Notes: generated from the letters alone by a model not told the origin. A DNA stretch of 64,000 nucleotides from Vulcanimicrobiota bacterium (GCA_963714015.1 OY970223.1:3008001-3072000), one strand, 5' to 3'. Numbered from the stretch's first letter, positions 1-64,000 are shown. Numbers and translations: made by a program.

Positions 1-943
1 AGTTGAGAATGCTCGTAAAGTCTGCGTGGTAACGTCCCCAGTTGGAGAAGCTGGCCTCGTACATCATGCCGTCGACGTTGGAGATGACTCCGGTTTCGTC
101 ACTGTTGAGCGGCCACGTAATCGGGTGATTCACCAGAAAGTGGAGATGAGCTTGGTTCAGGTAGCCGCGCACCGTCTGGACCCAGTTGACCAGATCCGCG
201 GTAAACGCCGGATCCGTTTTTGCGTAACCGGTGGAGTAGCGCCGGACGAACGAATTGCCCTCCCAGATGCCGCAGCCGTACCAGCCGTCCGTTTGGTAAT
301 TGTAGCCCGGGTCGCTTTGGCCGAGCAGCGCATTGGGGCCACTCGTATAATTCTCGAAAGTGATGTTGTCGGCGGCCAAGGCGTTATAGCCGTTGGCCTG
401 CATGTATGGGATTTCCATCTGCTGCATTTGATACTGGATGACGGCCGGATTGTGAATGTCCAGCAGCACGTCGGGGAAGCCGTCGTCGCGCGCAACGTAA
501 TGCGTCGGATTATTGTTCTGATCGCACGTGTACAAAATCCAGTCCGGATGGTTTTGCTGCCACCAGGTCAGATCGTGTCCGGAGATCGCGGTATCGTCAT
601 CGAAAGGCATCAGATAGCGCGAGATGATCATGCCGGGATGCGCTTGCTTCCAATAGGACGGACTGAACGTTCCCCATACGGTGTTTTCTTTAGGCGCCTC
701 CTTCAAAATCTGGCTTTCGGTCATGCGCCGATCGAGGACCTGAACCAACCCGAACTTTCCGGTCGTGTTCGGCAGAATAGTCGGACGCGTAGGGGTCGGC
801 GCCGGCTGCGCCATCAAAGCCGCCGCGTTATCGGCGTTTCCTCCGCCGGACGACGGAATTGAAGCGGTTCCGCCTCCCTTTCCGCCGCAAGCCGCAAGAA
901 CGATCGCACCTAAGGCGATTGAAAAGGCAATACGTAAAAACAC
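1..943 (-). CDS. Lipoprotein, putative glycoside-hydrolase-like (partial, runs off window start); paralogue of 954..2441
   Basis: Manual translation from GTG at 943 (GGAGG RBS upstream): MFLRIAFSIALGAIVLAACGG (lipobox LAAC), then QVLDRRMTESQIL...HPDWILY, closely matching the neighbouring ORF; absent from the ORF track. Confidence 0.8.
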   Translation of the reverse strand, partial: MFLRIAFSIALGAIVLAACGGKGGGTASIPSSGGGNADNAAALMAQPAPTPTRPTILPNTTGKFGLVQVLDRRMTESQILKEAPKENTVWGTFSPSYWKQAHPGMIISRYLMPFDDDTAISGHDLTWWQQNHPDWILYTCDQNNNPTHYVARDDGFPDVLLDIHNPAVIQYQMQQMEIPYMQANGYNALAADNITFENYTSGPNALLGQSDPGYNYQTDGWYGCGIWEGNSFVRRYSTGYAKTDPAFTADLVNWVQTVRGYLNQAHLHFLVNHPITWPLNSDETGVISNVDGMMYEASFSNWGRYHADFTSILN

Positions 944-953
944 AAGACCTCCG

Positions 954-2441
954 CTACGAGCAGCCGTTGCCGCTCGTCGTCAAAACATAGCCGTCATCGG
1001 GAGCGACGGTCAGCGGATTCGAAATCGGCCGGCCCTCGATGTCCGTGTATTGGAGTCCGCCTGGAAGGTTGAAGTTCTGCGCCAGCGTGGCGCTATTGTT
1101 TACGACGACCAACCCTCCGCTGAACTGCCGTGCGTACATAGACGCTCCCGGCGTCGTATACGCGCCGCACGGTAAACCCATTCTTGTCGCGTAAACGTTC
1201 AGATAAGAGTAGATGTCGCCGCCCGAGGGTGAGACGTACAGCGACGCACCGCCTTCGTTGGCGAGTTGGTACGACGCCATCGAGAACTCGATTTGCGAGG
1301 GGGTCAGCTTCTGCTCGCACGGGCTTCCACCGTTGAGGCACCAGTAGTCCACGACCAAAAATGCCACGTGGTTCTGCTGCACGTACTCCATGTAGTCGAG
1401 GATACTAGTGAAGTCGGCGTGGTAACGCCCCCAGTTGGAGAAGCTGGCCTCGTACATCATCGCGTCGACGTTCGATATCAGCGCCGTCTCGTTAGAATCG
1501 AGCGGCCACGTTATGGGATGGTTTATGAGAAAGTGCAGGTGGGACTGATTCAAATACGTGCGTACCGTCTGTACCCAGTTAACCAAGTCCGAGATGAATG
1601 CCGGATCCGGTTTCGCGTAACCCATCGTGTACCGCTTGATGAATTGGTTGCCTTCCCAAATACCGCAGCCGTACCAGCCGTCGGTTTGGTAATTGTATCC
1701 CGGATCGCTCTGACCGAGCAGCACGTTGGGGCCGCTGGTGTAGTTTGAGAACGTGACGTTATCCGCCGCCAATGAATTGTAGCCGTTGGCGATCAGATAC
1801 GGAATCTCTACCTGCTGCATCTGATACTGAATGACGGCCGGGTTATGAATGTCCAGCGGAACGTCGGGGAAACCATCCGCGCGCGCGACGTAGTGCGTCG
1901 GATTGCCGTTCTGGTCGCACGTGTACAAGATCCAGTCCGGATGATTCGTCTGCCACCACGACAGATCGTGACCCGATATAGCGTTATCGTCGTCAAACGG
2001 CATCAGGTAGCGCGAGTCGATCATGCCGGCATGGCCTTGATTCCAATACGAGGGGCTGAACGAACCCCAAACGGCGTCCTCGTCGGGCGCCTCTTCAAGA
2101 ATCTGGCTTTCCGTCATGCGCCGATCCAGGACTTGGATGAGACTGTAACGTCCCGTACTGTTCGGCAGAATGGTGTTCGGCGTGGGAGTGGCTGTCGGCA
2201 GCGGCGTGGGCGTCTGCATGGGCGTAGGTGTAACGCCCGGCGTAGGCGTGCTGCCGGGCGACGAAGATGGTTTGCTCGAGGCTTTGGGACTAGCCGAGGG
2301 CCCCGGTCCGCCGCCGCCGTTGTTCGGATTGGGCGGAATGGAAGCCGAACCGCCTCCGCCGCCGCCGCATGCGCTGAGCGCAAATGCGGCTACGGCGATC
2401 CAAATAAAACTGCGCACAAACACAAATAAGCGTAACCGCAT
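954..2441 (-). CDS. Secreted lipoprotein with Pro/Thr linker and putative glycoside-hydrolase-like (TIM barrel) domain
   Basis: 495 aa; lipobox LSAC, PTPT-rich linker, HPDWILY..., SLAADN, AMMYE motifs typical of putative GH barrels. Confidence 0.7.
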   Translation of the reverse strand: MRLRLFVFVRSFIWIAVAAFALSACGGGGGGSASIPPNPNNGGGGPGPSASPKASSKPSSSPGSTPTPGVTPTPMQTPTPLPTATPTPNTILPNSTGRYSLIQVLDRRMTESQILEEAPDEDAVWGSFSPSYWNQGHAGMIDSRYLMPFDDDNAISGHDLSWWQTNHPDWILYTCDQNGNPTHYVARADGFPDVPLDIHNPAVIQYQMQQVEIPYLIANGYNSLAADNVTFSNYTSGPNVLLGQSDPGYNYQTDGWYGCGIWEGNQFIKRYTMGYAKPDPAFISDLVNWVQTVRTYLNQSHLHFLINHPITWPLDSNETALISNVDAMMYEASFSNWGRYHADFTSILDYMEYVQQNHVAFLVVDYWCLNGGSPCEQKLTPSQIEFSMASYQLANEGGASLYVSPSGGDIYSYLNVYATRMGLPCGAYTTPGASMYARQFSGGLVVVNNSATLAQNFNLPGGLQYTDIEGRPISNPLTVAPDDGYVLTTSGNGCS

Positions 2442-2498
2442 GAGGGGTTAGGCGAGAACGGCCGACAAGGGGACCGGCCCAGGGCCTTCTAGGGAACC

Positions 2499-3632
2499 TT
2501 AACTGCGTTCAAAGCTCCAGCGCCGAATGCCGGCCGCCAGCACTTCGTGTTCGAGCGGATGAAGGCGCTCCATGATTTGGGACTCCGCTTCGCCGGGATC
2601 GATCGACAGCGGTCGCCGCGCGAGTACGGGGCCGCGATCCGCATCGAGGGTTACGTGATGGGACGATGCGCCGGCCCAGCGGCTTCCGAACGCAAGAGCG
2701 TCGCGAACGGCATGCGCGCCCCGAAACGCCGGCGTAAAGGACCCGTCGGGAAAGACGACTTCGTCTCGCCGCTGGTCGAGCGGCAGAAACGCGGGATGAA
2801 TATTGATCGTCTCGGGAAACGCGCAAATGAATGCGTCGGCGAGCAGATGCATCCATCCCAGCAGCAGCACCAAATCCGGTTCCTCGCGCCGCACTATCTC
2901 GAGCAAATCCGCGTCGTACTGCCCGCGTGATTGCGACGCTCGATCCCAAGGAAGGGCGACTGCCGGAACGTGCGACGCTCGCGCGCGCTCGATTGCGTAG
3001 GCCGTACTCTTGTTGCTCAGCAGCAGCACCAATTCCAGCGGCAATTGTCCCGACGCGGTGTTGTCTATGACGGATTGAAAGTTGCTGCCTGAGCCCGATG
3101 CCAAGACGGCCGTGCGAAAAGCGCGGCCGGAATGTTTTCGCGGAAAACGCTCGGCGATGCGCGCGCCGGCATGCTCGGTATAATAGCGGACAAGCTGCTC
3201 TTCCCCGACCGCCGGAATCAAGGCGTGCGCATACCCGGCTTCGCGAAGCGCGCACAAGCCGGCGTAGAGCAGATTACGCCCGATGGGTGAACCGCGATAA
3301 CGCTCGGCTACTCCGAACGGCCCAAAGATCCCGACGCCCGGCTGACGTGCGGCACCGCGCAGCCATGCGAACTTCATGCCGCGCGCGTCAATTGTCGCAA
3401 AACCGGCAAAGCCGCGATCCGCACGCGCGATCAAGTTGGTCCCCGCAAAGGCCTCGCTGCTCCAGAAGCCGCCGAAACATTCGTCGATCCACGCTAGGAA
3501 CGAATCTTCGGCCGGCTCGGCGCGTTCGAACGATAAGCCGGCCCCCTCGACGGCGCGAACTGCGCCGGCCAATGCTTGGGCGTCGAATCGATCGGTGCGT
3601 AAGTCGACGATTAGATTGAGGAGATCATGCAC
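2499..3632 (-). CDS. purN: GNAT acetyltransferase domain fused to phosphoribosylglycinamide formyltransferase
   Basis: C-terminal AVLASGSGSNFQ, NIHPAFLP, HHVTLDADRGP (PurN); N-terminal FGPFGVAERYRGSPIG...YY acetyl-CoA motif; overlaps purM stop. Confidence 0.88.
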   Translation of the reverse strand: MHDLLNLIVDLRTDRFDAQALAGAVRAVEGAGLSFERAEPAEDSFLAWIDECFGGFWSSEAFAGTNLIARADRGFAGFATIDARGMKFAWLRGAARQPGVGIFGPFGVAERYRGSPIGRNLLYAGLCALREAGYAHALIPAVGEEQLVRYYTEHAGARIAERFPRKHSGRAFRTAVLASGSGSNFQSVIDNTASGQLPLELVLLLSNKSTAYAIERARASHVPAVALPWDRASQSRGQYDADLLEIVRREEPDLVLLLGWMHLLADAFICAFPETINIHPAFLPLDQRRDEVVFPDGSFTPAFRGAHAVRDALAFGSRWAGASSHHVTLDADRGPVLARRPLSIDPGEAESQIMERLHPLEHEVLAAGIRRWSFERS

Positions 3633-4659
3633 GCGCCGGATGCACCGTCACTTGCGGCTCATCGCCGTTGCGCTGCTCGATCCAGCCGATGATCTTGGCG
3701 TCCGGCACGGCACCGGCCGCTTGCGCCGCTTGCGCGATAGGAACGATGAGTGTGTAGCCGATTCCCATGTTGAACGTACGGTATCGCTCTTCTTGCGTCA
3801 GGTTTCCGCGGCGGCACAGCTCTTGAAAGAGCGGCGGAACTTCCCACCGCGATTGCTCGAAAACCGCTTTCACGTTCGGCGGCAGTGTGCGGGGGACGTT
3901 TTCGATCAGACCGCCGCCCGTGATATGGGCCATCGCTCTGACTTCTGCAACGCGCTGTATCGCGCGAACCGCGCCGTAATATGAAGGATGTTCCGCGAGC
4001 AGCGCTTCACCGAACGTGCCTCCGCCCAGCTTTGCGCCGTATTCCTGCGCGGGGACGAGCTTGCGCGCGAGCGTGTATCCGTTCGTGTGCAAACCTTGCG
4101 CCGCAAGTCCGATCACCGCGTCCCCGGGCTGAACGTTGCGCGGATTCGGCACCTCTTTGGTATCGACGATTCCGACGATCGTTCCGGCCAAATCGAAGTG
4201 GCCCATAGCATACAGGCCCGGCATTTCGGCAGTCTCACCGCCGAGCAGCGCGCAATTGTTCTTGCGGCAAGCCTCAAAACATCCGCGAACGATCTCTTCG
4301 GCAACGGCGGGGTCGAGTTTGCCGACGGCGAGATAGTCGAGAAAGAAAAGCGGCGTCGCGTTGACGACTAAAATGTCGTTGACGCAGTGGTTCACCAAAT
4401 CCGCGCCCACCGAGCCGTAACGCCGCATCTCGGCAGCAATCAGAATCTTGGTTCCGACGCCGTCCGCCGAGCCGACGAGTGCCCGCTGTTCATCACCCGG
4501 AAGCTGGAACAGGCCGCCAAAGCCGCCGATGGCGTCAAGCTGCGCCGGGTGCCGCCAGGCCTTGGCCAGGTCTTTGTAACGGGCGACGGCCTCGTTTCCG
4601 GCCGAAATGTCGACGCCGGCCTCAGCATAGGCGTCGCGACTGCCGGGTTCCCGGCTCAC
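3625..4659 (-). CDS. purM: Phosphoribosylformylglycinamidine cyclo-ligase (AIR synthetase)
   Basis: YAEAGVDI, DGVGTK, LLGGETAEMPG, HITGGG, TFNMGIG; likely GTG start at 4659 within the 3625..5004 ORF. Confidence 0.96.
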   Translation of the reverse strand: MSREPGSRDAYAEAGVDISAGNEAVARYKDLAKAWRHPAQLDAIGGFGGLFQLPGDEQRALVGSADGVGTKILIAAEMRRYGSVGADLVNHCVNDILVVNATPLFFLDYLAVGKLDPAVAEEIVRGCFEACRKNNCALLGGETAEMPGLYAMGHFDLAGTIVGIVDTKEVPNPRNVQPGDAVIGLAAQGLHTNGYTLARKLVPAQEYGAKLGGGTFGEALLAEHPSYYGAVRAIQRVAEVRAMAHITGGGLIENVPRTLPPNVKAVFEQSRWEVPPLFQELCRRGNLTQEERYRTFNMGIGYTLIVPIAQAAQAAGAVPDAKIIGWIEQRNGDEPQVTVHPARA

Positions 4660-4762
4660 CGGCGCCAGCCCCCGCCGGGGTTCGGAGGTTGCAAAGTCGT
4701 CAAAGGACAAAAGACACTTCTCGCCATTGAGGCCCAGAGTTTCTCCAGTCGAAAGGTTGACC

Positions 4763-6306
4763 ATGCAAGTTCGTATCGGCAGCGATGCGCCCGGTTCCGT
4801 TCGTTCGCAAGCGCTGGTGGTGCCGGTGTTTTCTTCCGGCCTCGACGGAGCGGCGCTCACAATCGATACGCAGCTCGAAGGCGCGGTCGGCGAACTGCTG
4901 GCAGCCGGAGAGTTCAAAGGCAAGCTCGCCGAGATTTGTCTGCTGCACGCGCGCGATCGATCGTACAAGCGCGTGGTGCTCGTCGGTTTGGGCGAGGCGG
5001 ACAAATTCGAGCCGTGGATGCTGGCCCGTTACGCCGGTACCGCCGTGCGCTATCTGGGACGGCGCAATGCGCGCGAGATCGCGTTCGCGCTCCCGGCCCA
5101 AGCCAGGGGCTTCGAAGCCGCGGCGGCTTCGTTCATAGTCGAGGGCGCCATTTCGGGAGCGTTCGACACCACGATGTATCAGCAAGAACCTGAAAAGCGA
5201 AGCGGTGCCGACTCGATTGAAATTTTGAGTGAAGGCTTTGATGCCGATGCGCTGCGCGCAGGCGTAACGCGCGGCCGGATTTTGGGTGATGCCGTCAATT
5301 TTGCGCGCCGGATGGCGATTACGCCCGCGAACGACATGACGCCCACGCAACTGGCCGAAGAGGCGACGAGAGCCGCTCGAGACTCCGGCGTGCAAATCGA
5401 GGTTTTCGAAGAAGATCGCTGCCGCCGGGAAGGCATGGGATCGTTCCTCTCCGTCGCGCAGGGCAGCTCGCAGCCTCCCAAATTCATCGTCATGACGTAT
5501 GCCGGCGATCCGTCGAGCAAAGAGCTCTGGCGCTGGTGGGCAAGGGCATTACGTTCGACAGCGGCGGCATCTCGATTAAACCGGCGGATCGCATGGAAGA
5601 GATGAAGTACGACATGTCCGGAGGCGCGGGCGTCATCGCGTCGATGTGTGCGATCGGACAGCTCAAGCCGAAGATCAACGTCGTCGGCATCGTGCCCGCC
5701 ACGGAAAATATGCCCGGCGGCAAGGCAACGAAACCCGGCGACATCTTCAAGGCGATGAACGGCAAAACGATTGAAGTCATCAACACCGACGCGGAAGGCC
5801 GCTTGATTCTGGCCGACGCGCTGTGCTACGCGAATAAGCTCGGCGCGACGAAGATCGTCGACACGGCGACCCTGACCGGCGCGTGCGTCATCGCACTCGG
5901 ACACGCGGCAAGCGCGGCCGTTTCAAACGACGATGCGTTCGCCAATCAGTTTCTCTCCGTTGCAAAATCGACGGGTGAGCGCTACTGGCAGATGCCTCTC
6001 TACGACGACTACGCGAGCGCCATGAAGAGCGACATCGCCGATCTGAAGAACAGCGGCGGCCGCGCCGCCGGAACGCTCACGGCTGCGGCTTTCCTGAAAA
6101 ACTTCGCGGGCGATACGCCTTGGATTCATCTCGACATTGCGGGCACTGCGTATTTGGACAGCGAGTCGGCCTGGCAAGCCAAAGGCCCGACGGGCACACC
6201 GGTTCGCGCGCTGGTCTCACTCGTCGAGCAGCTCAGCGGTTCCAGCGCAATCCACAGCAACGGCGTGAAACCTGCCGCCGTAACGACAACCCCAGTTTCA
6301 TCCTGA
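4763..6306 (+). CDS. pepA: Leucyl aminopeptidase (M17), frameshift near 5528
   Basis: N-half in ORF 4727..5605, C-half in 5536..6306 with GKGITFDSGG, MKYDMSG, NTDAEGRL; single missing base at the junction. Confidence 0.92.
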
Positions 6307-6350
6307 CCGGCGTCGGCGCCAAAGGCGCTTAGCCGTCAGGGTCAGCACGA

Positions 6351-7809
6351 TTAGAACAAAACCCGGGCGCTTCTGCGGATGCGAATTTGCGGAGCGCCTT
6401 TGCCGTTGATCACCGTAACGAAAACCTTCGCCGAACGCGCGTGAGCGTCCGTCACCGTAACGGTGCATTTGCCGGGCAGTACTGGATTCACTTGCACGTC
6501 GTGCGGGAAGCCCTCGATCATCGCCGCGGTGCAATATGCAGTGTTTGAGGAAGTCGCGGTAAAGGGTCCGCTGTTTCCGGTCTCGCCGATGCCGATCAAT
6601 CCGGGCGGGAGCATGTCGCCGTACTTGTCTTTGGTATAAACGTCCACGTCTTGCGATGGGTACACGTGCCATTTTGCCGTAAGGGGAACTTTCTCAACGC
6701 ACGACGCCTTCTTCAGCGTGCAACCGATCCACGGCGTGCCGGTCGAATCGACCGCAATTCCGCCGGCGGCCGGCGTCGCGAGCGGCAAGATCACGATCTC
6801 GCCCGTTACCGTATTATAGATGCCGAGTCCGGCATAGTGAACGTCGTCGAAGTATACGTTCGAACTGCTTGCGGCCAGAGCATATGGTTCGACGCCCACG
6901 GATGGGAGCGGAATGGACATGAAGTTCGGCGTCGCGCTTGCCTGACCGGCGTTGAATGCGCCTTGGCCTTCCCTCTCGTAAAAAGTCGTGCCGGTAAAGA
7001 GCGCGCCGTTGGCACCGCTGACGATGCCTTCGACGCTCGCGTCGGCGCTGGAACCCTGAGGCATCTGCGTGAAGGTGCTGCTTCCGTTTCCGCTGCCGTT
7101 ACTGACGATCCGGAAGACGCCATCGTTCGCCGTGTCGGTCACCCAAATATACGAATCGCTTCCGAGCGTCATGAATTGCGGACTGGGCGGAAACCCCGAA
7201 CCCGGAGACGGCAGCGGATAAACCGAGACTGCATTAGTGCTCTGATCTATCTCGCCGACGACCGGCTGATTTTGACTACCCCACCATAGGCCGCCGTCGG
7301 CGCCGACCGCGATGCCTCCATAGATGCCGTCGCCTAGGATGCCTTGGCCCTTTTTGATTGGAATCGCAATCGACGTGTCAGTCCCATTGATGGCGCTGTA
7401 GCGATCGATCGTCGGATTGCCGGACGCGTTGTTCGCTTCTTCGACCCAGACGCCGCCGGCGGTCATCTGAATGAAACCGGGCCAGTAGGCCACGGTTTGA
7501 TAGCTTTGCGCATGCGTCTTGAAATTGAAGCTGCCGATCTCGCCGGTGTTCGGAATGGGGGACTGCTCGATGTTTGGACTGGTCGAATAATACAGTCTGT
7601 CCATCCGCGCCGATACGCATGTCGCTCAGGTACTGCGTATTCGTTCCGCCGTCGCCGAGCTTGTAGACGTTAGGCGGAGGCGTTCCCGCGCTTTCGACGC
7701 GCTGAAACTCCATGCCGGAAGGCACGAATTGCGCAGGCCGCCCGCTGCACGCCGCCAGGCCCCAAACGCAAACAAACGCCGCCAGAAAACAGAAACGCAT
7801 GCGGAACAT
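6351..7809 (-). CDS. Vgb-like beta-propeller lipoprotein, frameshift near 7600
   Basis: Lipobox LAAC after ATG 7809 (GGGGAG RBS); repeated GxDGxxW blades in ORF 6351..7604. Confidence 0.7.
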
Positions 7810-7916
7810 AAACACTCCCCCAGAGACGGCCCGGCCCTGCACATCAGCCTAACAAACCGTACAGACTATTGACAAGGAGCGCATGACCTAGCCATCCGCT
7901 CGCAGAAAGGCCCAGC

Positions 7917-8765
7917 GTGAGTACCCTCACCCCCAAAGAGCGTCGAACCGCTGATGGCGCGGACGCTCGCCCCTACGTGCCGGAAAAAGCCGCTGTCCGA
8001 CGCATTACCGCAGGGGCAATCAAGCGGCGCAAAGGCCGCACCCTCTTTCCGGTCGTGACGGCTTACGACGCGCCCTTTGCGGAGTTTGCCGAAGCCGCCG
8101 GTATCGACGTGATCTTGGTCGGCGACAGCGTGGGCAATGTCGTCTTGGGCTATGATGAGACGACGCCCGTCACCCTCGAGGACATGATCCATCACGCGCA
8201 AGCCGTATCGCGCGGTACGTCACGCGCACACATTATGGTCGATCTGCCGTTCGGATCGTATCAGATCAGCGACGAGGACGCTATCCGCAGTGCGATTCGC
8301 CTAGTCAAAGAGGGCGGGGCGTGTTCGGTAAAAATGGAAGGCGGACTACAAGCTGCGCAGCGGATTCGCGCAATTTACGGCGCCGGAATTCCGGTCGTAG
8401 GTCACATCGGCGTGATGCCGCAGACCGCCAGTTTGGGCCCCGGCTACAAAGTACGCAGCAATCGCGAACGCTTGATGTCCGACGCCAAGGCCGTCGAAGA
8501 AGCCGGCGCATACGCTGTGGTGCTGGAAGTCATCGATCATCAAGTCGCGCGCGAAATCACGCAGTCGCTAACGATTCCGACGATCGGAATCGGCGCCGGT
8601 CCGCACTGCGATTCGCAGGTGTTGGTTTTACACGACGTGCTGGGGATGTACCCAAGCAGTCCCAGCTTTGCCAAACAATACGGCGACATCGGCGCACAAG
8701 CGACGACCGCCCTGCGCGCTTACGCCGACGACGTCCGTGCCGAAAAATTCCCGCCGTCGTCCTGA
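7917..8765 (+). CDS. panB: 3-methyl-2-oxobutanoate hydroxymethyltransferase
   Basis: TAYDA, ILVGDS, VKMEGG, GHIGVMPQ, TIGIGAG motifs. Confidence 0.96.
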   Translation: MSTLTPKERRTADGADARPYVPEKAAVRRITAGAIKRRKGRTLFPVVTAYDAPFAEFAEAAGIDVILVGDSVGNVVLGYDETTPVTLEDMIHHAQAVSRGTSRAHIMVDLPFGSYQISDEDAIRSAIRLVKEGGACSVKMEGGLQAAQRIRAIYGAGIPVVGHIGVMPQTASLGPGYKVRSNRERLMSDAKAVEEAGAYAVVLEVIDHQVAREITQSLTIPTIGIGAGPHCDSQVLVLHDVLGMYPSSPSFAKQYGDIGAQATTALRAYADDVRAEKFPPSS

Positions 8766-8766
8766 G

Positions 8767-9174
8767 TCAATCGAACCGAATGCCGGCCTTCTGAACTTCC
8801 TGGTAAGGCAGAAGCCAAACCAGCGATTCGTCGTGTAAGTCGACGACTTGGACGCGGTTGCCGAATGGATCGTGAAAGTCGCAGCGGAACCCCGCAATCA
8901 ATGGCAAACCGTATTTCTTCGTGACTTTTTCTCGCACTTCGGCGATTTGCGTCTCGTCGCGAACCATCAGGCCGAAATGCCGCACGCGCGACGGCTCGAC
9001 CTTGTCCACTTCGAACATCGCCAAGAACTGATGCGCTCCCAATTCGAAAAAAGCGTCGCCTTCGCCCCGATCGTTCTTCTTCAAGCCGAACACGTCTTCG
9101 TAAAACGCGACGGCTTTCTCGATGTCGTCGACTTCGATTGCGATGTGATTGATACCATAAACCTTGACGCTCAT
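8767..9174 (-). CDS. VOC/glyoxalase family protein
   Basis: INHIAIEVDDIEKAVAFY, DPFGNRVQ. Confidence 0.88.
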   Translation of the reverse strand: MSVKVYGINHIAIEVDDIEKAVAFYEDVFGLKKNDRGEGDAFFELGAHQFLAMFEVDKVEPSRVRHFGLMVRDETQIAEVREKVTKKYGLPLIAGFRCDFHDPFGNRVQVVDLHDESLVWLLPYQEVQKAGIRFD

Positions 9175-10805
9175 GTTGTGCGCTTGCGGTGTTCCTGACG
9201 CAAGTCCTTTCGGCGAATGGTGAGCAATGCGACGACTGCGCCGGCCGCAATGAACAGCGCCGAGATCTTCATCGTCTGCGCAAAACTCTCAATCCACGCG
9301 CTGCGCGTTTCTCGCGAGATCTCCGGAAATACGGGAAGATTTTTTATGGGTTTTGGCGCAGACGCAAGCCCGGCGCTGCCCGCTTGCGAACCCGCCTGCA
9401 CGACGGCGCGGCTGATTTTCGCCTTTGGAATGGCGGCGCCGTGCGGTGCATGCAACTGCGCGATGCTGCGCTGAACCATGCTGTCATAATGATTGGTCAG
9501 AAAGACGCCCAGGAACGCGATCCCGAACGCCGTGCCGATCTGACGGCAAACGTTGATGATTCCCGATGCCAAGCCGGCGCGCCGTTCTTCAACCGTTCCT
9601 ACCGCGACCGTATTGATAGGCGCGTTAGCAATCCCCAATCCTACGCCGATCAGCACGAAAGGCGCGACCAGAACGGTCCATTGCGCTTGCGTATCGGCAG
9701 GTGAGATGCGCGTCATCAGCAGCATTCCGATAGCACCCAGCGCTAAGCCGGCCGTAATAATCCAGCGCGGCCCAATCTTGTCGGTGTAGCGACCGGCGAT
9801 CGGCGCGCAAAACCCGACGAGAATCGTCATCGGCAACAGGTGGATGCCTGTCTGCAGCGGATCGAAACCGAGCGCGTTTTGCAGGTAAAGCGTAAGAAAG
9901 AAAATGCAGGCAACCAGCGCAGACGCGAGCGCAAATACGGCAATCGCATCTCCCGCAAAGCTGCGGTTCTTGAAGAGCCGGAAGTCGATGATCGGATCGT
10001 CCATTCGCAATTCGGTAAAAATCAGTGCGGCTAATGCGGCCGCCGAGACGATAAACGGCCAAGCAATCTGTAGAAAGGGCGCGCCGCGCAGATTGTCGAG
10101 GCGAATCAAGCCCCAGACGAGCGTAAAGATCGTCACGGAGAGAAGCGCCGTGCCGGCCCAGTCGATGCGATGCCCGCCCTCCTCGTCGCGGCTCTCGTCA
10201 ATCGTGGCGTAGCTCAGCGCTATCGAAAGCAAGCCGATCGGCAGGTTCAAAAAGAATATCGAGGGCCATCCGAATCGTGCGATGAGCAATCCGCCGATGA
10301 GCGGTCCCGACGCCAAGCCCAAGCCGCTCATCGCGCCCCAGAAGCCAATCGCAACACCCTTCTGCTGCCCTTGAAACGCCTGTGACACAATCGCAAGCGA
10401 GACAGGCATCATAATAGCGGCGCCGCAACCTTGAATCGCCCGCGCTGCCAGAAGCGCGTCGATCTTGGGGAGCGATCCGAACTGAAGCATCCCGGAAAGG
10501 CCCGCCAGCGCCGAACCTGCGATAAAAATGGAAAGTCCGATCGTCAAAAAACGGCGGCGGCCGAACATATCGCTCAAGCGGCCGCCGGTGACCAAAATGA
10601 CGGCCAAAGCGAGCGCGTAGGCGTTTACGACCCACTGCAGTTGGTCGAAGCGAGCGTTTAGTTCGCGTTGGAGTGTCGGTAGGGCGACGTTGACGATCGT
10701 AACGTCGAGAAGAGCCATGGTAATCGAGATACAAGCGTTTCCGAGCGTCCACCACTTGCGGCGCTCACCGCATGCGCCGATGGCATTCTGTATCGACTGA
10801 ACCAC
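9171..10805 (-). CDS. MFS DHA2 (EmrB/QacA) efflux transporter
   Basis: LDVTIVNVALP, GRLSDMFGRRR, WPSIFFLNLPIG; about 14 TM segments. Confidence 0.93.
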   Translation of the reverse strand: MVQSIQNAIGACGERRKWWTLGNACISITMALLDVTIVNVALPTLQRELNARFDQLQWVVNAYALALAVILVTGGRLSDMFGRRRFLTIGLSIFIAGSALAGLSGMLQFGSLPKIDALLAARAIQGCGAAIMMPVSLAIVSQAFQGQQKGVAIGFWGAMSGLGLASGPLIGGLLIARFGWPSIFFLNLPIGLLSIALSYATIDESRDEEGGHRIDWAGTALLSVTIFTLVWGLIRLDNLRGAPFLQIAWPFIVSAAALAALIFTELRMDDPIIDFRLFKNRSFAGDAIAVFALASALVACIFFLTLYLQNALGFDPLQTGIHLLPMTILVGFCAPIAGRYTDKIGPRWIITAGLALGAIGMLLMTRISPADTQAQWTVLVAPFVLIGVGLGIANAPINTVAVGTVEERRAGLASGIINVCRQIGTAFGIAFLGVFLTNHYDSMVQRSIAQLHAPHGAAIPKAKISRAVVQAGSQAGSAGLASAPKPIKNLPVFPEISRETRSAWIESFAQTMKISALFIAAGAVVALLTIRRKDLRQEHRKRTT

Positions 10806-10839
10806 GCCAGGGTCTTCCCCTTCCGCGTTGGCGATTAAC

Positions 10840-12213
10840 CTAGAGCGGTCCGCCTACGCGTATGCGCGGTTCGTGCGCAACGGGAACGTTGGGGTAACTG
10901 CCGGTGAGGCATCCCAGGCACATCTCCTTTTCGCTGCGGCCGACTGCTAAGACAAGACCTTCCAGACTCAGATACCCCAGAGTGTCGGCGCCGATCTTTT
11001 GGCGGATCTGTTCGACGGTGAAGTTGGCGGCGACGAGCTCGTCGTACGTCGCCATGTCGACGCCCAAATAACATGGATGCTTGATCGGCGGCGAGGTGAT
11101 CCGCACGTGCACCTCGTCGGCCCCTGCGTCGCGCAGCAGCTGCACGATGCGCGGCGTAGTCGTGCCGCGCACGATGGAATCATCCACCACCACGACCCGC
11201 TGGCCGCGCAGGTTCTCGATCACGGGATTGAACTTCAGCTGCACGCCGCGGTTGCGCATGCCTTGATCGGGGCTGATGAACGTGCGGCCGATGTAGCGGT
11301 TCTTTATAAGTCCTTCCACGTACGGAAGTTCGCTTTGCGCCGCATAACCGATGCCGCCCGGAATCGCGGAATCGGGAACCGCCATGACGACGTCCGCGTC
11401 CACGGGATGCTCCTGAGCCAGCTGCCGCCCCATCCGGTAACGCGCCATGTAGATCGACTGATCGTTCATGCGCGAATCGGGCCGCGCAAAGTAAATGTAC
11501 TCGAACATGCACAGCGCGCGCACTTCCTTGCGATCCGAACGGATGGACTCGACGCCGCGCTCGTTGATGCGCAGAATCTCGCCGGCCTCGAGCTCGCGGA
11601 CGTACGTTGCGCCGATCGTCTGCAGCGCGCACGATTCCGACGCGACGACCCAACCCTCGCCGTACTTTCCCAGACACAACGGTCGCACGCCCCATGGATC
11701 GCGGAAGGCGTACAGTTCGTTTTCAGTGCACAGCACGATCGAATACGCGCCGCGCGCCTTCTCCAAAACGGAACGAATGCGATCGGTCATGGAACCGCCG
11801 GCCTCGACGAGAATCTTGGCCATGACTTCGGAATCGGACGTCGCTTGCAGCGTGGTCGAGGGCGAAAGCAGTTCGCGCAGCTCGTCCGTGTTGGTCAGGT
11901 TACCGTTGTGCGCGAACGCGAAATCACCCAGCTCCGTGCGTTCGAGCAGCGGTTGGGCGTTCACGACGATTGACGATCCGGTGGTGGAGTACCGCGTGTG
12001 ACCGGCGGCGATATGGCCGCTGAGCCCGCCCAAAATATCTTCGTCGAAGATGGCGCCGATCAAGCCCATGTCTTTGTGCGACCGGATGGTGCCGCCGTCC
12101 GCGCAAGCGATGCCGGCGGATTCTTGCCCGCGATGCTGCAACGCGAAGAGGGCAAAGTACGCAAGCCGGGCCGCATCCTGTCCCGGTGCGAAAATGCCCG
12201 TTATGCCGCACAT
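10840..12213 (-). CDS. purF: Amidophosphoribosyltransferase
   Basis: N-terminal MCGI, LQHRGQESAG, HTRYST, VDDSIVRGTT, Fe-S cysteines. Confidence 0.97.
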   Translation of the reverse strand: MCGITGIFAPGQDAARLAYFALFALQHRGQESAGIACADGGTIRSHKDMGLIGAIFDEDILGGLSGHIAAGHTRYSTTGSSIVVNAQPLLERTELGDFAFAHNGNLTNTDELRELLSPSTTLQATSDSEVMAKILVEAGGSMTDRIRSVLEKARGAYSIVLCTENELYAFRDPWGVRPLCLGKYGEGWVVASESCALQTIGATYVRELEAGEILRINERGVESIRSDRKEVRALCMFEYIYFARPDSRMNDQSIYMARYRMGRQLAQEHPVDADVVMAVPDSAIPGGIGYAAQSELPYVEGLIKNRYIGRTFISPDQGMRNRGVQLKFNPVIENLRGQRVVVVDDSIVRGTTTPRIVQLLRDAGADEVHVRITSPPIKHPCYLGVDMATYDELVAANFTVEQIRQKIGADTLGYLSLEGLVLAVGRSEKEMCLGCLTGSYPNVPVAHEPRIRVGGPL

Positions 12214-12256
12214 GAGACGTTTATTCTACAGCGTGCGAACTCTTCCGGCAGTGCGT

Positions 12257-12919
12257 TTAGTCTCTGCGGCGACCGCCCAGCAGCTGAAGGACCGCAAGAA
12301 AGATGTTGATTGCGTCCAGGTAGATTTGCACGGCAAGCTGGACCGGCGTGAAGCCGTCGCCGCCTGCGCGAATACGCGCAAAATCGATCAGCACCAGGAA
12401 GGTGAATATCGCCAGCACACCCCACGAGTAGGTCGTGGGATGCACCCAGTGGGTGAACGCGGAAACGATGCCGAGCAGCACGAGCGCAATCAGCGCCAAA
12501 AAAACGTATCCCTGAAAGCGCCGCAAATCGAGGCCCGTCGCGTACACGACGCAGCCCATTGCGAGCATGCCCAAACCGGTAGTGGACGCTGCCTGCACGA
12601 CGATATCCGGGCCAAAAGCGCTAACGTAATGCGCAATCGTGGGCGCCAGTCCAACGCCCTCCAGCAGCGCGAACACGTAGAACAGCGCAAGCGAAACAAC
12701 TTGATTCGCCCGGGTGGCGTTGATCGCAAACAGCAGCAAAAAGCCCACGATCATCGCGATCAAGCCCGCGCCGTAACTGACGCCTTGGAAGAAATATGAG
12801 GCAATCGCCGTGATCAGCAGTCCGACCGCGGTGATGCCGAGCACCTGTCCGAGCAAGGACTGAACGGGCACCGCCGGCGCGTAACCGTAGCGCGGCGGTG
12901 ACTGGAAACGCATGGCCAT
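12257..12919 (-). CDS. Bax inhibitor-1/YccA family membrane protein
   Basis: 7 TM; C-terminal LAVQIYLDAINIFLAVLQLLG signature. Confidence 0.9.
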   Translation of the reverse strand: MAMRFQSPPRYGYAPAVPVQSLLGQVLGITAVGLLITAIASYFFQGVSYGAGLIAMIVGFLLLFAINATRANQVVSLALFYVFALLEGVGLAPTIAHYVSAFGPDIVVQAASTTGLGMLAMGCVVYATGLDLRRFQGYVFLALIALVLLGIVSAFTHWVHPTTYSWGVLAIFTFLVLIDFARIRAGGDGFTPVQLAVQIYLDAINIFLAVLQLLGGRRRD

Positions 12920-12969
12920 CGCCTCTCAATACCCCGGGTTCGCCCTGGGAGTTTCCCGGCCGTTGCGCT

Positions 12970-12983
12970 CGAACATATGTTCG
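12970..12983. promoter_or_regulatory. LexA (SOS/Cheo-type) box CGAACATATGTTCG
   Basis: Perfect 14-bp palindrome matching CGAAC-N4-GTTCG, 51 bp upstream of the yccA start. Confidence 0.7.
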
Positions 12984-13099
12984 TTATGCGGCAGGCATAC
13001 GTGACGTTCAAATACCGTTGTCGATACGCGCTCCACGTACCGGTAACTACTGAATTTCGGGTATGTCGGCGTATCCCGCCGTACCGCTATGGTTAGGGC

Positions 13100-13330
13100 G
13101 TGAAGGAACAGCCCGCGGACCGAGTGTGGTCGGCAATGAAGCAAATGGCCGCCAAAGAGAAGGTCGCCGTGAACAGCAAGCAGGCAGGAGACCGGATCCG
13201 GTTATTGCTCATTCAGGAGGGTGCGCACAGTTTGCCCGACACGGCTTTGCGTTTCTTCGCCGAGGAATACGTCGCCATGGTCGGCCGAAACCTGGACTCT
13301 AGAACGACGCGATATCGCTCCGATACGTGA
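13100..13330 (+). CDS. Small hypothetical protein
   Basis: 76 aa; TATGGT -10-like hexamer 6 nt before the GTG (leaderless arrangement); helical protein-like composition. Confidence 0.55.
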   Translation: MKEQPADRVWSAMKQMAAKEKVAVNSKQAGDRIRLLLIQEGAHSLPDTALRFFAEEYVAMVGRNLDSRTTRYRSDT

Positions 13331-14570
13331 GCTTCTCCCGCGCCGGAACGCGCCGGGCCAAGTCTCTCAACGCGTCGTACGCACGTATTCTTGCAGCTTC
13401 GAGGTCGTCGCCTAGACCCGTCACCGTCAGTACGCGGCCGCCGCCCGAACGAATCGTACCGTCGGGCGCCAAGCTGGAACCGCCCCAAAACGCCTGCGCG
13501 TCGAGCCCCAGATCGACGTTCGCAGGCAGGCCGCTCACAGGCGTGGACGCGACCGGATACCTGTCCGTGGCAAGCACCACTCCGACGCACGCACGCGCGG
13601 CGAATGAAGCTGCACCGAGGTCCAGCGCACCGTCGGCTGCGGACTTGAGGAGCATCGCAAAATCTCCGGTGACGCGCGGCATCAGCACCTGCGTCTCCGG
13701 ATCGCCGAACCGCACGTTGAATTCGATCACATACGGGCCGTCGTGCGTCCACATCAACCCGCAGTACAGCACGCCGACGTAGCGTTCGTCTTCGGCTAAC
13801 AGTCCGCGAAGAACGGGCGCGATAATGCGCTCGCGCACGACGTCTTCCAAATTCTCCGGGAATCCCGCCGGCGGCGAGTAAGCGCCCATTCCACCGGTGT
13901 TCGGACCGGTGTCGCCGTCGCCCGCGCGCTTGTAGTCGCAAGCTGCGGCAATGGGAAACATAGCTCGTCCGTCGCTGATCGCGAAAACGCTGACTTCCCG
14001 GCCCTCGAGCTTCTCTTCGAGCAACACCTCCGTGCCGCCGCCGGGGATCTTGTTTCCGCCGTACCATTCTTGCAGCACGGAACGCGCAGCTTTCACGCTG
14101 TCCGCAACGACGACGCCTTTACCTGCTGCTAAACCGTCGGCCTTGATGACGCACGCACCGCTCCAGTCGTCCAGCACGTTCATCGCAGCGTCCAGCGAGT
14201 GCGCGATCTGCGCGCGCGCCGTCGGAATGCCGTGTCGCTCCATGAAGCGTTTGGAGTACACTTTACTCGACTCCAATCGTCCGCTGGAACGATTGGGGCC
14301 GAACGTCGCGATTCCCGCCTCGCGCAAACGATCCCCGACTCCGGCGGCGATGGCGTTCTCCGGGCCGAGCACCACCAAATCGATGCGCTCGTCCACGCAC
14401 TTTTGCACGAGCGCTTTGCCGTCCGTCGCGGAAATGCCCCAGTTTTCGCCCCGCGTCGCCGTACCGGCATTCCCGGGCGCGGCAAAAATTGCTTCGCACG
14501 AGGCCGAAGCGGCAATCCTCCATGAAAGCGCGTCTTCTCTTGCACCGCTGCCTACGACTAGTACGCGCAT
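13299..14570 (-). CDS. purD: Phosphoribosylamine--glycine ligase
   Basis: VLVVGSGAREDA, KADGLAAGKGV, GPNTGGMGAY, EFNVRFGDPETQ. Confidence 0.97.
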   Translation of the reverse strand: MRVLVVGSGAREDALSWRIAASASCEAIFAAPGNAGTATRGENWGISATDGKALVQKCVDERIDLVVLGPENAIAAGVGDRLREAGIATFGPNRSSGRLESSKVYSKRFMERHGIPTARAQIAHSLDAAMNVLDDWSGACVIKADGLAAGKGVVVADSVKAARSVLQEWYGGNKIPGGGTEVLLEEKLEGREVSVFAISDGRAMFPIAAACDYKRAGDGDTGPNTGGMGAYSPPAGFPENLEDVVRERIIAPVLRGLLAEDERYVGVLYCGLMWTHDGPYVIEFNVRFGDPETQVLMPRVTGDFAMLLKSAADGALDLGAASFAARACVGVVLATDRYPVASTPVSGLPANVDLGLDAQAFWGGSSLAPDGTIRSGGGRVLTVTGLGDDLEAARIRAYDALRDLARRVPAREKLTYRSDIASF

Positions 14571-14591
14571 CCGGCTACCCGTGTCATCGCA

Positions 14592-16133
14592 TCATTCCCA
14601 TTCTACTGTCGACGGCGGTTTGCTGGTGATGTCGTACGCGACGCGGTTTACGCCGGGAACCTCGTTGACGATGCGGGTCGAGATGCGCTCGAGTAATTCG
14701 AACGGAAGGCGCGCCCAGTCCGCGGTCATGCCGTCTTCGCTGGTAATGGCGCGTACCGCGACCAAATTCGAATACGTGCGCCCGTCGCCCATTACGCCGA
14801 CGCTCTTAACCGGCGTTAACACGCCGAAGTATTGCCAGGGTTTGGGATCGAGACGCGCGCCGTCGATCTCTTCGCACACGATGGCGTCCGCTTCGCGTAC
14901 CAGTTCCAAGCGTTCGTCGGTGATGTCGCCGATTATTCGCACGGCAAGACCCGGTCCGGGGAACGGCTGACGCTGCACGATGTGCTCCGGCAGTCCGAGC
15001 ACGCGTCCGAGCGCCCGCACTTCGTCTTTGAAGAGCGTGCGCAGCGGCTCGAGTAGCCCGAAGTTCATCTCCTCCGGCAGGCCGCCGACATTGTGGTGGG
15101 ACTTGATCTTGTGACCGGCCTTGCTTGCCGGCGTCTTCGATTCAATGACGTCGGGATAGAGCGTGCCCTGGACGAGAAACTCAACGCCCGGAATCTTCGC
15201 CGCCTCTTCTTCGAAGACGCGGATGAATTCGTGCCCGATGATGATGCGCTTTTGCTCGGGGTCCGCCACGCCGGTTAGTTTATCCAAAAATCGCCGCCGC
15301 GCATCGACGGCAATGACGTTCAGATGCATGACGTCGCGAAACGCTTCGATCACGCGCTCCGCTTCATTTTTGCGCAGCAGCCCATGATCGACGAACAGGC
15401 ACGTGAGCCGATCCCCAATAGCGCGCGACACGAGCGTCGCGGCAACCGCGGAGTCCACGCCGCCCGAAAGGGCGCAAATCACCTTGGCGTTCCCGGCTTT
15501 TTTTTGAACCTCCGCCACCGCGAGCTCGACGAACGACTCCATTTGCCAGTCCGAAGCAATACCAACGATGCGGTGAAGAAAATTCTCGATGACCGCGCGC
15601 CCGTGCAGCGTGTGCACGACTTCGGGATGGAACTGTACGGCATAGGTTTTGCGCGCATCGTCGGCCATCGCCGCGACCTTACAGCGCGGCGTGCTGCCTA
15701 TCGCCTGAAAACCTTCGGGCAAACGCTCGACGGAGTCGCCGTGCGACATCCAGACGCGCGACTCGTCGGGCACGCCGTCGAACAGCGGGTTGCGCGCCGT
15801 CACGTGAAGGTTTGCAGGTCCGTACTCGGCGTGATCGAGTTTGACGAGCTGCGCGCCGCACTGACGCGCGACGAGCTGCATGCCGTAGCAAATTGCAAGA
15901 ATCGGTACGCCGCTCTTCACAATCTGCGAATCCATGTCGGGGGCGCCGGGAACCAACGTGCTTTCCGGACCGCCGCTCAAAATGAAAGCCGCGGGATTGC
16001 GCGCGGCAAGTTCGCTCCAGGGCGTGTCGTGGGGCACAATCTCGCAGTAGACGTGGGCTTCGCGCGTGCGGCGCGCAATGAGCTGGCTGTATTGGGAGCC
16101 GAAGTCCAGGATCAGAACGGTGGAGGGGGCCAT
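14592..16133 (-). CDS. guaA: GMP synthase (glutamine-hydrolysing)
   Basis: [42 protein letters not shown]. Confidence 0.98.
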
Positions 16134-16184
16134 CTTGGCCGTCCTTTCGCCCTTCGGCCCCCGGCCCTTTCTTGCGTCGCCCCG

Positions 16185-16709
16185 TTAAGCGTTCGCGGCA
16201 GAAGAGGTGCGATTCGCCGCCGCAATCACGTCTTCGTAGTCCGGTTCCTGCGCAACCTCGGGAACGATTTGCCTATACAATATGCTCTTGTTCTTGCCGA
16301 TGATGAACACCGAACGCGCAAGCAGTCCCAGCTCCTCGATCAGCACGCCGTACGCCGATCCGAATGCACCATCGCGGTAATCGGACAGAAAGTGCAGTAC
16401 GACTTCTCCTTGTTCGTTCGCCCAGCGCGTCTGCGCAAACGGCAAATCGCGGCTTACGATATACGCCGTAACGTCCGCCGGCAGCTCCGCAACGCGTTTA
16501 TTGAATTTTTGCGACTCCAGCGAACAAACGCCGGTGTCGAGTGACGGAACGACGATCAGGAGCGCATTGCGGGTACCGCCTTTGACGACATCGTCCAGGG
16601 TCACCGCTTGCATCTCCGTATTCACCAGTGTGAACCCGGGCGCCGTATCTCCGGTCGCGAGATCCGGTCCTCTCAGCGTCACTGGATTGCCTTTGAATGT
16701 AACAGTCAT
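16185..16709 (-). CDS. tpx: Thiol peroxidase (atypical 2-Cys Tpx family)
   Basis: VTFKGNPV, VPSLDTGVC, SRDLPFAQ, EPDY. Confidence 0.93.
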   Translation of the reverse strand: MTVTFKGNPVTLRGPDLATGDTAPGFTLVNTEMQAVTLDDVVKGGTRNALLIVVPSLDTGVCSLESQKFNKRVAELPADVTAYIVSRDLPFAQTRWANEQGEVVLHFLSDYRDGAFGSAYGVLIEELGLLARSVFIIGKNKSILYRQIVPEVAQEPDYEDVIAAANRTSSAANA

Positions 16710-16742
16710 CGTTTAATCCTCCCGGGCTCGCGTTTCTGCGGA

Positions 16743-17870
16743 TTAGGTCAGCACCTCTTCCAAGCGCCCGGCGTCGCGCGCCAACACGACCTCCATGGCG
16801 ATGCGTTCGCCGACGGAAACGTCGCGGCCCCACCGGTACGCCGAGTAGGGCGTGAAGCGCGTCCCGGGAGATCCGGGAATGCGCAGGGATACGTCGTAGC
16901 AGACGAATTCCTTCGGCGGTCCCGCGACGATGATGCATTGCAGTGCGAAGGGGCCGATCACGCCGGGCCGGTTCAGTTCACGCGCCACGCGCAAAAAGCG
17001 CTCCCCCATCTCGAACGCCTTCTCCAGCGTCGACTCGGTGAGCGTAGCGGCGATATGCCCCGCTTCCTCCAACCGCATCGGCACGTTTTTCAGCGCGTCC
17101 AATGCGGAAGGGGGCACGTTGCGGAAACCCTCGAGATTGGTCTGCCTGCGCGTATCCGTACCGCATAGTTCGAGTTCGTCCAAGATCGGCGAATAGAAGA
17201 AATTCAAATTAATCGAGGGCCCGAGCGCGTATTCCTCGATGATCGCATTCTGCAATCCGGCGGCACTCAACATCCCCTCGCGCATCAACCGGGTCGAGAT
17301 CGTTTGATAGTCCTGCGGCGACGAACACAAAAAGAACGCCCGTTCGAAGCTCACCTTTGCGTGGGGCGCCTTCACCATGACCAGCCGGTCGATTTCATCA
17401 GGCGACCGGAACTGCACCGGATGCCGAATGCCGGCCTTTTGCAGCAAGGCGTACTGGTTGTGTTCTTCGTCCCGCTCCTCTGCGCGAAGCAGCCGGCGAT
17501 TACCGAACATGGGCACTTTCATCCCGCGTTCGATTTGATCGTAGCTGAACTTTTGATGAAGATAGACTTCGAAAGACCGGTTTGCCAAAAAAATTACGTT
17601 GCGTTTGCGCAATTCGGCCTGAACCTCTTCACGCAAGAGGTCCGGAAACACGTCGAGCTCCAGCGTTTCGTCGACGCATCCACGTGCAGGGCTGCGCTTT
17701 ACGGCGTAATGGCGCGCATACGTCTGTTCGCGTCCTCTCGCAGTCACGACCAAATTGCGAAGACCCTGTGCGCGCGCGCCGTAAGCGACCTCGAGCGCCG
17801 AGTGACTGCCGATCGAACAAAGCGTCAGCGCCGAACGGTCGTAACCGTCCAGCAGACCCAACGCGTTCAC
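16743..17870 (-). CDS. purP: PurP-like ATP-grasp protein (DUF1246/DUF1297), second paralogue
   Basis: GSHSALEV, NRSF, FGNRRLLRAEERD, GPFALQ; GTG start at 17870. Confidence 0.85.
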   Translation of the reverse strand: MNALGLLDGYDRSALTLCSIGSHSALEVAYGARAQGLRNLVVTARGREQTYARHYAVKRSPARGCVDETLELDVFPDLLREEVQAELRKRNVIFLANRSFEVYLHQKFSYDQIERGMKVPMFGNRRLLRAEERDEEHNQYALLQKAGIRHPVQFRSPDEIDRLVMVKAPHAKVSFERAFFLCSSPQDYQTISTRLMREGMLSAAGLQNAIIEEYALGPSINLNFFYSPILDELELCGTDTRRQTNLEGFRNVPPSALDALKNVPMRLEEAGHIAATLTESTLEKAFEMGERFLRVARELNRPGVIGPFALQCIIVAGPPKEFVCYDVSLRIPGSPGTRFTPYSAYRWGRDVSVGERIAMEVVLARDAGRLEEVLT

Positions 17871-17871
17871 C

Positions 17872-18069
17872 TTAGAGCGGCGCCAGTTCGCCGCGGCGAA
17901 TGCAGCGCCGAATCGCTTCTCGCAGTGCAGGCGAGTCCTGCTCGGCGTGCGTGGTGTAGGCATGCTCTACGGCCGTCTCGATCAGTTCCTCGCCGGTCTG
18001 CGCGGCCAACGCAACGCTGCATACGTCGCGATCGACATAGTCGCGGCAGAGTACGTAGATCAGTGCCAT
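17872..18069 (-). CDS. DUF1059-like small metal-binding protein
   Basis: CRD...C...EELI...EHA..H pattern; TATAAT 5 nt upstream of the ATG. Confidence 0.75.
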   Translation of the reverse strand: MALIYVLCRDYVDRDVCSVALAAQTGEELIETAVEHAYTTHAEQDSPALREAIRRCIRRGELAPL

Positions 18070-18092
18070 GGCCCATTATAGTCGGCTGCAAA

Positions 18093-19175
18093 CTAAGAGT
18101 TCAAGAGCTGCCGTGCCTGCGGCGTGTCCTGGTACTCCACTATTAATATACTTTTAATATGAGTGCGGGCCGCGCTCGCCTCTTGCGTGTTAATTTTTCC
18201 CAGGGTTGTGTAAACGTCTAAGAGGAGTTTGGGCAAATCGCGATCGCGCGGATACACTTTGTGCAGATCGTCGATTGCAACGGCAACCTGCACGGCAGCG
18301 CCGCTCTCCTGTTGATTATAACCATAGCCGATCATGAAGTTAACGTGCTTGAGCTCGTTTTGGATTCCCAAGATCGACATGCCCAGCGGCCCGAAGTACT
18401 CGTCGGCCGGGGCGAGCGTCGTAAGCATCCGCGCTTCGGACATAGCATTGACACTGGCAATCGTCTTCAACTGCGGTAAGTTGTCGACGCGCGCCTGCAC
18501 GAGCTTGGCATTGACGACGTCGCCCTGCGTATAGCCGTCGACTCCATGCGATGCATTGAGCACCGCATTCAAAAAAGCCGGACCCCACGTCGTCGGCAGG
18601 TTTGCGAGTGGAAAGTTCGGATCCGCGGCGTGCTGAAGCGCCAGACTGCGCCAGGACGCATCGTGCGTGATCAGCCAGCCGCGCCACTCCGCCTCGACTC
18701 GCTGCAGCTGCGCATTGGTGTCGTGCGGAAACGCCTGGGCATTGGCCTGTGCATCCTGATCGGCGAGCTGGGCCAATTCAACGGGATCTTCCAGGGCATC
18801 CACACGCTCGAGCAGCGCCTTCGCCTTGGCCACCTCCGTTGGATCCGAATTGTTGCGTTCGACGTAGACTGCCGCTTCGCGAACGTACCACGGAACCGCT
18901 TCGTGATTGGTGAGCGGATTGTAGTGGGTCCCCGTTGCGATGTCGACGGTGTTTTGGAGAATTTCCGGGTACGCCGGATCGTTGGGCATCTGCAGCGAGT
19001 ACGCGCGCCCCGCATCGAACAAGGTCGCAAGATAATACTCTTGGTTATAGAACGTCCAGCCTTGCGCATTGCCCTTATCGTAGGCTGCCTTCATTTGGGC
19101 GTACAGCTTCTGCGGATCGGCCATAAAAGCGGCGCTCGTGACGGCCGGTGCGAGCAGCGCGCACGAGCCGGCCAC
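18093..19175 (-). CDS. Hypothetical secreted alpha-helical protein
   Basis: 360 aa ORF with signal-like N-terminus; start uncertain. Confidence 0.7.
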   Translation of the reverse strand: MAGSCALLAPAVTSAAFMADPQKLYAQMKAAYDKGNAQGWTFYNQEYYLATLFDAGRAYSLQMPNDPAYPEILQNTVDIATGTHYNPLTNHEAVPWYVREAAVYVERNNSDPTEVAKAKALLERVDALEDPVELAQLADQDAQANAQAFPHDTNAQLQRVEAEWRGWLITHDASWRSLALQHAADPNFPLANLPTTWGPAFLNAVLNASHGVDGYTQGDVVNAKLVQARVDNLPQLKTIASVNAMSEARMLTTLAPADEYFGPLGMSILGIQNELKHVNFMIGYGYNQQESGAAVQVAVAIDDLHKVYPRDRDLPKLLLDVYTTLGKINTQEASAARTHIKSILIVEYQDTPQARQLLNS

Positions 19176-19201
19176 GGCGGCGGCTAAGCTTCAAGAGTCG
19201 C

Positions 19202-20224
19202 TTAGAGTTTGCTCGAGTCATCTAATACGGAACGTAAGTTATGGGTCAAAAGTGCGTTTTTCAGTTCGCGAGCGATTCGCCTGCCCGTGGACATGGACTC
19301 GGAATAGTTCAGGTACGAGTACGGCGAACCGTCGATGAACAGGTTTGTACCCGCAACGATGCGCGCTGAAATCTCCATCACGTAAAATTGCATGTCCGGC
19401 GTAATGATCGTCTCGATGCAGAAGGCACCGAAAAGACCCTTCGGACCGCAGATCTCTTTACTGACGCGGATGACGTCTTCGCCCATCCGGTAAGCTTCGG
19501 CCAGCATCGATTCGCGCAGCGAAACGGGCGAGTTGCCGACGACGACGTACGATGGGCTCACGTCCATGCCTTCCTGCGCGGCGGCCGGAATGCGTCCGAG
19601 CGAATCGACGTTCGTCTCGTACCGCCGGTCCATGCTCATGATCTCCAAGCGGTTCTCGATCGGCGAGTAAAAATAGTGAATGTAGAGCGGAACGCCGATG
19701 ATGTATTCCTGAATGATGAAGGCTTCTTTCAAGTGCGCGGCGCGCGTCTCGAAATCGTGGGCGTCGCGAATGAAGAGATAGCCTTTTCCGCCTTGCGCTC
19801 CGTACAGTTTGACGATTACGGGACGGTCGATTTCCGAGCCGGCCCTGAATTGCCGCGGCAGCGTCAAACCCGCGCGTGAAAGCCACTCGCGCTGCAGTTC
19901 GCGGCTCGCTTCCCAATCCAAAACCGCCTTGTTGCCGAAGTACGGAATCGTCATCCGTTTGTGTTCTTCGAGCGAAAGGTAGGCGACGAAAGAACCGTGC
20001 GGCACGATGATCAGTTTGCGCTTCTCGAGTTCGTCGATGAGGTTCGGAAAGTCCTGATACCGGTCGATCCCGATCACTTCGTCGACGAAACGGAAGGACT
20101 GATACAAGCGCTCCGTCTCGCGGTTCGCAATCGCCAGCGTCCGAAAGCCCTCGTCATGCGCGCCCTTGAGGATCTGGAGCGCCGAATGCGAGCCAAGCGT
20201 TGCGATGGTATACGGCCGGTTCAT
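19202..20224 (-). CDS. purP: Formate-dependent AICAR formylase (FAICAR synthetase), archaeal-type
   Basis: TIATLGSHSALQILKGA, VPHGSF, GGKGY, DRRYETN, EISARIVAGTN, MSTGRRIARE. Confidence 0.92.
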   Translation of the reverse strand: MNRPYTIATLGSHSALQILKGAHDEGFRTLAIANRETERLYQSFRFVDEVIGIDRYQDFPNLIDELEKRKLIIVPHGSFVAYLSLEEHKRMTIPYFGNKAVLDWEASRELQREWLSRAGLTLPRQFRAGSEIDRPVIVKLYGAQGGKGYLFIRDAHDFETRAAHLKEAFIIQEYIIGVPLYIHYFYSPIENRLEIMSMDRRYETNVDSLGRIPAAAQEGMDVSPSYVVVGNSPVSLRESMLAEAYRMGEDVIRVSKEICGPKGLFGAFCIETIITPDMQFYVMEISARIVAGTNLFIDGSPYSYLNYSESMSTGRRIARELKNALLTHNLRSVLDDSSKL

Positions 20225-20339
20225 TGGAACAGGCGCTCCAGCCGAGCTTCCGCGCCCCCCATTTCATGGGGCCCGCACGGACCTCTAAAGCGGTATCGAA
20301 TCGCTCTGTTACGACAGGACGATTCTTTGGTTATAAAGG

Positions 20340-20772
20340 TCATTCGAAGATAGCCCTTTCGATGGCGGGATTGCAAAGCAAACGTTCGGCGGCCGCTTCG
20401 AGAGTCGCGCGCGGCGCAGGCTCCCTGCCGTGCGCGAAGAGCCGCCAGCCGACGCAGCGCCGTCCTCGGGGCGCTGATTGCACGCGCAGCGGAACGTCGG
20501 CGGCATCCAGTTCTCGAATCCAGACCTCGCCTTCGCGCGGATGCTCGTTCGCGAGGAGCTCCAATTCATGCTTGTTCGGATTGAACAGCGTCTCATTGCG
20601 CTCGACGCGCGCTACGAAGTCGCCGGGCAAGCCTTCGTCATGCAGTCTGCCAAATCTCGGCGCGCTCCAAGCGTCCCACGTCGACGCCCAGACGGCGCAG
20701 TGCCGTCAGTGCCGTGTACGCCTCGTTGTCGGGAATCTTGAGGCGAATTGCTACGGTGCGCAGCGCACTCAT
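20340..20772 (-). CDS. purS: Double-length PurS-like FGAM synthase subunit, frameshift near 20638
   Basis: ATG 20772 overlaps purQ stop; two PurS-like ends (LFNPNKH, LLCNPAIE); position in the purL-purQ operon. Confidence 0.65.
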
Positions 20773-21536
20773 GCTTCGAGCGCCTTTGCGAACGCGGCAA
20801 AGAGCTCGGCGCCGCCCGACGGTGCCAAAATGCCGTCGCCGGTGCGTCGATCGGGGTGGTTGTAATTCCAAGCGTCGCGTTCCGGATGCGGCATGACGGC
20901 GAGCACGTTGCCTTCGCGATTCGTTAAACCGGCGCAGCCCAGCAGCGATGCATTCGGCGTCGCCGACGCGTCCACGGTTCCGTCTTCGTGCGCGTACACG
21001 AATGCCAGATGACCGCCGTCCACGATCTCCCGCAAATGCTCGGGCGTTGCGGCGAGCCGTCCTTCACCGTGCGCTGCCCATGCCGGAATGAGCGCGTCAT
21101 CCCGCAGCGACGCGGTAATCGCGCATCGCGGCGGATCGATTGCGAGTTTCAAATACACGTGTCTGCAAACGAAATGCGGCGCCGGGCCGTTTTTGGTAAA
21201 TGCGGCCGTCGGCTTGCGCACGGGTCCGGTTCCGGGCACGAGTCCGGCTTCGAGCAGGATCTGCGCGCCGTTGCAGACGCCGAGCACCAGTTTTCCGTGC
21301 TGCGCACCTTCGATGACGTAATCCATTACCGGGTCGTGCGCCGGGATAGCGCCGGCGCGAATGCGATCCTCATAGGCGAATCCGCCCGGCAAGACGTATG
21401 CGTCGTAATCGCGCAGCGCCGCTGCGGATCTCCAATGCACGACGTGCGCGTCCAGGCCGACGTCGAGGCAGATACGCCACGTCTCGATCTCGCTATTCGT
21501 CCCGGGGAAGACGACGATCGCCACTTTTGCCGTCAC
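20769..21536 (-). CDS. purQ: FGAM synthase glutaminase subunit
   Basis: VFPGTNS, LPGGFAYED, GVCNGAQ, AHGEGR, MPHPER. Confidence 0.96.
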   Translation of the reverse strand: MTAKVAIVVFPGTNSEIETWRICLDVGLDAHVVHWRSAAALRDYDAYVLPGGFAYEDRIRAGAIPAHDPVMDYVIEGAQHGKLVLGVCNGAQILLEAGLVPGTGPVRKPTAAFTKNGPAPHFVCRHVYLKLAIDPPRCAITASLRDDALIPAWAAHGEGRLAATPEHLREIVDGGHLAFVYAHEDGTVDASATPNASLLGCAGLTNREGNVLAVMPHPERDAWNYNHPDRRTGDGILAPSGGAELFAAFAKALEA

Positions 21537-23839
21537 GGATAGACCTCAGCGAGCGGTGCACTCCACGCACTGTACAGTTCACGAAGATCAAAGCGCGCAC
21601 TGCCGAGTGAAAATTCGCTGCCGGAGATAGTCTCGCCGATGCAGATGAAGTCCACCGCATCGGAGGCAATTGCTTCCAGTGCAGCGCCGTCGCTCGTTTC
21701 AACGACGAAGCCGCAAGATTCGCCGAAGTACGACTCCAATTCGCCCAGTAAGCCGCCGCTCCACGTCTGCGCGTCGCTAAGCCTTACGCCGATTGGGTCG
21801 CGCTCCAAGTTTGCGAACGCCATCCGTGCAAGCGCCGTTGCAATGCCGCCGTTTGCGACAGCCCTCGCCGAGAGGATGAGTCCGGCGTCGTTCGCTGCGT
21901 GAAAAAGGGCAATACCGGCGTTAGCCCGATCGAGATCCACCGGAGCGACCGGTCCACCGGTCTGTTCTAAAAGTTCGGCAAAAACAGCGCCGCCGGCGGC
22001 GTTACACGGCAACCCGATCGCATAAAGCGCCGATCCGGCGCGCTTAAGGCCCGGCGTAACCACGCTCGAGACGTCCTCAAAACCGCCGACGCACGCAACG
22101 ATCGGTGAGGCCGCAATTGCGCCGCCGGATCGGGACTCGTTGTAAAGGCTTACGTTGCCGGAAACGTACGGCGTGCCCAGCTCGCGCGCAGCGGCGGCCA
22201 AACCATCGATGCTGTGCACGAGCTCCGAATAGTGATCGACGTTCTGCGGGTTGCCGAAGTTCAAGCAATCCGTCAATCCCAACGCTCGTGCACCGACGGA
22301 CGTCACCTTGCGCACCGCCTCGAGCACCGCATGCTGTGCGCCGAGAAACGGATCGAGCGCACAGTAACGCGGGTTGCCGGCGATGCTCAACGCCACTCCC
22401 AGCGGCGATCCGTACACGGGCGCAATCACTCCGGCGCTCGCGTACCCGCGTGGAATAACGGTAGCGCCGCGTACCACGCCGTCATAACGAACGTAAAGCG
22501 GCTCGCGCGAACACACGTCACGATGTGCCAGCACTCGCGTAAACAGGTTCGCCAAATCGTAGCTGCCGCCGACGTAACGGCGCGCGGGATCGGTCACTTT
22601 GCGTTCGCTCATTGCGCGCACGGGCAAATCATCTTTGATCGAACCGGTCAGAAAATCGATCGCCACGTCCATCACGCGTTCGTCCCCATAACGCAGCACG
22701 TATCGCTTCTCGCCTTGGACGCAGCCAATGACCGTTGCGCACGCGCCGCGTGCCACCATCGGCAGCGAATACTCTTCGTTATAGATCTGAAGGACGTGCG
22801 GTGTGACGTCGCCCGGCAAAATCCAGCACAGACGCTCTTGCGTCTCGCCGATCGCAATCACCTCGGGCGGCATGTTTGTCGCCGCGGTATTGACGTCGTC
22901 CAGATCGACGATCGCTCCGAATCCGCCGCTCGCGCAGAGCTCCGCAGTGCAGCCCATGATGCCGCCGGCGCCCAAGTCTTTGAAACCGGCGGTAATCGAA
23001 TGTTCGCGCAAATATTGGAAGACGCGATAGGTCGCGCGCATGATCACGTTCTTCAAAAACGGATCCGGAACTTGCACGGCGCCCTTGTTGGCATCGGCGT
23101 CTTCTTCGTCCAGCGTGACCGACGAAAACGCGGCGCCGCCGAATCCGCTCGTATCCGTTGCTTTTCCGACCAGAACGATGTCCCACCCTTCGGAACCGGG
23201 CGGCGCGGCCGAATGAACGATGTCGCGCTCTTTAACCAGACCGAGGGCAACGACGTTGACCAAGCAATTGTCGTCGAAGCGCTCGTCGAAATACGCATCG
23301 CCGGCGACGTTGGGAACGCCGATTGCGTTTCCGTACGCCGCGATGCCGTCTACGACGCCCTGCGCGACGTAACGCTGGTGTGAGTCGGGGTTCTCCACGC
23401 GTCCGAAGCGCAGCGGGTCGGCAAGCGCTATGACTTCGGCGCCCATGCAAAGCACATCGCGCACGATCCCGCCGACGCCCGTCGCCGCGCCCTCGAACGG
23501 CACGACTTGGGAGGGATGGTTGTGCGACTCATGCGCGATCACGACGCCCCATTTCTCGCCGTTCCACTCGCCTAAATGCAAAATCCCGGCGTCTTCGGCG
23601 GGTCCTTGCATCACAGTCGGCCCCGTAGTCGGCAATTTGCGCAACAGGTGCCGGCTGCTCTTGTACGAGCAATGCTCGCTCCACTGCGCGTCGAATGCGT
23701 GGACTTCTACGATCGTCGGATCGCGCCCGAGATGCCGCGCGATGCGCCGCAGTTCGTCTGCACGAAGCGCAAGACCGGTTTGGGCGGCGCCGCGCCGCAG
23801 TTCTTCGTCGTTTAATCCTTCGACGCGAAAACTACGCAA
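21533..23839 (-). CDS. purL: FGAM synthase subunit (small-type PurL)
   Basis: WSEHCSYKSS, ESHNHPS, GAATGVGG, DCLNFGNP, GNVSLYN. Confidence 0.97.
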   Translation of the reverse strand: MRSFRVEGLNDEELRRGAAQTGLALRADELRRIARHLGRDPTIVEVHAFDAQWSEHCSYKSSRHLLRKLPTTGPTVMQGPAEDAGILHLGEWNGEKWGVVIAHESHNHPSQVVPFEGAATGVGGIVRDVLCMGAEVIALADPLRFGRVENPDSHQRYVAQGVVDGIAAYGNAIGVPNVAGDAYFDERFDDNCLVNVVALGLVKERDIVHSAAPPGSEGWDIVLVGKATDTSGFGGAAFSSVTLDEEDADANKGAVQVPDPFLKNVIMRATYRVFQYLREHSITAGFKDLGAGGIMGCTAELCASGGFGAIVDLDDVNTAATNMPPEVIAIGETQERLCWILPGDVTPHVLQIYNEEYSLPMVARGACATVIGCVQGEKRYVLRYGDERVMDVAIDFLTGSIKDDLPVRAMSERKVTDPARRYVGGSYDLANLFTRVLAHRDVCSREPLYVRYDGVVRGATVIPRGYASAGVIAPVYGSPLGVALSIAGNPRYCALDPFLGAQHAVLEAVRKVTSVGARALGLTDCLNFGNPQNVDHYSELVHSIDGLAAAARELGTPYVSGNVSLYNESRSGGAIAASPIVACVGGFEDVSSVVTPGLKRAGSALYAIGLPCNAAGGAVFAELLEQTGGPVAPVDLDRANAGIALFHAANDAGLILSARAVANGGIATALARMAFANLERDPIGVRLSDAQTWSGGLLGELESYFGESCGFVVETSDGAALEAIASDAVDFICIGETISGSEFSLGSARFDLRELYSAWSAPLAEVYP

Positions 23840-25031
23840 GGTTCGGCGTAGGCGGCATCGGCTGCGCGTTCAACTGCGCGTCGGCCTGCAGCACGGCGGA
23901 ACGCGCGTTCGTTTGAATCAGCAGCGTCCGGCCGAAGAGCACCGTGTCCTCCAGTCCGAGCACCTTCGCACACTGCAGCGCGAGTGCGCCCGGTTCTATG
24001 GAACCGTCTATCACGGGGTTGCTCGTTCCGTTTTCGAGCATTGCGCGAAGCGCGCCGTCCGTGGTCGAGAATGCGACGTACAGCAATCGCGCGAACGTCG
24101 CATCGTGCTGCTGCAGCAGTTGCAGCACATACCCCGGAGTTTTTGCGGCGCTCGCGACGTGTCGCACCACCGGAAGGCCGAGCTGCCCAAGTGCTTGCGC
24201 CGCGGCGTTCACCTGCGGCGCGCTTTCCAGCGACTCCGCCATCAAAGCGATCATTCCGGGCCGCATCACCGGAAATGCGCCGACCATGTCCGCGACTTGT
24301 TCGTAAGCGGTCTTGACTTGGCCCAGGGCTTCATCATTGACCGTTTCGAGATTCCGGTACATCTGCTTGTCGAGCATCAGATCTTCGCGCCCTTGGGGCC
24401 AAATGCGCCATGAGTCGTTGTCGATGACGTCCGCAACGACCAGCTGCCCTTTGTTTTCGCCGCCTGCGAGGCGCCCGAATTCGATCTTCAAATCGACCAG
24501 CAACACGTCGCGTTTTCTCCACGCGTGCGCCAGGACCTCAAATGCCAAGCGCGCGATCTCGGTCATCGCCGAAATCTCGGCCGGATTAGCGATATTGCGA
24601 GCCAAAATTTGATCCGGCGTGATGAGCGGATCGTGATTCGCGTCGTCTTTGAAGAAAAACTCGACCATGCGCGGAACGAGGAGCGACCCTTGCTGGAGTC
24701 CGGGATTTCTGCGGACCAGCGAACCGGCGGCCACGCCGCGGACTACCACTTCCAGCGCAATCATGTTGCAGCGGCGCACGAGCATCTCGTTGTCGTCGTC
24801 GTCTTCGCCGCCGTTCAAATAGTGCGTCGGCAAACCGCACAGATTCAACAAGCGAAAAACGCGTGCAGTCGTCTGCGCGGCCAAGCGGCCTTTGCCGGCG
24901 ATCACGTTTTGCCGCGCGCCGTCGCCGGCGGAGATTGAATCGGTCTGCGTAACCACCAGCATGTCGGGCTGGCCGGCTGCTTCGAACAGCACCTTGGTCT
25001 TGCCCCGCGCAATCTCTATGCCCTTATTCAT
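23832..25031 (-). CDS. purC: SAICAR synthetase fused to a degenerate PurE (AIR carboxylase)-like domain, PAICS architecture
   Basis: GKTK, EFFFKDDANHDP, DLKIEFG, DVIDNDSWRIWP, DKQMYR; extra C-terminal ~140 aa with a PurE-like pattern. Confidence 0.9.
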   Translation of the reverse strand: MNKGIEIARGKTKVLFEAAGQPDMLVVTQTDSISAGDGARQNVIAGKGRLAAQTTARVFRLLNLCGLPTHYLNGGEDDDDNEMLVRRCNMIALEVVVRGVAAGSLVRRNPGLQQGSLLVPRMVEFFFKDDANHDPLITPDQILARNIANPAEISAMTEIARLAFEVLAHAWRKRDVLLVDLKIEFGRLAGGENKGQLVVADVIDNDSWRIWPQGREDLMLDKQMYRNLETVNDEALGQVKTAYEQVADMVGAFPVMRPGMIALMAESLESAPQVNAAAQALGQLGLPVVRHVASAAKTPGYVLQLLQQHDATFARLLYVAFSTTDGALRAMLENGTSNPVIDGSIEPGALALQCAKVLGLEDTVLFGRTLLIQTNARSAVLQADAQLNAQPMPPTPNLA

Positions 25032-25073
25032 TTGGGTGGGGCCCCGAAGCGCTATGGCGCCGCCAAAATGCGT

Positions 25074-26491
25074 TCATACAGTCACTACCTTTTGCTGTGG
25101 GAACTCCGCTAAATTGTCGATTTGCGCAGCGAGCTGGCGCGCGCGTTCGGAAGCGGTGCCGATGTGCTTGCTGGGATCGAGCATCCGCCGAATCTCGGCG
25201 GGATCCATGCGGCTGGTGAGTTCGTGTTCTTCCGAGAGCAGATGGCCGAGCGGGTTTACTTTACCTTGCGCGATCGCGCTCCACGACTGCATTGCGGCGG
25301 AGCGCAAGACCTCGTGGAGTTCCTGACGGTTGCCGCCCATACGAACGGCCTCCATCAGCACGGATTCGGTTCCGGCGAACGGGCCGTACGTCCGAAGATT
25401 CTCGGCGATGCGCTGAGTATCGACGCGCAAACCAGCCACGACACGCTTGGCAAGCTGAACGATTTCATCCGTGCAAAGCAACGCTTCGGGCAGAATCGTG
25501 CGGCGGTTCGCGCTGTCGTCGAGCGTTCGCTCCAAGTAATTCGTCGAAGCGTTCTGCCAGGCAACCTCGGCATAGGCCGGAAGCAGTCGCGCCAGCGAGC
25601 CGATTCGCTCGCAGACAATGGGATTGCGTTTGAACGGCATGGCCGAGCTTCCGACCTGCGATTTTCCGAACGGTTCGAAGACTTCTCCGAAAGCGGGGGA
25701 GCTCAGGATTCGGATGTCGGCCGCAAATTTTGAGAGCGAGGCTCCAAGGCCGGCGAGAGCCGTCAGGAGCAGATAATCCAGCTTGCGCGGATATGTCTGC
25801 GTACTAATCTCACGCGCTTCCAGACCGAAATGGTCCAAAACCGCTTGCTCCATCTCTGCCGAGTTGCCGGTGCCCTTGAGCAGCTGTTCGTACGATGCCG
25901 ACGTTCCGACCGCGCCGCGAAGCCCTTTGGCGGTCAAGTTTCCGAAGACGTACCGCAGCGTCGCTTCATCTATAAGCAGATCTTGCGCATACACGGCAAA
26001 ACGGTAGCCAAGCGTCGTGGGCTCGGCGGGCTGCAGATGCGTGAACGCCATGCAAACCAGGTCCGCATACTCGCGAATCTTGCTCGCAAAGGCCCTCAGC
26101 AGCTCTCTTGAACGGCAGTCCCCACCGCCGAAAGCGCCACCCGAAGCCGATACGTCTCGACGGTGTCCTCGATGTCCATCGACGTCGAACCAAGGTGAAG
26201 CTTGCCTCCGCCCAATCGTGCTTGAGAGGCGAAGACGCGGATCTCGGCCATCAGATCGTGATGGATCTCGCGCTCGATCTGCAGCGCCGCCTCGATGTCG
26301 ACATCCCTCGCATGAGCTCGAAGGTCGTTCAGTTCGTCGAAATCGATCAGCCCGTAGCGGCTCTGCACCTCGGCGAGCGCCACCCATACCTGACGCCAGA
26401 GACGGCGACGTTCCATTTCGGAAAAGAGCGTGCGCAATTCGACGCGGCCGTATCTCCATGAGAACGGAGAAGCGTAGGTTTCATAATCCAT
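25074..26491 (-). CDS. purB: Adenylosuccinate lyase, frameshift near 26105
   Basis: N-part YASPFSWRY...HDLMA...LHLGSTS; C-part FTHLQPAEPTT, GSSAMPFKRNP. Confidence 0.95.
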
Positions 26492-26582
26492 GGGATAAGG
26501 GGGCCCTTTCGCGCTCAGGGACGACCGCCCTCGTCACCAGCCCCGGCGACATTTGGCTGCTTCCCGGGGTAGCATGGTGGCG

Positions 26583-28413
26583 ATGCCGTGGGGAGAGGAC
26601 CTTCGCGACCGAATCATCGCCGCCGATGCAGGCCTGACGCGGCTGTTCATGGCCGCCCGCGCCACGGCGTCCGTTGGAACGGCGCTGGCAATCCTCATGG
26701 CAATCTCTCGTCCCCTGCATCTACCGCTGAGCGTGGCCTTGGTGGGGGCGGCGCTGTGCATCACGTGGTCGGTTTCCGTCGGCGATCCCAACCCCCGCAA
26801 CCAGCGCATCACGACACTGCTGATGTGGGTGCCGGCTTGCGCGTGCATTGCGATCGGCACGCTCACTACTTGGAACCGGGTTTTGTGCGACACGCTCTTT
26901 CTTGCGGTTCTATTCGCTGCAGTTTACACGCGTCGCTACGGACCACGGGCGACCGCCGTGGGCATGATCGCGGTGCTCGGATTTTTCTTTTCGCTGTACC
27001 TTCGGTCGCCGGCGTGGACGTTGCCATGGCTCTTAATGGCGGTAACGATCGCCGGAATCACCACGTATTTTTATCGCTTTGTCCTCTTTGCGGACCATCC
27101 CGAAGCTGCGCTGCGCAACGCGCTGGAGGCGTTCCAAGCTCGGCAGCGGCTGATCGGCCGCGCGATCCGGCAAGCGTGTCGAAACGGATCGTGGACTGCG
27201 GCGCTCACGAAGCAGCTCGACCACCACCTTTACCGTTTGAACGAAGCCGCGATCGTGATCGACGATTTGCTCGTTGCCGGCGGTCAGGACGATTTGCGGG
27301 CGCAGGTGTTGGACGTGGAGTTGGAAACGGGCGCCATCGCCGAACGCGCCTTGGACGATCCCAAGAACGCCGGTGTGCTTCCAAGTCTCGAAATCCAGCC
27401 GGAGGCGGTACGCCGGGTTCAATGGACGCCGCGCGGTCTGTACCGGATCGGCACGCAGATCGAAACGCGCGGTCTCTCTCCCTCCATGCGCCAGGCGATT
27501 CAGATCACTGCGGCGGCAGCGGCGGCAATGGCGGCAGGCGAAATGCTCTCTCCGCAGCGGTGGTATTGGGCGGTGCTGACTGCTTTTCTGGTGTTCAACG
27601 GCACCGCGTCGATGGGCGAGACGCTGGTCAAAGGGTGGTCGCGCGTTGCCGGGACGGCCCTTGGCGCGGCTGCGGGGGCCGCTATCGGCACGCTGGTTCG
27701 CGGTCACGACGTCGCCGCATTCATTCTGATGTTCTTGTTTTTGTTCTTGGGCGTCTACGAAATCCGGGTTTCGTATGCAGTCTTTACGTTTTTTCTGACA
27801 GCCGTGCTTATCAATGTTGTACGTCCTCGTCGGCCTCTTCAGCGATCAACTACTCGTACTGCGCCTCATCGAAACTGCCGTCGGCGCGATTTGCGGCGGA
27901 CTGGCCGCGACTGTTTTGTTACCGATCCGCACGAGCGCCGTTTTGGGAAACGTTTCCGTTCAGGCGCTCGAACGTCTGAACGTTGCAATAGACGCGGCGA
28001 TCCGCCGCCTAGGCGGCGACATCCACGCCGATCCGCTGACGTCGGCGCGCGCCTTCGACGAGACTATGCAAAGCGTGCGCGCGCAGATCGAGCCGCTCAT
28101 CAACACGTTGCGCTGGGTCGGGCGCGGCCGCATGCAGACGCGTTTGCTGATGTACGCGCTGCTCGCCCGTTACGTTCGCGGACTCAGCATTCTGGCGTAC
28201 CAAGCGCCTGAGGACTGCGACATGCCGCGCATTCGCAGTGACGCTGCCAAAGTAATCACGCATATCCGCCAACTGATTCAATACATGCGCTCCGGCAGCG
28301 GAAAGATCGGCGCACCTATCGAGAAACCTGCCGGCGACGAACGCGCGGTAACGTATTTGTACCGCATCGACCGTTCCGTCCACCGCATCTCCGCAACGAT
28401 TATTTCGCCATAA
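26583..28413 (+). CDS. FUSC-family (aromatic acid exporter-like) membrane protein, frameshift near 27815
   Basis: RQAIQ...RWYWAVLTAF...RVAGTALG, RLIETAVG motifs split over two ORFs. Confidence 0.85.
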
Positions 28414-28423
28414 ATCGCGCGGG
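28376..28423 (+). repeat. Direct repeat copy 1 (3' end of the FUSC gene)
   Basis: ccgtccaccgcatctccgcaacgattatttcgccataaatcgcgcggg; matches 30496..30543 at 44/48. Confidence 0.9.
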
Positions 28424-28433
28424 CTCGGGTCGG

Positions 28434-29804
28434 CTACACCGCGAGTTGAGCCTGCGTAGCCCTTTGAATCAGCACCTCCGCCAATTCGCGCACTTGGACG
28501 CGAATCTCGGGCATTGCGGTCGTCTCAATCAACGTTCCGAATCGAACTGGGCCGAGCGTGAAGATCAGCTCCGATTCCGTCCCGGTTGCGTCGATCAGGG
28601 CGCCGCTAGCCGCAACGGAGACCCCGACGTTCAAGCGGTGCGCAGTCATGAAGCCGGCGCCAAGCAGCGATCGTATCAAGGGGTTATCGATCTTCCGGAA
28701 ATCGTTGGTCGGACCGCTGCAATTGATGATGCGGTGCGCTTGGATCTCGATCGTTTCGAGCTCTCCGCGCAGCGTAACGGGAATCGTCAATCCGTCCGGC
28801 CGGCTCTCGATGCTGCCGGGCCTTCCGGCTAACATTTTGAGGTCGCCGGATGCCATCAAACCGGCGAGCGCTTTGACGATCTCGGGCGCCATCCGATGAC
28901 GGTGAATGTTCCAGTACGGCATCACGTGGCGCAGAAATCGCCGCTGATCGGCAAGTGAAAGGGCTTGCCAATAATGATTGGTTCCGGGACGCACGCGTTC
29001 GAACGACAAACGCCAATTTTCCTCGCGGGCTTTCGCGCTGCGGCTCAAGAATCGCGTCGCGCCGAGCAAGTCGCCCAAATGCTCTTCGCCGTGCGATTCA
29101 TTGGGCGGGGCATCGAGCATGCGATGTTCGTGCGGTAACAATCCGCGCCGCGAGATCATGTACACCGTTCCGCGATGGCCGTAATGCCGTAAACCCAAAA
29201 CTGCGTCGACGGCGGTTAGACCTGTTCCGAAAAGCGCGACGGTTTCGTTCGGATCGGCCGGGACAAGCGCACCGTCCTCCCAGGCGGACGAGAAGACTCT
29301 CCATGTTTGAAGGCGATGCGGGTCGATTCCAGGCCAGGGCGCCGGTGCAGCATTCCCGGTTGCAATGACGAGTGCGTCGCCATGCAGTGTGCTGCCGTCC
29401 GAACAGCGTACCAAAACGCCCCCGGCATCAGGTGCGGCGCTCGTCGCAAGCGCACGCACGTGTCGTATTCTGCTTCCCGCCCGTCTCTGCGTTTGCTCCG
29501 CTATTTCGTTCAAGTACGCGCCGTAAATCGATCTTGGAACGAACGAATCGGCAGCATATCGCTTCGGATGGTTGACCCTTAGCCATTCAACGAAATCACT
29601 TGGACGATCGGCGAAGGCCGACATTCGGGCCGCCGGCACGTTCAACAAATGCATGGGGCAACCGGTCGAGTAGGCCATGCCGCATCCCAAACTTTGGCGC
29701 GGTTCCACCACGACCGCGTTCACGGAATGGGAGCGCTCGACGAGCGCGTTCGCCAGCAGAACTCCGCTTGCGCCGCCGCCGGCGATGAGTATCGTGCTAG
29801 GCAT
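28434..29804 (-). CDS. FAD/NAD(P)-binding oxidoreductase
   Basis: IAGGGASG, GMAYST, HLLNVPAARMS, GTGLTAVD, HRHRMAP, ETTAMPEIR. Confidence 0.9.
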   Translation of the reverse strand: MPSTILIAGGGASGVLLANALVERSHSVNAVVVEPRQSLGCGMAYSTGCPMHLLNVPAARMSAFADRPSDFVEWLRVNHPKRYAADSFVPRSIYGAYLNEIAEQTQRRAGSRIRHVRALATSAAPDAGGVLVRCSDGSTLHGDALVIATGNAAPAPWPGIDPHRLQTWRVFSSAWEDGALVPADPNETVALFGTGLTAVDAVLGLRHYGHRGTVYMISRRGLLPHEHRMLDAPPNESHGEEHLGDLLGATRFLSRSAKAREENWRLSFERVRPGTNHYWQALSLADQRRFLRHVMPYWNIHRHRMAPEIVKALAGLMASGDLKMLAGRPGSIESRPDGLTIPVTLRGELETIEIQAHRIINCSGPTNDFRKIDNPLIRSLLGAGFMTAHRLNVGVSVAASGALIDATGTESELIFTLGPVRFGTLIETTAMPEIRVQVRELAEVLIQRATQAQLAV

Positions 29805-30360
29805 CGTAACGCAGGGCAACTTCACGAGGACGCCACCAGCCGCCGCCGTCGGCGTCGAATGCGTTACATCGCTCGAGGTCGCCGCCGTAGACGTGCAAGC
29901 TGTACGCCGTCGTCGTTCCTGCGTTGCCGAACTCGTGATATTCGAGCGGAGGTAGAAGTGTGCTGATCCCGCCTCGCGTCAACTGCGATTCCCTATCGCG
30001 CACGAACATGCAGCGCCCCTGGGAGTCGCGATCCAAAAGGCGATACGTAACTTCGCGAAAGACGCCCGCGCAGATGATCTCCGCCCCCCAGTAGCCGGCG
30101 TGATCGTGCAACGGACTGGATTGACCGGGCGCCCAGGTCATGCCGATCACGGTGAAGCGATTGTGCGGATCGCGCCAAATGAGCCTGCGCGCATAGTGAT
30201 CGGCTCGAGGCGGCGCAAACAGCCGTTCGTCGTCGAGCGCGCCGGCTGCTCCAACGTGCGCCAACGTTCGCGCCAATTCCGTGACGCGGTCGTTTTTGAA
30301 CGCCCGCTCTATCGGACGTATCAACGAGGCGACGTCGTAAGCGGCATCGGTCCGGAGCAT
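29797..30360 (-). CDS. Cysteine dioxygenase family protein
   Basis: HDH plus distal H metal triad, SLHVY motif, YARRL. Confidence 0.88.
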   Translation of the reverse strand: MLRTDAAYDVASLIRPIERAFKNDRVTELARTLAHVGAAGALDDERLFAPPRADHYARRLIWRDPHNRFTVIGMTWAPGQSSPLHDHAGYWGAEIICAGVFREVTYRLLDRDSQGRCMFVRDRESQLTRGGISTLLPPLEYHEFGNAGTTTAYSLHVYGGDLERCNAFDADGGGWWRPREVALRYDA

Positions 30361-30495
30361 AATGAGCCCTCCAGCAGGTCGCCTTTTTATTATCCTGAGC
30401 TATTTTTTGCACCTATGCCAGAGCCTAGGCTTTAATGGCTATCCGGCGCTAGGTCTTTTGCCGAGCGCATGCAGACGCGTTTTCCGACGTACGCG

Positions 30496-30543
30496 CCGTT
30501 CACCGCATCTTCGCAACGATTATTTCACCATAAACCGCGCGGG
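30496..30543 (+). repeat. Direct repeat copy 2
   Basis: ccgttcaccgcatcttcgcaacgattatttcaccataaaccgcgcggg, 2120 bp from copy 1. Confidence 0.9.
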
Positions 30544-30574
30544 ACTCAGAATGCCGGGCTCAATCGACGTACTT

Positions 30575-31266
30575 CTATGGCCAAGCCGGCTCGTCCAGCG
30601 AGGTCCATATCCCGGAGTTCTGCAGGGCTTTCGACCGCTGCGTGAACTCGTCGACGACATGGATGTCCACGAATCGGACGGCAGTCTTGACATAGATCAA
30701 GCCTCCGGCCGCGATTGGCACCTGCGCATCTTCTTCGCTGATGTAATGTGCGCCGTCGACATCCGCAAAGCGAATCATCCAAGCGACGTGAGTGCCCGGA
30801 CCGCTCTGGAAATTCAGAGCGTCGAGCAGTTGCCAAGGCGCGTACGTCCGTTCGTCGATCCAGGCTTGGCGAATGCGGTTCTTGCCGGGATCGCGTAGCG
30901 GTGTGAGCTCGAGGTGATAGCAGGGATGGCCATCTATCGTCGCAGTTTCACCTGCCAGCGCAGGAAGTAAATATTCACGCCGGATCCCCACGACGGATGC
31001 GCGATCTCATAGTCGCTTACGGGATCGACCCTGACGGAGCCGGTCGTCGCATCCTAGGCGGCGTTGTAATGTTCGACCCGTTGACGGCCGCCTTCCAGCA
31101 CCGCTACTGCGACGGTAAATTCGAGCTTTTGCGGATAGTGCTGCATCAGCCAGTATGTCCGCGCGTTAGCGAAGATCCGGTACGGATCAGGCGCAGGCGC
31201 AGCCGTAGCCGCTGACGCCGCGGTCGCGGCCACGAGCAGCAGGGCGAACGAGCAGAATTTGTTCAT
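30575..31266 (-). pseudogene. Secreted LolA/outer-membrane-sorting-like protein, disrupted
   Basis: Signal peptide from ATG 31266; in-frame TAG at 31054; C-terminal part (YHLELTP...WIDERT) in ORF 30575..30991. Confidence 0.6.
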
Positions 31267-31289
31267 TGCCACCGCCGGTCGAAATTCCG

Positions 31290-33438
31290 TCACGTCCCCT
31301 TTTCGGCGCCCAAGTAGCGAATCCACTTGAAAAACAGCGCCGGCGTCGTCGCAAGGCTGTTCGGATCGCCGTATACGACGTAAAATTCGTTCTTTGCCGC
31401 AAGGAAGTGAAAGGCCGCGCTCACGTTGCCGGCGCTGACGTAGTCGAACGGATAAAAGCCGTTGACCGTCCCATCGGGGTTCTGCGGTGTAATCGCGGGA
31501 TCGGGAGGCAAAAATGAGTTCGGGAGATTGCGCCCGATAATTCGCCGCGTACCGAAGTCAAATGAAGTCTCGCGGCTGAACTGCCAATCGATGCTCGCGC
31601 GCTCCAACCACTGCTTCGCGTCTGACGTAACGCCTCTCTCCAAGAATGGCGAGGCATACGCGTTTTCATCCAATTCAAGCGAAAGCGTCACGCGCTTGGC
31701 AATCGGCTGCGTCGTCAAGTACGTCCACGACGTCAAGCGGCCGTGATAGTACGGTCCGGCATTAAAGGTCACGCGCGTCGGAGTCGACGTAGCCCCTTTG
31801 TAACTCACGGCAAAGCCGTTCTGATTGAACGGCAAGAACTCGCCGTCCGCAACCTGCAACCCCGTCGCATTTACGGACATATTCAGAGAAATCTGATCTT
31901 TGAAATCGAGCGTCACGCTGCCCTGCGAACCGGCCGAGTCAAGCTCGCCGAATCGATTGTACTGCCGGTTTCCTCCGCCGTTGACGACGATGTCGTGAAG
32001 GCCCGAGGTCGGCGAAAAGTTGAATGTCTGCGCACCGAGATACAGCAGCCCCTCGACGTCCGGCTGCATGACGTACCCGTCGACCGGCAAGAACTGCGCG
32101 CCGACGTCCTCATAACCGACGAACGCCGTGGATGTTTTGGTCGTATATCCCAAGCTGTACTCAAGGTATTGCCCGAGCCCGCTGTCCGTGACGTTCGTAC
32201 CCGAATCCGATCCCGCGTTCAGGGCGACCACGACATGAGAGCGCTGATTCATCGCATAACTGGTGAGCGCCGTCACGTCGTCGTTGAAGCCGGGAAGGTT
32301 CGCCCCAATGTGCTGGACGTTGGCCGCATACGCGACGTTGTCGTTCTGAAGGTTATAGGTAAGGGTTTCACCGTTATCGCTGCGCCCGTTGCCGACAGCG
32401 TTGAATGCGGCAAACGAGTACGGTCCCTGTGTCCCCTCATATGCATATCCGTCGCGAAACGTCGGAATCGCCGGCGTGTAGAGAATCGTCGGGCAGTTCA
32501 GGCAAATAGATGGAGAATTGAAATTCGAACCCACTTGCGTAAAGAACGGCCGCACCTCTTGAAATTGGCGCTGAAACGCATTCGGTGAGATCGTCTGCTG
32601 GTCGATCTCGACGTTCGAGTAATCAGGATGAAACGTCCCAACGAACGATGACGTCGGAGTGACGGGAATCGACACGTCGGCGCCGACCCGTGAGGTGTTT
32701 CCGCCGTACTGCGGGGTCGTCGCCTCGCCGAGAGCGTAGAGGCTGAAGTCTCGGCCGCGGCCTGGTCGCCGCCGCATTCTGCGTCACGGGCGCGATGCCG
32801 TTCAAAACCCCTGCATACACCGGATCCACGGACGCCTGCTGTCCGCGCATGTGCGACCAGACTTGTATAGTTCCGTTCGCTACGATGCCTTGCGTGAACT
32901 GCGCTTTCCACGAGTGCGAACCGCCGCTTCGCATTATGTCGAACGGAATGTGCATCGTCACGCTGTAGCCGCGCGCGGTTCGGGCGGCCGCAGCCGTCCA
33001 TTGCGGCGCATAAGCGCTGTTCTCGCTGGACGACTGATAACGCGCTCCTAACGCGTTCGCGCCGAATGCGTACTGGAATCCTTGCGTGCCTTGCGGGTAG
33101 AGATAGACGGCCACGTAGTCGTCGTTCAGGACGGCGGGTCCGTTCGTGTGCGCCGATGCCGTCAACGGCTCGCTTTGCACGGCGTCGAACGCAAAATCGA
33201 TGCCGGACGGATCCTGCGCCACGTAGACGCTGCTCGGTTCACCCGCCCGCAGGAAGGTGAAATCGAAGTCGACCGGCAGTTTGATCGCGCCCGCCCATGA
33301 CGCATCGATGACGCCGTGCATGTGCGGCGCGGCATGCAACACCGGCACGGTCACCGAAAACGGCTCAGCTGCATCGGCGCGCGCGCCGAGAGAGAGCACC
33401 GTCACTAGAACGGCGCAGCCAAAAACACCAAAACGCAT
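31290..33438 (-). CDS. CBM9-like/DUF5916-type outer-membrane protein, frameshift near 32750
   Basis: N-terminal signal and CBM9-like DDYVAVYLYP...TMHIPF; C-terminal HPDYSNVEID...EVRPFF beta-barrel-like part. Confidence 0.75.
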
Positions 33439-33439
33439 G

Positions 33440-34162
33440 CTAAATCGCTTCGGCTCGCTGCCAGAGTGCGATGGCCAGCACGCACGTAATTATGGCGATG
33501 GCGATCAGGAGCGGCGCCTCCCAGACGGTGCCGAGCCACTGCAGCGACGCGGAAACGCTGTCCATCGTGTACTTATGTTGTTCCCATCCGGATACAGCCG
33601 CTGCCGTATTGGAAACCGCAACCGGATTGACGACGATCGGAGCCCGCAAGATCGCGCCCAATGCGCTTTGCCATTGCGCCAGATTCATCCATAGGATGAG
33701 GGCGGGCAGCGCGATGACGCCGAAGTATGGAACGCGCCGGCCAAGCATGCTCAGTAATGCGCCCCACCCGTAGACCGCGTATGGCATGGAAAGTCCCCAA
33801 GCGATCTCGCCCGCGCTTGGCGCATCCGACACTTTCAGACAGATATGAAACACAAGGAAAGCTAAGCAGAAGGAAGCCGTAATTCCGGCGAGATCTACTG
33901 CAACTGCTTGCAATGCGACCCTCCACCGTGCCGCGGGAAGGACCCATAGCACCCGTGACGCCTCCCGTGACGCATTGCCCAACGCGACGCAGAAGATTGA
34001 AGCGAAGATCGATGCAGCCCAGCTCGCAACGAGGCACAGCGCGCCGGCATCGGCCCTTCCGGGTCCGTGTGACCAGACGACGACCGCGATCGCAAGCATC
34101 ACGAGCAGCCCCGTATACCATGCTAGGGCTTTGCGCATGACCAAGTACTCTCGATAGATCAT
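33440..34162 (-). CDS. ABC transporter permease (putative)
   Basis: 6 TM; overlaps the ATPase stop. Confidence 0.7.
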   Translation of the reverse strand: MIYREYLVMRKALAWYTGLLVMLAIAVVVWSHGPGRADAGALCLVASWAASIFASIFCVALGNASREASRVLWVLPAARWRVALQAVAVDLAGITASFCLAFLVFHICLKVSDAPSAGEIAWGLSMPYAVYGWGALLSMLGRRVPYFGVIALPALILWMNLAQWQSALGAILRAPIVVNPVAVSNTAAAVSGWEQHKYTMDSVSASLQWLGTVWEAPLLIAIAIITCVLAIALWQRAEAI

Positions 34163-34989
34163 CCTCGCCGCTCCTTTGCTGCGTCTACCGTTGTAAAGAA
34201 GATGTGCTCCAAGTTCATGGCGCGCCGGTTCACCGTAACCGGAGAAAGCGCGCGCAGCTGCGCCTCGATCTCGGCGACGTCGCCGTTCGCGTAGCGGCGC
34301 TCCAATCGTCCGTCATCGAAAACCGCCTCTACCACAAATCGTCGAGCGCGCAGATCGTCGACGTCGGCCTCGAGCGCAAGCCGGCCGCGGTCGAGAATGG
34401 CAATCCGCTCCGCTGCTTGCTCGACATGTCCGATCTGATGAGATGAAAAGAGAATGGTGACGCCGTCCGCCGCAGCGCTGACGATCGTATCGAGCAGACG
34501 ATACTGGAGTACGGGGTCGAGTCCGGTCGCCGGCTCGTCGAGAATCATGAGTTCCGGCCGTTGCGAAAACGCAAGTGCGAGCGCGACGGCCTGACGCTGA
34601 CCTTTCGAAAGTGCGCGCAACCGCCGTTCCGGTTCGATCTCAAACCGCTCGCTCAAATCCCTCATTAGGTCGCGGTCGAAACGGGAAAAACAGCGGCGCC
34701 GAAACTCGGCGTGCTGCCGCACGGTCATCCAACCGTCGAGGCAGTTGATCTCGGGCACGTAGGCAATGCGGTCGAACATTCGCGGATGGAGCCGCTCGCC
34801 GAAAACTTCGACCTCACCGGACGTTTTCGAAGTCAGACCTAGGACGCACCCGATTGCAGTACTCTTGCCGGCACCGTTACGGCCGAGCAATCCGAGGACA
34901 GTGCCGGGATTGACGTCAAGGGAGAGGTCGTCGACGGCAAGGCGGCCGCCGAAGCGTTTTGTAAGGTGTGCAATGCGTAGTGGAATCAT
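34159..34989 (-). CDS. ABC transporter ATP-binding protein
   Basis: GRNGAGKS, LSKGQ, ILDEP, SSH. Confidence 0.93.
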   Translation of the reverse strand: MIPLRIAHLTKRFGGRLAVDDLSLDVNPGTVLGLLGRNGAGKSTAIGCVLGLTSKTSGEVEVFGERLHPRMFDRIAYVPEINCLDGWMTVRQHAEFRRRCFSRFDRDLMRDLSERFEIEPERRLRALSKGQRQAVALALAFSQRPELMILDEPATGLDPVLQYRLLDTIVSAAADGVTILFSSHQIGHVEQAAERIAILDRGRLALEADVDDLRARRFVVEAVFDDGRLERRYANGDVAEIEAQLRALSPVTVNRRAMNLEHIFFTTVDAAKERRG

Positions 34990-35399
34990 TGTGCTCCGTC
35001 CGTGCCGTTGCCGCGATACCACGCGTCGATCGCGCGTCGAAAAATCGCGTGTACGGCGTTCTCGTCGACCCCCAGCGAAAATGCCTCGCGAATCGTCGCA
35101 TCCATTGCCGCGTCGACGACGTCACGGGCCCCGGTCTTTGCGGCGCCGTCGGCGGCATCGGCTCGAACGTACGCCCCTCGGCCGGGCAGGCTCCGAATGA
35201 TCTCCAGATGCTCGAGCTCCCGCAGCGAGCGAGAAATCGTCGCGGGATTTACAACCAAATCGCTCGCCATCTGCTTAACGGTCGGCAGCTGTTCCCCGGG
35301 CTTCAAAACCCCAATGGCTACCGCGCGCCGGACCTGTTCGACGATCTGAAGGTAAACCGGCAATCCCCTACTCGGGTCGACATGCATATGTAGTGGCAT
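34986..35399 (-). CDS. GntR family regulator, YtrA subfamily
   Basis: PVYLQI, GEQLPTVKQMA, VNPATI, GRG; short C-terminus; upstream of ABC genes. Confidence 0.92.
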   Translation of the reverse strand: MPLHMHVDPSRGLPVYLQIVEQVRRAVAIGVLKPGEQLPTVKQMASDLVVNPATISRSLRELEHLEIIRSLPGRGAYVRADAADGAAKTGARDVVDAAMDATIREAFSLGVDENAVHAIFRRAIDAWYRGNGTDGAQ

Positions 35400-35413
35400 A
35401 ATTAACTAGGTAA

Positions 35414-35459
35414 TGTACTAGTTAGCTAGTATAATACCGGGCAATTGGTTTGCTGTCAA
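35414..35459 (-). promoter_or_regulatory. Sigma70 promoter TTGACA-N17-TATTAT with overlapping YtrA-type operator
   Basis: -35 at 35459..35454, -10 at 35436..35431; palindrome TACTAG-TTAG-CTAGTA at 35416..35431. Confidence 0.8.
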
Positions 35460-35513
35460 GCGGCCATCCCCGTCGCGGTCCGCTTAAGGGGTGACCGGGA
35501 CTGCGGGCGGCGC

Positions 35514-36485
35514 CTAACGGGAACTTAGGCCGGAAAGCTCCGCCGTCAGCATGTCCACAACAAGCTGCGGATCTTCGACCTTACCGGTGACGATTGAGTC
35601 AAATGCGGAAACGGCGCGTTCGAAAGCTCGGCGCGCGCGTTTCTCGCCGACGCGGATGGCGATTGGGCGAAGGGCGCGTTCTCTCCACCGCAGGCGCGCC
35701 GGTATTTCGCCGCCTTTGCGCGCGAGTTCCCATAGCAAGCCGCACTCCGTCGCAAGCGCATAGATGAGCGGCACCGCGGCGTTGCGATCGTTGGCGAAAA
35801 GTTCGTGCGCGATGCCTAGCGCTTCACCGACACGCCCTTCCACCAGCGCGCCGGCGTACTGATAAGCCTTGGGATCTTCGATCGTCAGACTCTCTTGCTC
35901 CAGGTCTTTGTACGAAATGCGCCGCCCGCCCAAAGCGAGTTTTTCCAAGTCGTTTCTCACCGATCCCAAGTTTGCTTCGCTGCGTGAAAGCGTGTCGATC
36001 ACGCGCGGTTCGGCGGTTGCTTTGAGTTCGGCTAGGGTCTCCGTGATGAACCGGGTGCGCACGTCTTCGTTGGCGGTCGTATCGATGCGCAGTGCGCCGC
36101 GTCCCGCCATCGCGCCGAACGGCTGCGGCCGCTGTGCGCGCGGCGAAAGCAGATCGCAGATCACCAGGGTGTTGCCTTCAGGAACGCTCTCGGCGACTTC
36201 CCACAATTCCCGGCGCATCGCCGCCTTTAGGCTCTGCGCATCGGTTACGGCAACCACCCGCGAAGCAGCCAAAAACGGCATAGCCTGCACCGCTTCCCGG
36301 ATGCGGCCCGTGTTGTCGATTTGACCGGCCGCGTAACGTTCCAGATTCATGTCGCGCAAATCGGCGGGCAGTATGCGGTCGATCACGGTCTCGAGCGCTC
36401 GATCGGCCAAAGTTCGCTCGGTGCCCTCGATGATGACGAGCTTTCCGATGGCCGGCGATTTTTCAATGAAATCGTAGAACTTCAC
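35514..36485 (-). CDS. holA: DNA polymerase III delta subunit
   Basis: IIEGTE, AMPFLAASRVV, NDLEKL pattern; 323 aa. Confidence 0.85.
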   Translation of the reverse strand: MKFYDFIEKSPAIGKLVIIEGTERTLADRALETVIDRILPADLRDMNLERYAAGQIDNTGRIREAVQAMPFLAASRVVAVTDAQSLKAAMRRELWEVAESVPEGNTLVICDLLSPRAQRPQPFGAMAGRGALRIDTTANEDVRTRFITETLAELKATAEPRVIDTLSRSEANLGSVRNDLEKLALGGRRISYKDLEQESLTIEDPKAYQYAGALVEGRVGEALGIAHELFANDRNAAVPLIYALATECGLLWELARKGGEIPARLRWRERALRPIAIRVGEKRARRAFERAVSAFDSIVTGKVEDPQLVVDMLTAELSGLSSR

Positions 36486-36569
36486 GTCGCGGCAGTTCCC
36501 GATGCGGCTTCATTGTCCATCCGCGCCGAAGAGGGGGTTGAACCGGGAAGCGGCCAACAAAGCAATTTA

Positions 36570-36815
36570 ATGAAGGGCGACGATATAGCGAAGATCTCCG
36601 AGAGCTTTCGCATTCGTTACGGCGAGTTCCAGGCCACCGGTCTTCCCGCCGTCATCTGCGCCTTCGGGATCGTTATCGTGGCAACCGGTCTGGCCAATCT
36701 GCTGCGGAACAATGCCGAGGCCGCACTGCGCGGGCTGGTCTTCGCGCGTACTTCCGGCCGCGCGCAACAGCCTTCCGAGCCTCGTTCCGAACACCGGCGC
36801 ACCTCGCCGATCTAG
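36570..36815 (+). CDS. Small hypothetical membrane protein
   Basis: ATG 36570, one hydrophobic segment, fills the gap between holA and mtnA. Confidence 0.4.
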   Translation: MKGDDIAKISESFRIRYGEFQATGLPAVICAFGIVIVATGLANLLRNNAEAALRGLVFARTSGRAQQPSEPRSEHRRTSPI

Positions 36816-37822
36816 CCGACAGCCGCTACGTTCGGACGGAGTTCGAGATTGGGGATCTCGTCCGCATAGGGCGGATGAATGATGCCGTATTCCGTGATGA
36901 ACGCCGCGATCAGATGTCCCGGCGTCACGTCGAACGCCGGATTGTACGCGCGCGCCCCTTCCGGAGCGATGCGCGTTCCGCCGAACACCGCCACTTCGTC
37001 GGCGGGACGCTCCTCAATTGGAATCTCTGCGCCGTTTTCAAGCGCGAAATCAAACGTCGAACGCGGCGCCGCAACGTAGAACGGAATCCCGTGGTGCGCG
37101 GCTGCAATCGCGAGTCCATAGGTTCCAACTTTATTCGCCGTATCACCGTTGCGGCAGATCCTATCGGCGCCGACGATGACGAGGTCGATTCCGCAGCGCT
37201 GCATCGTCATAGCGGCGGCGCCGTCCACGATGAGCGTCGCGTTCACGCCGGCTTGCTGCAGCTCATAATAGGTAAGCCGGGCACCCTGCAGCAGCGGCCG
37301 GGTTTCATCGACGTACACAACAGGACGTTTGCCGTCACGCGCGGCTTGAATGATGACGCCCAGAGCCGTGCCGCCGCCGGCAGTGGCAATAGGTCCGGTA
37401 TTGCAGTGGGTCAAGATGCGCGCGTTCTCCGGAACCAGATCTGCGCCCGCTGCGGCGATTCGGGCGTCCATGCTCCGCTGTTCGGCATGAATCGCTTGCG
37501 CTTCGGCAAGCATATCGGAAGCGGCGAGGACGCGATCGACCGCCCACCTCAAATTTACCGCTGTTGGGCGCGCGTCCCGAAGCCGCTGAGCGGCTGCGTT
37601 AAACGCCGCGTCATCCCCAATATTGGTACGCAGCAGCGCGATTCCGTAGGCGCCGAATACTCCGATGCAAGGCGCACCGCGAACTTCAAGCGTTTTGATT
37701 GCGCTCTCCAGTTCGTCGATGGTCGAAGCGCGGCGCACCAGCGCTTCGTGCGGAAGCCGTCGCTGATCGAGATACTCGACCGCATCGCCGGCCCAACGAA
37801 CCGCATCCAAACAGTCATCCAT
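36812..37822 (-). CDS. mtnA: S-methyl-5-thioribose-1-phosphate isomerase
   Basis: LDQRRLP, VRGAP, RPTAVNL, THCNTG, ETRPLLQGARLT, NPAFDVTP. Confidence 0.96.
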   Translation of the reverse strand: MDDCLDAVRWAGDAVEYLDQRRLPHEALVRRASTIDELESAIKTLEVRGAPCIGVFGAYGIALLRTNIGDDAAFNAAAQRLRDARPTAVNLRWAVDRVLAASDMLAEAQAIHAEQRSMDARIAAAGADLVPENARILTHCNTGPIATAGGGTALGVIIQAARDGKRPVVYVDETRPLLQGARLTYYELQQAGVNATLIVDGAAAMTMQRCGIDLVIVGADRICRNGDTANKVGTYGLAIAAAHHGIPFYVAAPRSTFDFALENGAEIPIEERPADEVAVFGGTRIAPEGARAYNPAFDVTPGHLIAAFITEYGIIHPPYADEIPNLELRPNVAAVG

Positions 37823-37850
37823 CGCGCCGCCTTTTCGTCGCGCACAAACA

Positions 37851-37875
37851 AAAAGCCGCGCTGAGCGCGGCTTTT
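37851..37875. terminator. Intrinsic terminator (bidirectional-looking)
   Basis: AAAAGCCGCG-CTGAG-CGCGGCTTTT hairpin just downstream of 37896. Confidence 0.8.
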
Positions 37876-37895
37876 GCTCCTTCGACGCTCAAACG

Positions 37896-38195
37896 TCAGA
37901 CGGCTGCGGGCGCTCCATGCGCCGTGAAGCAGGCGCGGCAATAGACCGGCCGATCTCCACGCGGACGGAACGGAACGGTTGTGGTCGTTCCGCACTCCGC
38001 GCAGACGGCTTCGTAGTTGGGACGCGCACCAGCTGACGCAGGGGCACCAGACCCTTGGCCTTTTCGTAATTGACGGCAATCGCGGCAGCGCTGCGGTTCG
38101 TTTTGAAAACCTTTTTCGGCGTAAAATTGCTGGTCGCGGACGGAGAATACAAAACTATGTCCGCATTCTTTACAAATCAGATTCTTGTCTTCCAA
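37896..38195 (-). CDS. Zinc-ribbon (zf-trcl / CxxC-x17-CxxC) protein
   Basis: CKECG...FYAEKGF.NEP.RC..CR and CAECG...VPFRP...PVYC..CF; TTG start with GGAGG. Confidence 0.9.
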   Translation of the reverse strand: MEDKNLICKECGHSFVFSVRDQQFYAEKGFQNEPQRCRDCRQLRKGQGSGAPASAGARPNYEAVCAECGTTTTVPFRPRGDRPVYCRACFTAHGAPAAV

Positions 38196-38282
38196 AGGAC
38201 TGGGCCTCCACGAAAGTAGCGAGCCGACACTATGCGACTTGTGTCGGAGAGATTCCTCGCCTGGTTGCGCGGCTTAGCGGAC

Positions 38283-38793
38283 CTATCGTCGAAAGCCGAG
38301 CGGCTCGTGGGGCTGTTCCTTGGGCACCTGCAGCAAGGCGGCGGCTGCAAGGGCCGCTTCGTAACCTTTATCACCTTTTTTGGGGTCGCGCCCGCTCTTC
38401 TGCTTGCAGCAAGTTCTCGGTTGTTAAGACACCGAATCCAATCGGCACCCCAGTCGCGAGCTGCACCGTCATGATGCCGCGCGCGCACTCGCCCGCCACG
38501 TAGTTGAAGTGCGGCGTCTCTCCCCGAATAACGGCCCCAAGCGCGACGACCGCATCCAAGCGATCGTCGGCTTCGATGAGCCGCTTGGCCGCGAGCGGCA
38601 ATTCGAAGCATCCCGGCACGCGGTAAACCGTTACGTCCTCTTCGCGCACATTGCAATCGCGCAAGGCGCGGCGCGCTCCATCTTCGAGCCACTCTGCCAG
38701 TTGGTCGTAGAACTGCGCGACGACGAGAGCAAAGCGTTTCCCGGCAACGTCGTAATGCGCGACAGGCGATCCGTTTTGTTTTTTAGCCATCAA
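38283..38793 (-). CDS. ribH: 6,7-dimethyl-8-ribityllumazine synthase, frameshift near 38390
   Basis: VPGCFELP, LGAVIRGETPHF, FGVLT; the expected tail GDKGYEAALAA continues in another frame to TAG at 38283. Confidence 0.93.
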
Positions 38794-39172
38794 TATTTTC
38801 TATAAGCCGCAGCCGGTTTCCGAACGGATCCAGCAGTTGCATCATTCGGCCCCAAGACTCTTTTTTAATGGCCGGACAACCGGGCGGTTTGGCGCCCAGC
38901 TCCGCCTGCAATGCATCTAGACCAGTCATGTGCACAAGCGAAGTCGAGCCCGGCGTTGCATCCCCGTAATGCTCGGAAAGATGAACGGTTAAGCCGTTCC
39001 GCGAGACTTGCATATACAGCGGTAGCCCTGGTTCAAAGCGATGCTCCCAATCGACCGTGCAGCCCAGATAGTCGATATAGAATTCCTTTGCTTTGTCGAT
39101 ATCGAATATCCGGAAGATCGGAATCGTCTTTGAAAATGTTGCAACGGCGGTATCGGCTGTCGAAGTGTTCAT
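38783..39172 (-). CDS. Glyoxalase/bleomycin-resistance (VOC) protein
   Basis: PIFRIFD, VDWEHRF, HLSEHYGD, DPFGNRL. Confidence 0.88.
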   Translation of the reverse strand: MNTSTADTAVATFSKTIPIFRIFDIDKAKEFYIDYLGCTVDWEHRFEPGLPLYMQVSRNGLTVHLSEHYGDATPGSTSLVHMTGLDALQAELGAKPPGCPAIKKESWGRMMQLLDPFGNRLRLIENIDG

Positions 39173-40605
39173 TAGGTGTGATCTCCGTGCATCAGCGGCC
39201 CTTCCACGGGGATACCGTCGAGCAGATGCCCGAGTTTTGCGCGCTTCGTTGCGATATACCGCTTGTTGTGTGCCGTCGGTTCGGTCTGCATCGGAACCCG
39301 TCCGACGATCCGTATCCCATAGCCTTCGAGCCCAAAGATTTTACGCGGGTTATTGGTAAGGACGCGCATCTCCTTAACGCCTAAGTCGGCCAAAATCTGC
39401 GAACCGATTCCGTAATCCCGTTTGTCCACCGGCAGCCCGAGCGCGAGGTTGGCTTCCACCGTATCGGCCCCCTGATCTTGCAGTTGATACGCTCGCAGTT
39501 TGTTGGCCAGGCCGATGCCGCGCCCTTCCTGACGCAAATACAGAAAAATGCCGCGCCCTTCTTTGGCGATGATTTGCATTGCCCCGTCGCGCTGGGCGGC
39601 GCAGTCACAACGCAGCGAATGGAGCGCGTCGCCGGTCAAACATTCGGAGTGAACGCGCACCAGCAAATCTCTGCCGTCGCCGATCTCACCCATGACGAGT
39701 GCGACATGCGTGTTGCGGTCGATGGAATTTTCAAACGCGTAGCCCCGCCACGTTCCGATTTCGGTCGGCAATTGAAACTCCGCGATGCGATGCAGCAGTT
39801 TCTCCGTGCGCCAACGGTATGCAATGAGATCCTTGACCGTAATAAGCCGCACGCCGTGCTTCTTGGCAAAATCGATTAGGCCGTCCAGCCGCTCCATCGT
39901 GCCGTCTTCCGCCATGATCTCGCAAATTACGCCCGCGGGATACAATCCGGCGAGCCGTGCCAGATCGACCGCCGCTTCGGTTTGACCGGCGCGAACCAGC
40001 ACGCCGCCCTCGCGAGCACGCAGCGGAAAGGTGTGACCGGGTCGCAGCAGATCCGACGGACGTGTTGCCGAATCGAGCAGCGCTTGAATCGTCGCCGATC
40101 GATCGTGTGCCGAAATTCCTGTCGTCGTGCGCCCGCGCGCTTCAACCGAAACGGTGAACGCCGTTTCGTGCACGGCGCTGTTTTCGGAAACCATTTGCGG
40201 CAAATGGAGCTCGTCGAGTCGCCGGCCCGTCATCGGAACGCAGATCAAACCGCCCGCGTACTTGCGCATGAAGTTGATAGCTTCGGGCGTGACCATCTGC
40301 GCGGCCATAACGAGGTCGCCTTCGTTTTCGCGATCCTCGTCGTCGAGCACGATGACCATCTTGCCGGCACGAACGTCTTTGATCGCCTCCTCAATCGAGT
40401 CGAAAGGCGATGCCTTTTCCAGCGAATTGGTCAGGTCGGGCAAGACCTGAGTCAGCCGCTGCAAAGAGCGGTAGGACGGCTCACGCTGCCCGGACCGAAG
40501 GTACGAAATCGCAGCCTCCGTTAGCCCGCTGCGCTCAGCCAGGTCCGCGGCGTTAAGGCCTGCGGCTTCCATAGCCGTATTCAATTCCTCAGCAAAGGGA
40601 CTCAC
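39172..40605 (-). CDS. ribBA: XRE-HTH domain fused to bifunctional DHBP synthase/GTP cyclohydrolase II
   Basis: DDEDRENEGD, RVHSECLTGD, CDC, QEGRGIGL, LTNNPRK; N-terminal ~60 aa LAERSGLTEAAISYLRSGQREP. Confidence 0.95.
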   Translation of the reverse strand: MSPFAEELNTAMEAAGLNAADLAERSGLTEAAISYLRSGQREPSYRSLQRLTQVLPDLTNSLEKASPFDSIEEAIKDVRAGKMVIVLDDEDRENEGDLVMAAQMVTPEAINFMRKYAGGLICVPMTGRRLDELHLPQMVSENSAVHETAFTVSVEARGRTTTGISAHDRSATIQALLDSATRPSDLLRPGHTFPLRAREGGVLVRAGQTEAAVDLARLAGLYPAGVICEIMAEDGTMERLDGLIDFAKKHGVRLITVKDLIAYRWRTEKLLHRIAEFQLPTEIGTWRGYAFENSIDRNTHVALVMGEIGDGRDLLVRVHSECLTGDALHSLRCDCAAQRDGAMQIIAKEGRGIFLYLRQEGRGIGLANKLRAYQLQDQGADTVEANLALGLPVDKRDYGIGSQILADLGVKEMRVLTNNPRKIFGLEGYGIRIVGRVPMQTEPTAHNKRYIATKRAKLGHLLDGIPVEGPLMHGDHT

Positions 40606-40611
40606 GGGCCC

Positions 40612-40641
40612 AGCTTACGCCGCGAACTTAACAACTGTCAA
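40612..40641 (-). promoter_or_regulatory. Putative leaderless ribBA promoter TTGACA-N18-TAAGCT
   Basis: -35 at 40641..40636 spans the target/IS-end junction; -10 at 40617..40612 lies 6 nt before the GTG. Confidence 0.6.
40631..40638 (+). repeat. 8-bp target repeat ACAACTGT, copy 1
   Basis: Identical copies at 42708, 47243 and 49853, each abutting IS terminal repeats. Confidence 0.9.
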
Positions 40642-40690
40642 GGTAACATACTTGGCTCACCAGGGGCCTGGTGTCTGGTAGGATAGAGAG

Positions 40691-41685
40691 ATGGCCCGCG
40701 CTCGCTTCCACGGTTTGCTTGCGGAGATGGAAGACCGACTCGGCGGAAACTACAATTCCGCGCTCCTCGCAGCCATTCTCGCGGTTGCCCCAATGTTCGT
40801 GGTGGCGATGATTCATTCTGCGCTCGCTTGGCGCTGTCTTGAGTCGTTTTGGGTCGCACTAGTTCTAATTTTGCTAGCACGGGTCTTCCGAGTACAAGTT
40901 CGCGTAGCCCTATTGGGTGGTCTTCTCTGGCTTTGCGGTACGCTGGGCAATTTTTGTGCTACCTCCGGTGTCATCGGGTGAAGTGAGTGCCCCTATTCCC
41001 TATCCAACCCCAATGCTGCAAACATGGGACGGAGTTTACTCTGGTTGGGCAACAGAGCGCGGAGCCAAGTTGCCATACTGGGCGGTAAATCTGTGTCTAG
41101 CCAATTTTGGGAATGAAGATGTCAAGGTAGTGACATACGAGACTTCTAAATTAGATTGGAATTATCGCGACGATCCCACGAAAGTGCGGCCGGTAGTGGA
41201 CAAGATGAGGGCGTCACTCGCTGTTCAAGAGGAAAGGGCGGAACACGCCTGGCCCGAGATTTATCATCCCGATGACCCACGATTACTATCCTGTTCGCAA
41301 AGGTTGGGATATTTCAGAAGACATCCGAGACCATTTTACTGGCACGCACTATATTCAGGTACATTCCGATCACGTAGTAGGGCGCGACGAGCAAATGCAA
41401 ATAATGGCTCAGTACAGAATCCTCTACTACGATGTGGATTTTGTAGAAACGAATTCGCGTGGTATGACCACCTGGAACGCTTGCGGAATCGTGGAGTGGC
41501 AAGGCAGTACAACCCCGTGTCCGGAGGCGGGGGTTAAAAAAGTGAACGACGATATTGACGGCGACGAAGCCATGAGGCGGTTTGAAGAACTCGGGACTAA
41601 ATTGTTCCAAATCAAGAAAGACCACGTTGAGGAAATCACTGAGGGGGAACCTGATGACTACTCGAGCCGGAGCCCGGATGAGTAG
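40691..41685 (+). CDS. Passenger hypothetical membrane protein(s), frameshifted over ORFs 40691..40981, 40917..41537 and 41272..41685
   Basis: Lower-GC overlapping ORFs; 3 TM segments at the N-terminus; exact gene number unclear. Confidence 0.5.
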
Positions 41686-42638
41686 TCCGCAGAGCCGCGT
41701 TCTCGTTCTTCAATTCGCGATAGGTTACGCGCCGTCCGTCCGTATTCTTCAGCACGGCCACGAACCGCTCCGCGTCGTTCCCCTCGCGGGCGTTGAAGCG
41801 GAATACTTGCTCGTCAAGGTAGCGGTCTCAGATGGAACGGACGCGGGCAAATGTAGGTCCCTTTAATGGTCCGCTTCAGGCAGCTCCAGAAGTTCTCGAT
41901 ATTGTTCGTATGCACGCTTTCCGTCAACGTACCGAACCGAGTGGTCAACGAACTTATGCAGGTAGCGAATAGTCCAGCATCCGGTAGGAGCGCAGCGCAT
42001 CGGTGAACACTTGGAACCCGGTTCGACGTTCTGATAAATCTTCGGAAGCAGTACCGCGGCGCGATGGTTCGGAACGACCATAGCCTTCACGCGGCTTTTG
42101 CCTTTTTCTTCGGCGCGTTGCACCATGCCGAACACCGTCGTCTTTCCGGTGCCGGTCCGTGTTTGAGTTTGCGGAAGCCGCTCTTGGAAAAGTAGTTCGT
42201 GCGTACCTTACCGCCGACGAATGTTTCGTCCGCTTCAACTGTACCGGAGAACGCCGCGCCAACGCCGTCTTTCATGGATTCGCGGATGCGATGGAACATG
42301 AACCACGCCGTCTTTTGCGTGACACCCAGGGCGCGGTCCAGTTCACACGACGAGGTTCCGTTCTTCGTGTTTGCCAGGAGCCAAATTGCCGGAAGCCACT
42401 TGGTAAACGAAATCGGACTGTCCTCAAAAATCGTCCCAACCTTGACCGAGAACTGCCGTTTGCACTCTTTGCAGCGCCACATTTTGCGAGTCTTGAGGAA
42501 TTGGACGGACGCCGATCCGCAACCCATGCGCGGGCACGCGATGCCGTTCGGCCAGCGCAATTTAACCGCGTATTCGAACGCCCGCTCGGGGTCCGAGAAG
42601 AAGGTGACTGCCTCGATAAGCGTAGTCGGCGTGTCCAT
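41636..42638 (-). CDS. IS1595 family transposase (several frameshifts)
   Basis: Zn ribbon CPRMGC...CKEC, FSVKVGTIFEDS, GVTQKTAW, VEADETFVGG, TD, NNIENFWS, YLDEQVFRFN. Confidence 0.93.
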
Positions 42639-42707
42639 GCTTTAACGGTATACTCGAGGGTGTTCCACCAGTGTGGCACTGTGAGGTGAGCCAAGTATAT
42701 TAGCTTG

Positions 42708-42715
42708 ACAACTGT
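42708..42715 (+). repeat. 8-bp target repeat ACAACTGT, copy 2
   Basis: Lies between unit 1 right IR and unit 2 left IR. Confidence 0.9.
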
Positions 42716-42780
42716 CAAGATGATATACCTATTGCGGCTTTGCCCATTTCCGGCGAGTTGCACAAAGCGCTAAAGCGTGG

Positions 42781-43185
42781 CTATTGGTGCAGTAGCACGA
42801 TGGCAATCACGGCGTAAAGGCTCAGAACGACGCCACCTAGCGGTATCGCGAGTTTAAGACGAGGATTCGCCGGAACACTGGTCACCCGTGGAAAGGCATA
42901 CGCGAAGTAAGCCCACAGCGCAAGGCTAACGAGTGCTAAAGCAAGGCGCTCAGTCCTTCCAAGCACGGTTAGCCTGTGCACTTTCGGTAATCGATCTGAA
43001 GCCCCCAGATCGCCGATCTCGCATTGCCTGCGCCCAACCTCGTCTTGCAAGCGCAGAGAACGCTCGATCGCGGCCGCCAGGTTATCCTCGGCCTCGGTCG
43101 GCGTCGGCCCAAAGGCCACAATCTCGCGACCTGCGCCCTGCCCCCTGGCGTGGTAGCCGCCCGCAACCTGCAGTAGAGTAGCCAT
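42781..43185 (-). CDS. Hypothetical protein; N-terminus weakly HicB-like, C-terminus 2 TM
   Basis: IVAFGPTPTEAEDNLAAAIE resembles the HicB-type beta-alpha motif; possibly chimeric. Confidence 0.4.
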   Translation of the reverse strand: MATLLQVAGGYHARGQGAGREIVAFGPTPTEAEDNLAAAIERSLRLQDEVGRRQCEIGDLGASDRLPKVHRLTVLGRTERLALALVSLALWAYFAYAFPRVTSVPANPRLKLAIPLGGVVLSLYAVIAIVLLHQ

Positions 43186-43230
43186 GGTCCAAATTATCCC
43201 ACGCCGTAGCGTTACGTGGCAAATAACTTA

Positions 43231-43455
43231 ATGCGGCGGGAAGGCGACCACGCGGAGCGGTTCTATACTGTGCTGAAGAACACGGACGGCCATCGCGTTA
43301 TGTATCGCACCTTGAAGGCGGAAAACCCGAACCTGCGTGTTATGCATCCTCGGATATCTCGCCCGAATCTCGCCCGCGTCGTCCTCGATAATTTCCCGGT
43401 TATCGTCGTTCTTGCGAACGATTTTGCCGAGCAGGGTTTTCGAAGTTCTCCATAG
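43231..43455 (+). pseudogene. IS1595 transposase C-terminal remnant
   Basis: REGDHAERFYTVLKNTDGHRVMYRTLKAENPNLR aligns with unit-1 transposase tail REGNDAERFVAVLKNTDGRRVTYRELKNENAALR. Confidence 0.85.
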
Positions 43456-43479
43456 CCTCGTCGCCGTTTACGTCGTCAT

Positions 43480-44314
43480 TCATAGCAAGTCCAACGCTTC
43501 ATCTGCCAGTTTGCCACCAAGGATTGTCGCCCACGCATCTAGCGCTTTCGCCATGGCTTGTACCGTTTTTGACGTTAATATTTGCCCCGCAATTATTTCG
43601 TGTGTTAGGTCCGTACTGCTTAAGCCATATCTTGACATCATATCGGTAACAATTCTTACGACCTTGGGCCTCACCTTGTCAAATTCGGTATTATCCACGG
43701 TAGTGCTCTCGAGCCATTCCTCAATTATTTCGCGCCCCGTCAGCCCTTTACGCTGCGATTTATGCAGCGTCATGTTATTCACGAACGATTCTAACATTGC
43801 AGAGACGCGCTTTATGCGTGTGTAGTCCGAAGCGAGGGGTGCAATGCGCGACCATTTCTCCGCGCTAATCTGCAAGTCGTTAACCCGCCCCACTAATTTG
43901 TCGTTTTCTAGCGATGCCTCTACCCAGCCATCCGATAACGCATCAGCCTCGGCCTTTAGACCCTCAGTTTTCGTACGCTCCTGTCGGACGATGCTCAATG
44001 GTGTCCTGCAATTTACTTTGGACACCGAGTGACTAAACGAATCAGTAGCCTGCGATGCGGTCGCCGACAAGGACAGGTCCTTTACTTGCGCGTCGTGCCA
44101 CCACAGCAATAGGCCGACCATAAGAAAAAGTGGAGATGAAATCTTGGACTTGCGCCACAAAGTGTCCCAGTTCGGTGTGCGCGTTATAATTCAGCGATGC
44201 CTGGACGGCGTTCTCGTGGTCGATTGCGTCCCATATTCTCCAGGCCCAACCCAGACCAGATATGACGAGCGTTGCAATCGTCGGCCTAGACGGACGCCAC
44301 ACTTTAGAGAACAT
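43480..44314 (-). CDS. Passenger hypothetical membrane/coiled-coil protein (frameshifted)
   Basis: ORFs 44042..44314 and 43480..44160; lower GC; TM segments. Confidence 0.5.
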
Positions 44315-44661
44315 CCAGATCGTTTGCGCCGTGAGCGCGACTGATCATTTTGTGACCCTCGATGAGACCAAGGCTGGACTGAAAAAAGCGCCCTCCTTAC
44401 CCTATTAGGGCATTGGTGCCTCAGGTGGCTTTGCACATCAAAGGGCGGCTGCACATAAAATACGCTGCTTGCACATAAAACCGAGCCGCTGCAATTAGGA
44501 ACAGTTTATTTCGTCCGTACGCTTGCAAAGCATGGTATATTTGCGCCATGTTGCCGCGACGGTGGTCGCGGGCAGGGAGTAAAGGGCTCCCCACCCGCAT
44601 CCTCCATCGGGGACGGTCGGAAGCTCCAGGGGTTCCGATCTCGCGCTCCAGGAGGAAAACT

Positions 44662-44808
44662 CTACTCCGGTTTTGGCGCACGACGAGGTGTGTTCCAATA
44701 CGGACTTTTGCACTTCGGGCAAACCATCGGGTCCTGCGACTTGTCCCGAGGCAGCCATTCGTGCCCGCATCGGTCGCACCGATAGCCGGACAGTTTCACC
44801 TTCGCCAT
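44662..44808 (-). CDS. 48-aa zinc-ribbon protein (not in ORF track)
   Basis: MAKVKLSGYRCDRCGHEWLPRDKSQDPMVCPKCKSPYWNTPRRAPKPE; TTGACG-N18-TATACT promoter 6 nt upstream. Confidence 0.85.
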   Translation of the reverse strand: MAKVKLSGYRCDRCGHEWLPRDKSQDPMVCPKCKSPYWNTPRRAPKPE

Positions 44809-44814
44809 TCCCGT

Positions 44815-44907
44815 AGTATATACCCACTAGTCTCATACCGTCAATATACCCCCTGGTAGGTTGACTCTGCGCTATCCCTTGTGGTATATTCTCTTTAGGA
44901 ATATACG
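44815..44907. promoter_or_regulatory. Divergent sigma70 promoters with repeated ATATAC(C) motifs
   Basis: Minus: TTGACG(44844..44839)-N18-TATACT; plus: TTGACT(44861)-N18-TATATT; GTATATTC-N7-GAATATAC palindrome at 44884..44906. Confidence 0.7.
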
Positions 44908-44920
44908 AAGGGGTACGAAG

Positions 44921-46141
44921 ATGGAAGCACGGGAACAGCGCGGGCTCGAAATCGCAGCCACCAAGAAACTCGAAAAGTCCGGCCAGAAGTGGCTTGTCCC
45001 ATCCTCCACCGGATCGGGCACGTACGTTGTCGATCCCACCGTCTACGGGCCGGCGACCTGCACTTGTCCCGACTACGAGCTGCACCAAGAGCCGTGCAAA
45101 CACGTCTACGCGGTCGAGTTTACGATCCGACGCGAAACGACGGCCAAGGACGGTACCGTGACGACCGAAACGATCACGTACCGCCAGGAATGGGCCGCGT
45201 ACAATGCGGCACAGGGCAATGAGAAGGTCCGCGTTGCGGAGTTGCTTCGCGAACTGTGCGGCGCAATCGACAACCCACTCCAAAAGCGCGGTCGTCCGCG
45301 TCTGCCGCTCTCCGATCGCGATCTTCTGCGCCGTGATGAAGGTTTACGGCGGAATGTCCGCCCGCCGCTCGGCTTTGCGACCTGAACGACTTTGCCGCTC
45401 GCGGCTTCATCGACAAAGCGCCGCACTTCAATTCCGTTCTCAACGCCCTCGAAAATCCCGATGTAACGGCCATCCTCAAGAACATGATTGAGGAAAGCGC
45501 CGCTCCGCTCGTGACGCTGGAAACGGACTTTGCGGCCGATTCCTCCGGCTTCACGCCCACGACCTATGCCCGGTGGTTCGACGCGAAGTACGGGCGCGAA
45601 ATGACCAAGCACCATTGGCTCAAGGCGCATATCACCGTCGGAACCCGCACGAACATCGTTACGGCGGTCGAAGTCACGGACTACAACGTCCACGATTGCC
45701 CCGTACTGCCCGACCTGCTCAACACGACCGCCAAGCGGTTTACGATGGAGCGCGTTTCGGCCGATAAAGGCTACCTGTCCGATGCGAACGTCCGCGCTAT
45801 CCACTCGCACGGCGCGGTCGCCTTCATCCCGCCGAAAGTCCAACAGCCGTTTCGGCCCCATGCCCGACGCAAGCCGCAAGCGTTCCGACGTATGGCACAA
45901 AATGTTCCACTACTACGCTTTCAAGCGCGACGAGTTTCTGCGCCATTACCATCGGCGGAGCAACGTCGAAACGACATTCCACATGATCAAATCCAAGTTC
46001 GGCAGCCGTATCCGCTCGAAAACGCCTATCGCGCAGACGAACGAAGTTCTCGCGAAGGTCCTGTGCCACAACCTGTGCGTACTCGTTCAGTCCGCGTATG
46101 AACTCGGGATCGAATCGACGTTCTGGAAGCAAACGGCGTGA
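44921..46141 (+). CDS. Transposase: N-terminal SWIM zinc finger plus DDE_Tnp_1-like core (frameshifts near 45315, 45375, 45838)
   Basis: CTCPD...CKH (SWIM); FAADSSGF, ADKGY, YHRRSNVETTFHMIK (D-D-E, YREK-like). Confidence 0.9.
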
Positions 46142-46169
46142 CAGGTCTGAGGTCTTTGGAGGTCCCGAC

Positions 46170-47021
46170 ATGATCCCTATAATCCTGGTGCTAGCCATGG
46201 GTAGTACACCAACCGCGGCTTACGATTTGCCAAGGATCGAGCACCGGTACGCTATAGCCGAAGATAATCAGCGCGATCCCCAAACCCGCAACACCGCCGC
46301 CCAACATTCGGCGGCGAGGGAGCAGATCAACACCAACCCACAGGACTGCTCCTCCGCCGACAATCAAAACACAGCACAGTGCGAGGACGCTAAGAATAAC
46401 CAAAGAATCGCTGTCGCAAACGAGCACATGGTTACTCTCACTATTGTTATCGCTGCTGTTGGCGTTATGCAAACGCTTGCTCTCGTTCTTACGTTGGTAG
46501 CCACCCGAAAGGCGGCGAACGCTACGGCTAAGAGCGTTGACCTTTCCGAACGGTCGCTGAAGATCACTGAGCGTGCACACCTTCAGGTGAGCCAGATTGA
46601 GGTGCGGAGCGGCTTGACGAGTGGGAACATCCCCCGGATCGTAGTGTCGATTGCGAACCGAGGAAGGACACCAGGAACTATAGTAAGCAGTGTTTTTAAA
46701 TTTCAAATCTTCGACACAATTCCAGAATCGCCAACCTTTGATGGCGAGACTCCCAATCAGGTTTTGGTTGGTCCTGGGAACACCGAGACGTCCGATATTA
46801 TGACGCAACACGCCGTCACAACGGACGAGATCGAAGCGATAAAGGCTGCGAAAAAGCAGTTGGTCGTCTGGGGCAGAGTGTTCTATCTCGACGTGTTCGG
46901 GGACCGCCACGAAATGCGGTTTGGGTGCGCGATGAAAATGCACGATCATACCCCGGGCACTCAGGACTATAGGGTGACGTTCAAACAGTTGGTTGGTGAA
47001 GATTACAATCGGGCCGACTAA
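46170..47021 (+). CDS. Passenger hypothetical membrane-anchored protein
   Basis: GGAGG RBS, signal-like N-terminus, one TM, beta-rich C-terminus. Confidence 0.7.
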   Translation: MIPIILVLAMGSTPTAAYDLPRIEHRYAIAEDNQRDPQTRNTAAQHSAAREQINTNPQDCSSADNQNTAQCEDAKNNQRIAVANEHMVTLTIVIAAVGVMQTLALVLTLVATRKAANATAKSVDLSERSLKITERAHLQVSQIEVRSGLTSGNIPRIVVSIANRGRTPGTIVSSVFKFQIFDTIPESPTFDGETPNQVLVGPGNTETSDIMTQHAVTTDEIEAIKAAKKQLVVWGRVFYLDVFGDRHEMRFGCAMKMHDHTPGTQDYRVTFKQLVGEDYNRAD

Positions 47022-47117
47022 CGCGAGAGCAGGTATTTTTCCGGTATGCTGAACTTGCGAACCGACCGCTCTTGAGCCATGCCCTGCGGTAACGGGTTGA
47101 CGCTCACGGGCTACGGA

Positions 47118-47144
47118 GGGGATCGGGGAATCCGGTCCCCTTTT
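47118..47144 (+). terminator. Intrinsic terminator inside the IS right end
   Basis: GGGGATCGG-GGAAT-CCGGTCCCC-TTTT. Confidence 0.65.
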
Positions 47145-47242
47145 CGTTTGCTGAGAGGCCGCACATAAAATCGGCAGGCTGCACAAAAAACACGCCCCCA
47201 GGAGCAATAAATGTGCAAAGCCGCCTCAGGTATATCATCTTG

Positions 47243-47250
47243 ACAACTGT
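47243..47250 (+). repeat. 8-bp target repeat ACAACTGT, copy 3
   Basis: Lies between unit 2 and unit 3 IRs. Confidence 0.9.
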
Positions 47251-47304
47251 CAAGGTACCGTACCTAAGGCGGCTTTGCACAAAAAGGCACTTTTGGGGCT
47301 GCTT

Positions 47305-47570
47305 TTATATGTTGAGCAGGTCGGGGAGTACGGGGCAATCGTTGACGTTGTAGTCCGTGACTTCGACCGCCGTAACGATGTTGGTACGGGTTCCGACGTT
47401 AACATGCGCCTTGAGCCAATGGTGTTTGGTCATTTCGCGCCCGTACTTGGCATCGAACCAGCGGGCATACGTCGTGGGCGTGAAGCCGGAAGAATCGGCA
47501 GCGAAGTCTGTTTCCAGGGTCGCGAGCGGAGCGGCGCTTTCCTCAATCATTCTCTTGAGGATGGCCGAAG
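47305..47570 (-). pseudogene. Fragment of a second SWIM-DDE transposase copy
   Basis: AILKRMIEESAAPLATLETDFAADSSGF...CPVLPDLLN, near-identical to about 45470..45723; adjacent to IR GGCGGCTTTGCAC at 47268. Confidence 0.9.
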
Positions 47571-47591
47571 TGCGACCAGCGCTGCAGCCAG

Positions 47592-49268
47592 TTACGCGCT
47601 TGGCAGTGTCTGCAATGGTGAAGTCAGCGTAAGCAGCGCGTATGCGCTGCCGGTGCGATACGTGAGAAGTGCAAGCGTTTCGGTCTCTTCCGGCAAGTAA
47701 TGCGTGCGATCGCGCTTGGGACCACAGATGACAAAGCCGATAAGTTCCGCACGCGCGGTCATCGGCAGCAGCAGTGATCCACGCAATGGATGTGCGGGCT
47801 CGTCGCATTCGAACGGTTCGTGCCAACGCCGCAAACGCAGCACTGCAAAATCGTGAGACGGCAGAATGGAAGGTGTGGGGGCGCTTGGCGTCGCGAGCGC
47901 ATACGCCGACCCGTCGGCCGTGTAGATCGCGACGAAGTCGCTCTCGAGGCGTTGACGCAGCGCCTCGTATGTCTGCAACAACAAGTATTTCGGGTCTGAA
48001 ATAAGGTCGGTCTCCTGCGCGAAGCGCCGTAACGCTTGCATCGCCGCCGTTTGCGAACGGAAGATGATTCGGTTGAGGAATCCTTCGATACGGCGATGAG
48101 CATGCGTGAGGACGACGCCGATGAATACCGCGAGCAGCAACTCCGCGGCGAGAGCGAAACGTGACTCTTCGAGCCATCTGCCGAAGCCCCAATCCACCAG
48201 AGCGAGCAGGGCGATCGTGATTGACGTGATGGTACCGTACAACAGTGCGCGGCTGACCACGAATCGGATGTCGAACAAGCGGTGGCGCAGGATCGTGTAG
48301 GCCAAGGCAATCGGCGCGAGCAGCATCCACGCTTGTGCAAGGTTGATATACGAAACTTCCGCGTAAATGCCGAACATGGGCGCGAGAATATTGTCGATGA
48401 CGATCGAGGGTAAAAACGCGACGGCGAAGGACAGCACAACCCAGCGCAGCCGATTACGGCGCGCTTCATCAGCCTGAACGTATCTGGCGATCAAAATCAC
48501 GATGGCGACGACGTAGATGCTGTTGAGCACGGCGCCGTACACCGTCCAATACGCGGTCGGAGCTCGCGCTCCGGAGACCACCAGCACGACCATCGGAATC
48601 AGCAAGGCAAGCCATACCGCGGGCACAAAAAACGCGATGAGCGCACGTTCGAGTAGCGCTCCGGCGCCGCGCGGCGTTGAATCGGGAAACCGCAGCGCGA
48701 ACGAGACAAAGCCAGCTGCCGATGCCGGAAGCGCAATCGACACGATGAGAGTGACGAGATACTGGGCCGCAGGGTATTCGAGAATCAGTGTGCCGACGAG
48801 GCAAAAGTTGTAGAGAAACGCGTAAAAGGCCCACGTGACGGGGCTCGGCCGGAAGAGCACGAGCGCGGCGGCGAGCAAAATGGCCGCCCACAGTGATACT
48901 ACCGCGATATAATCCGTGACGTTGTCGATGGCCGTTCGACCGAACGGATGCGAACGTAATGTCACGAGCCTGCCCGAACTGAGCGGAAGAGTTATAACGG
49001 CTCCGTCGGGTGCACCGGCATCGTAGCCCAGCGTTAGTGAGGCGCGACCGGTGGGGGATAGGCGACGCATGTCGATGACGTCACCGGCCCGCAAGCCTGC
49101 TCTCGATGCTTGCGCATCCACCGAGGTAATGTAACCGTTCTGCCCCGCGCCAAAGCCGTATGTCGAATACGGATGCCAGGGCAGAAGCAGATCTCCGCCG
49201 TTGGCGAGCAGCGAAGCGGCGGTAAGAACGACAATGAAGACAGTCCGGATGACTGCCCGCGTGTCCAT
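47592..49268 (-). CDS. Multi-pass membrane sensor-like protein (PDZ-like loop, C-terminal GAF-like domain)
   Basis: ASRAGLRAGDVI, multiple TMs, AYTILRHRLFDI, LIGFVICGPK...YLPEE. Confidence 0.75.
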   Translation of the reverse strand: MDTRAVIRTVFIVVLTAASLLANGGDLLLPWHPYSTYGFGAGQNGYITSVDAQASRAGLRAGDVIDMRRLSPTGRASLTLGYDAGAPDGAVITLPLSSGRLVTLRSHPFGRTAIDNVTDYIAVVSLWAAILLAAALVLFRPSPVTWAFYAFLYNFCLVGTLILEYPAAQYLVTLIVSIALPASAAGFVSFALRFPDSTPRGAGALLERALIAFFVPAVWLALLIPMVVLVVSGARAPTAYWTVYGAVLNSIYVVAIVILIARYVQADEARRNRLRWVVLSFAVAFLPSIVIDNILAPMFGIYAEVSYINLAQAWMLLAPIALAYTILRHRLFDIRFVVSRALLYGTITSITIALLALVDWGFGRWLEESRFALAAELLLAVFIGVVLTHAHRRIEGFLNRIIFRSQTAAMQALRRFAQETDLISDPKYLLLQTYEALRQRLESDFVAIYTADGSAYALATPSAPTPSILPSHDFAVLRLRRWHEPFECDEPAHPLRGSLLLPMTARAELIGFVICGPKRDRTHYLPEETETLALLTYRTGSAYALLTLTSPLQTLPSA

Positions 49269-49344
49269 CCTCGCAGAACTTCGTGCTCCGACATACCTTC
49301 CCCGCTGCGCAGGAATCGCGCTTTCCGCAACGTCGCCGGCGCGA

Positions 49345-49790
49345 GAGTAGAGCGATACGCACGGGGCGATCGTCGGCGATATTCCCAACACGCCGGGCGT
49401 GCACGGCATCGCACTTGCACCCGAACTCGGCAAGGGCTTTACGTCGAACGGTTCCGACGGCGCGGTAACGGTGTTCGATTTGAATTCGCTCAAACCCATG
49501 ACGACGATTCAAACGGGTGCCAAGGGGCCGGACGGCATCGTGTACGACCCCGCCAATAAGCGCGTGCTGACGTTCAACGGCGAGAGCAACGACGCGACCG
49601 CCAGCGACGCGCAAAACGACCGCGTCGTGGCGACGATTCCGCTTGGCGGACGACCGGAGTTTCCTGTCGCGGACGGCAAAGGCATGGTGTACGACAACAT
49701 CGAGAGCACGAGCGAAATCGTCGCGATTGACACGTCGAGCGCGGCAATCGTCGATCGCCGGAGTTTGGGAAGTTGCCAAAGCCTGTCGGG
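49345..49790 (+). pseudogene. YncE/YVTN beta-propeller gene fragment
   Basis: GVHGIALAPELGKGFTSNG, PDGIVYDP, GGRPEF; no signal peptide and truncated before the IR. Confidence 0.75.
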
Positions 49791-49852
49791 CAAACCCATT
49801 CGAGGCCTCGCCTTGGCAGCCTCGGTCAAGGTGAGTCAGGTATATCACCCCG

Positions 49853-49860
49853 ACAACTGT
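49853..49860 (+). repeat. 8-bp target repeat ACAACTGT, copy 4
   Basis: Followed by another IR-like end CAAAGTGGCCGTACC-TGA-GGGGCTTGCACAT (unit 4, right end not found). Confidence 0.88.
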
Positions 49861-49976
49861 CAAAGTGGCCGTACCTGAGGGGCTTGCACATGAATCGACG
49901 CTTGCAATAAAATCGAGCCGCCGCAATGAAGGCGAGAATGCCACCCGTGTGGCGCCGTTCCGAGTAGTATTTTCCC

Positions 49977-50255
49977 ATGAACCTAGAAACGGGAGCGGTC
50001 CTTTTAGCGCAGATGCAAGCCGACGGCGGAAGATATCGCAATAAGGCGGTTGTCAATGCGGTGCGCGCTGCCGTTGCCATCGTCGTCTGGTTACTGCACG
50101 CGGGCGCCTTCAGCAGCATTGCCTTTTTCATATTCGTAATCTGCGGGTACCTTACGCTGTCAAACTTGGAGCAGTGGAACATCACCAGGCGGCAACAAGA
50201 GTCTGTTGCTCTAGTTATCCTCGGCACAAGTATTTGCGTTTGCGGCGCTCGATGA
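49977..50255 (+). CDS. Small hypothetical membrane protein (possibly frameshifted)
   Basis: 92 aa, hydrophobic. Confidence 0.35.
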   Translation: MNLETGAVLLAQMQADGGRYRNKAVVNAVRAAVAIVVWLLHAGAFSSIAFFIFVICGYLTLSNLEQWNITRRQQESVALVILGTSICVCGAR

Positions 50256-50519
50256 ATATTGCAGCAGCTTGTTTCGGGTGCGCAAAGGATCGGCAAACCC
50301 ATCCCTCTTCCGGACCCGTGGATTGAACGTGCCAATTCCCCGATGAGAAAGCGAGCGAACGGCTTGCTCGCCTGGTCGTTCATCCTTTCACTGGCAATGG
50401 TAGTGTTCCGCCGTCAGCTTCCTAAACTCGGCCCGTTGCCTAGAGTATTTTGTGTCGCTTCCTGCCCTGGCGGGAAGCATGACAACCTGTATTCGACGGT
50501 TCAAGGCCACGGAGACGAA

Positions 50520-51620
50520 GTGTATAAAGCAAAAGCATACGCCGCGGAAACGGCATCATCCGCGCTCACATTGACGACGATACCGCGGCGAGATCTCACG
50601 CAAAACGACGTTCAGATCGAGATATTGTTCTGCGGCATCTGCCATTCGGATTTGCACACAGTGCGCGACGAGTGGGGCGGAACGGTTTACCCGGTCGTTC
50701 CGGGTCATGAAATCGTCGGACGCGTCACAAATGTCGGCTCGGCGGTCACTGCTTTCAAGCCAGGCGATCTTGTGGGCGTCGGATGCCTAGTCGACTCCGA
50801 CGGCACGTGCGAACAGTGCCGCGCCGGCTACGAGAATAATTGCCCGAACCGGGTGCTTACTTACAATTCGTCCGATACGTACCTTGGGGATGTTACCTAC
50901 GGCGGCTACTCCGAGAGCATCATCGCCGACGAACGCTTCGTTCTGCGCATCCCGGAAAATCTTGATATAGCGGGCGCGGCACCGCTGCTATGCGCGGGGA
51001 TCACGACATACTCGCCGATGCGCCATTGGGGCGTCAAGGAAGGTCAGAAAGTCGGCGTTGTCGGGCTGGGCGGTCTCGGTCACATGGGCGTCAAGTTCGC
51101 ACGCGCGTTCGGCGCGCACGTCGTTGTCTTCACCACCTCGCCCAACAAGAAAGACGACGCGCTGCGCCTCGGGGCGAACGACGTGGTGGTTTCGCGAAAT
51201 GCAGACGAGATGCAAGCCCATGCGAACACTTTTGACTTCATCTTGGACACCGTTTCAGCGCAGCACAACATCGACGCATATCTGGAGCTGCTTGCACCGA
51301 ACGGCACCTTGGTCTTGGTCGGCGCTCCGCCGGAGCCGTTGAGCGTGTCTGCATTCAGCCTCATTGCAGGGCGCCGCAGTCTTGCAGGCTCCAATATCGG
51401 TGGAATCCGCGAAACGCAGGAAATGCTTGACTTTTGCGGACGGCACAATATCACGTCGGACGTCGAGGTCATCTCAATTCAAGACGTCAACGACGCTTAC
51501 GAGCGGATGGCCAAATCCGATGTGAAGTACCGCTTCTCGATCGATATGGCGACGCTGAAATCACAGAGTGCTGAAGACGACTCAACAAAGAAGCGCCTAT
51601 CCGAAGCGCATTCTCGGTAG
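50520..51620 (+). CDS. NAD(P)-dependent zinc alcohol dehydrogenase (cinnamyl-alcohol dehydrogenase/YahK type)
   Basis: CGICHSD, PGHEIVG, PLLCAGIT, GLGGLGH, DVKYRF; GTG start with GGAG. Confidence 0.93.
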   Translation: MYKAKAYAAETASSALTLTTIPRRDLTQNDVQIEILFCGICHSDLHTVRDEWGGTVYPVVPGHEIVGRVTNVGSAVTAFKPGDLVGVGCLVDSDGTCEQCRAGYENNCPNRVLTYNSSDTYLGDVTYGGYSESIIADERFVLRIPENLDIAGAAPLLCAGITTYSPMRHWGVKEGQKVGVVGLGGLGHMGVKFARAFGAHVVVFTTSPNKKDDALRLGANDVVVSRNADEMQAHANTFDFILDTVSAQHNIDAYLELLAPNGTLVLVGAPPEPLSVSAFSLIAGRRSLAGSNIGGIRETQEMLDFCGRHNITSDVEVISIQDVNDAYERMAKSDVKYRFSIDMATLKSQSAEDDSTKKRLSEAHSR

Positions 51621-52040
51621 CAGCCCGTGACGGACACTCTCGTCGCGGCAGGTTGTGGTAGAGCCCGCCTGCCCCTCGCTTGATGAGGGCGTTAGCACGC
51701 CTGGCAGTAGAGTGACAAGGCGCGTTTAGTGTTCTGCGATGCGGGTACTCGACCTTCAGAAAAATGGAGCCCCGCCCCCGTGATAAACAGCCTCCTCCTT
51801 TACGCGATCGGATCGCTCATCTCGCGACCGATTTAGATTCACTTTCCCGCGCGATACACGAAGAGCTGGACTGGCGCGAAAAGCTCGAGCCTGAACCGGC
51901 GGACGACAACGACAACGGCTAGTACGCCAACGTTCCCGCGTCCAGAACGATCCGATGGTCCCGACTGCGTTGATTACTGCGGCTCGATAAGGTGTTTCTT
52001 TATCGTAGTACGGCCGGTTTGAATGGGTACACGCAGCAGC

Positions 52041-52661
52041 ATGGCAGATAAACAGCACAGTTTGGCGACATACCTGAGCGATATGCTCGCGCTTGAAGAA
52101 CACATCCGCATTCCGATCACGGTTCAGGCCGAAGACGCGGACTTCGCGGTGTTCACGAACGCCGCCGCGCTGATAACGCGCCTGAGCGCCCTTTGCGAAA
52201 CGCACATCCAAACGATAAAAAGTGCGCTTGAGGCGAGCGGCGGTCATGAACTCGCCGGCGCAAAATCGGTCGTGACGAACATCGAGGGGTGGTTCGCCGG
52301 CGCGATCGACAAAATGAGGAGAACGAAAGTCGCCAAGGCACTTCGGGACGACTACACCGCGCTCGCATTGTGCGCCGTCAGCTACAGCATGCTGATCTCG
52401 ACCGCAAACGTATGTGGCGACGCTCGCGTGAGTGAACTGGCGCAGCGGCATCTTCGCGATTATGCGGAACTCATTTGGCAGATCGGCGACATCCTGCCGG
52501 GCATCGTCGTCGAGGATTTGCGCGCGCTCGGCCTGCCGCTGCAAGAAGGCACCGCGGAGCTGACGCGGCGGCAGATCGCCGATGCGTGGCACCGCCCAAC
52601 GACAATCGAAAACGAAGCGGCGCTCAACCGCGGGGCGTCCGCGTCTTACCCGACGGCGTAA
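52041..52661 (+). CDS. Ferritin-like four-helix protein (DUF892-like)
   Basis: DMLALEEH, CETHI, KALRDDY ExxH-type helices. Confidence 0.7.
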   Translation: MADKQHSLATYLSDMLALEEHIRIPITVQAEDADFAVFTNAAALITRLSALCETHIQTIKSALEASGGHELAGAKSVVTNIEGWFAGAIDKMRRTKVAKALRDDYTALALCAVSYSMLISTANVCGDARVSELAQRHLRDYAELIWQIGDILPGIVVEDLRALGLPLQEGTAELTRRQIADAWHRPTTIENEAALNRGASASYPTA

Positions 52662-52670
52662 CGCGGACGG

Positions 52671-53678
52671 TTACTGAAACAGCGAAGGATCGAACGTCAC
52701 AATCGGCTTGAGAATCTGCGAACTTCGTAGGGCGGCGTAGGCTTGCGCGGCTTCCTCGAGCGGATACAGCGTTGCGCCCAATCGCTGAGCCGTGACCACC
52801 CCGCGGCCGATCAAATCCAAGGCCTCGCGCGTATCTTGCGGTCCGCAAGAGTAACTCGGCACGAGTTTGACGTCCCGAAAATAGAGATCGTTCGGATCAA
52901 AAGTGAAGGGCACACCGGGTTCGAGCGGGGTAAACATGATCGCGGTTCCGCCCGGCAGAGCCGCGGCGGCGGCGTTGCGCAGCGCGTCGGGCGATCCCGG
53001 TCCGCAGATCACGACGTCCGCTCCTGAAAAATGCTCGTCCGGACGAATCACGCGCACGCCGAGCGTACTAGCAAATCCGCGCCGTTGCTCGATGAAATCG
53101 CTTCCCGAAACCTGCGCGCCGCGAGCAAGGCCGACCAGCGCATGCATTAATCCCATAACGCCCAAACCGATGACGTGCATGCTGTCGCCGTCGCGCAAGC
53201 CGCTGCGTCGAATCGACTTTACGACACAGGCCAGTGGCTCCACGAGTGAGGCATCGACGAATGAGACGTTTTGCGGGAGCCGTAGAGTGTCGCGCACGTT
53301 TTCGGACGGTACGCGAAAGAATTCGGCAAGGCCACCCGGATCGATCGACGTTTTTCGCCACGTGGCACACTGCACGTAATCGCCGCGAGAGCATGCCCGG
53401 CAATCGAAGCACGGCGCATGATGATGCACGAAGACGGGATCCCCCACGCTGAACTCGGCAACACCGCTCCCGGTCCCGACGACCACGCCGGAGGGCTCGT
53501 GCCCGAGCACCAGCGGCGCTTTACGCCGCACGTACCAAGCCATGACGTCGCCGGTGCAAATGCCGCTGGCGCGCGTCTGCACGAGAAGTTCACCAGGGCC
53601 GAGCTGCGGAACCGGGCGCTCCTCCACGCGGATATCATCGACGTCGTAAAGGACTGCCGCGCGCATTGTCTGCATCAC
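52671..53678 (-). CDS. Zinc-binding dehydrogenase (MDR family)
   Basis: GICTGD, LGHEPSG, CFDCRAC, EPLACV, GLGVMG. Confidence 0.9.
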   Translation of the reverse strand: MMQTMRAAVLYDVDDIRVEERPVPQLGPGELLVQTRASGICTGDVMAWYVRRKAPLVLGHEPSGVVVGTGSGVAEFSVGDPVFVHHHAPCFDCRACSRGDYVQCATWRKTSIDPGGLAEFFRVPSENVRDTLRLPQNVSFVDASLVEPLACVVKSIRRSGLRDGDSMHVIGLGVMGLMHALVGLARGAQVSGSDFIEQRRGFASTLGVRVIRPDEHFSGADVVICGPGSPDALRNAAAAALPGGTAIMFTPLEPGVPFTFDPNDLYFRDVKLVPSYSCGPQDTREALDLIGRGVVTAQRLGATLYPLEEAAQAYAALRSSQILKPIVTFDPSLFQ

Positions 53679-54700
53679 GGCTCGATCGCGAATTTTATTC
53701 CTTCGCCGCTATCCAAGCGAGCGAAGACCGAAGCGATGTCGTCGAGTGGAACCGTCGCCGTGATAAGCGGTCGCGGATCCAGCGCGCCGCCGGAAAGCAG
53801 TTCGTACGCTTCTCGAACTGCGCCGGTCGTAAAATGGAACGGACTGATCAGCCGAACTTCGTCATAATGCAATCGCGCGGCCGAAAAGGAAACGCGAGCG
53901 TCGCCCGGCAGTCCGCCGAAGAACGACACCGTGCCCCCGCGCCGTACCAGCGCCGGTGCGCGTTCCCACACCTCGGGACGCCCGGTACACTCGATCAGCG
54001 CGTCGACGCCACGCCCTTGCGTCATCGCGAAAAGCTCGGCCTGTACGTCACATTCGCGCGTATTCAACGTCGCGCCGATGCCTAGCCATTGCGCCAGTTC
54101 GAGCCGCTCGCTGCGGCGGCCGCAAAGAACGGCGCGAGCGCCCCGCCGCTCCAGCAGCATCGCATGCAAAATTCCGAAGCCGCCGTCGCCCATGACGGCG
54201 ACCACGCTTCCAGGCAGCGGATTCAAAAAAGAAACCGAGTGAACGACGCAGGAGAGCGGCTCCAAAAATGCCGCAGCCGCATATGAAATCTTCGCCGGTT
54301 TGCGAAAACAATTGCGGCGCACGATGTGTGACGGCACCTCGATGAACTCTGCATACGCGCCGAGGATCTTGGTCGACATTACCGATTCGCACAGCTCCTC
54401 CTCACCGCGCGCACACCAGAAGCAGTTACAGCAGGGAGCCGAGTGAACGCACATCACCGCTTCGCCTGCGGTGAATACGGTAACGCCTTCGCCCACAGCC
54501 GCGACGTCTCCGGAAAACTCGTGGCCGAACGGCGTCGGCATGGGCATCTGCGGGTGTCCGCGACGGAATGCTTTCAAATCGGTGCCGTCAGTGAGCGCCG
54601 CGCGCACGCGCACCACGATGCCGCCGGGCGGAGCCGCCGGTGTCGCAACCTGCCGCAGCTCGACGCGGCCCGGCTCCACGAGAATCGCAGATCTCATCAC
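53675..54700 (-). CDS. Zinc-binding dehydrogenase (MDR family)
   Basis: TDGTD, FGHEFSG, CCNCFWC, EPLSCV. Confidence 0.9.
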   Translation of the reverse strand: MMRSAILVEPGRVELRQVATPAAPPGGIVVRVRAALTDGTDLKAFRRGHPQMPMPTPFGHEFSGDVAAVGEGVTVFTAGEAVMCVHSAPCCNCFWCARGEEELCESVMSTKILGAYAEFIEVPSHIVRRNCFRKPAKISYAAAAFLEPLSCVVHSVSFLNPLPGSVVAVMGDGGFGILHAMLLERRGARAVLCGRRSERLELAQWLGIGATLNTRECDVQAELFAMTQGRGVDALIECTGRPEVWERAPALVRRGGTVSFFGGLPGDARVSFSAARLHYDEVRLISPFHFTTGAVREAYELLSGGALDPRPLITATVPLDDIASVFARLDSGEGIKFAIEP

Positions 54701-55143
54701 GCCAGACATTCTCGCAGTGCGCTGCGCATCGGCGGCGGGAGGGGCCGGCTTTTGTGCGATCGTCTATCCATGCATGCGACCACTAAGTGAAACGCCGCTC
54801 CGGCGGCGTTGGTGCGTTCGTTGTGCACGACGGTCAGCCATTTGATCGACGAAGCTCCAACGTGCCGGATGTGCGTGCGCAGCGTCAGCCAGTCACCCAT
54901 CAGCGCGGGATTGTGATAGTCGGCCTCCACATGCACGCGCGGCAGCCAAATGTCGTACTCTTCGAAGACCGTGTTGTATGGAAAGCCCAGCTCGCCGAAA
55001 AAATCCATTTCTGCGCGCTCGACGGCGCGCTGATATGCCGCGAAGTACATGATCCCGGCGATGTCGATGTCGGCCCACTGCACCATCACGCGCGTCTCGA
55101 AGATCCGCGCACCCTCCGGTGTCGTGTCTTTAAACTTGGGCAT
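54697..55143 (-). CDS. Acyl-CoA thioesterase (hotdog, 4HBT-like)
   Basis: VQWADIDIAGIMY motif. Confidence 0.85.
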   Translation of the reverse strand: MPKFKDTTPEGARIFETRVMVQWADIDIAGIMYFAAYQRAVERAEMDFFGELGFPYNTVFEEYDIWLPRVHVEADYHNPALMGDWLTLRTHIRHVGASSIKWLTVVHNERTNAAGAAFHLVVACMDRRSHKSRPLPPPMRSALRECLA

Positions 55144-55720
55144 GGACCGCATACCGCGCGATTGGGTCGACTTCCAAATTCACTGAATCCCCCGGCTCCC
55201 GCCGCCCCAGCGTAGTGCGCTCGAGTGTTTCGGGAATCAAGGCGATCTCGAACCAAGTGTCGGCCACATTCGCTACCGTGACGCTGACGCCGTCAACGCT
55301 GATGAACGCCTTCTCACACACGTACCGCCGCAACGCCGCCGGTAAAGCGACGCGCATGCGTTCGCCTTGTCCTTCGGGCGTGCGCGAAAGCATTTGTCCG
55401 GTAGCATCGACATGGCCGTACACGAAGTGGCCCCCCATGCGGTCGCCGAGCCTGAGCGAATACTCGACATTGACCACGTCGCCTTCGCGCAGCGAGCCCA
55501 GATTCGAACGCGCCAGCGTTTCGGGAACGACGTCGAAGTCCACGATGTTGTGATCGACGCGCGTTGCCGTCAAGCAGACGCCGTTGACTGCAATCGAATC
55601 CTTCGGTTCAACTTCTTCCTCCGATGCATTCTCGCAGCGCAAGGTCAACGTAAGGCCGCCGCCATGCACCGGCGTAATGCGTTGAACCTTTCCCGTATAA
55701 GCGATGAGCCCGCTAAACAT
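55130..55720 (-). CDS. ribE: Riboflavin synthase alpha chain
   Basis: MFSGLI, SIAVNGVCLT, GGHFVYGHVD, VNLEVD. Confidence 0.95.
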   Translation of the reverse strand: MFSGLIAYTGKVQRITPVHGGGLTLTLRCENASEEEVEPKDSIAVNGVCLTATRVDHNIVDFDVVPETLARSNLGSLREGDVVNVEYSLRLGDRMGGHFVYGHVDATGQMLSRTPEGQGERMRVALPAALRRYVCEKAFISVDGVSVTVANVADTWFEIALIPETLERTTLGRREPGDSVNLEVDPIARYAVHAQV

Positions 55721-56810
55721 CCGTCTCCACAATCCCCGAGATATGCAAATCTGCTCCCAACCGTTCGACGCGGTCGAATCGAAGGCCCGGCGAGCCGTTG
55801 AGATCGCCCGCAGCGATGACGGGCACCGCCGAAGCGGTGCGCAGCAGCCGCGGTGCAATCAGCCAGTGTAAGCGATCGACGAGTCCGTAAGTCAGCAGGT
55901 GTCCGGCCATCGTCGGGCCGCCCTCGCAGAGCACGCTGGTTATCTCTCGCGCACGCAATTCGTGAAAAGCTTGCGGTATATCGAGCCGAACGTCGCTGTC
56001 CTTGCCGACGTAGATGACGTCCGCCACCGTTTCGACTTCGAGGAATTTCGGTTTGGCGCCGGCTGGAGCGAGGACGATCGTGCGCGCGTACCCTTCAGCC
56101 GGTTCAAAGACTACGCTGCGCGGATCGACCGAATCGGTCTCGCAAGCGACGATGCGAACGTACTCGCGCAATCGATGATGCGCGGGGCGCACTGTAAGCT
56201 GCGGATTATCGATCCGCACCGTTCCGGCGCCCACGATGACGGCGTCGTGAGCGATGCGCAGATCGCGCACGAACGTGCGCGCTTCGCCTCCCGTCAACCA
56301 CTCTTGCCGTCCGCTCTGAGGTGCGACGTACCCGTCCAGCGACATCGCCATCTTCAGCGAAACGTACGGGCGATCGGATCGTATCGCGCGTGCGAACGGC
56401 TCGATCAATGCACGCGATCGTTCGTCATCCTTCACCGCCACGTCGATGGCCCGTTGGCGCAGGAAGGCGATTCCGCCGCCCGCGGTCCGCGGGTTCGGAT
56501 CGATTGCACCAACCACCACGCGCGTGATCCCGGCGGCGGCAACGGCGTTCGAACAAGGCGGCGTGCGGCCCTGATGATTGCATGGCTCCAGCGAAACATA
56601 AAGCGTTGCGCCGTGAGCGGCGTCGCCGGCTTGCCGGACGGCGAGAATCTCGGCGTGCGGCTCTCCCGCCCGATGGTGGTAGCCTTCGCCTGCGATAGCG
56701 TCGCCGGCGACCACGACCGCGCCGACCGGCGGATTCGGCGAGGTGTTTCCGATTCCGCGTTCGGCCAGTTCGCACGCCCGTTCAAGGAAAATCCGGTCTA
56801 GCGCGTCCAT
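55713..56810 (-). CDS. ribD: Riboflavin biosynthesis deaminase/reductase
   Basis: PNPPVGAV, HAE, LEPCNH.GRTPPC, SLDG, EGG. Confidence 0.96.
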   Translation of the reverse strand: MDALDRIFLERACELAERGIGNTSPNPPVGAVVVAGDAIAGEGYHHRAGEPHAEILAVRQAGDAAHGATLYVSLEPCNHQGRTPPCSNAVAAAGITRVVVGAIDPNPRTAGGGIAFLRQRAIDVAVKDDERSRALIEPFARAIRSDRPYVSLKMAMSLDGYVAPQSGRQEWLTGGEARTFVRDLRIAHDAVIVGAGTVRIDNPQLTVRPAHHRLREYVRIVACETDSVDPRSVVFEPAEGYARTIVLAPAGAKPKFLEVETVADVIYVGKDSDVRLDIPQAFHELRAREITSVLCEGGPTMAGHLLTYGLVDRLHWLIAPRLLRTASAVPVIAAGDLNGSPGLRFDRVERLGADLHISGIVETDV

Positions 56811-56935
56811 CGATCTACCTCCAAATATTGCGCCTAGTCCGGTTTCCGGCCTTGTCCGGTGCGCGGTGCCGGTATTCCGACATTTATCGGGCTCGAGGCA
56901 AGCGACGCGTTCTGCCGTGTCGAACGCGCCGAGCC

Positions 56936-58861
56936 ATGATGGTGAGATATTGCCGTTTGGCTTTGCTATTATTCTTGGCCCTGGCGCCGGCGCTTTTGAC
57001 GCCTTCGCGCGCATCGGCCGCATCGCTCGATCCGCCGCTCGCAACGGCGGGCAACCCGTTGACGGTGGTTCTGGACGAACGCACCGCTCCGCGCGGGTTC
57101 GCGTACACGCATATTACGGTGCCGGTAAAACCCGGACCGTTCACGCTGGACTATCCGATGTGGATTCCGGGCGAGCACGGACCCACCGGACCGCTGAACG
57201 ATCTTTCGGAACTGCGCATCAGCGCTAACGGCCAGCCCGTAACGTGGCAGCGCGATCAAGTCGACATGTACGCTTTTCATATCAACGTCCCGCCTGGCGT
57301 GAACCGCGTGAACGTCGATTTTACCGTGCTGCTGAACCGCCCGAACAACTTCGTCGACGGTAATCTTGCAACGCGAAATATCCTGGTCGGGAATTGGAAC
57401 CGGTACATTCTCTACCAGCGCAATATCAACAACGAACACTACTACGCCAAAGCCAGCCTCATCTTGCCGCAGGGATGGGATTACGCAAGCGCGCTTCCCG
57501 TTGCGTCGCGCAGCGGCAACCGTGTCGACTTCAAGACGGTGACGCTCGAAACGCTCGTGGACTCACCAACTGATTCCGGTAAATACTACCGGCACATCAT
57601 GACGTGGACCGGTGACGGCACGCACACGTACATCGATATGTTCGCGGACCATCCCGAAGATCTCGTGATGACGCCCAAAGAACTTGCGGCCTACAAACGG
57701 ATGACTCCCGAAGCGATCGCGCTTTACGGCGGTCGTCACTGGAACGTCTATCATTCGGAGCTGACGCTCAGCGATCTGATTCCGGGACAAGGCATCGAAC
57801 ACCATCAGTCCAGCGACGATCGCGCCGACGACAACTTCATCACCAGCGCTGCTGAGCAGATGGCCGGCGGCGACTTGCTCACGCACGAGTTTTCGCATTC
57901 GTGGAACGGTAAATATCGCCGGCCCTTCGACCTGCAGCAGCCCAACTACAACCTGCCCTATCCCGAACACACGGAGCTGCTTTGGCAGTACGAAGGCATG
58001 AACCAATATATGGGCGACATACTTGCGTTTCGCTGCGGTATCAAAGGCACCGCAAAAACGTATCCCGATTATCTGGCGACGATCTACTCGCAGATGGCGT
58101 ACGAGCCGGGCCGCGATACCGAGCCGATCATCGACTTGACGACGGGCGCGCCATACTTCTATACCGCCGGCGGTGACTACGGTTCCCTGCGCCGCAGCGC
58201 GGGCGATTTCTACACCGAAGGCGAGCTCATGTGGCTGGACGCGGACACCATCATCCGGCAGCGCACGCACAACAAAAAGTCGATCGACGACTACGTAAAA
58301 GTGTTCGCCGGCGGTACGTCGGCACCGCGCGTCTTCACGTATACTCGCGCCGATCTGGAACATTATCTGAACGAAGTCGTGCCGTACGACTGGCATGGCT
58401 TCTTCCAAAAATACGTCTACTCGATTTCGCCGCTTCCGCCCACCGATGAAATACAGCGAGCGGGATACAAACTCGTCTTCACCGGCAAAGAGAACCCGTA
58501 CGAGCAGAACTTCGAGACATTCGGAAAGTTCATCGACTCGTGGTTCGACGTCGGGCTGCAGCTCGGTGATGACGGCGGCGTCGGAGACGTGCGCGAAGGC
58601 TCGGCGGCATGGAATGCCGGTTTCGGGCCCGGCATGAAGATCGTGGCCGTCAACGATCGCGAATTCACGCCGGATGCGTGGAATGCGGCGATCAAAGCGA
58701 CGTCCGCGAGCTTCAAACCGCTCGATCTGCTCGTGGATTACCAGGGCTACTATAGCGACATGATCCTGAACTACCACGGCGGCCCCAAACATCCGCACTT
58801 GGTGCGGATACCCGGAACCGTCGATATGCTCTCCGACATCATGCGGCCGCACGCGAAGTGA
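56936..58861 (+). CDS. M61 glycyl aminopeptidase with PDZ domain, paralogue 1
   Basis: Signal peptide, WIPGEH, GIEH, HEFSHSWNGKYRRP, YEG. Confidence 0.92.
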   Translation: MMVRYCRLALLLFLALAPALLTPSRASAASLDPPLATAGNPLTVVLDERTAPRGFAYTHITVPVKPGPFTLDYPMWIPGEHGPTGPLNDLSELRISANGQPVTWQRDQVDMYAFHINVPPGVNRVNVDFTVLLNRPNNFVDGNLATRNILVGNWNRYILYQRNINNEHYYAKASLILPQGWDYASALPVASRSGNRVDFKTVTLETLVDSPTDSGKYYRHIMTWTGDGTHTYIDMFADHPEDLVMTPKELAAYKRMTPEAIALYGGRHWNVYHSELTLSDLIPGQGIEHHQSSDDRADDNFITSAAEQMAGGDLLTHEFSHSWNGKYRRPFDLQQPNYNLPYPEHTELLWQYEGMNQYMGDILAFRCGIKGTAKTYPDYLATIYSQMAYEPGRDTEPIIDLTTGAPYFYTAGGDYGSLRRSAGDFYTEGELMWLDADTIIRQRTHNKKSIDDYVKVFAGGTSAPRVFTYTRADLEHYLNEVVPYDWHGFFQKYVYSISPLPPTDEIQRAGYKLVFTGKENPYEQNFETFGKFIDSWFDVGLQLGDDGGVGDVREGSAAWNAGFGPGMKIVAVNDREFTPDAWNAAIKATSASFKPLDLLVDYQGYYSDMILNYHGGPKHPHLVRIPGTVDMLSDIMRPHAK

Positions 58862-58872
58862 GTGAAAGAACG

Positions 58873-60816
58873 ATGAAATATCAAGCACTTGCCGTCGCAG
58901 CGGCACTCAGTCTCTCGCTTCTGACCGCGGGCCCGGCCCGCGCACAGGGCGCCTACCGCTTCGATACGCCGGTGGCGACGCAGAGCGCACCCGAGACCAT
59001 TGTGCTCGATGCGCGCAAAGCGCCGATAGGCCTGGCGTATTCCCACATGGTTATTCCGGTTCGTCCCGGACCGTTCACTATCGATTACCCGCAGTGGATT
59101 CCGGGCGAACACGGGCCGACGGGCCCCCTCAGCGACGTCTCCGAATTGCGTGTGAGCGCGAACGGCCGTCCGCTGGACTGGCACCGCGATCAGGTCGATC
59201 TCTACGCCTTCCATATGAACGTTCCGCAGGGCGTGAACGCGATTCACGTCGACTTTACCGTGCTGTTGAACGGTAACGGCGGACCGATGGCGACGCGCAA
59301 CATCATGGTTGGCAATTGGAATCGCTACATCTTCTACCAGCGCAACATCGATAACACTCAGTACTACGTCAAGGCGTCGATGATCTTGCCGTCCGGTTGG
59401 GATTATGCATCCGCACTTCCGCTCGCGTCGCGCAACGGCGATCATGTGGACTTCAACACCGTAACGCTGGAGACGCTGGTCGATTCACCAACCGACCTGG
59501 GACGTTACGTCAAACACTATACCACTTGGTCCGGTGACGGCGCCAACGCGTACTTGGATCTTTTCGCAGACGCGCCGGAAGATCTCAAGATCGACGACAA
59601 AACGATCGACGCGTACAAACGGCTCGTTCCCGAAGCGATGGCGCTCTATGGAGGCCGCCATTGGAACGTCTACCACGCCGAGCTCACGCTTAGCGATACG
59701 CTTGGCTTCCAGGGCATCGAGCACCATCAGTCCAGTGACGACCGCGCCAACGATTCGTTCATGACGAGTCCGATGGCGCAAATGGCCGGGGGTGACCTGA
59801 TTCCGCACGAGTTTTCACACTCGTGGAACGGCAAATACCGCCGGCCGTTCGATCTTCAGCAGCCGGACTACAACGAACCGTATCCCGAGCATACGGAACT
59901 TCTCTGGCAGTATGAGGGCATGAACCAGTACATGGGTGATATGCTCTCCTTCCGCTCCGGCATTCGCGATCCCAAAGATTACCCTGAGTATTTGGCTTCG
60001 CTGTACGCGCGTTTCGCATATGAGCCCGGACGAAATACGACGCCGATCATCGACACCACGACGGGCGCGCCGTACTACTACTGCTGCGCGCGAGGCGTGT
60101 ATCCGACGATCCGGCGCACGGCGGGCGACTTCTACGGCGAAGGCGAGCTGATGTGGCTCGATGCCGATACGATCATTCGCGAACAATCGCACGGAACGAA
60201 ATCCCTGGACGATTACACGAAGGTCTTCGCCGGCGGCATATCCGCACCGAAAGTCGTAACGTACACCCGCGAAGATCTGGAAGGCTATCTCAATCAAGTC
60301 GTGCCGTACGACTGGCATGGGTTCTTCCAGAAATACGTGTACTCCATCGCTCCGCTGCCGCCGACGGACGAGATCCAGCGCGCGGGTTACAAGCTCGTCT
60401 TCACCGACAAGCCCAACAAGTTCGATGAAGCGCGCAGCGCGGCGTTCCACGGCATATCTTCGTGGTATGACGCCGGGATTGCCCTCAGCGGAAAAGGCAA
60501 CGTCACCGACGTGCGCGAGAACGGACCGGCGTGGAACGCCGGTTTAGCGCCCGGCATGCAGATCGTCGCAGTCAACGGCCGCGAGTTCAGCGGCGATTTG
60601 TGGACCCAGGCGGTTACCGACGCAAAGACCTCCACGGGGCCGATACGCTTGCGCATCAAGCAAGGCCACTGGTATTCGAGGATTGACCTCAACTACCACG
60701 ACGGCCTGAAATATCCGCATCTCGATCGCATTCCCGGAACGACGGACATGCTCTCGGAGATCATGGCGCCGCATGCGACGACCCAGCCGTCGCCGCAGCC
60801 GCGCTCTAAGCCCTAG
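58873..60816 (+). CDS. M61 glycyl aminopeptidase with PDZ domain, paralogue 2
   Basis: Same motifs; tandem duplicate. Confidence 0.92.
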   Translation: MKYQALAVAAALSLSLLTAGPARAQGAYRFDTPVATQSAPETIVLDARKAPIGLAYSHMVIPVRPGPFTIDYPQWIPGEHGPTGPLSDVSELRVSANGRPLDWHRDQVDLYAFHMNVPQGVNAIHVDFTVLLNGNGGPMATRNIMVGNWNRYIFYQRNIDNTQYYVKASMILPSGWDYASALPLASRNGDHVDFNTVTLETLVDSPTDLGRYVKHYTTWSGDGANAYLDLFADAPEDLKIDDKTIDAYKRLVPEAMALYGGRHWNVYHAELTLSDTLGFQGIEHHQSSDDRANDSFMTSPMAQMAGGDLIPHEFSHSWNGKYRRPFDLQQPDYNEPYPEHTELLWQYEGMNQYMGDMLSFRSGIRDPKDYPEYLASLYARFAYEPGRNTTPIIDTTTGAPYYYCCARGVYPTIRRTAGDFYGEGELMWLDADTIIREQSHGTKSLDDYTKVFAGGISAPKVVTYTREDLEGYLNQVVPYDWHGFFQKYVYSIAPLPPTDEIQRAGYKLVFTDKPNKFDEARSAAFHGISSWYDAGIALSGKGNVTDVRENGPAWNAGLAPGMQIVAVNGREFSGDLWTQAVTDAKTSTGPIRLRIKQGHWYSRIDLNYHDGLKYPHLDRIPGTTDMLSEIMAPHATTQPSPQPRSKP

Positions 60817-61391
60817 CCACTACGACGGCGCGCTCGACGATTGCACCCGCGGAACGTAACACCGCCGCGCAATCCTCGAGCGTTGCCCCCGTCGTGACGA
60901 CGTCGTCGAGCAGCGTGACGCGCCGCCCGTCAAGCGATGCGCCGCGCCACGAAAAACGCCCGCGCGCGGCGAGCCTCGCGTCGCGATTCCTACCGCGCTG
61001 ACGATCGCCGGCCACTTGTTCCAATCCCAAAAGCGCCTCGGGGCCGCTGTACAGATACAGATGACCGGCGATGTATTCGCAGCCGTCGAATCCACGCTCT
61101 CGCCGCCGCGCCCGAGTTGTCGGAACCGGCACGGCCGGTTCATCAGCCGGAAGCAAGTTCCGCTAGCCGCTCCGAGAACGATCGCGCGACGTCTCGACGG
61201 CCGGCCTTGAGCGCAAGTACCGCCCGGCGCAACGGCCCTTCGTACTCGCCCAGCGCAGTAACGCAGAGCGTGGGAAGGTCGAAGCTCAGGTTGGTGTCCA
61301 CCGGCAGGCACCCCTCGCATATGCCCGTTCCGACTTTCGCGCAGCCTCCGCACATTGCGGGAAAGATGAATTCGATGATTTCTTGCAGCAC
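60806..61391 (-). CDS. comF: ComF family protein (frameshifted)
   Basis: CGGC...CEGC, YEGPLR, RRRERGF, LLDDVVTTGATL. Confidence 0.85.
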
Positions 61392-61429
61392 ATCGCGTCA
61401 TTCACGCTGCAATAGAAAGTGACAATCGT

Positions 61430-62928
61430 CATGGCAAGCAGTGCCGGGGTAATGAGCGGGTGCTGACATTTTTGTTCGCTGCCGTTCTGTGGCGAGCCGA
61501 CGGATATTCGTCCCGCGACGGTCTCAACGAGCACCGTAGTCGCCGCCTATTCGCGCGCGCGAGGAACCGCCGCGAGCGCTGCAATCCTCGAACGGTACCG
61601 GTTAACTGCCGGAGCGATGGAGATCGATGCAACAGCGGCGATCAAAGCCGTCGACTATCGCATCGATGCTTCGGTGGATGATGCAGACTATTCGATGGGC
61701 CGCGATGGAGGAAAGCGCTGGCGGCGTACGCCGAACGGCGTCGTGCGTTTTATCGAAAGCGACGTCCAAGGGGACGAGTTGGACCGTTGGCCTGAAGCCG
61801 TCGTGGGCTTCGACGCCGCCACCTGCAGTGTCGCCGGGCAAAGCGATACTGCATGGGTCCTGACTTGTCGCGCGCCTTGGGACGTACCGCACTGGTTTTA
61901 TGTGGACAAGGAATCCGGAAGAGTCAGTCGTGAGGTGTCGCGCGAAGGCACGCGCGTTGTGCGTTACGACTTCTCTGATTTCCGCAACACGATAAACGGA
62001 ACGACGCCCTTCCATTGGACGATCTCCGGTTTTGGCGGCGATGCCGAAGTAGAGGTCGTTTCAGTGCAGGCGGCGCCCGCAACGATCCTTCTGCAATTCC
62101 GACCTCGGATGACGTCTTCGAAATGCCGCCCGGGGTTCGAGCGCTTCAACTTTCCGCTAAAGTCGGCTTTCCGATTCGAATTCCGGTCAGCGTAAACAGC
62201 CATCCGGAGACATTCATTTTAGACACGGGAACCTCGCAGATCCTAATGGACGCCGGCGCCGCAGCGCGCGCAGGACTGCACTCGACGCTCGGCCACGCGA
62301 TTGCGTCCGAAATGCGCGTCGGTGACGTCCTAGGGCGCAACATCGCAATGCAAATCGTGGACATTTTCCATGGTTCCGACGGCGACGGACTCTTGGGCAA
62401 TGACTTTTTTCGCGGCCACATCGTCCATATCGACTATAACACCGGCGACCTGGACTTGTTCGCTCGCGACGGTTTTACGCCGCCTGCCGACGCACTGCCG
62501 TTGACTATCGACTTTCGGGAGGGCATGCCGCTCGTGAGCGTGGAGGTAGACTCTGCGTTTCGCGATCGCTATCGCCATCGACACCGGCTCGGTCGATATT
62601 TTGCTTGGCCCAACGTTTTTCAGCGGTCCGGACGCCGCAACGTTCTCTCCAAATTACGGCCGCGAAATCGAAATGAATTTTCTCGAGGGACCGCTGAACG
62701 TTCAGCGGGGAAGAGTAGCCGCGCTCGGTTCGGTGGCGTCCGATTCACATCGGCGCCGGCCGATCTGATTCGACCACTGCCCAACGACTTGGACATTCCC
62801 TTGAACGGGATATTGGGCTGCAACATTCTCGCTACTTTGAATGGTGGTTCGACTACGACTCCAACCGCGCATGGATTCGCTACACCAAAAACGCGTCCGG
62901 CAATCCTTGCGGACTGTTCCGGCGCTAG
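61430..62928 (+). CDS. Secreted retropepsin-like aspartyl protease (several frameshifts; ends approximate)
   Basis: FILDTGT, GLLGNDFF, second IDTGS and GILG motifs across frames. Confidence 0.65.
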
Positions 62929-62933
62929 GGCAC

Positions 62934-63926
62934 TCAGGCTAACGAGGCATCGGGCTCATTGGCGACAATCGCGCTCTCGAGCAGCAGGCCCGGTTCAACG
63001 GTGTAGTTCATGCCGACAATCGTGTCGCGAAGGATGGCGTTGTCTCCGATTGTCGAGCCTTGCCAAATGATCGAACGCTCGACGCGCGCGCCCTTGCCGA
63101 CGCTGACGCGAGCGCCAATCACGCTGGGGCCGACGATCTTTGCCGTAGCGTCGATCTGCGCATCAGGGGCAATCCATGAGTCGCTGCTGACCGGCGAATG
63201 GCCGGGAATTTGGAACTTGCCGGTAACGACGTCGATGCTTGCCCGACGATACTCGCCCGGTGTGCCGATGTCGCACCAGTACGATGTCCCGGCATCGTAA
63301 CCGTAAAACGCCTGATTCGCTTCGACGAGCGCCGGAAATACTTGCTTTCCGAAATCGTAGAATTCGCCGGAGGGAATGTAATCGAATATCTGGGGTGAGA
63401 AGGCGTAAATGCCGGTGTTCACGAGATTGCTCAGTTCGGTTCCTTTTGCGGGCTTTTCTTGAAAACCCGTTATCCTGCCCGTTTCGTCGGTCACGACGAC
63501 ACCGTACTGATCGACTTCGTCGCGCTGCACCAGACCGATGGTCGCGATCGCCTTTCGGCTCCCGTGAAAATCGAAAAGCCGATCGAGTGGCAGATTCGTC
63601 AAGTCATCGCAACCGACGACCACGAACGGGGCGCCTGAAAGGAACGACTTCATCTGCTCGACGGCACCGGCGCTCCCGAGCAGCACCTTCTCGTGCAGAT
63701 ACTCAAGACGTACGCCGTATTGCGAGCCGTCGCCGAGCGCGTCGACGATCATCTGGGGCAGATAGTGCACGTTGATCGCAATGTCGTCGAAGCCGTAGGA
63801 TTTCAAATAACGGATCAAATGTACGGCGTTGGGTTCGCCCGCAACAGGGACCAGCGGTTTGGGCACTTGCTTGGTGAGCGGGTACAGACGCGTGCTGAGC
63901 CCGCCGGCGAGAATCATCGCCCTCAT
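62934..63926 (-). CDS. NDP-sugar synthase (mannose-1-phosphate guanylyltransferase-like)
   Basis: ILAGGLSTRLYPLT..PKPL, FQEKP, YWCDIG, C-terminal left-handed beta-helix. Confidence 0.92.
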   Translation of the reverse strand: MRAMILAGGLSTRLYPLTKQVPKPLVPVAGEPNAVHLIRYLKSYGFDDIAINVHYLPQMIVDALGDGSQYGVRLEYLHEKVLLGSAGAVEQMKSFLSGAPFVVVGCDDLTNLPLDRLFDFHGSRKAIATIGLVQRDEVDQYGVVVTDETGRITGFQEKPAKGTELSNLVNTGIYAFSPQIFDYIPSGEFYDFGKQVFPALVEANQAFYGYDAGTSYWCDIGTPGEYRRASIDVVTGKFQIPGHSPVSSDSWIAPDAQIDATAKIVGPSVIGARVSVGKGARVERSIIWQGSTIGDNAILRDTIVGMNYTVEPGLLLESAIVANEPDASLA

Positions 63927-64000
63927 CGGTTATACTTTCCCTTTCACGAAACGCGACCGGACGCTTTCGCCGGCAACGAGCAAGACAAATCGCGGCAGCG

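Follow-up and report, generated by a model that had tools for sequence, protein, structure and literature searches.

A probable self-renewing target for a stack of site-specific IS1595-family elements in the ribBA promoter of a Vulcanimicrobiota bacterium

The window analyzed here, a 64,000-nucleotide stretch of the genome of a Vulcanimicrobiota bacterium, encodes a fusion of a helix-turn-helix (HTH) domain with RibBA, a gene that is present in all 31 related genomes searched, as well as RibE and RibD, the ancestral upstream neighbors of ribBA, which now lie 14.5 kb away from it. The distance between ribE and ribBA ranges from about 0.1 kb (locus L024) to 15 kb (the window and L014, which comes from the same genus and has different content in this gap). 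An array of four units separated by copies of a short target sequence is located at the ribBA promoter (Table 1).

Table 1. Features of the ribBA locus and of the adjoining array (positions in the window)
Feature	Position	Strand	Evidence and remarks
HTH(XRE)-RibBA fusion gene	39172-40605	-	GTG start at 40605; Pfam HTH_3, DHBP_synthase, GTP_cyclohydro2
Putative leaderless ribBA promoter	40612-40641	-	TTGACA (40641-40636), 18-nt spacer, TAAGCT (40617-40612), 6 nt, GTG
Junction 1	40627-40642		native CTTA, ACAACTGT (40631-40638), unit 1 tip CAAG
Unit 1 (2069 bp)	40639-42707		IS1595-family element; terminal repeats 40639-40661, 42685-42707
Decayed IS1595 transposase, zinc ribbon and DDE (unit 1)	41639-42641	-	Pfam, tblastn
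Junction 2	42708-42715	+	target copy common to units 1 and 2
Unit 2 (4527 bp), non-autonomous	42716-47242		terminal repeats 42716-42752, 47206-47242
IS1595 transposase C-terminal remnant (unit 2)	43213-43341	+	tblastn with L141 transposase, 23/46 identical, E 1e-7
Degenerate left-end-like block (unit 2)	44404-44493	+	three GC(T)TGCACATAAAA motifs
Unrelated transposase remnant, SWIM zinc finger and DDE_Tnp_1, frameshifted (unit 2)	44831-46141	+	Pfam
Junction 3	47243-47250	+	target copy common to units 2 and 3
Unit 3 (2602 bp)	47251-49852		left repeat unit-2-like; right repeat (tip CGGG, ...CTCACC) unit-1-like
635-aa membrane protein, weak GAF-like C-terminus (unit 3 cargo)	47592-49499	-	GAF E 0.03, below cut-off
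Junction 4	49853-49860	+	target copy between unit 3 and open-ended unit 4
Unit 4	49861-52040		left repeat and subterminal motifs 49861-49925
92-aa membrane reading frame (unit 4)	49977-50255	+	
Zinc alcohol dehydrogenase (unit 4)	50259-51620	+	
ribE, ribD	55130-57044	-	ribE 55130-55858, ribD 55713-57044; Pfam Lum_binding, RibD_C, deaminase; synteny in relatives

The four copies of ACAACTGT, all on the plus strand, are found where the first-pass annotation had placed them and far exceed the expectation from shuffled sequences (mean 0.64; a count of 4 was reached in 0 of 100 shuffles). The whole 3.56-Mb genome contains 21 copies on both strands, of which only these four adjoin repeat-like sequence. 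The same 8-mer flanks units 1, 2 and 3 on either side, in agreement with the unit sizes and the open-ended fourth unit that had been proposed from the sequence. The further claim that each copy abuts inverted repeats is likewise confirmed; on its left side, the leftmost copy adjoins native DNA (CTTA) without a repeat. Every copy lies within a palindrome (for example, ...GGTATATCATCTTG-ACAACTGT-CAAGGTACCGTACC...), and junction 1 is the 16-bp copy nearest to ribBA. With the target included, the inverted repeats of unit 1 (40627-40661/42685-42719) match over 35 nt at 86% and those of unit 2 (42701-42749/47209-47257) over 49 nt at 86%; the ends of unit 3 match each other more poorly. The repeats in the window contain an ATAC(T/C)T box 9 nt from the tip, like the GGCAATAATATACTTGACTCACC of their relatives.

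Unit 1 is a member of the IS1595 family, with terminal inverted repeats (also present in unit 2), an 8-bp target duplication and a transposase that combines a zinc ribbon (PF12760; E 1.6e-12, score 47.6 bits, cut-off 25.4 bits) with an ISXO2-like DDE domain (PF12762). The latter scores 30.4 bits against a cut-off of 27 in the genome scan, which yielded no other match to this domain, and its single-frame pieces remain below the cut-off at 19.7 and 20.4 bits. As assembled, the gene switches reading frame three or more times, despite which the product shows 35-45% identity over about 270-330 aa to full-length relatives (tblastn with 11 of these and the L141 transposase as queries). The passenger DNA of unit 1 comprises about 1 kb (40662-41630), and its reading frames show no Pfam match.

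The terminal repeats of unit 2 contain GGCTTTGC(A/C)CA subterminal motifs. Its IS1595 transposase remnant shows a DNA similarity of about 71-77% to positions 41676-41788 of unit 1, in the inverted orientation, and its internal left-end-like block matches the left end of the L014 element at 92% over 37 nt, so that unit 2 may consist of two fused units. Unit 3, in which no IS1595 transposase was found, may be a chimera because its left repeat resembles that of unit 2 and its right repeat that of unit 1. Within it, a 258-nt part of the DDE_Tnp_1 remnant of unit 2 recurs in the inverted orientation (47310-47567), and a fragment of a beta-propeller gene is present (49351-49878). Its 635-aa protein is one of a family of which this genome encodes at least 20 paralogues (tblastn) and has an Atlas score of 0.98 to hypothetical GAF clusters. 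Given the mismatched end types and the host-paralogous pieces, rearrangement has played a part here. No right repeat of unit 4 was detected before the conserved block starting near 52041, and the end of the unit was set by the start of this block, which is common to the relatives; tblastn with relatives found no IS1595 transposase in unit 4.

Thus, the description of all units as IS1595-type stands in the sense that they are family elements or derivatives thereof, but a recognizable transposase is present in unit 1 alone, with a 46-aa remnant in unit 2 and none in units 3 and 4. Similarly, the notion that each unit carries different cargo has to be qualified: the cargo of units 2-4 consists in part of decayed transposase, the remnant of another insertion sequence and pieces paralogous to host genes. 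The window contains no intact transposase gene, that of unit 1 being frame-broken and units 2-4 having none, and present-day mobility of units 2-4 is without support, the broken gene encoding the only IS1595 DDE domain of the genome.

The array occupies a sequence that is predicted, from conservation only, to function as the apparently leaderless promoter of ribBA. Among the loci compared, TTGACA is found in 26 of 27; 15 of the 27 loci, like most of the complete elements described below, came from a search pattern that contains CAAG, only the search with TTNACANNTGTNNNNNNGATATAC being tip-neutral. TAnnnT follows at 16-19 nt in 21 of the 27, with the start codon 6 nt further on in 19 of these 21. 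An automated promoter scan did not list the ribBA promoter, in which TAAGCT matches at only 3 of 6 positions. Conserved between ribE and ribBA is a 16-bp, promoter- or operator-like palindrome, CTT(A/T/G)ACA-NN-TGTCAAG, in which the ACA that is duplicated makes up half of the -35 box TTGACA and the element tip CAAG gives the other half. The 8-mer of the first-pass annotation is therefore the duplicated part of a larger target, the conserved palindrome of the HTH-ribBA promoter.

The same promoter site has been invaded in numerous soil bacteria related to this one. All seven complete elements found there have identical 8-mers on either side: ACAAATGT in L135, L138 and L141, ACAGATGT in L142 (the same sequence as L026), ACAGTTGT in L143, a 58-bp mini-element, ACAACTGT in L147, and TCAGTTGT in L146, where a variant first base, T, is copied on both sides. 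With another element of 0.87 kb in genome G180, also flanked by ACAAATGT, there are eight single elements in all. Two further tandems were found at the ribBA site, in L146 and L025; in L025, the 8-mers on the two sides, ACAGTTGT and ACAACTGT, are inverted relative to each other rather than direct repeats, being reverse complements, an exception to the 8-bp duplication for which we propose a composite that moved together. Three ribBA sites (L018, L019, L021) have no adjacent repeat box and are empty. The expectations that relatives would show empty sites and variable unit numbers, and that a regenerated near-palindromic target is reused, are borne out. In ten loci (L014, L015, L016, L017, L024, L136, L139, L140, L145 and L149), the ribBA-distal partner repeat was absent within up to 20 kb, and much of the content of the ribBA locus across the relatives is untraceable to clean insertions.

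The complete elements each carry a different unannotated gene of about 300 aa, and five (L138, L141, L142, L146, L147) have intact transposase genes, those of L141 and L142 encoding proteins that are 85% identical. The tip is CAAG at all seven junctions with a native TTA flank; the far-end tips are GGGG, CGGG, CCGG, CTAG or CAAG. The CAAG tip adjoins ribBA whether the transposase gene reads away from it (L135, L138, L141, L146, L147) or toward it (L142 and unit 1 of the window).

The pattern CAAGRTRATATACYT matched 31 times, in 27 of the 401 genomes from the phylum, and its reversed control about 16 times by our own count; among the 29 distinct matches, ACA-NN-TGT was exact in 21, near in 3 and lacking in 5. 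With the tip-neutral pattern TTNACANNTGTNNNNNNGATATAC, there were 20 matches, distributed over 12 of the 151 genomes of the family, and none with the reversed control. Counted over related genomes, which are non-independent samples, at least 12 of the 151 family genomes have an occupied palindrome, as do 21 of 296 by the CAAGRTRATATACYT search; related elements have thus inserted independently at one orthologous site in many genomes.

To place these elements within the family, we fetched 80 loci of wider relatives, 48 of which had a good repeat pair. When the tip was placed 9 nt beyond the ATACTTG box, the flanking 8-mers formed a perfect direct repeat in 40 of these 48, the other 8 having no clean duplication. 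Together with the elements of the relatives at the ribBA site (seven of seven, and G180) and units 1-3, this identifies the 8-mer as a target duplication. The seven transposases from the ribBA site form a single clade (SH-like support 0.992) among 82 sequences. Specificity for a particular 8-mer, which had been extended to IS1595 elements as such, is limited to this clade, the relatives in general having unrelated 8-mers. We regard the ribBA-site elements as a new, site-specific branch of this known family.

The most probable interpretation, which we hold with fairly high confidence, is that a site-specific clade of the IS1595 family has stacked in the ribBA promoter by using a target that renews itself. 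A lineage whose DDE transposase has a zinc ribbon at its N-terminus, and whose complete copies carry one passenger gene each, would have come to recognize the center of the 16-bp palindrome overlapping the -35 box. Cuts staggered by 8 bp would duplicate ACA-NN-TGT; the ribBA-side tip CAAG and the duplication would restore TTGACA and the whole palindrome beside ribBA, and the native CAAG would do likewise at the far end. Because ACA is duplicated and the tip completes TTGACA, each insertion is expected to rebuild both the promoter and the full target, so that the landing pad would be copied rather than destroyed, ribBA would retain its promoter, and further elements could insert again. The CAAG tip is presumably under selection, and elements of this clade may still be mobile. 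In the window, at least four insertions (units 1-4, all at ACAACTGT) would have been followed by unequal decay, and the ribBA-proximal, least decayed unit would be the latest arrival.

A different history, in which the stack was produced by several units transposing together as a composite, or by a few elements and host DNA undergoing recombination, deletion and inversion, rather than by four separate insertions, seems to us rather unlikely. It would accommodate the mismatched ends and host-paralogous pieces of unit 3, the internal degenerate end of unit 2, the inverted 258-nt piece common to these two units, and the unequal 8-mers of L025, which suggest that composites move. However, the four 8-mers of the window are identical and co-oriented, as local reuse of a target predicts, and the two ends of unit 1, like those of unit 2, form a matched repeat pair of their own; furthermore, such a history would alter neither the kind of element nor the target.

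The duplication length bears on the reading that the first-pass annotation had offered as its alternative, namely, that the elements end in TGT...ACA, 3 nt further out, with an AC spacer or a 2-bp duplication as in IS30-type junctions. ACA and TGT are present in the native site and at every junction, so that the window alone fits both parses, and the central dinucleotide, which varies among genomes, is identical on both sides of single elements, as a 2-bp duplication also predicts. Against this, the distance from the ATACTTG box to the start of the duplication is exactly 9 nt in the 40 relatives, where a TGT end would be 12 nt out, and the 8-bp duplication is favored because the repeats of the window share this geometry. 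The first base T on both sides of the L146 element is explained by a duplication and not by a fixed element end, and the transposase is of the IS1595 type, not of the IS30 family. We accordingly reject IS30-type repeat-to-repeat junctions as improbable.

Still slightly less credible are junctions that serve as sites of an integron-, Xer- or serine-recombinase-like enzyme with crossing over at the central dinucleotide, the units being cassettes inserted from circles. The palindromic junctions with a non-palindromic center and a single orientation throughout the window, the core common to native and hybrid sites, as in att sites, and the two sites of L025, which differ only by an inverted center, could all be read in this manner; yet the DDE transposase encoded by the complete units has relatives that generate duplications of 8 bp, the L146 variant is copied on both sides, and, as the first-pass annotation had anticipated, none of the 49 reading frames scanned in the 39-54 kb interval showed a Pfam match to an integrase or recombinase. 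Finally, an assembly artefact can practically be dismissed. In its favor, the array comes from one assembly, read errors could account for the frame changes of the transposase gene, and only one public run contains 7% of the sampled words. However, an assembler would have had few opportunities for confusion, since the units are not mutual copies and the genome contains no second such region; at least 12 other genomes have analogous junctions, and a 184-nt contig of a public run, which may be the source sample, spans junction 4 with 1 difference.

If the stacking of site-specific IS1595 elements is taken together with its promoter context, a broader reading can be offered as a possibility that we ourselves find somewhat doubtful. 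A DDE lineage would have produced, with no recombinase involved, a functional counterpart of the integron around a self-renewing pad in a -35 box and probable operator; cargo elements would be tolerated only because their tip restores the promoter, and genes would accumulate in the order in which they arrived, throughout an entire family of an uncultured soil phylum. In the boldest form of this reading, the fused HTH domain of RibBA would bind every regenerated palindrome, tying the stack to the riboflavin regulator.

The term integron-like can be retained only as an analogy. As in integron arrays, short units with different genes form a row at one locus, and, in the window, the unit nearest to the fixed site looks youngest. 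An integron, however, has an IntI tyrosine recombinase with an adjacent attI and Pc, and its cassettes end in an attC site (R''-L''...L'-R', GTTRRRY core), whereas transposon inverted repeats and 8-bp duplications delimit the units of the window, without IntI, attI, attC or Pc: the Pfam scan of the same 49 reading frames gave no integrase or recombinase, and inspection by eye of the junction and unit sequences examined revealed no attC-like core. We therefore reject attC-bounded cassettes; the junctions are transposon repeats split around ACAACTGT.

Tn7-like elements, which insert at attTn7 downstream of glmS, resemble the ribBA-site elements in using a dedicated 'safe' site beside a conserved housekeeping gene that is not inactivated, and different elements can stack there to form an island. 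Tn7 employs TnsABC and TnsD, recognizes the glmS coding sequence at a distance and makes a 5-bp duplication; the ribBA-site elements, in contrast, have a single DDE transposase and insert into the recognized palindrome itself within the -35 box, which the tip restores. The IS30 family targets palindromic hot spots and its own inverted repeats, with a 2-bp spacer at the junctions and duplications of 2-3 bp. The likeness lies in a target palindrome that resembles the junction of the element's own ends and in the resulting tandem arrangements; the transposase family and the 8-bp duplication are different.

Also among the close counterparts are the passenger-gene subgroups of the IS1595 family, of the ISNwi1/ISPna2 type, reportedly described in ISfinder and by Siguier et al. 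(2009) as 'transporter IS'. These share with the ribBA-site elements a transposase with a zinc ribbon and a DDE_Tnp_IS1595 domain, terminal inverted repeats that span about 25 bp and contain the box ATACTTGAC, the 8-bp duplication, and a total size of 2-3.5 kb with extra genes. Whereas the wider IS1595 relatives insert at varied AT-rich, often palindromic 8-mers, the ribBA-site clade is distinguished by a single conserved promoter palindrome, altered tips (CAAG) and tandem pile-up.

Four copies of the 8-mer ACAACTGT are present in the window, all on the plus strand (at 40631, 42708, 47243 and 49853), compared to a mean expectation of 0.64, and none of 100 dinucleotide-preserving shuffles reached four copies. 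The whole genome (3.56 Mb in one contig) contains 21 copies on both strands, and repeat-like sequence abuts only the four in the window. Each of these is the centre of a palindrome, e.g. GGTATATCATCTTG-ACAACTGT-CAAGGTACCGTACC, and the adjoining inverted repeats enclose three units of 2069, 4527 and 2602 bp, numbered from the ribBA side; a fourth, open-ended unit has a left repeat that begins at 49861 and no convincing candidate for a right end. The same-strand 8-mers, the abutting inverted repeats and the unit sizes are all as described in the first-pass annotation. No other repeat-like ends were found elsewhere in the genome, and no part of the array sequence is repeated there.

Features of the array and adjacent genes in the window
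Unit	Feature	Coordinates	Strand	Details
	HTH-ribBA, N-terminal XRE-type HTH domain fused to RibBA, together with the upstream palindrome	39172-40642	minus	
1	Inverted-repeat pair	40627-40661 with 42685-42719		35 nt, 86%
1	IS1595-type transposase	about 42641 to 41639	minus	PF12760 zinc ribbon (E 1.6e-12) and DDE_Tnp_IS1595 fragments
2	Inverted-repeat pair	42701-42749 with 47209-47257		49 nt, 86%
2	Transposase C-terminal remnant	43213-43341		46 aa
2	Internal degenerate left-end-like block	44404-44493		
2	SWIM zinc finger and DDE_Tnp_1 transposase remnant	44831-46141		unrelated to IS1595, frameshifted
3	Inverted copy of part of the SWIM/DDE_Tnp_1 remnant	47310-47567		258 nt, 92% identical
3	Multi-pass membrane protein	47592-49499	minus	635 aa, weak GAF-like C-terminus
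	GC(T)TGCACATAAAA blocks	44427-44493, 47157-47211, 49880-49925		two to four direct copies, about 20 nt apart
	Promoter-like sites in two GC(T)TGCACATAAAA blocks	44432-44461, 49885-49913		inward-facing
	Cargo genes immediately downstream of the 49885-49913 site	49977-50255, 50259-51620	plus	
	Two zinc-dehydrogenase genes and a reading frame of 278 aa	52041-54709		between the array and ribE

The DDE_Tnp_IS1595 domain (PF12762) was matched only once in the genome scan (30.4 bits, with a cut-off of 27), and the window matches of eleven full-length transposase relatives, retrieved in a search of 1.84 billion representatives, are confined to positions 41687-42641 in unit 1. This transposase gene contains at least three frame changes in the present assembly, which are either genuine or read errors, and the remainder of the unit, about 1 kb, is passenger DNA without Pfam matches. 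Because unit 2 includes an internal left-end-like block, it may consist of two fused units; apart from the inverted piece in unit 3, no further copy of its SWIM/DDE_Tnp_1 remnant was detected in the genome. The two ends of unit 3 belong to different types, and none of the eleven full-length relatives matched an IS1595 transposase in this unit. At least 20 paralogues of the membrane protein encoded there exist in the genome, and the Atlas groups it with hypothetical GAF clusters, which are most frequent in Vulcanimicrobiota; a gene fragment in unit 3 shows 75% identity to another genomic locus. In unit 4, the cargo comprises a zinc alcohol dehydrogenase together with a short reading frame for a membrane protein. 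The direct GC(T)TGCACATAAAA copies characterise one class of unit ends and also occur in three loci of related genomes (L014, L136 and L145); they may act as binding sites for the transposase, as promoters of the cargo, or as both.

The boundaries of the elements can be assessed by comparison with wider IS1595 relatives. Among the 80 fetched loci that encode such transposases (L025-L104), 48 contain a good repeat pair. The elements at the 80 loci are 2.0-3.5 kb long, with repeats resembling GGCAATAATATACTTGACTCACC, and when the tip is set 9 nt outside the conserved ATACTTG box of the repeat, a perfect 8-bp direct repeat flanks 40 of the 48; the remaining eight have two mismatches (n=2), three (n=3) or seven to eight (n=3). 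The window repeats contain the same box at a distance of 9 nt from the initial C in CAAG, and by this family geometry the tip is CAAG and the duplicated sequence is the 8-mer. The alternative is that the elements end in TGT...ACA and are joined by a 2-bp spacer. Given that ACA and TGT also occur in the native site, the window alone fits both parses. However, an element in one of the related genomes (L146) has TCAGTTGT on both sides, and the variant first base is explained by duplication, not by a fixed element end. Thus, the identification of the 8-mer as a target duplication in the first-pass annotation is borne out by the family geometry together with this variant. The 8-mers of the wider relatives are unrelated to ACAACTGT; they are rich in A and T, and many are palindromes (CTAATTAG, GTTTAAAC, CAAATTTG). 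The favoured targets resemble C-T-A-A-T-T-A-G, several are centred exactly within longer perfect palindromes (L046, GAAACCGTTTAAACGGTTTC; L066 and L078, TGTCCTAATTAGGACA), and the base immediately outside the duplication is often the same as the element tip (GG).

A distance of 25 nt separates the start of the array from the GTG start codon of a downstream gene that encodes a fusion of HTH_3, DHBP synthase and GTP cyclohydrolase II domains (hereafter HTH-ribBA). The palindrome TT(A/T/G)ACA-NN-TGTCAAG is found at the same position in 10 of the 11 related loci, with at most three mismatches to the search template; that of L023 has diverged beyond this threshold. On the strand of the gene, the window reads TTGACA, 18 nt, TAAGCT, 6 nt and GTG. 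Among 27 oriented loci, 15 of which were chosen by the repeat pattern and which come from related genomes that are not independent, TTGACA is present in 26 and a TAnnnT hexamer at a distance of 16-19 nt in 21, with the start codon 6 nt after this hexamer in 19 of those 21. The ribBA promoter was not among the predictions of a sigma-70 promoter scan, so that the case for it is based on conservation, by which HTH-ribBA appears to have a leaderless promoter. The half-site TGTnAAG in the spacer is conserved as well, and both halves of CTTGACA-NN-TGTnAAG are kept, which suggests that the palindrome could additionally serve as an operator, to which the fused HTH domain might bind; if so, this riboflavin gene would be autoregulated by its own enzyme fusion.

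Insertion separates TTG from ACA in the putative -35 box, and the duplicated ACA together with the element tip CAAG (CTTG on the strand of the gene) rebuilds TTGACA. The complete 16-bp palindrome is present at both new junctions; therefore, the target is copied rather than consumed. In a search that was neutral with respect to the tip, the seven junctions that retain the native TTA flank all have CAAG; the proximal tip in L025 is CAGG, and the far-end tips are GGGG, CGGG, CCGG, CTAG or CAAG. The CAAG tip is located beside ribBA both in elements with the transposase reading away from this gene (L135, L138, L141, L146 and L147) and in those with the transposase reading toward it (L142 and unit 1 of the window), and the transposases of L141 and L142 are 85% identical. 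The simplest reading seems to be selection, whereby ribBA would stay expressed only if the proximal tip restores TTGACA. Quasi-palindrome correction and short-patch conversion were rejected as sources of CAAG because neither predicts this tip beside the CTTA flank.

Pfam assignments and synteny indicate that ribD, ribE and ribBA are ancestral neighbours. The gap between ribE and ribBA is about 0.1 kb in L024, 0.65 kb in L019 and L022, 2.7-8.6 kb in five other loci, 14.5 kb in the window and 15 kb in L014, which comes from the same genus as the window and has different content. The palindrome without an adjoining repeat box was found in L018, L019 and L021. Both states that, according to the first-pass annotation, were to be sought in related genomes, namely empty sites and variable unit number, exist at ribBA. 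The genes between the array and ribE occupy the same place in several genera (L014, L015, L017, L018 and L023), are absent from L019, L022 and L024, and are older arrivals in the same gap.

We searched 401 genomes of the phylum, 296 of them from the family of the window, with the end pattern CAAGRTRATATACYT and obtained 31 matches in 27 genomes of the phylum, with 21 among the family genomes, compared to about 16 matches for the reversed control. ACA-NN-TGT is exact in 21 of the 29 distinct hits, mostly at the 5' end of ribBA, near in three, and absent in five (L125 as well as L105, L128, L129 and L131, which come from outside the family). With the tip-neutral pattern TTNACANNTGTNNNNNNGATATAC, 12 of 151 family genomes gave a total of 20 matches, and the reversed control gave none. 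Complete elements at the ribBA site that have the same 8-mer on both sides include four with ACAAATGT, namely L135 (2.15 kb), L138 (2.96 kb), L141 (2.23 kb) and the one in genome G180 (0.87 kb), along with L142 (2.17 kb, ACAGATGT; the same sequence as L026 and counted once), L146 (2.4 kb, with a second left end after it) and L147 (2.05 kb, ACAACTGT); furthermore, L143 (genome G076) is a 58-bp mini-element that consists of two ends only, between copies of ACAGTTGT. The exception is the L025 tandem, with its first element between ACAGTTGT and ACAACTGT; this tandem may have moved as a single composite. L120, a degenerate mini-element whose 8-mers are unequal, was left out of the scoring as too decayed. 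In L136 (genome G202), two left ends lie 37 nt apart. Many relatives retain the ribBA-proximal repeat alone, directly followed by cargo, with no convincing partner within up to 20 kb; therefore, deletion and rearrangement are common at this locus.

The intact transposases at the ribBA site share 61-90% identity and, together with the N-terminal fragment from the window, L025 and L026, form a single clade (SH-like support 0.992) in a midpoint-rooted FastTree phylogeny of 82 sequences, from which 3 of the 80 loci were dropped because of open frames shorter than 290 aa. Each complete element also carries one reading frame of 292-366 aa that is convergent with the transposase gene. The five passenger genes compared show no similarity among themselves, nor with the window or any of the 80 family loci; they belong to no Pfam family and fall into hypothetical clusters only in the Atlas.

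Repeated use of the local target fits the four identical, co-oriented 8-mers. Most of a transposase is present only in unit 1, which is adjacent to ribBA, with a remnant in unit 2 and none in units 3 and 4; going by this single array, new elements would insert at the ribBA side and displace older units outward. Later rearrangement is shown by the chimeric unit 3 and the inverted 258-nt piece shared with unit 2. A public run of soil metagenome contigs, possibly from the source sample, contains 7% of the sampled words and yielded short exact pieces, one of which spans the fourth junction. One low-depth contig in this run skips positions 48103-49180; it was detected at an 85% threshold and has 13 differences on one side, and so probably comes from a paralogue. 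The related genomes themselves are metagenome-assembled and not independent.

Collectively, these observations point to strict chromosomal site specificity in one IS1595 clade whose target is rebuilt by its own tips, so that insertion can recur indefinitely and genes accumulate at one address, while an essential vitamin gene would remain expressed, with half of its -35 box contributed by the element. Such a system would clearly exemplify how the promoter at a landing site can shape a mobile element, and it offers a way of testing genome plasticity in a soil phylum that has not been cultured. An insertion system of this kind, in which a single DDE protein is sequence-specific, may also merit characterisation.

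IS1595 elements are usually regarded as plain insertion sequences that choose their targets loosely. Among the titles and abstract openings listed in full-text literature searches, nothing dealt with members of this family that are site-specific or arranged in tandem. The array belongs to the family by its transposase domains, its inverted repeats and its 8-bp duplication, and the window contains no autonomous element. The first-pass reading of a tandem IS1595 stack is mostly right, whereas its likeness to an integron is an analogy only: no IntI was found among the 49 reading frames scanned between 39 and 54 kb, nor were attI, Pc or, on visual inspection, attC. The array is better described as the product of an IS1595 clade that is site-specific, carries cargo, and both uses and restores the HTH-ribBA palindrome, a putative promoter and operator. 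The IS30-type junctions with a 2-bp spacer that were offered as an alternative are disfavoured, as the window array differs from them in both transposase family and spacer length. The nearest behavioural analogue of the ribBA-site elements is Tn7 at attTn7, where elements likewise stack at a safe location next to a housekeeping gene, although the machinery and the geometry differ.

Follow-up and report, generated by a model that had tools for sequence, protein, structure and literature searches.

Within a 64,000-nucleotide stretch of a Vulcanimicrobiota bacterium genome, referred to here as the window, the ends of an insertion sequence encoding a SWIM zinc finger and a DDE transposase lie repeatedly inside the terminal inverted repeats of a second transposon of IS1595 type. 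What does the SWIM element recognize at these sites? We consider it probable (about 75%) that a conserved 16-base palindrome is a common target of two unrelated transposons, and that the SWIM clade inserts at a fixed offset from it.

Structure of the SWIM element and its insertion site

44425..47224, + strand: full-length 2800-bp SWIM/DDE insertion sequence; each end carries subterminal GCACATAAAA repeats
44420..44424: left target duplication, CTCAG; the GGTGC just before it is the inner end of the interrupted repeat
47225..47229: right target duplication, CTCAG
44921..46141, + strand: SWIM plus DDE_Tnp_1 transposase gene, in frames 2, 0, 1 and 2
44662..44808, - strand: ORF for a 48-aa zinc-ribbon protein, oriented divergently from the transposase gene; conserved throughout the element family
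46098..47021, + strand: cargo ORF of 307 aa without a family match

The terminal inverted repeats of the SWIM element are GTGGCTTTGCACAT and GCGGCTTTGCACAT. By blastn, the 3.56-Mb single-contig genome holds one full copy and, besides it, one inverted 258-bp transposase fragment (47310-47567, 92% identical). An earlier note on this DNA had described a complete element of 2802 bp at 44424..47225; the location holds with slightly narrower bounds, and the ends are indeed complete, but the transposase gene contains at least three frameshifts, near 45320, 45375 and 45820-45890, which could be assembly errors. Pieces of the window transposase match the Pfam models SWIM (1e-08) and DDE_Tnp_1 (PF01609; 7.1e-17 and 3.6e-08), and align to the relative P0001 as three separate matches (aa 1-132, 151-325 and 298-404). 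By tblastn the 48-aa ORF is found 49 times across 44 loci, in most cases ~100-250 bp upstream of the transposase gene; its match to Pfam Zn_ribbon_8 (8.7e-6) falls under that model's cut-off.

Excision of the element in silico yields GGTGC-CTCAG-GTATATCATCTTGACA. As had been claimed, this restores an IS1595-type end, a 26-bp repeat that aligns with the uninterrupted copies at 42685-42710 and 49830-49855 and, in reverse, with that at 40636-40661. The empty site is identical whether the duplication is read as 3 bp (TCA), as originally proposed, or as 5 bp (CTCAG). The 5-bp reading is the better one because relatives of the element make 5-bp duplications: exact 5-bp repeats occur at 16 of 80 relatives' loci, with ends set by the GGCTTTGC motif, and in all both-ended cases near the palindrome described below. 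The duplicated sequence is not fixed, and the suggested TNA duplication, with its link to certain IS5 subgroups, was not upheld.

An array of palindromes and IS1595-type repeats

40627..40642: palindrome P1, CTTAACA-AC-TGTCAAG; left half chromosomal, right half the tip of IS1595-type unit 1
40636..42710, - strand: IS1595-type unit 1, 2075 bp, bounded by 26-bp inverted repeats (40636-40661, 42685-42710)
42638 down to about 41690, - strand: unit 1 transposase, frameshifted
40691-41685, + strand: unannotated ORFs in unit 1
42704..42719: palindrome P2, CTTGACA-AC-TGTCAAG, formed where the tips of units 1 and 2 meet
42713..47245: IS1595-type unit 2, degenerate; both repeats carry SWIM insertions
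42729..42775, + strand: junction A, pentamer CTATT (42729-42733) followed by the SWIM end stub GCGGCTTTGCCCATTT
47239..47254: palindrome P3, CTTGACA-AC-TGTCAAG, with SWIM insertions on both arms at mirror positions
47264..47567, - strand: junction B-right, CTAAG (47264-47268), a right-end stub from 47269 and the inverted transposase fragment
49830..49864: degenerate fourth palindrome, consisting of the 26-bp repeat GGTGAGTCAGGTATATCACCCCGACA, AC and TGTCAAA
49875..49960, + strand: junction C, pentamer CTGAG (49875-49879) followed by the left-end-like stub GGGGCTTGCACAT

The tips of the IS1595-type element are palindrome half-sites (TGTCAAG...CTTGACA). Unit 1 is single copy in the genome, and its frameshifted pieces match Zn_ribbon_IS1595 (1.6e-12) and, weakly, DDE_Tnp_IS1595 (9.4e-4). 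An intact relative, L034 (51% identical), matches the same models at 4.4e-43 and 1.1e-12 and NCBIfam transpos_IS1595 at 5e-56; both the zinc ribbon and the ISXO2-like DDE domain of the IS1595 family are present in the host element. Unit 2 contains a segment derived from unit 1 (43237-43482), which is inverted and has diverged. The spacer is AC at every one of the four IS1595-type units in the window. The IS1595 family is usually listed in ISfinder with 8-bp target duplications; the element described here makes a 2-bp duplication at the dyad, not an 8-bp one. Its junction dinucleotides are alike within a genome (AA/AA in G148, GT/GT in G433, AC four times in G000, AC twice in G053, TC twice in G118) and differ between genomes. 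The chromosomal half-site beyond the element in G148 is TGTCAAC, which differs from the element's tip. Among 29 loci inspected, 11 have a close IS1595-type homologue at the palindrome, and it is these 11 homologues that most resemble the copy in the window.

Besides the full copy, three further SWIM ends had been reported at the same offset and with the same inverted repeat; they lie at 42734, 47269 and 49880. All three abut copies of the IS1595-type repeat, but they are not all ends of one kind, and one is displaced. Junction A falls 16 nt after TGTCAAG and its stub looks, if faintly, like a right end; a right end also begins at 47269; that of junction C resembles a left end and lies 17 nt after the heptamer, not 16. 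Allowing up to one mismatch, the palindrome occurs at three places in the genome, all of them in the window, against 108 occurrences of the bare heptamer, and the clustering of SWIM ends at palindromes is therefore far beyond chance.

Distance from the palindrome in related genomes

We scanned 301 family genomes for the pattern TGTCAAG-N(6-28)-GGCTTTGC. A gap of 16 accounted for 21 of the 31 matches, with two at 17, one at 23 and seven scattered, over a background of about 0.35 matches per other spacing. The full palindrome is present at 19 of the 21 gap-16 matches; one lies at a contig start, and one (G323) looks like chance. The seven scattered matches have neither the palindrome nor a typical element end. 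Both half-sites are present in every genuine case, and the heptamer and the palindrome are inseparable for this reason.

SWIM junctions lie inside IS1595-type repeats in about 19 of the about 27 genomes with a junction, counts that exceed the number of independent events, as the genomes are related to one another and most of them are metagenome bins. They span about 14 genera, different element lineages, both orientations and both arms. The claim of repeated insertion at one exact position of the repeat is thereby borne out, as recurrent and independent. Both duplications flank the element in G000 (CTCAG), G191 (CTGAG), G122 (ATGAG), G244 (CGCTT) and G202 (CTGAC); G202 carries two SWIM elements in tandem with one pentamer between them in common. 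At another eight genomes the junction lies in native DNA without the IS1595 repeat interior, at the same 16-nt offset. Four of these have 5-bp repeats on both sides (G136 TCGTC; G043 GCCGG; G113 GTCGC; G373 TGGCA, where the element is a 320-bp miniature), and the others are G226, G382, G059 and G159. In G136, G210 and window junction C it is the left end that lies nearer to the palindrome; in G043, G113, G122, G191 and the window's junctions B-left and B-right it is the right end. Across these genomes the offset is fixed, the local sequence varies freely, both orientations occur, the duplications are 2 bp for one element and 5 bp for the other, and the pattern recurs in different genera.

Departures from 16 nt are few: window junction C and G118 at 17, and G059 at 16 or 17. 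At G157 contig 60 the distance is 23 nt with no palindrome upstream, yet ATAC-CTGAG is kept. These cases leave room for a contribution of the repeat interior to targeting. In roughly half of the genomes that encode a SWIM transposase, the gene lies elsewhere or on unplaced contigs, and assemblies tend to break at repeats.

The native palindrome at ribBA

39172..40605, - strand: HTH(XRE)-RibBA gene, the conserved chromosomal neighbor of the target palindrome

The product of this gene matches Pfam HTH_3 (aa 11-55), DHBP_synthase and GTP_cyclohydro2, and NCBIfam PRK09311 (2e-188). The native palindrome, CTTAACA-NN-TGTCAAG, lies 22-37 nt upstream of the gene. The 5' part of ribBA together with the palindrome was matched in 115 of 121 family genomes, and the palindrome is found at this position in 24 of 26 aligned relatives' loci, including 10 without any insertion sequence. 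A consensus promoter scan called no promoter at the palindrome. Insertions were absent from the side of the native palindrome that faces ribBA, and the positions used are presumably tolerated since the ribBA start region stays intact. The orthologous IS1595-type repeat beside ribBA is intact in G000 and G148 and interrupted in G210, G157 and G122.

The wider SWIM element family

None of 80 SWIM+DDE loci from many phyla is inserted in an IS1595 repeat. These more distant relatives go to other sites, and the family as a whole is therefore no dedicated parasite of IS1595. Element lengths among relatives' loci range from 2.1 to 5.1 kb, with a length of about 8 kb measured outside this set, and the cargo is variable. 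The full-length relative P0001 matches DDE_Tnp_1 at 2.9e-26 (PF01609); the best NCBIfam model is transpos_IS5_2, at 130.7 bits for P0001 and 132.5 for P0005, short of the cut-off of 140. Three distant relatives (L053, L047 and L006) are inserted in hairpin loops with the duplication centered on the dyad. Other relatives adjoin operator-like repeats: in two genomes, and in opposite orientation, paired ARG-box-like palindromes that precede argF-argR, and in two genomes a TTGAC-palindrome upstream of a metal-binding gene.

Alternative explanations

If the SWIM element were a dedicated parasite of IS1595 ends, as first suggested, it would recognize the repeat interior (ATAC-CTNAG-G). The predominance of junctions inside such repeats agrees with this, as do the TAC-CTGAG kept at G157 contig 60 and window junction C despite their differing tip distances, and the position of the window's cut pentamer within a small palindrome, CCTNAGG. 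However, the nine bases at native insertions are unrelated (for example CCGCCCTTG, TTTTCAGGG, CGCTTCGGT and CCACTCAGT), the native pentamers in the eight genomes with the same offset are unrelated too, and even within repeats the pentamers vary (CTGTG, CTATT, ACTGA, GACAC, ACCAG, ATGAG). Together with the absence of IS1595-repeat insertions among the 80 wider loci, this makes recognition of the interior improbable, and since native-DNA insertions keep the 16-nt offset, we take the palindrome recreated by the IS1595 tips, and not the repeat interior, to be the determinant. A protein bound at the palindrome could instead mark or bend the DNA, with the SWIM transposase attacking beside it; candidate binders would be the XRE-type HTH domain of the RibBA fusion and, at the tips of its own element, the IS1595 transposase. 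Conservation of the palindrome before a gene whose product starts with an HTH domain is consistent with this possibility, and so are the operator-like repeats adjoining some relatives, but distances to those other palindromes depart from the 16-nt rule and some relatives insert in loops of plain hairpin repeats. We regard it as a less likely alternative.

Two further accounts fare considerably worse. The window junctions all fall within 7 kb, inverted copies including element ends occur there, and the congeneric genomes G136 and G226 have the same pentamer, TCGTC, as might be expected had one old insertion been copied by duplication or rearrangement in the window and inherited vertically among genomes. 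This is very unlikely given that both orientations occur, that duplication copies are identical within a genome and different between genomes, that the end sequences come from different element lineages, that the repeat beside ribBA is intact in some genomes and interrupted in others, and that the tandem elements of G202 have a pentamer in common; the possibility, raised in the earlier note, that the window's ends all derive from a single insertion falls on the same grounds. It is just as hard to credit that insertion is random and only copies at a harmless spot survive. The site is intergenic, upstream of the ribBA start region, and the side of the native palindrome nearest the gene is free of insertions, but selection cannot yield single-nucleotide precision of the kind seen in the offset scan, nor does it account for the mirror-image insertions on both arms of P3 or for pentamer re-use in G202.

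Comparison with known systems

The SWIM element resembles the IS5 family in its DDE_Tnp_1 catalytic domain, its short terminal inverted repeats and its best NCBIfam model, and the nearest named hits are ISAs4 and ISPko1. Typical duplications in IS5 subgroups are 2-4, 8 or 9 bp long, and the 5-bp duplication of the SWIM element may set it apart. The SWIM element differs in its variable cargo and site-specific clade, in an added N-terminal SWIM finger and conserved divergent 48-aa zinc-ribbon gene, in sharing <30% identity with named plasmid-borne IS5 elements, and in a score below the model's cut-off.

IS4321 and IS5075, of the IS1111 group, target a set position within the 38-bp repeats of Tn21-type transposons. 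Here too one mobile element lands repeatedly at a fixed position in another's terminal repeat, 16 nt from the tip in about 19 genomes. IS1111/IS110 targeting uses a DEDD transposase and an RNA guide (PMC11187229); the enzyme of the SWIM element is a DDE_Tnp_1 protein, not DEDD. The SWIM element is also found in both orientations, and at the same offset in non-transposon DNA. For the IS1595-type element, the closer parallel is IS30, whose preferred targets are palindromic hot spots and abutted copies of its own repeats, with a 2-bp duplication. The target of the IS1595-type element likewise resembles that element's joined tips, with a 2-bp duplication and tip-to-tip arrays, but its transposase is of another family, combining Zn_ribbon_IS1595 and DDE_Tnp_IS1595. 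IS1397 and ISKpn1, of the IS3 family, target the loops of REP palindromes, much as the three distant SWIM relatives sit in hairpin loops; in the window, the SWIM cut is 16 nt outside the palindrome, and the transposase family is another. Tn7, through TnsD and attTn7, inserts at a set distance from a recognized sequence at a conserved gene. The SWIM element similarly keeps a constant distance from a conserved chromosomal sequence next to a housekeeping gene and is indifferent to the sequence cut, as the single dominant gap and the unrelated pentamers indicate. Unlike Tn7, it has no TnsABC-like machinery, only a transposase and the 48-aa protein, its orientation is not fixed, and the site recognized is a short palindrome. 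The literature searched contained no description of the pairing of the SWIM element with IS1595 ends.

A probable shared target

Under the shared-palindrome reading that we favor, the IS1595-type element, whose 26-bp inverted repeats start with TGTCAAG, would insert at the dyad and duplicate the central 2 bp. Because its tips copy the half-sites, each insertion would rebuild a full palindrome at both junctions, and the rebuilt palindromes may let further copies stack tip to tip. The IS5-like SWIM clade, with its transposase and divergent 48-aa zinc-ribbon protein, would place the first duplicated base 16 nt after the heptamer start, in either orientation, on either arm and irrespective of the sequence cut. 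The cut in the window lies 18-22 nt from the dyad and not in the palindrome center; the duplication is centered about 20 bp away from the dyad, a distance of roughly two helical turns. Most SWIM junctions would lie inside IS1595 repeats because IS1595 tips multiply the palindrome. The putative palindrome-reading protein may be the SWIM region of the transposase, the 48-aa zinc-ribbon protein or a host factor, for which HTH-RibBA is a candidate, and a conserved site beside ribBA would serve both transposons as a target.

Organization of the mobile DNA upstream of ribBA

Mobile DNA is piled up over 40.6-51.6 kb of the window, adjoining a conserved ribBA-type gene whose product carries an N-terminal XRE-type helix-turn-helix (HTH; Pfam HTH_3, amino acids 11-55). 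The right edge of this island is known only approximately, from the synteny of relatives, which picks up again near 52.0 kb. A conserved palindrome, CTTAACA-NN-TGTCAAG, lies 22-37 nt upstream of the ribBA start codon and looks like an auto-operator. At up to one mismatch the full palindrome has three sites in the 3.56-Mb genome, all within the pile (P1-P3), plus a degenerate fourth, and the bare heptamer TGTCAAG occurs 108 times. A sequence at position 2324785 of the genome matches the repeat closely but was dismissed as chance similarity within other sequence.

Features of the pile (SWIM element, insertion sequence with a SWIM and DDE_Tnp_1 transposase; pentamer, its 5-bp target duplication)
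39172-40605, minus strand: HTH-RibBA gene, XRE-type helix-turn-helix fused to RibBA
40627-40642: palindrome P1, CTTAACA-AC-TGTCAAG, immediately upstream of the HTH-RibBA gene
40636-42710: IS1595-type unit 1, starting at TGTCAAG; 26-bp inverted repeats; frameshifted transposase with an IS1595 zinc ribbon
42713-47245: unit 2, degenerate; AC lies between the right tip of unit 1 (CTTGACA) and the unit 2 tip
42734: SWIM end, preceded by pentamer CTATT
44425-47224: SWIM element, duplication CTCAG, ends defined as in relatives
44662-44808, minus strand: 48-aa zinc-ribbon ORF (CxxC...CxxC), divergent from the transposase gene
Within the SWIM element: cargo ORF of 307 aa without a family match
47248-49855: unit 3, preceded by an AC spacer
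47269: SWIM end, right end with internal deletion; CTAAG before, inverted transposase fragment after
From 49858: unit 4, preceded by an AC spacer
49880: SWIM end, left-end-like, preceded by CTGAG

The genome holds one full SWIM element, with ends GTGGCTTTGCACAT and GCGGCTTTGCACAT, and one inverted 258-bp transposase fragment that is 92% identical. The earlier note had described this element with a 3-bp TCA duplication; the element is real, and its duplication is better taken as the 5-bp CTCAG. Whichever parse is used, in silico removal restores one and the same empty site, an IS1595-type repeat reading GGTGC-CTCAG-GTATATCATCTTGACA, and the three further ends reported in the same note (42734, 47269 and 49880) were all recovered. 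The SWIM transposase gene is spread over frames 2, 0, 1 and 2, and frameshifts are seen in both transposase genes, at 41690-42638 (IS1595) and 44921-46141 (SWIM). Because the IS1595 transposase is broken too, and the completeness score of this single-contig genome is only 89.6%, assembly indel errors may account for the breaks and are a live alternative to decay for both genes. The 48-aa zinc-ribbon ORF is a conserved part of SWIM-family elements from many phyla, with 49 tblastn hits spread over 44 loci. Between this ORF and the transposase gene, the spacer at 44810-44920 carries several TATATACC, AATATACC, GGTATAT and AATATAC motifs, whose likeness to GATATACC of the IS1595 repeat interior may be coincidence or may reflect -10-like boxes. 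Over 47592-49878, unit 3 lacks an IS1595 transposase; its ORFs include one of 635 aa, matched only faintly by GAF, and a second, beta-propeller-like, that is truncated by the IS1595-type repeat at 49830. This content has the look of chromosomal DNA that was captured or rearranged.

The SWIM element inserts at a fixed distance from the palindrome

Measured from where TGTCAAG starts, the distance is 16 nt for the SWIM ends at 42734 and 47269 and likewise for the full copy, which occupies the opposite arm, and 17 nt for the end at 49880. Both arms of palindrome P3 carry insertions, at mirror positions. In relatives (genomes with G numbers, extracted loci with L numbers; G000 is the genome of the window), the 541-base segment with the palindrome at its end has matches in 115 of 121 same-family genomes, and a palindrome of the form CTT[A/G/T]ACA-NN-TGTCAA[G/C] sits at the same place in 24 of 26 aligned loci. 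Beyond it, ten loci have no mobile DNA (L130, from a genome flagged as unpublished, among them), six have an uninterrupted IS1595-type repeat and five have a SWIM-element end.

What decides the matter is the presence of the SWIM element at the identical offset in DNA without any IS1595 sequence.

Insertions in native DNA. Layout: heptamer, nine bases, duplicated pentamer; a second pentamer copy stands at the element's other end.
G136: TGTCAAG-CCGCCCTTG-[TCGTC]
G043: TGTCAAG-TTTTCAGGG-[GCCGG]
G113: TGTCAAC-CGCTTCGGT-[GTCGC]
G373: TGTCAAG-CCACTCAGT-[TGGCA]

Further native cases are found in G226, G382, G059 and G159, and both-ended insertions within IS1595-type repeats in G000, G191, G122, G244 and G202. 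When 301 family genomes were searched for the heptamer followed by an element end, with spacings of 6-28 allowed, 21 of the 31 matches fell at spacing 16, two at 17, one at 23 and seven were scattered, against a background of ~0.35 per other spacing. The full palindrome is present in 19 of the 21; another lies at a contig start, and the last, in G323, is without palindrome and has an atypical end. None of the seven scattered matches has the palindrome or a typical element end. Relative to the dyad, the duplication spans +18 to +22, irrespective of the sequence cut, and either arm and either orientation are used. A first junction pattern, GCAAAGCCNNCTNAGGTA with one mismatch, was set aside since its matches in 401 phylum genomes were mostly chance, with similar control counts; it was genuine only in G000, G191 and G157.

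It had been proposed in the earlier note that the SWIM element is a dedicated parasite of IS1595 terminal repeats. Insertion at these repeats is real, but the element is not dedicated to them, as native DNA without IS1595 is also used, and that proposal is wider in reach than what this analysis supports.

Separate insertion events

On the INDEPENDENCE of insertions, several lines of evidence indicate separate events. The left end is proximal to the palindrome in G136, G210 and at the window junction at 49880, and the right end in G043, G113, G122, G191 and at two window junctions. Pentamer copies are the same within a genome and different across genomes. The ribBA-adjacent repeat is intact in G000 and G148, and interrupted in G210, G157 and G122. 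In G202 a miniature element of 780 bp and another element have one pentamer in common. The use of both orientations, with pentamers differing across genomes, speaks against one insertion copied by duplication, which had been named as one of two cases that would overturn the original proposal. We claim several separate events, no fewer than four of them in native DNA and no fewer than five in repeats, and not one per genome, because kin are not independent and the genomes are mostly metagenome bins.

Tandem elements with only the shared 5-bp duplication between them are seen at L071:2029-5727 (TCCTA) and, for G202, in the first 900 nt of the reverse strand of L206 (CTGAC); these indicate that either a single pentamer received more than one insertion or the elements form tandem multimers. 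In G253 (L149), G401 (L150) and G118 (L198) a pentamer, a short remnant and the pentamer again precede the element, reading for example CTATT-GCCC-CTATT or CTGAC-GCAT-CTGAC directly before it, and such patterns may have arisen through excision that left a footprint, with an element then inserting anew. At L111:7053-7112 (G191), a 37-bp tandem target duplication, from the heptamer to CCTTTA and with two bases given as N, stands just ahead of the element.

The IS1595-type element and the palindrome

Homologues of the unit 1 transposase are present in 68 of the 301 genomes. Among the best 29 loci, the repeat is flanked by a half-site plus two bases in 11, and these are the nearest to the window copy. 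The junction dinucleotides are fixed within a genome and varied across genomes: AA/AA in G148, GT/GT in G433, AC four times in G000, AC twice in G053 and TC twice in G118. Beyond the element in G148, the half-site reads TGTCAAC, the form also present in the G208 empty site, whereas the element tip is TGTCAAG. The simplest reading of these junction sequences is that the IS1595-type element duplicates 2 bp on inserting at the dyad and has tips that are themselves half-sites. Each insertion would then rebuild the palindrome, which would explain the AC-spaced array and also why a palindrome-seeking SWIM element is found within IS1595 repeats. No description of such a dyad target for IS1595 was found in the literature, as far as the sources were available in part.

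The wider SWIM family

The SWIM plus DDE_Tnp_1 family, with proteins of ~400 aa, comprised 651 members at E <= 1e-10 among 1478 candidates; from 612 reference-genome stretches, 593 were confirmed and 80 loci kept. A generic inverted-repeat search around these 80 relatives gave mostly noise, so ends were located via the GGCTTTGC motif, two bases ahead of which the elements start. With ends set in this way, a perfect direct repeat of 5 bp flanks the element in 16 of the 80 loci. Contrary to a family-wide tie to IS1595 ends, none of the 80 loci, drawn from many phyla, has its insertion in an IS1595 repeat, and only L042 has the ribBA palindrome. In these 80 loci, tblastn for IS1595 transposases returned only L034, where the IS1595 is ~670 bp away from the SWIM end, and L055, where a different IS1595 is located within the SWIM element; neither was accepted as a targeted case. 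The L055 copy (4872-5948) has quite different repeats (ATGGCTCATGATGGATTCCGGGGTGGTG), a reverse nesting unrelated to targeting.

Distant relatives at L053:2457/6399, L047:2374/5901 and L006:2381/7489 occupy precisely the loop of a hairpin in G/C-rich repeats such as CCCCTTCCCC-AAG-GGGGAAGGGG, and their 5-bp duplication has its centre at the dyad. At L002:2740-2800 and L038:5330-5390, in two genomes and opposite orientations, paired ARG-box-like palindromes are found at 5 nt from the element; these palindromes stand ~45 nt ahead of argF, after which come argR and argG. L007:2300-2360 and L046:5630-5690 share homologous flanks and the same pentamer in two genomes, again with opposite orientations, and the L007 flank has a TTGAC-palindrome upstream of a YHS/heavy-metal-binding gene. 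Still other members have GTATAC repeats next to them, in front of a gene for either a type III polyketide synthase-like protein or an S8 peptidase. A SWIM transposase match is present in 16 of the 121 genomes that belong to the same family as the window: seven at the ribBA locus (G000 included), seven elsewhere or on unplaced contigs (one of these, G212, unpublished) and two only 29% identical. G136 and G122 have copies whose transposase frame is open, at 418 or 437 aa.

Possible basis of target choice

We infer that some factor reads the palindrome. Our leading, still tentative reading, to which we give a probability of roughly one in three, is that the SWIM transposase and the 48-aa zinc-ribbon protein form a minimal DDE insertion sequence with its own reader of the 16-bp palindrome, integrating two helical turns away. 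The reader would be the SWIM region of the transposase or the zinc-ribbon protein, which would make this a compact, Tn7-like attachment-site system. The unrelated IS1595-type element, carrying half-sites on its tips, would multiply the attachment site, and two transposon families would be linked via one stretch of host regulatory DNA. Alternatively, a protein already on the palindrome, either the RibBA HTH or the IS1595 transposase, guides insertion; we consider this rather unlikely and rank a reader belonging to the element slightly above it. No insertions are seen on the side of the native palindrome that faces ribBA. This would be expected if an insertion there cut ribBA off from its start region. 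The consensus promoter scan, however, made no call at the palindrome and gives this argument no support.

Site-specific DDE insertion sequences are uncommon, and to our knowledge how they pick their sites is mostly unknown. IS1397 targets palindromes and Tn7 inserts at a set distance; the SWIM element has the one property in common with IS1397 and the other with Tn7, but differs from both in enzyme type and rule. Its transposase is IS5-like, below the curated score, with <30% identity to named plasmid-borne IS5 elements. Repeat-targeting is shared with the IS1111 group, from which enzyme type and rule again differ, as far as the accessible part of that source goes (PMC11187229). In literature likewise available in part, neither a SWIM-bearing IS5-like family nor its pairing with IS1595 was found described.

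The insertions form a natural series, at least nine with both ends, in different genomes, all at a single offset, exact to the nucleotide, from a short palindrome and with variable cut sequence, so that the target rule is directly testable with a two-gene element. The analysis also corrects how such elements are delimited, by a duplication of 5 bp and not 3 bp, and adds an IS1595-type element with a putative dyad target and 2-bp duplication. The interest for transposon specialists is clear and, if the reader belongs to the element, may extend to builders of small site-directed integration tools. Finally, the locus presents one element creating targets for another, and target creation by the IS1595-type element would explain the nested transposon pile-up at a housekeeping promoter.
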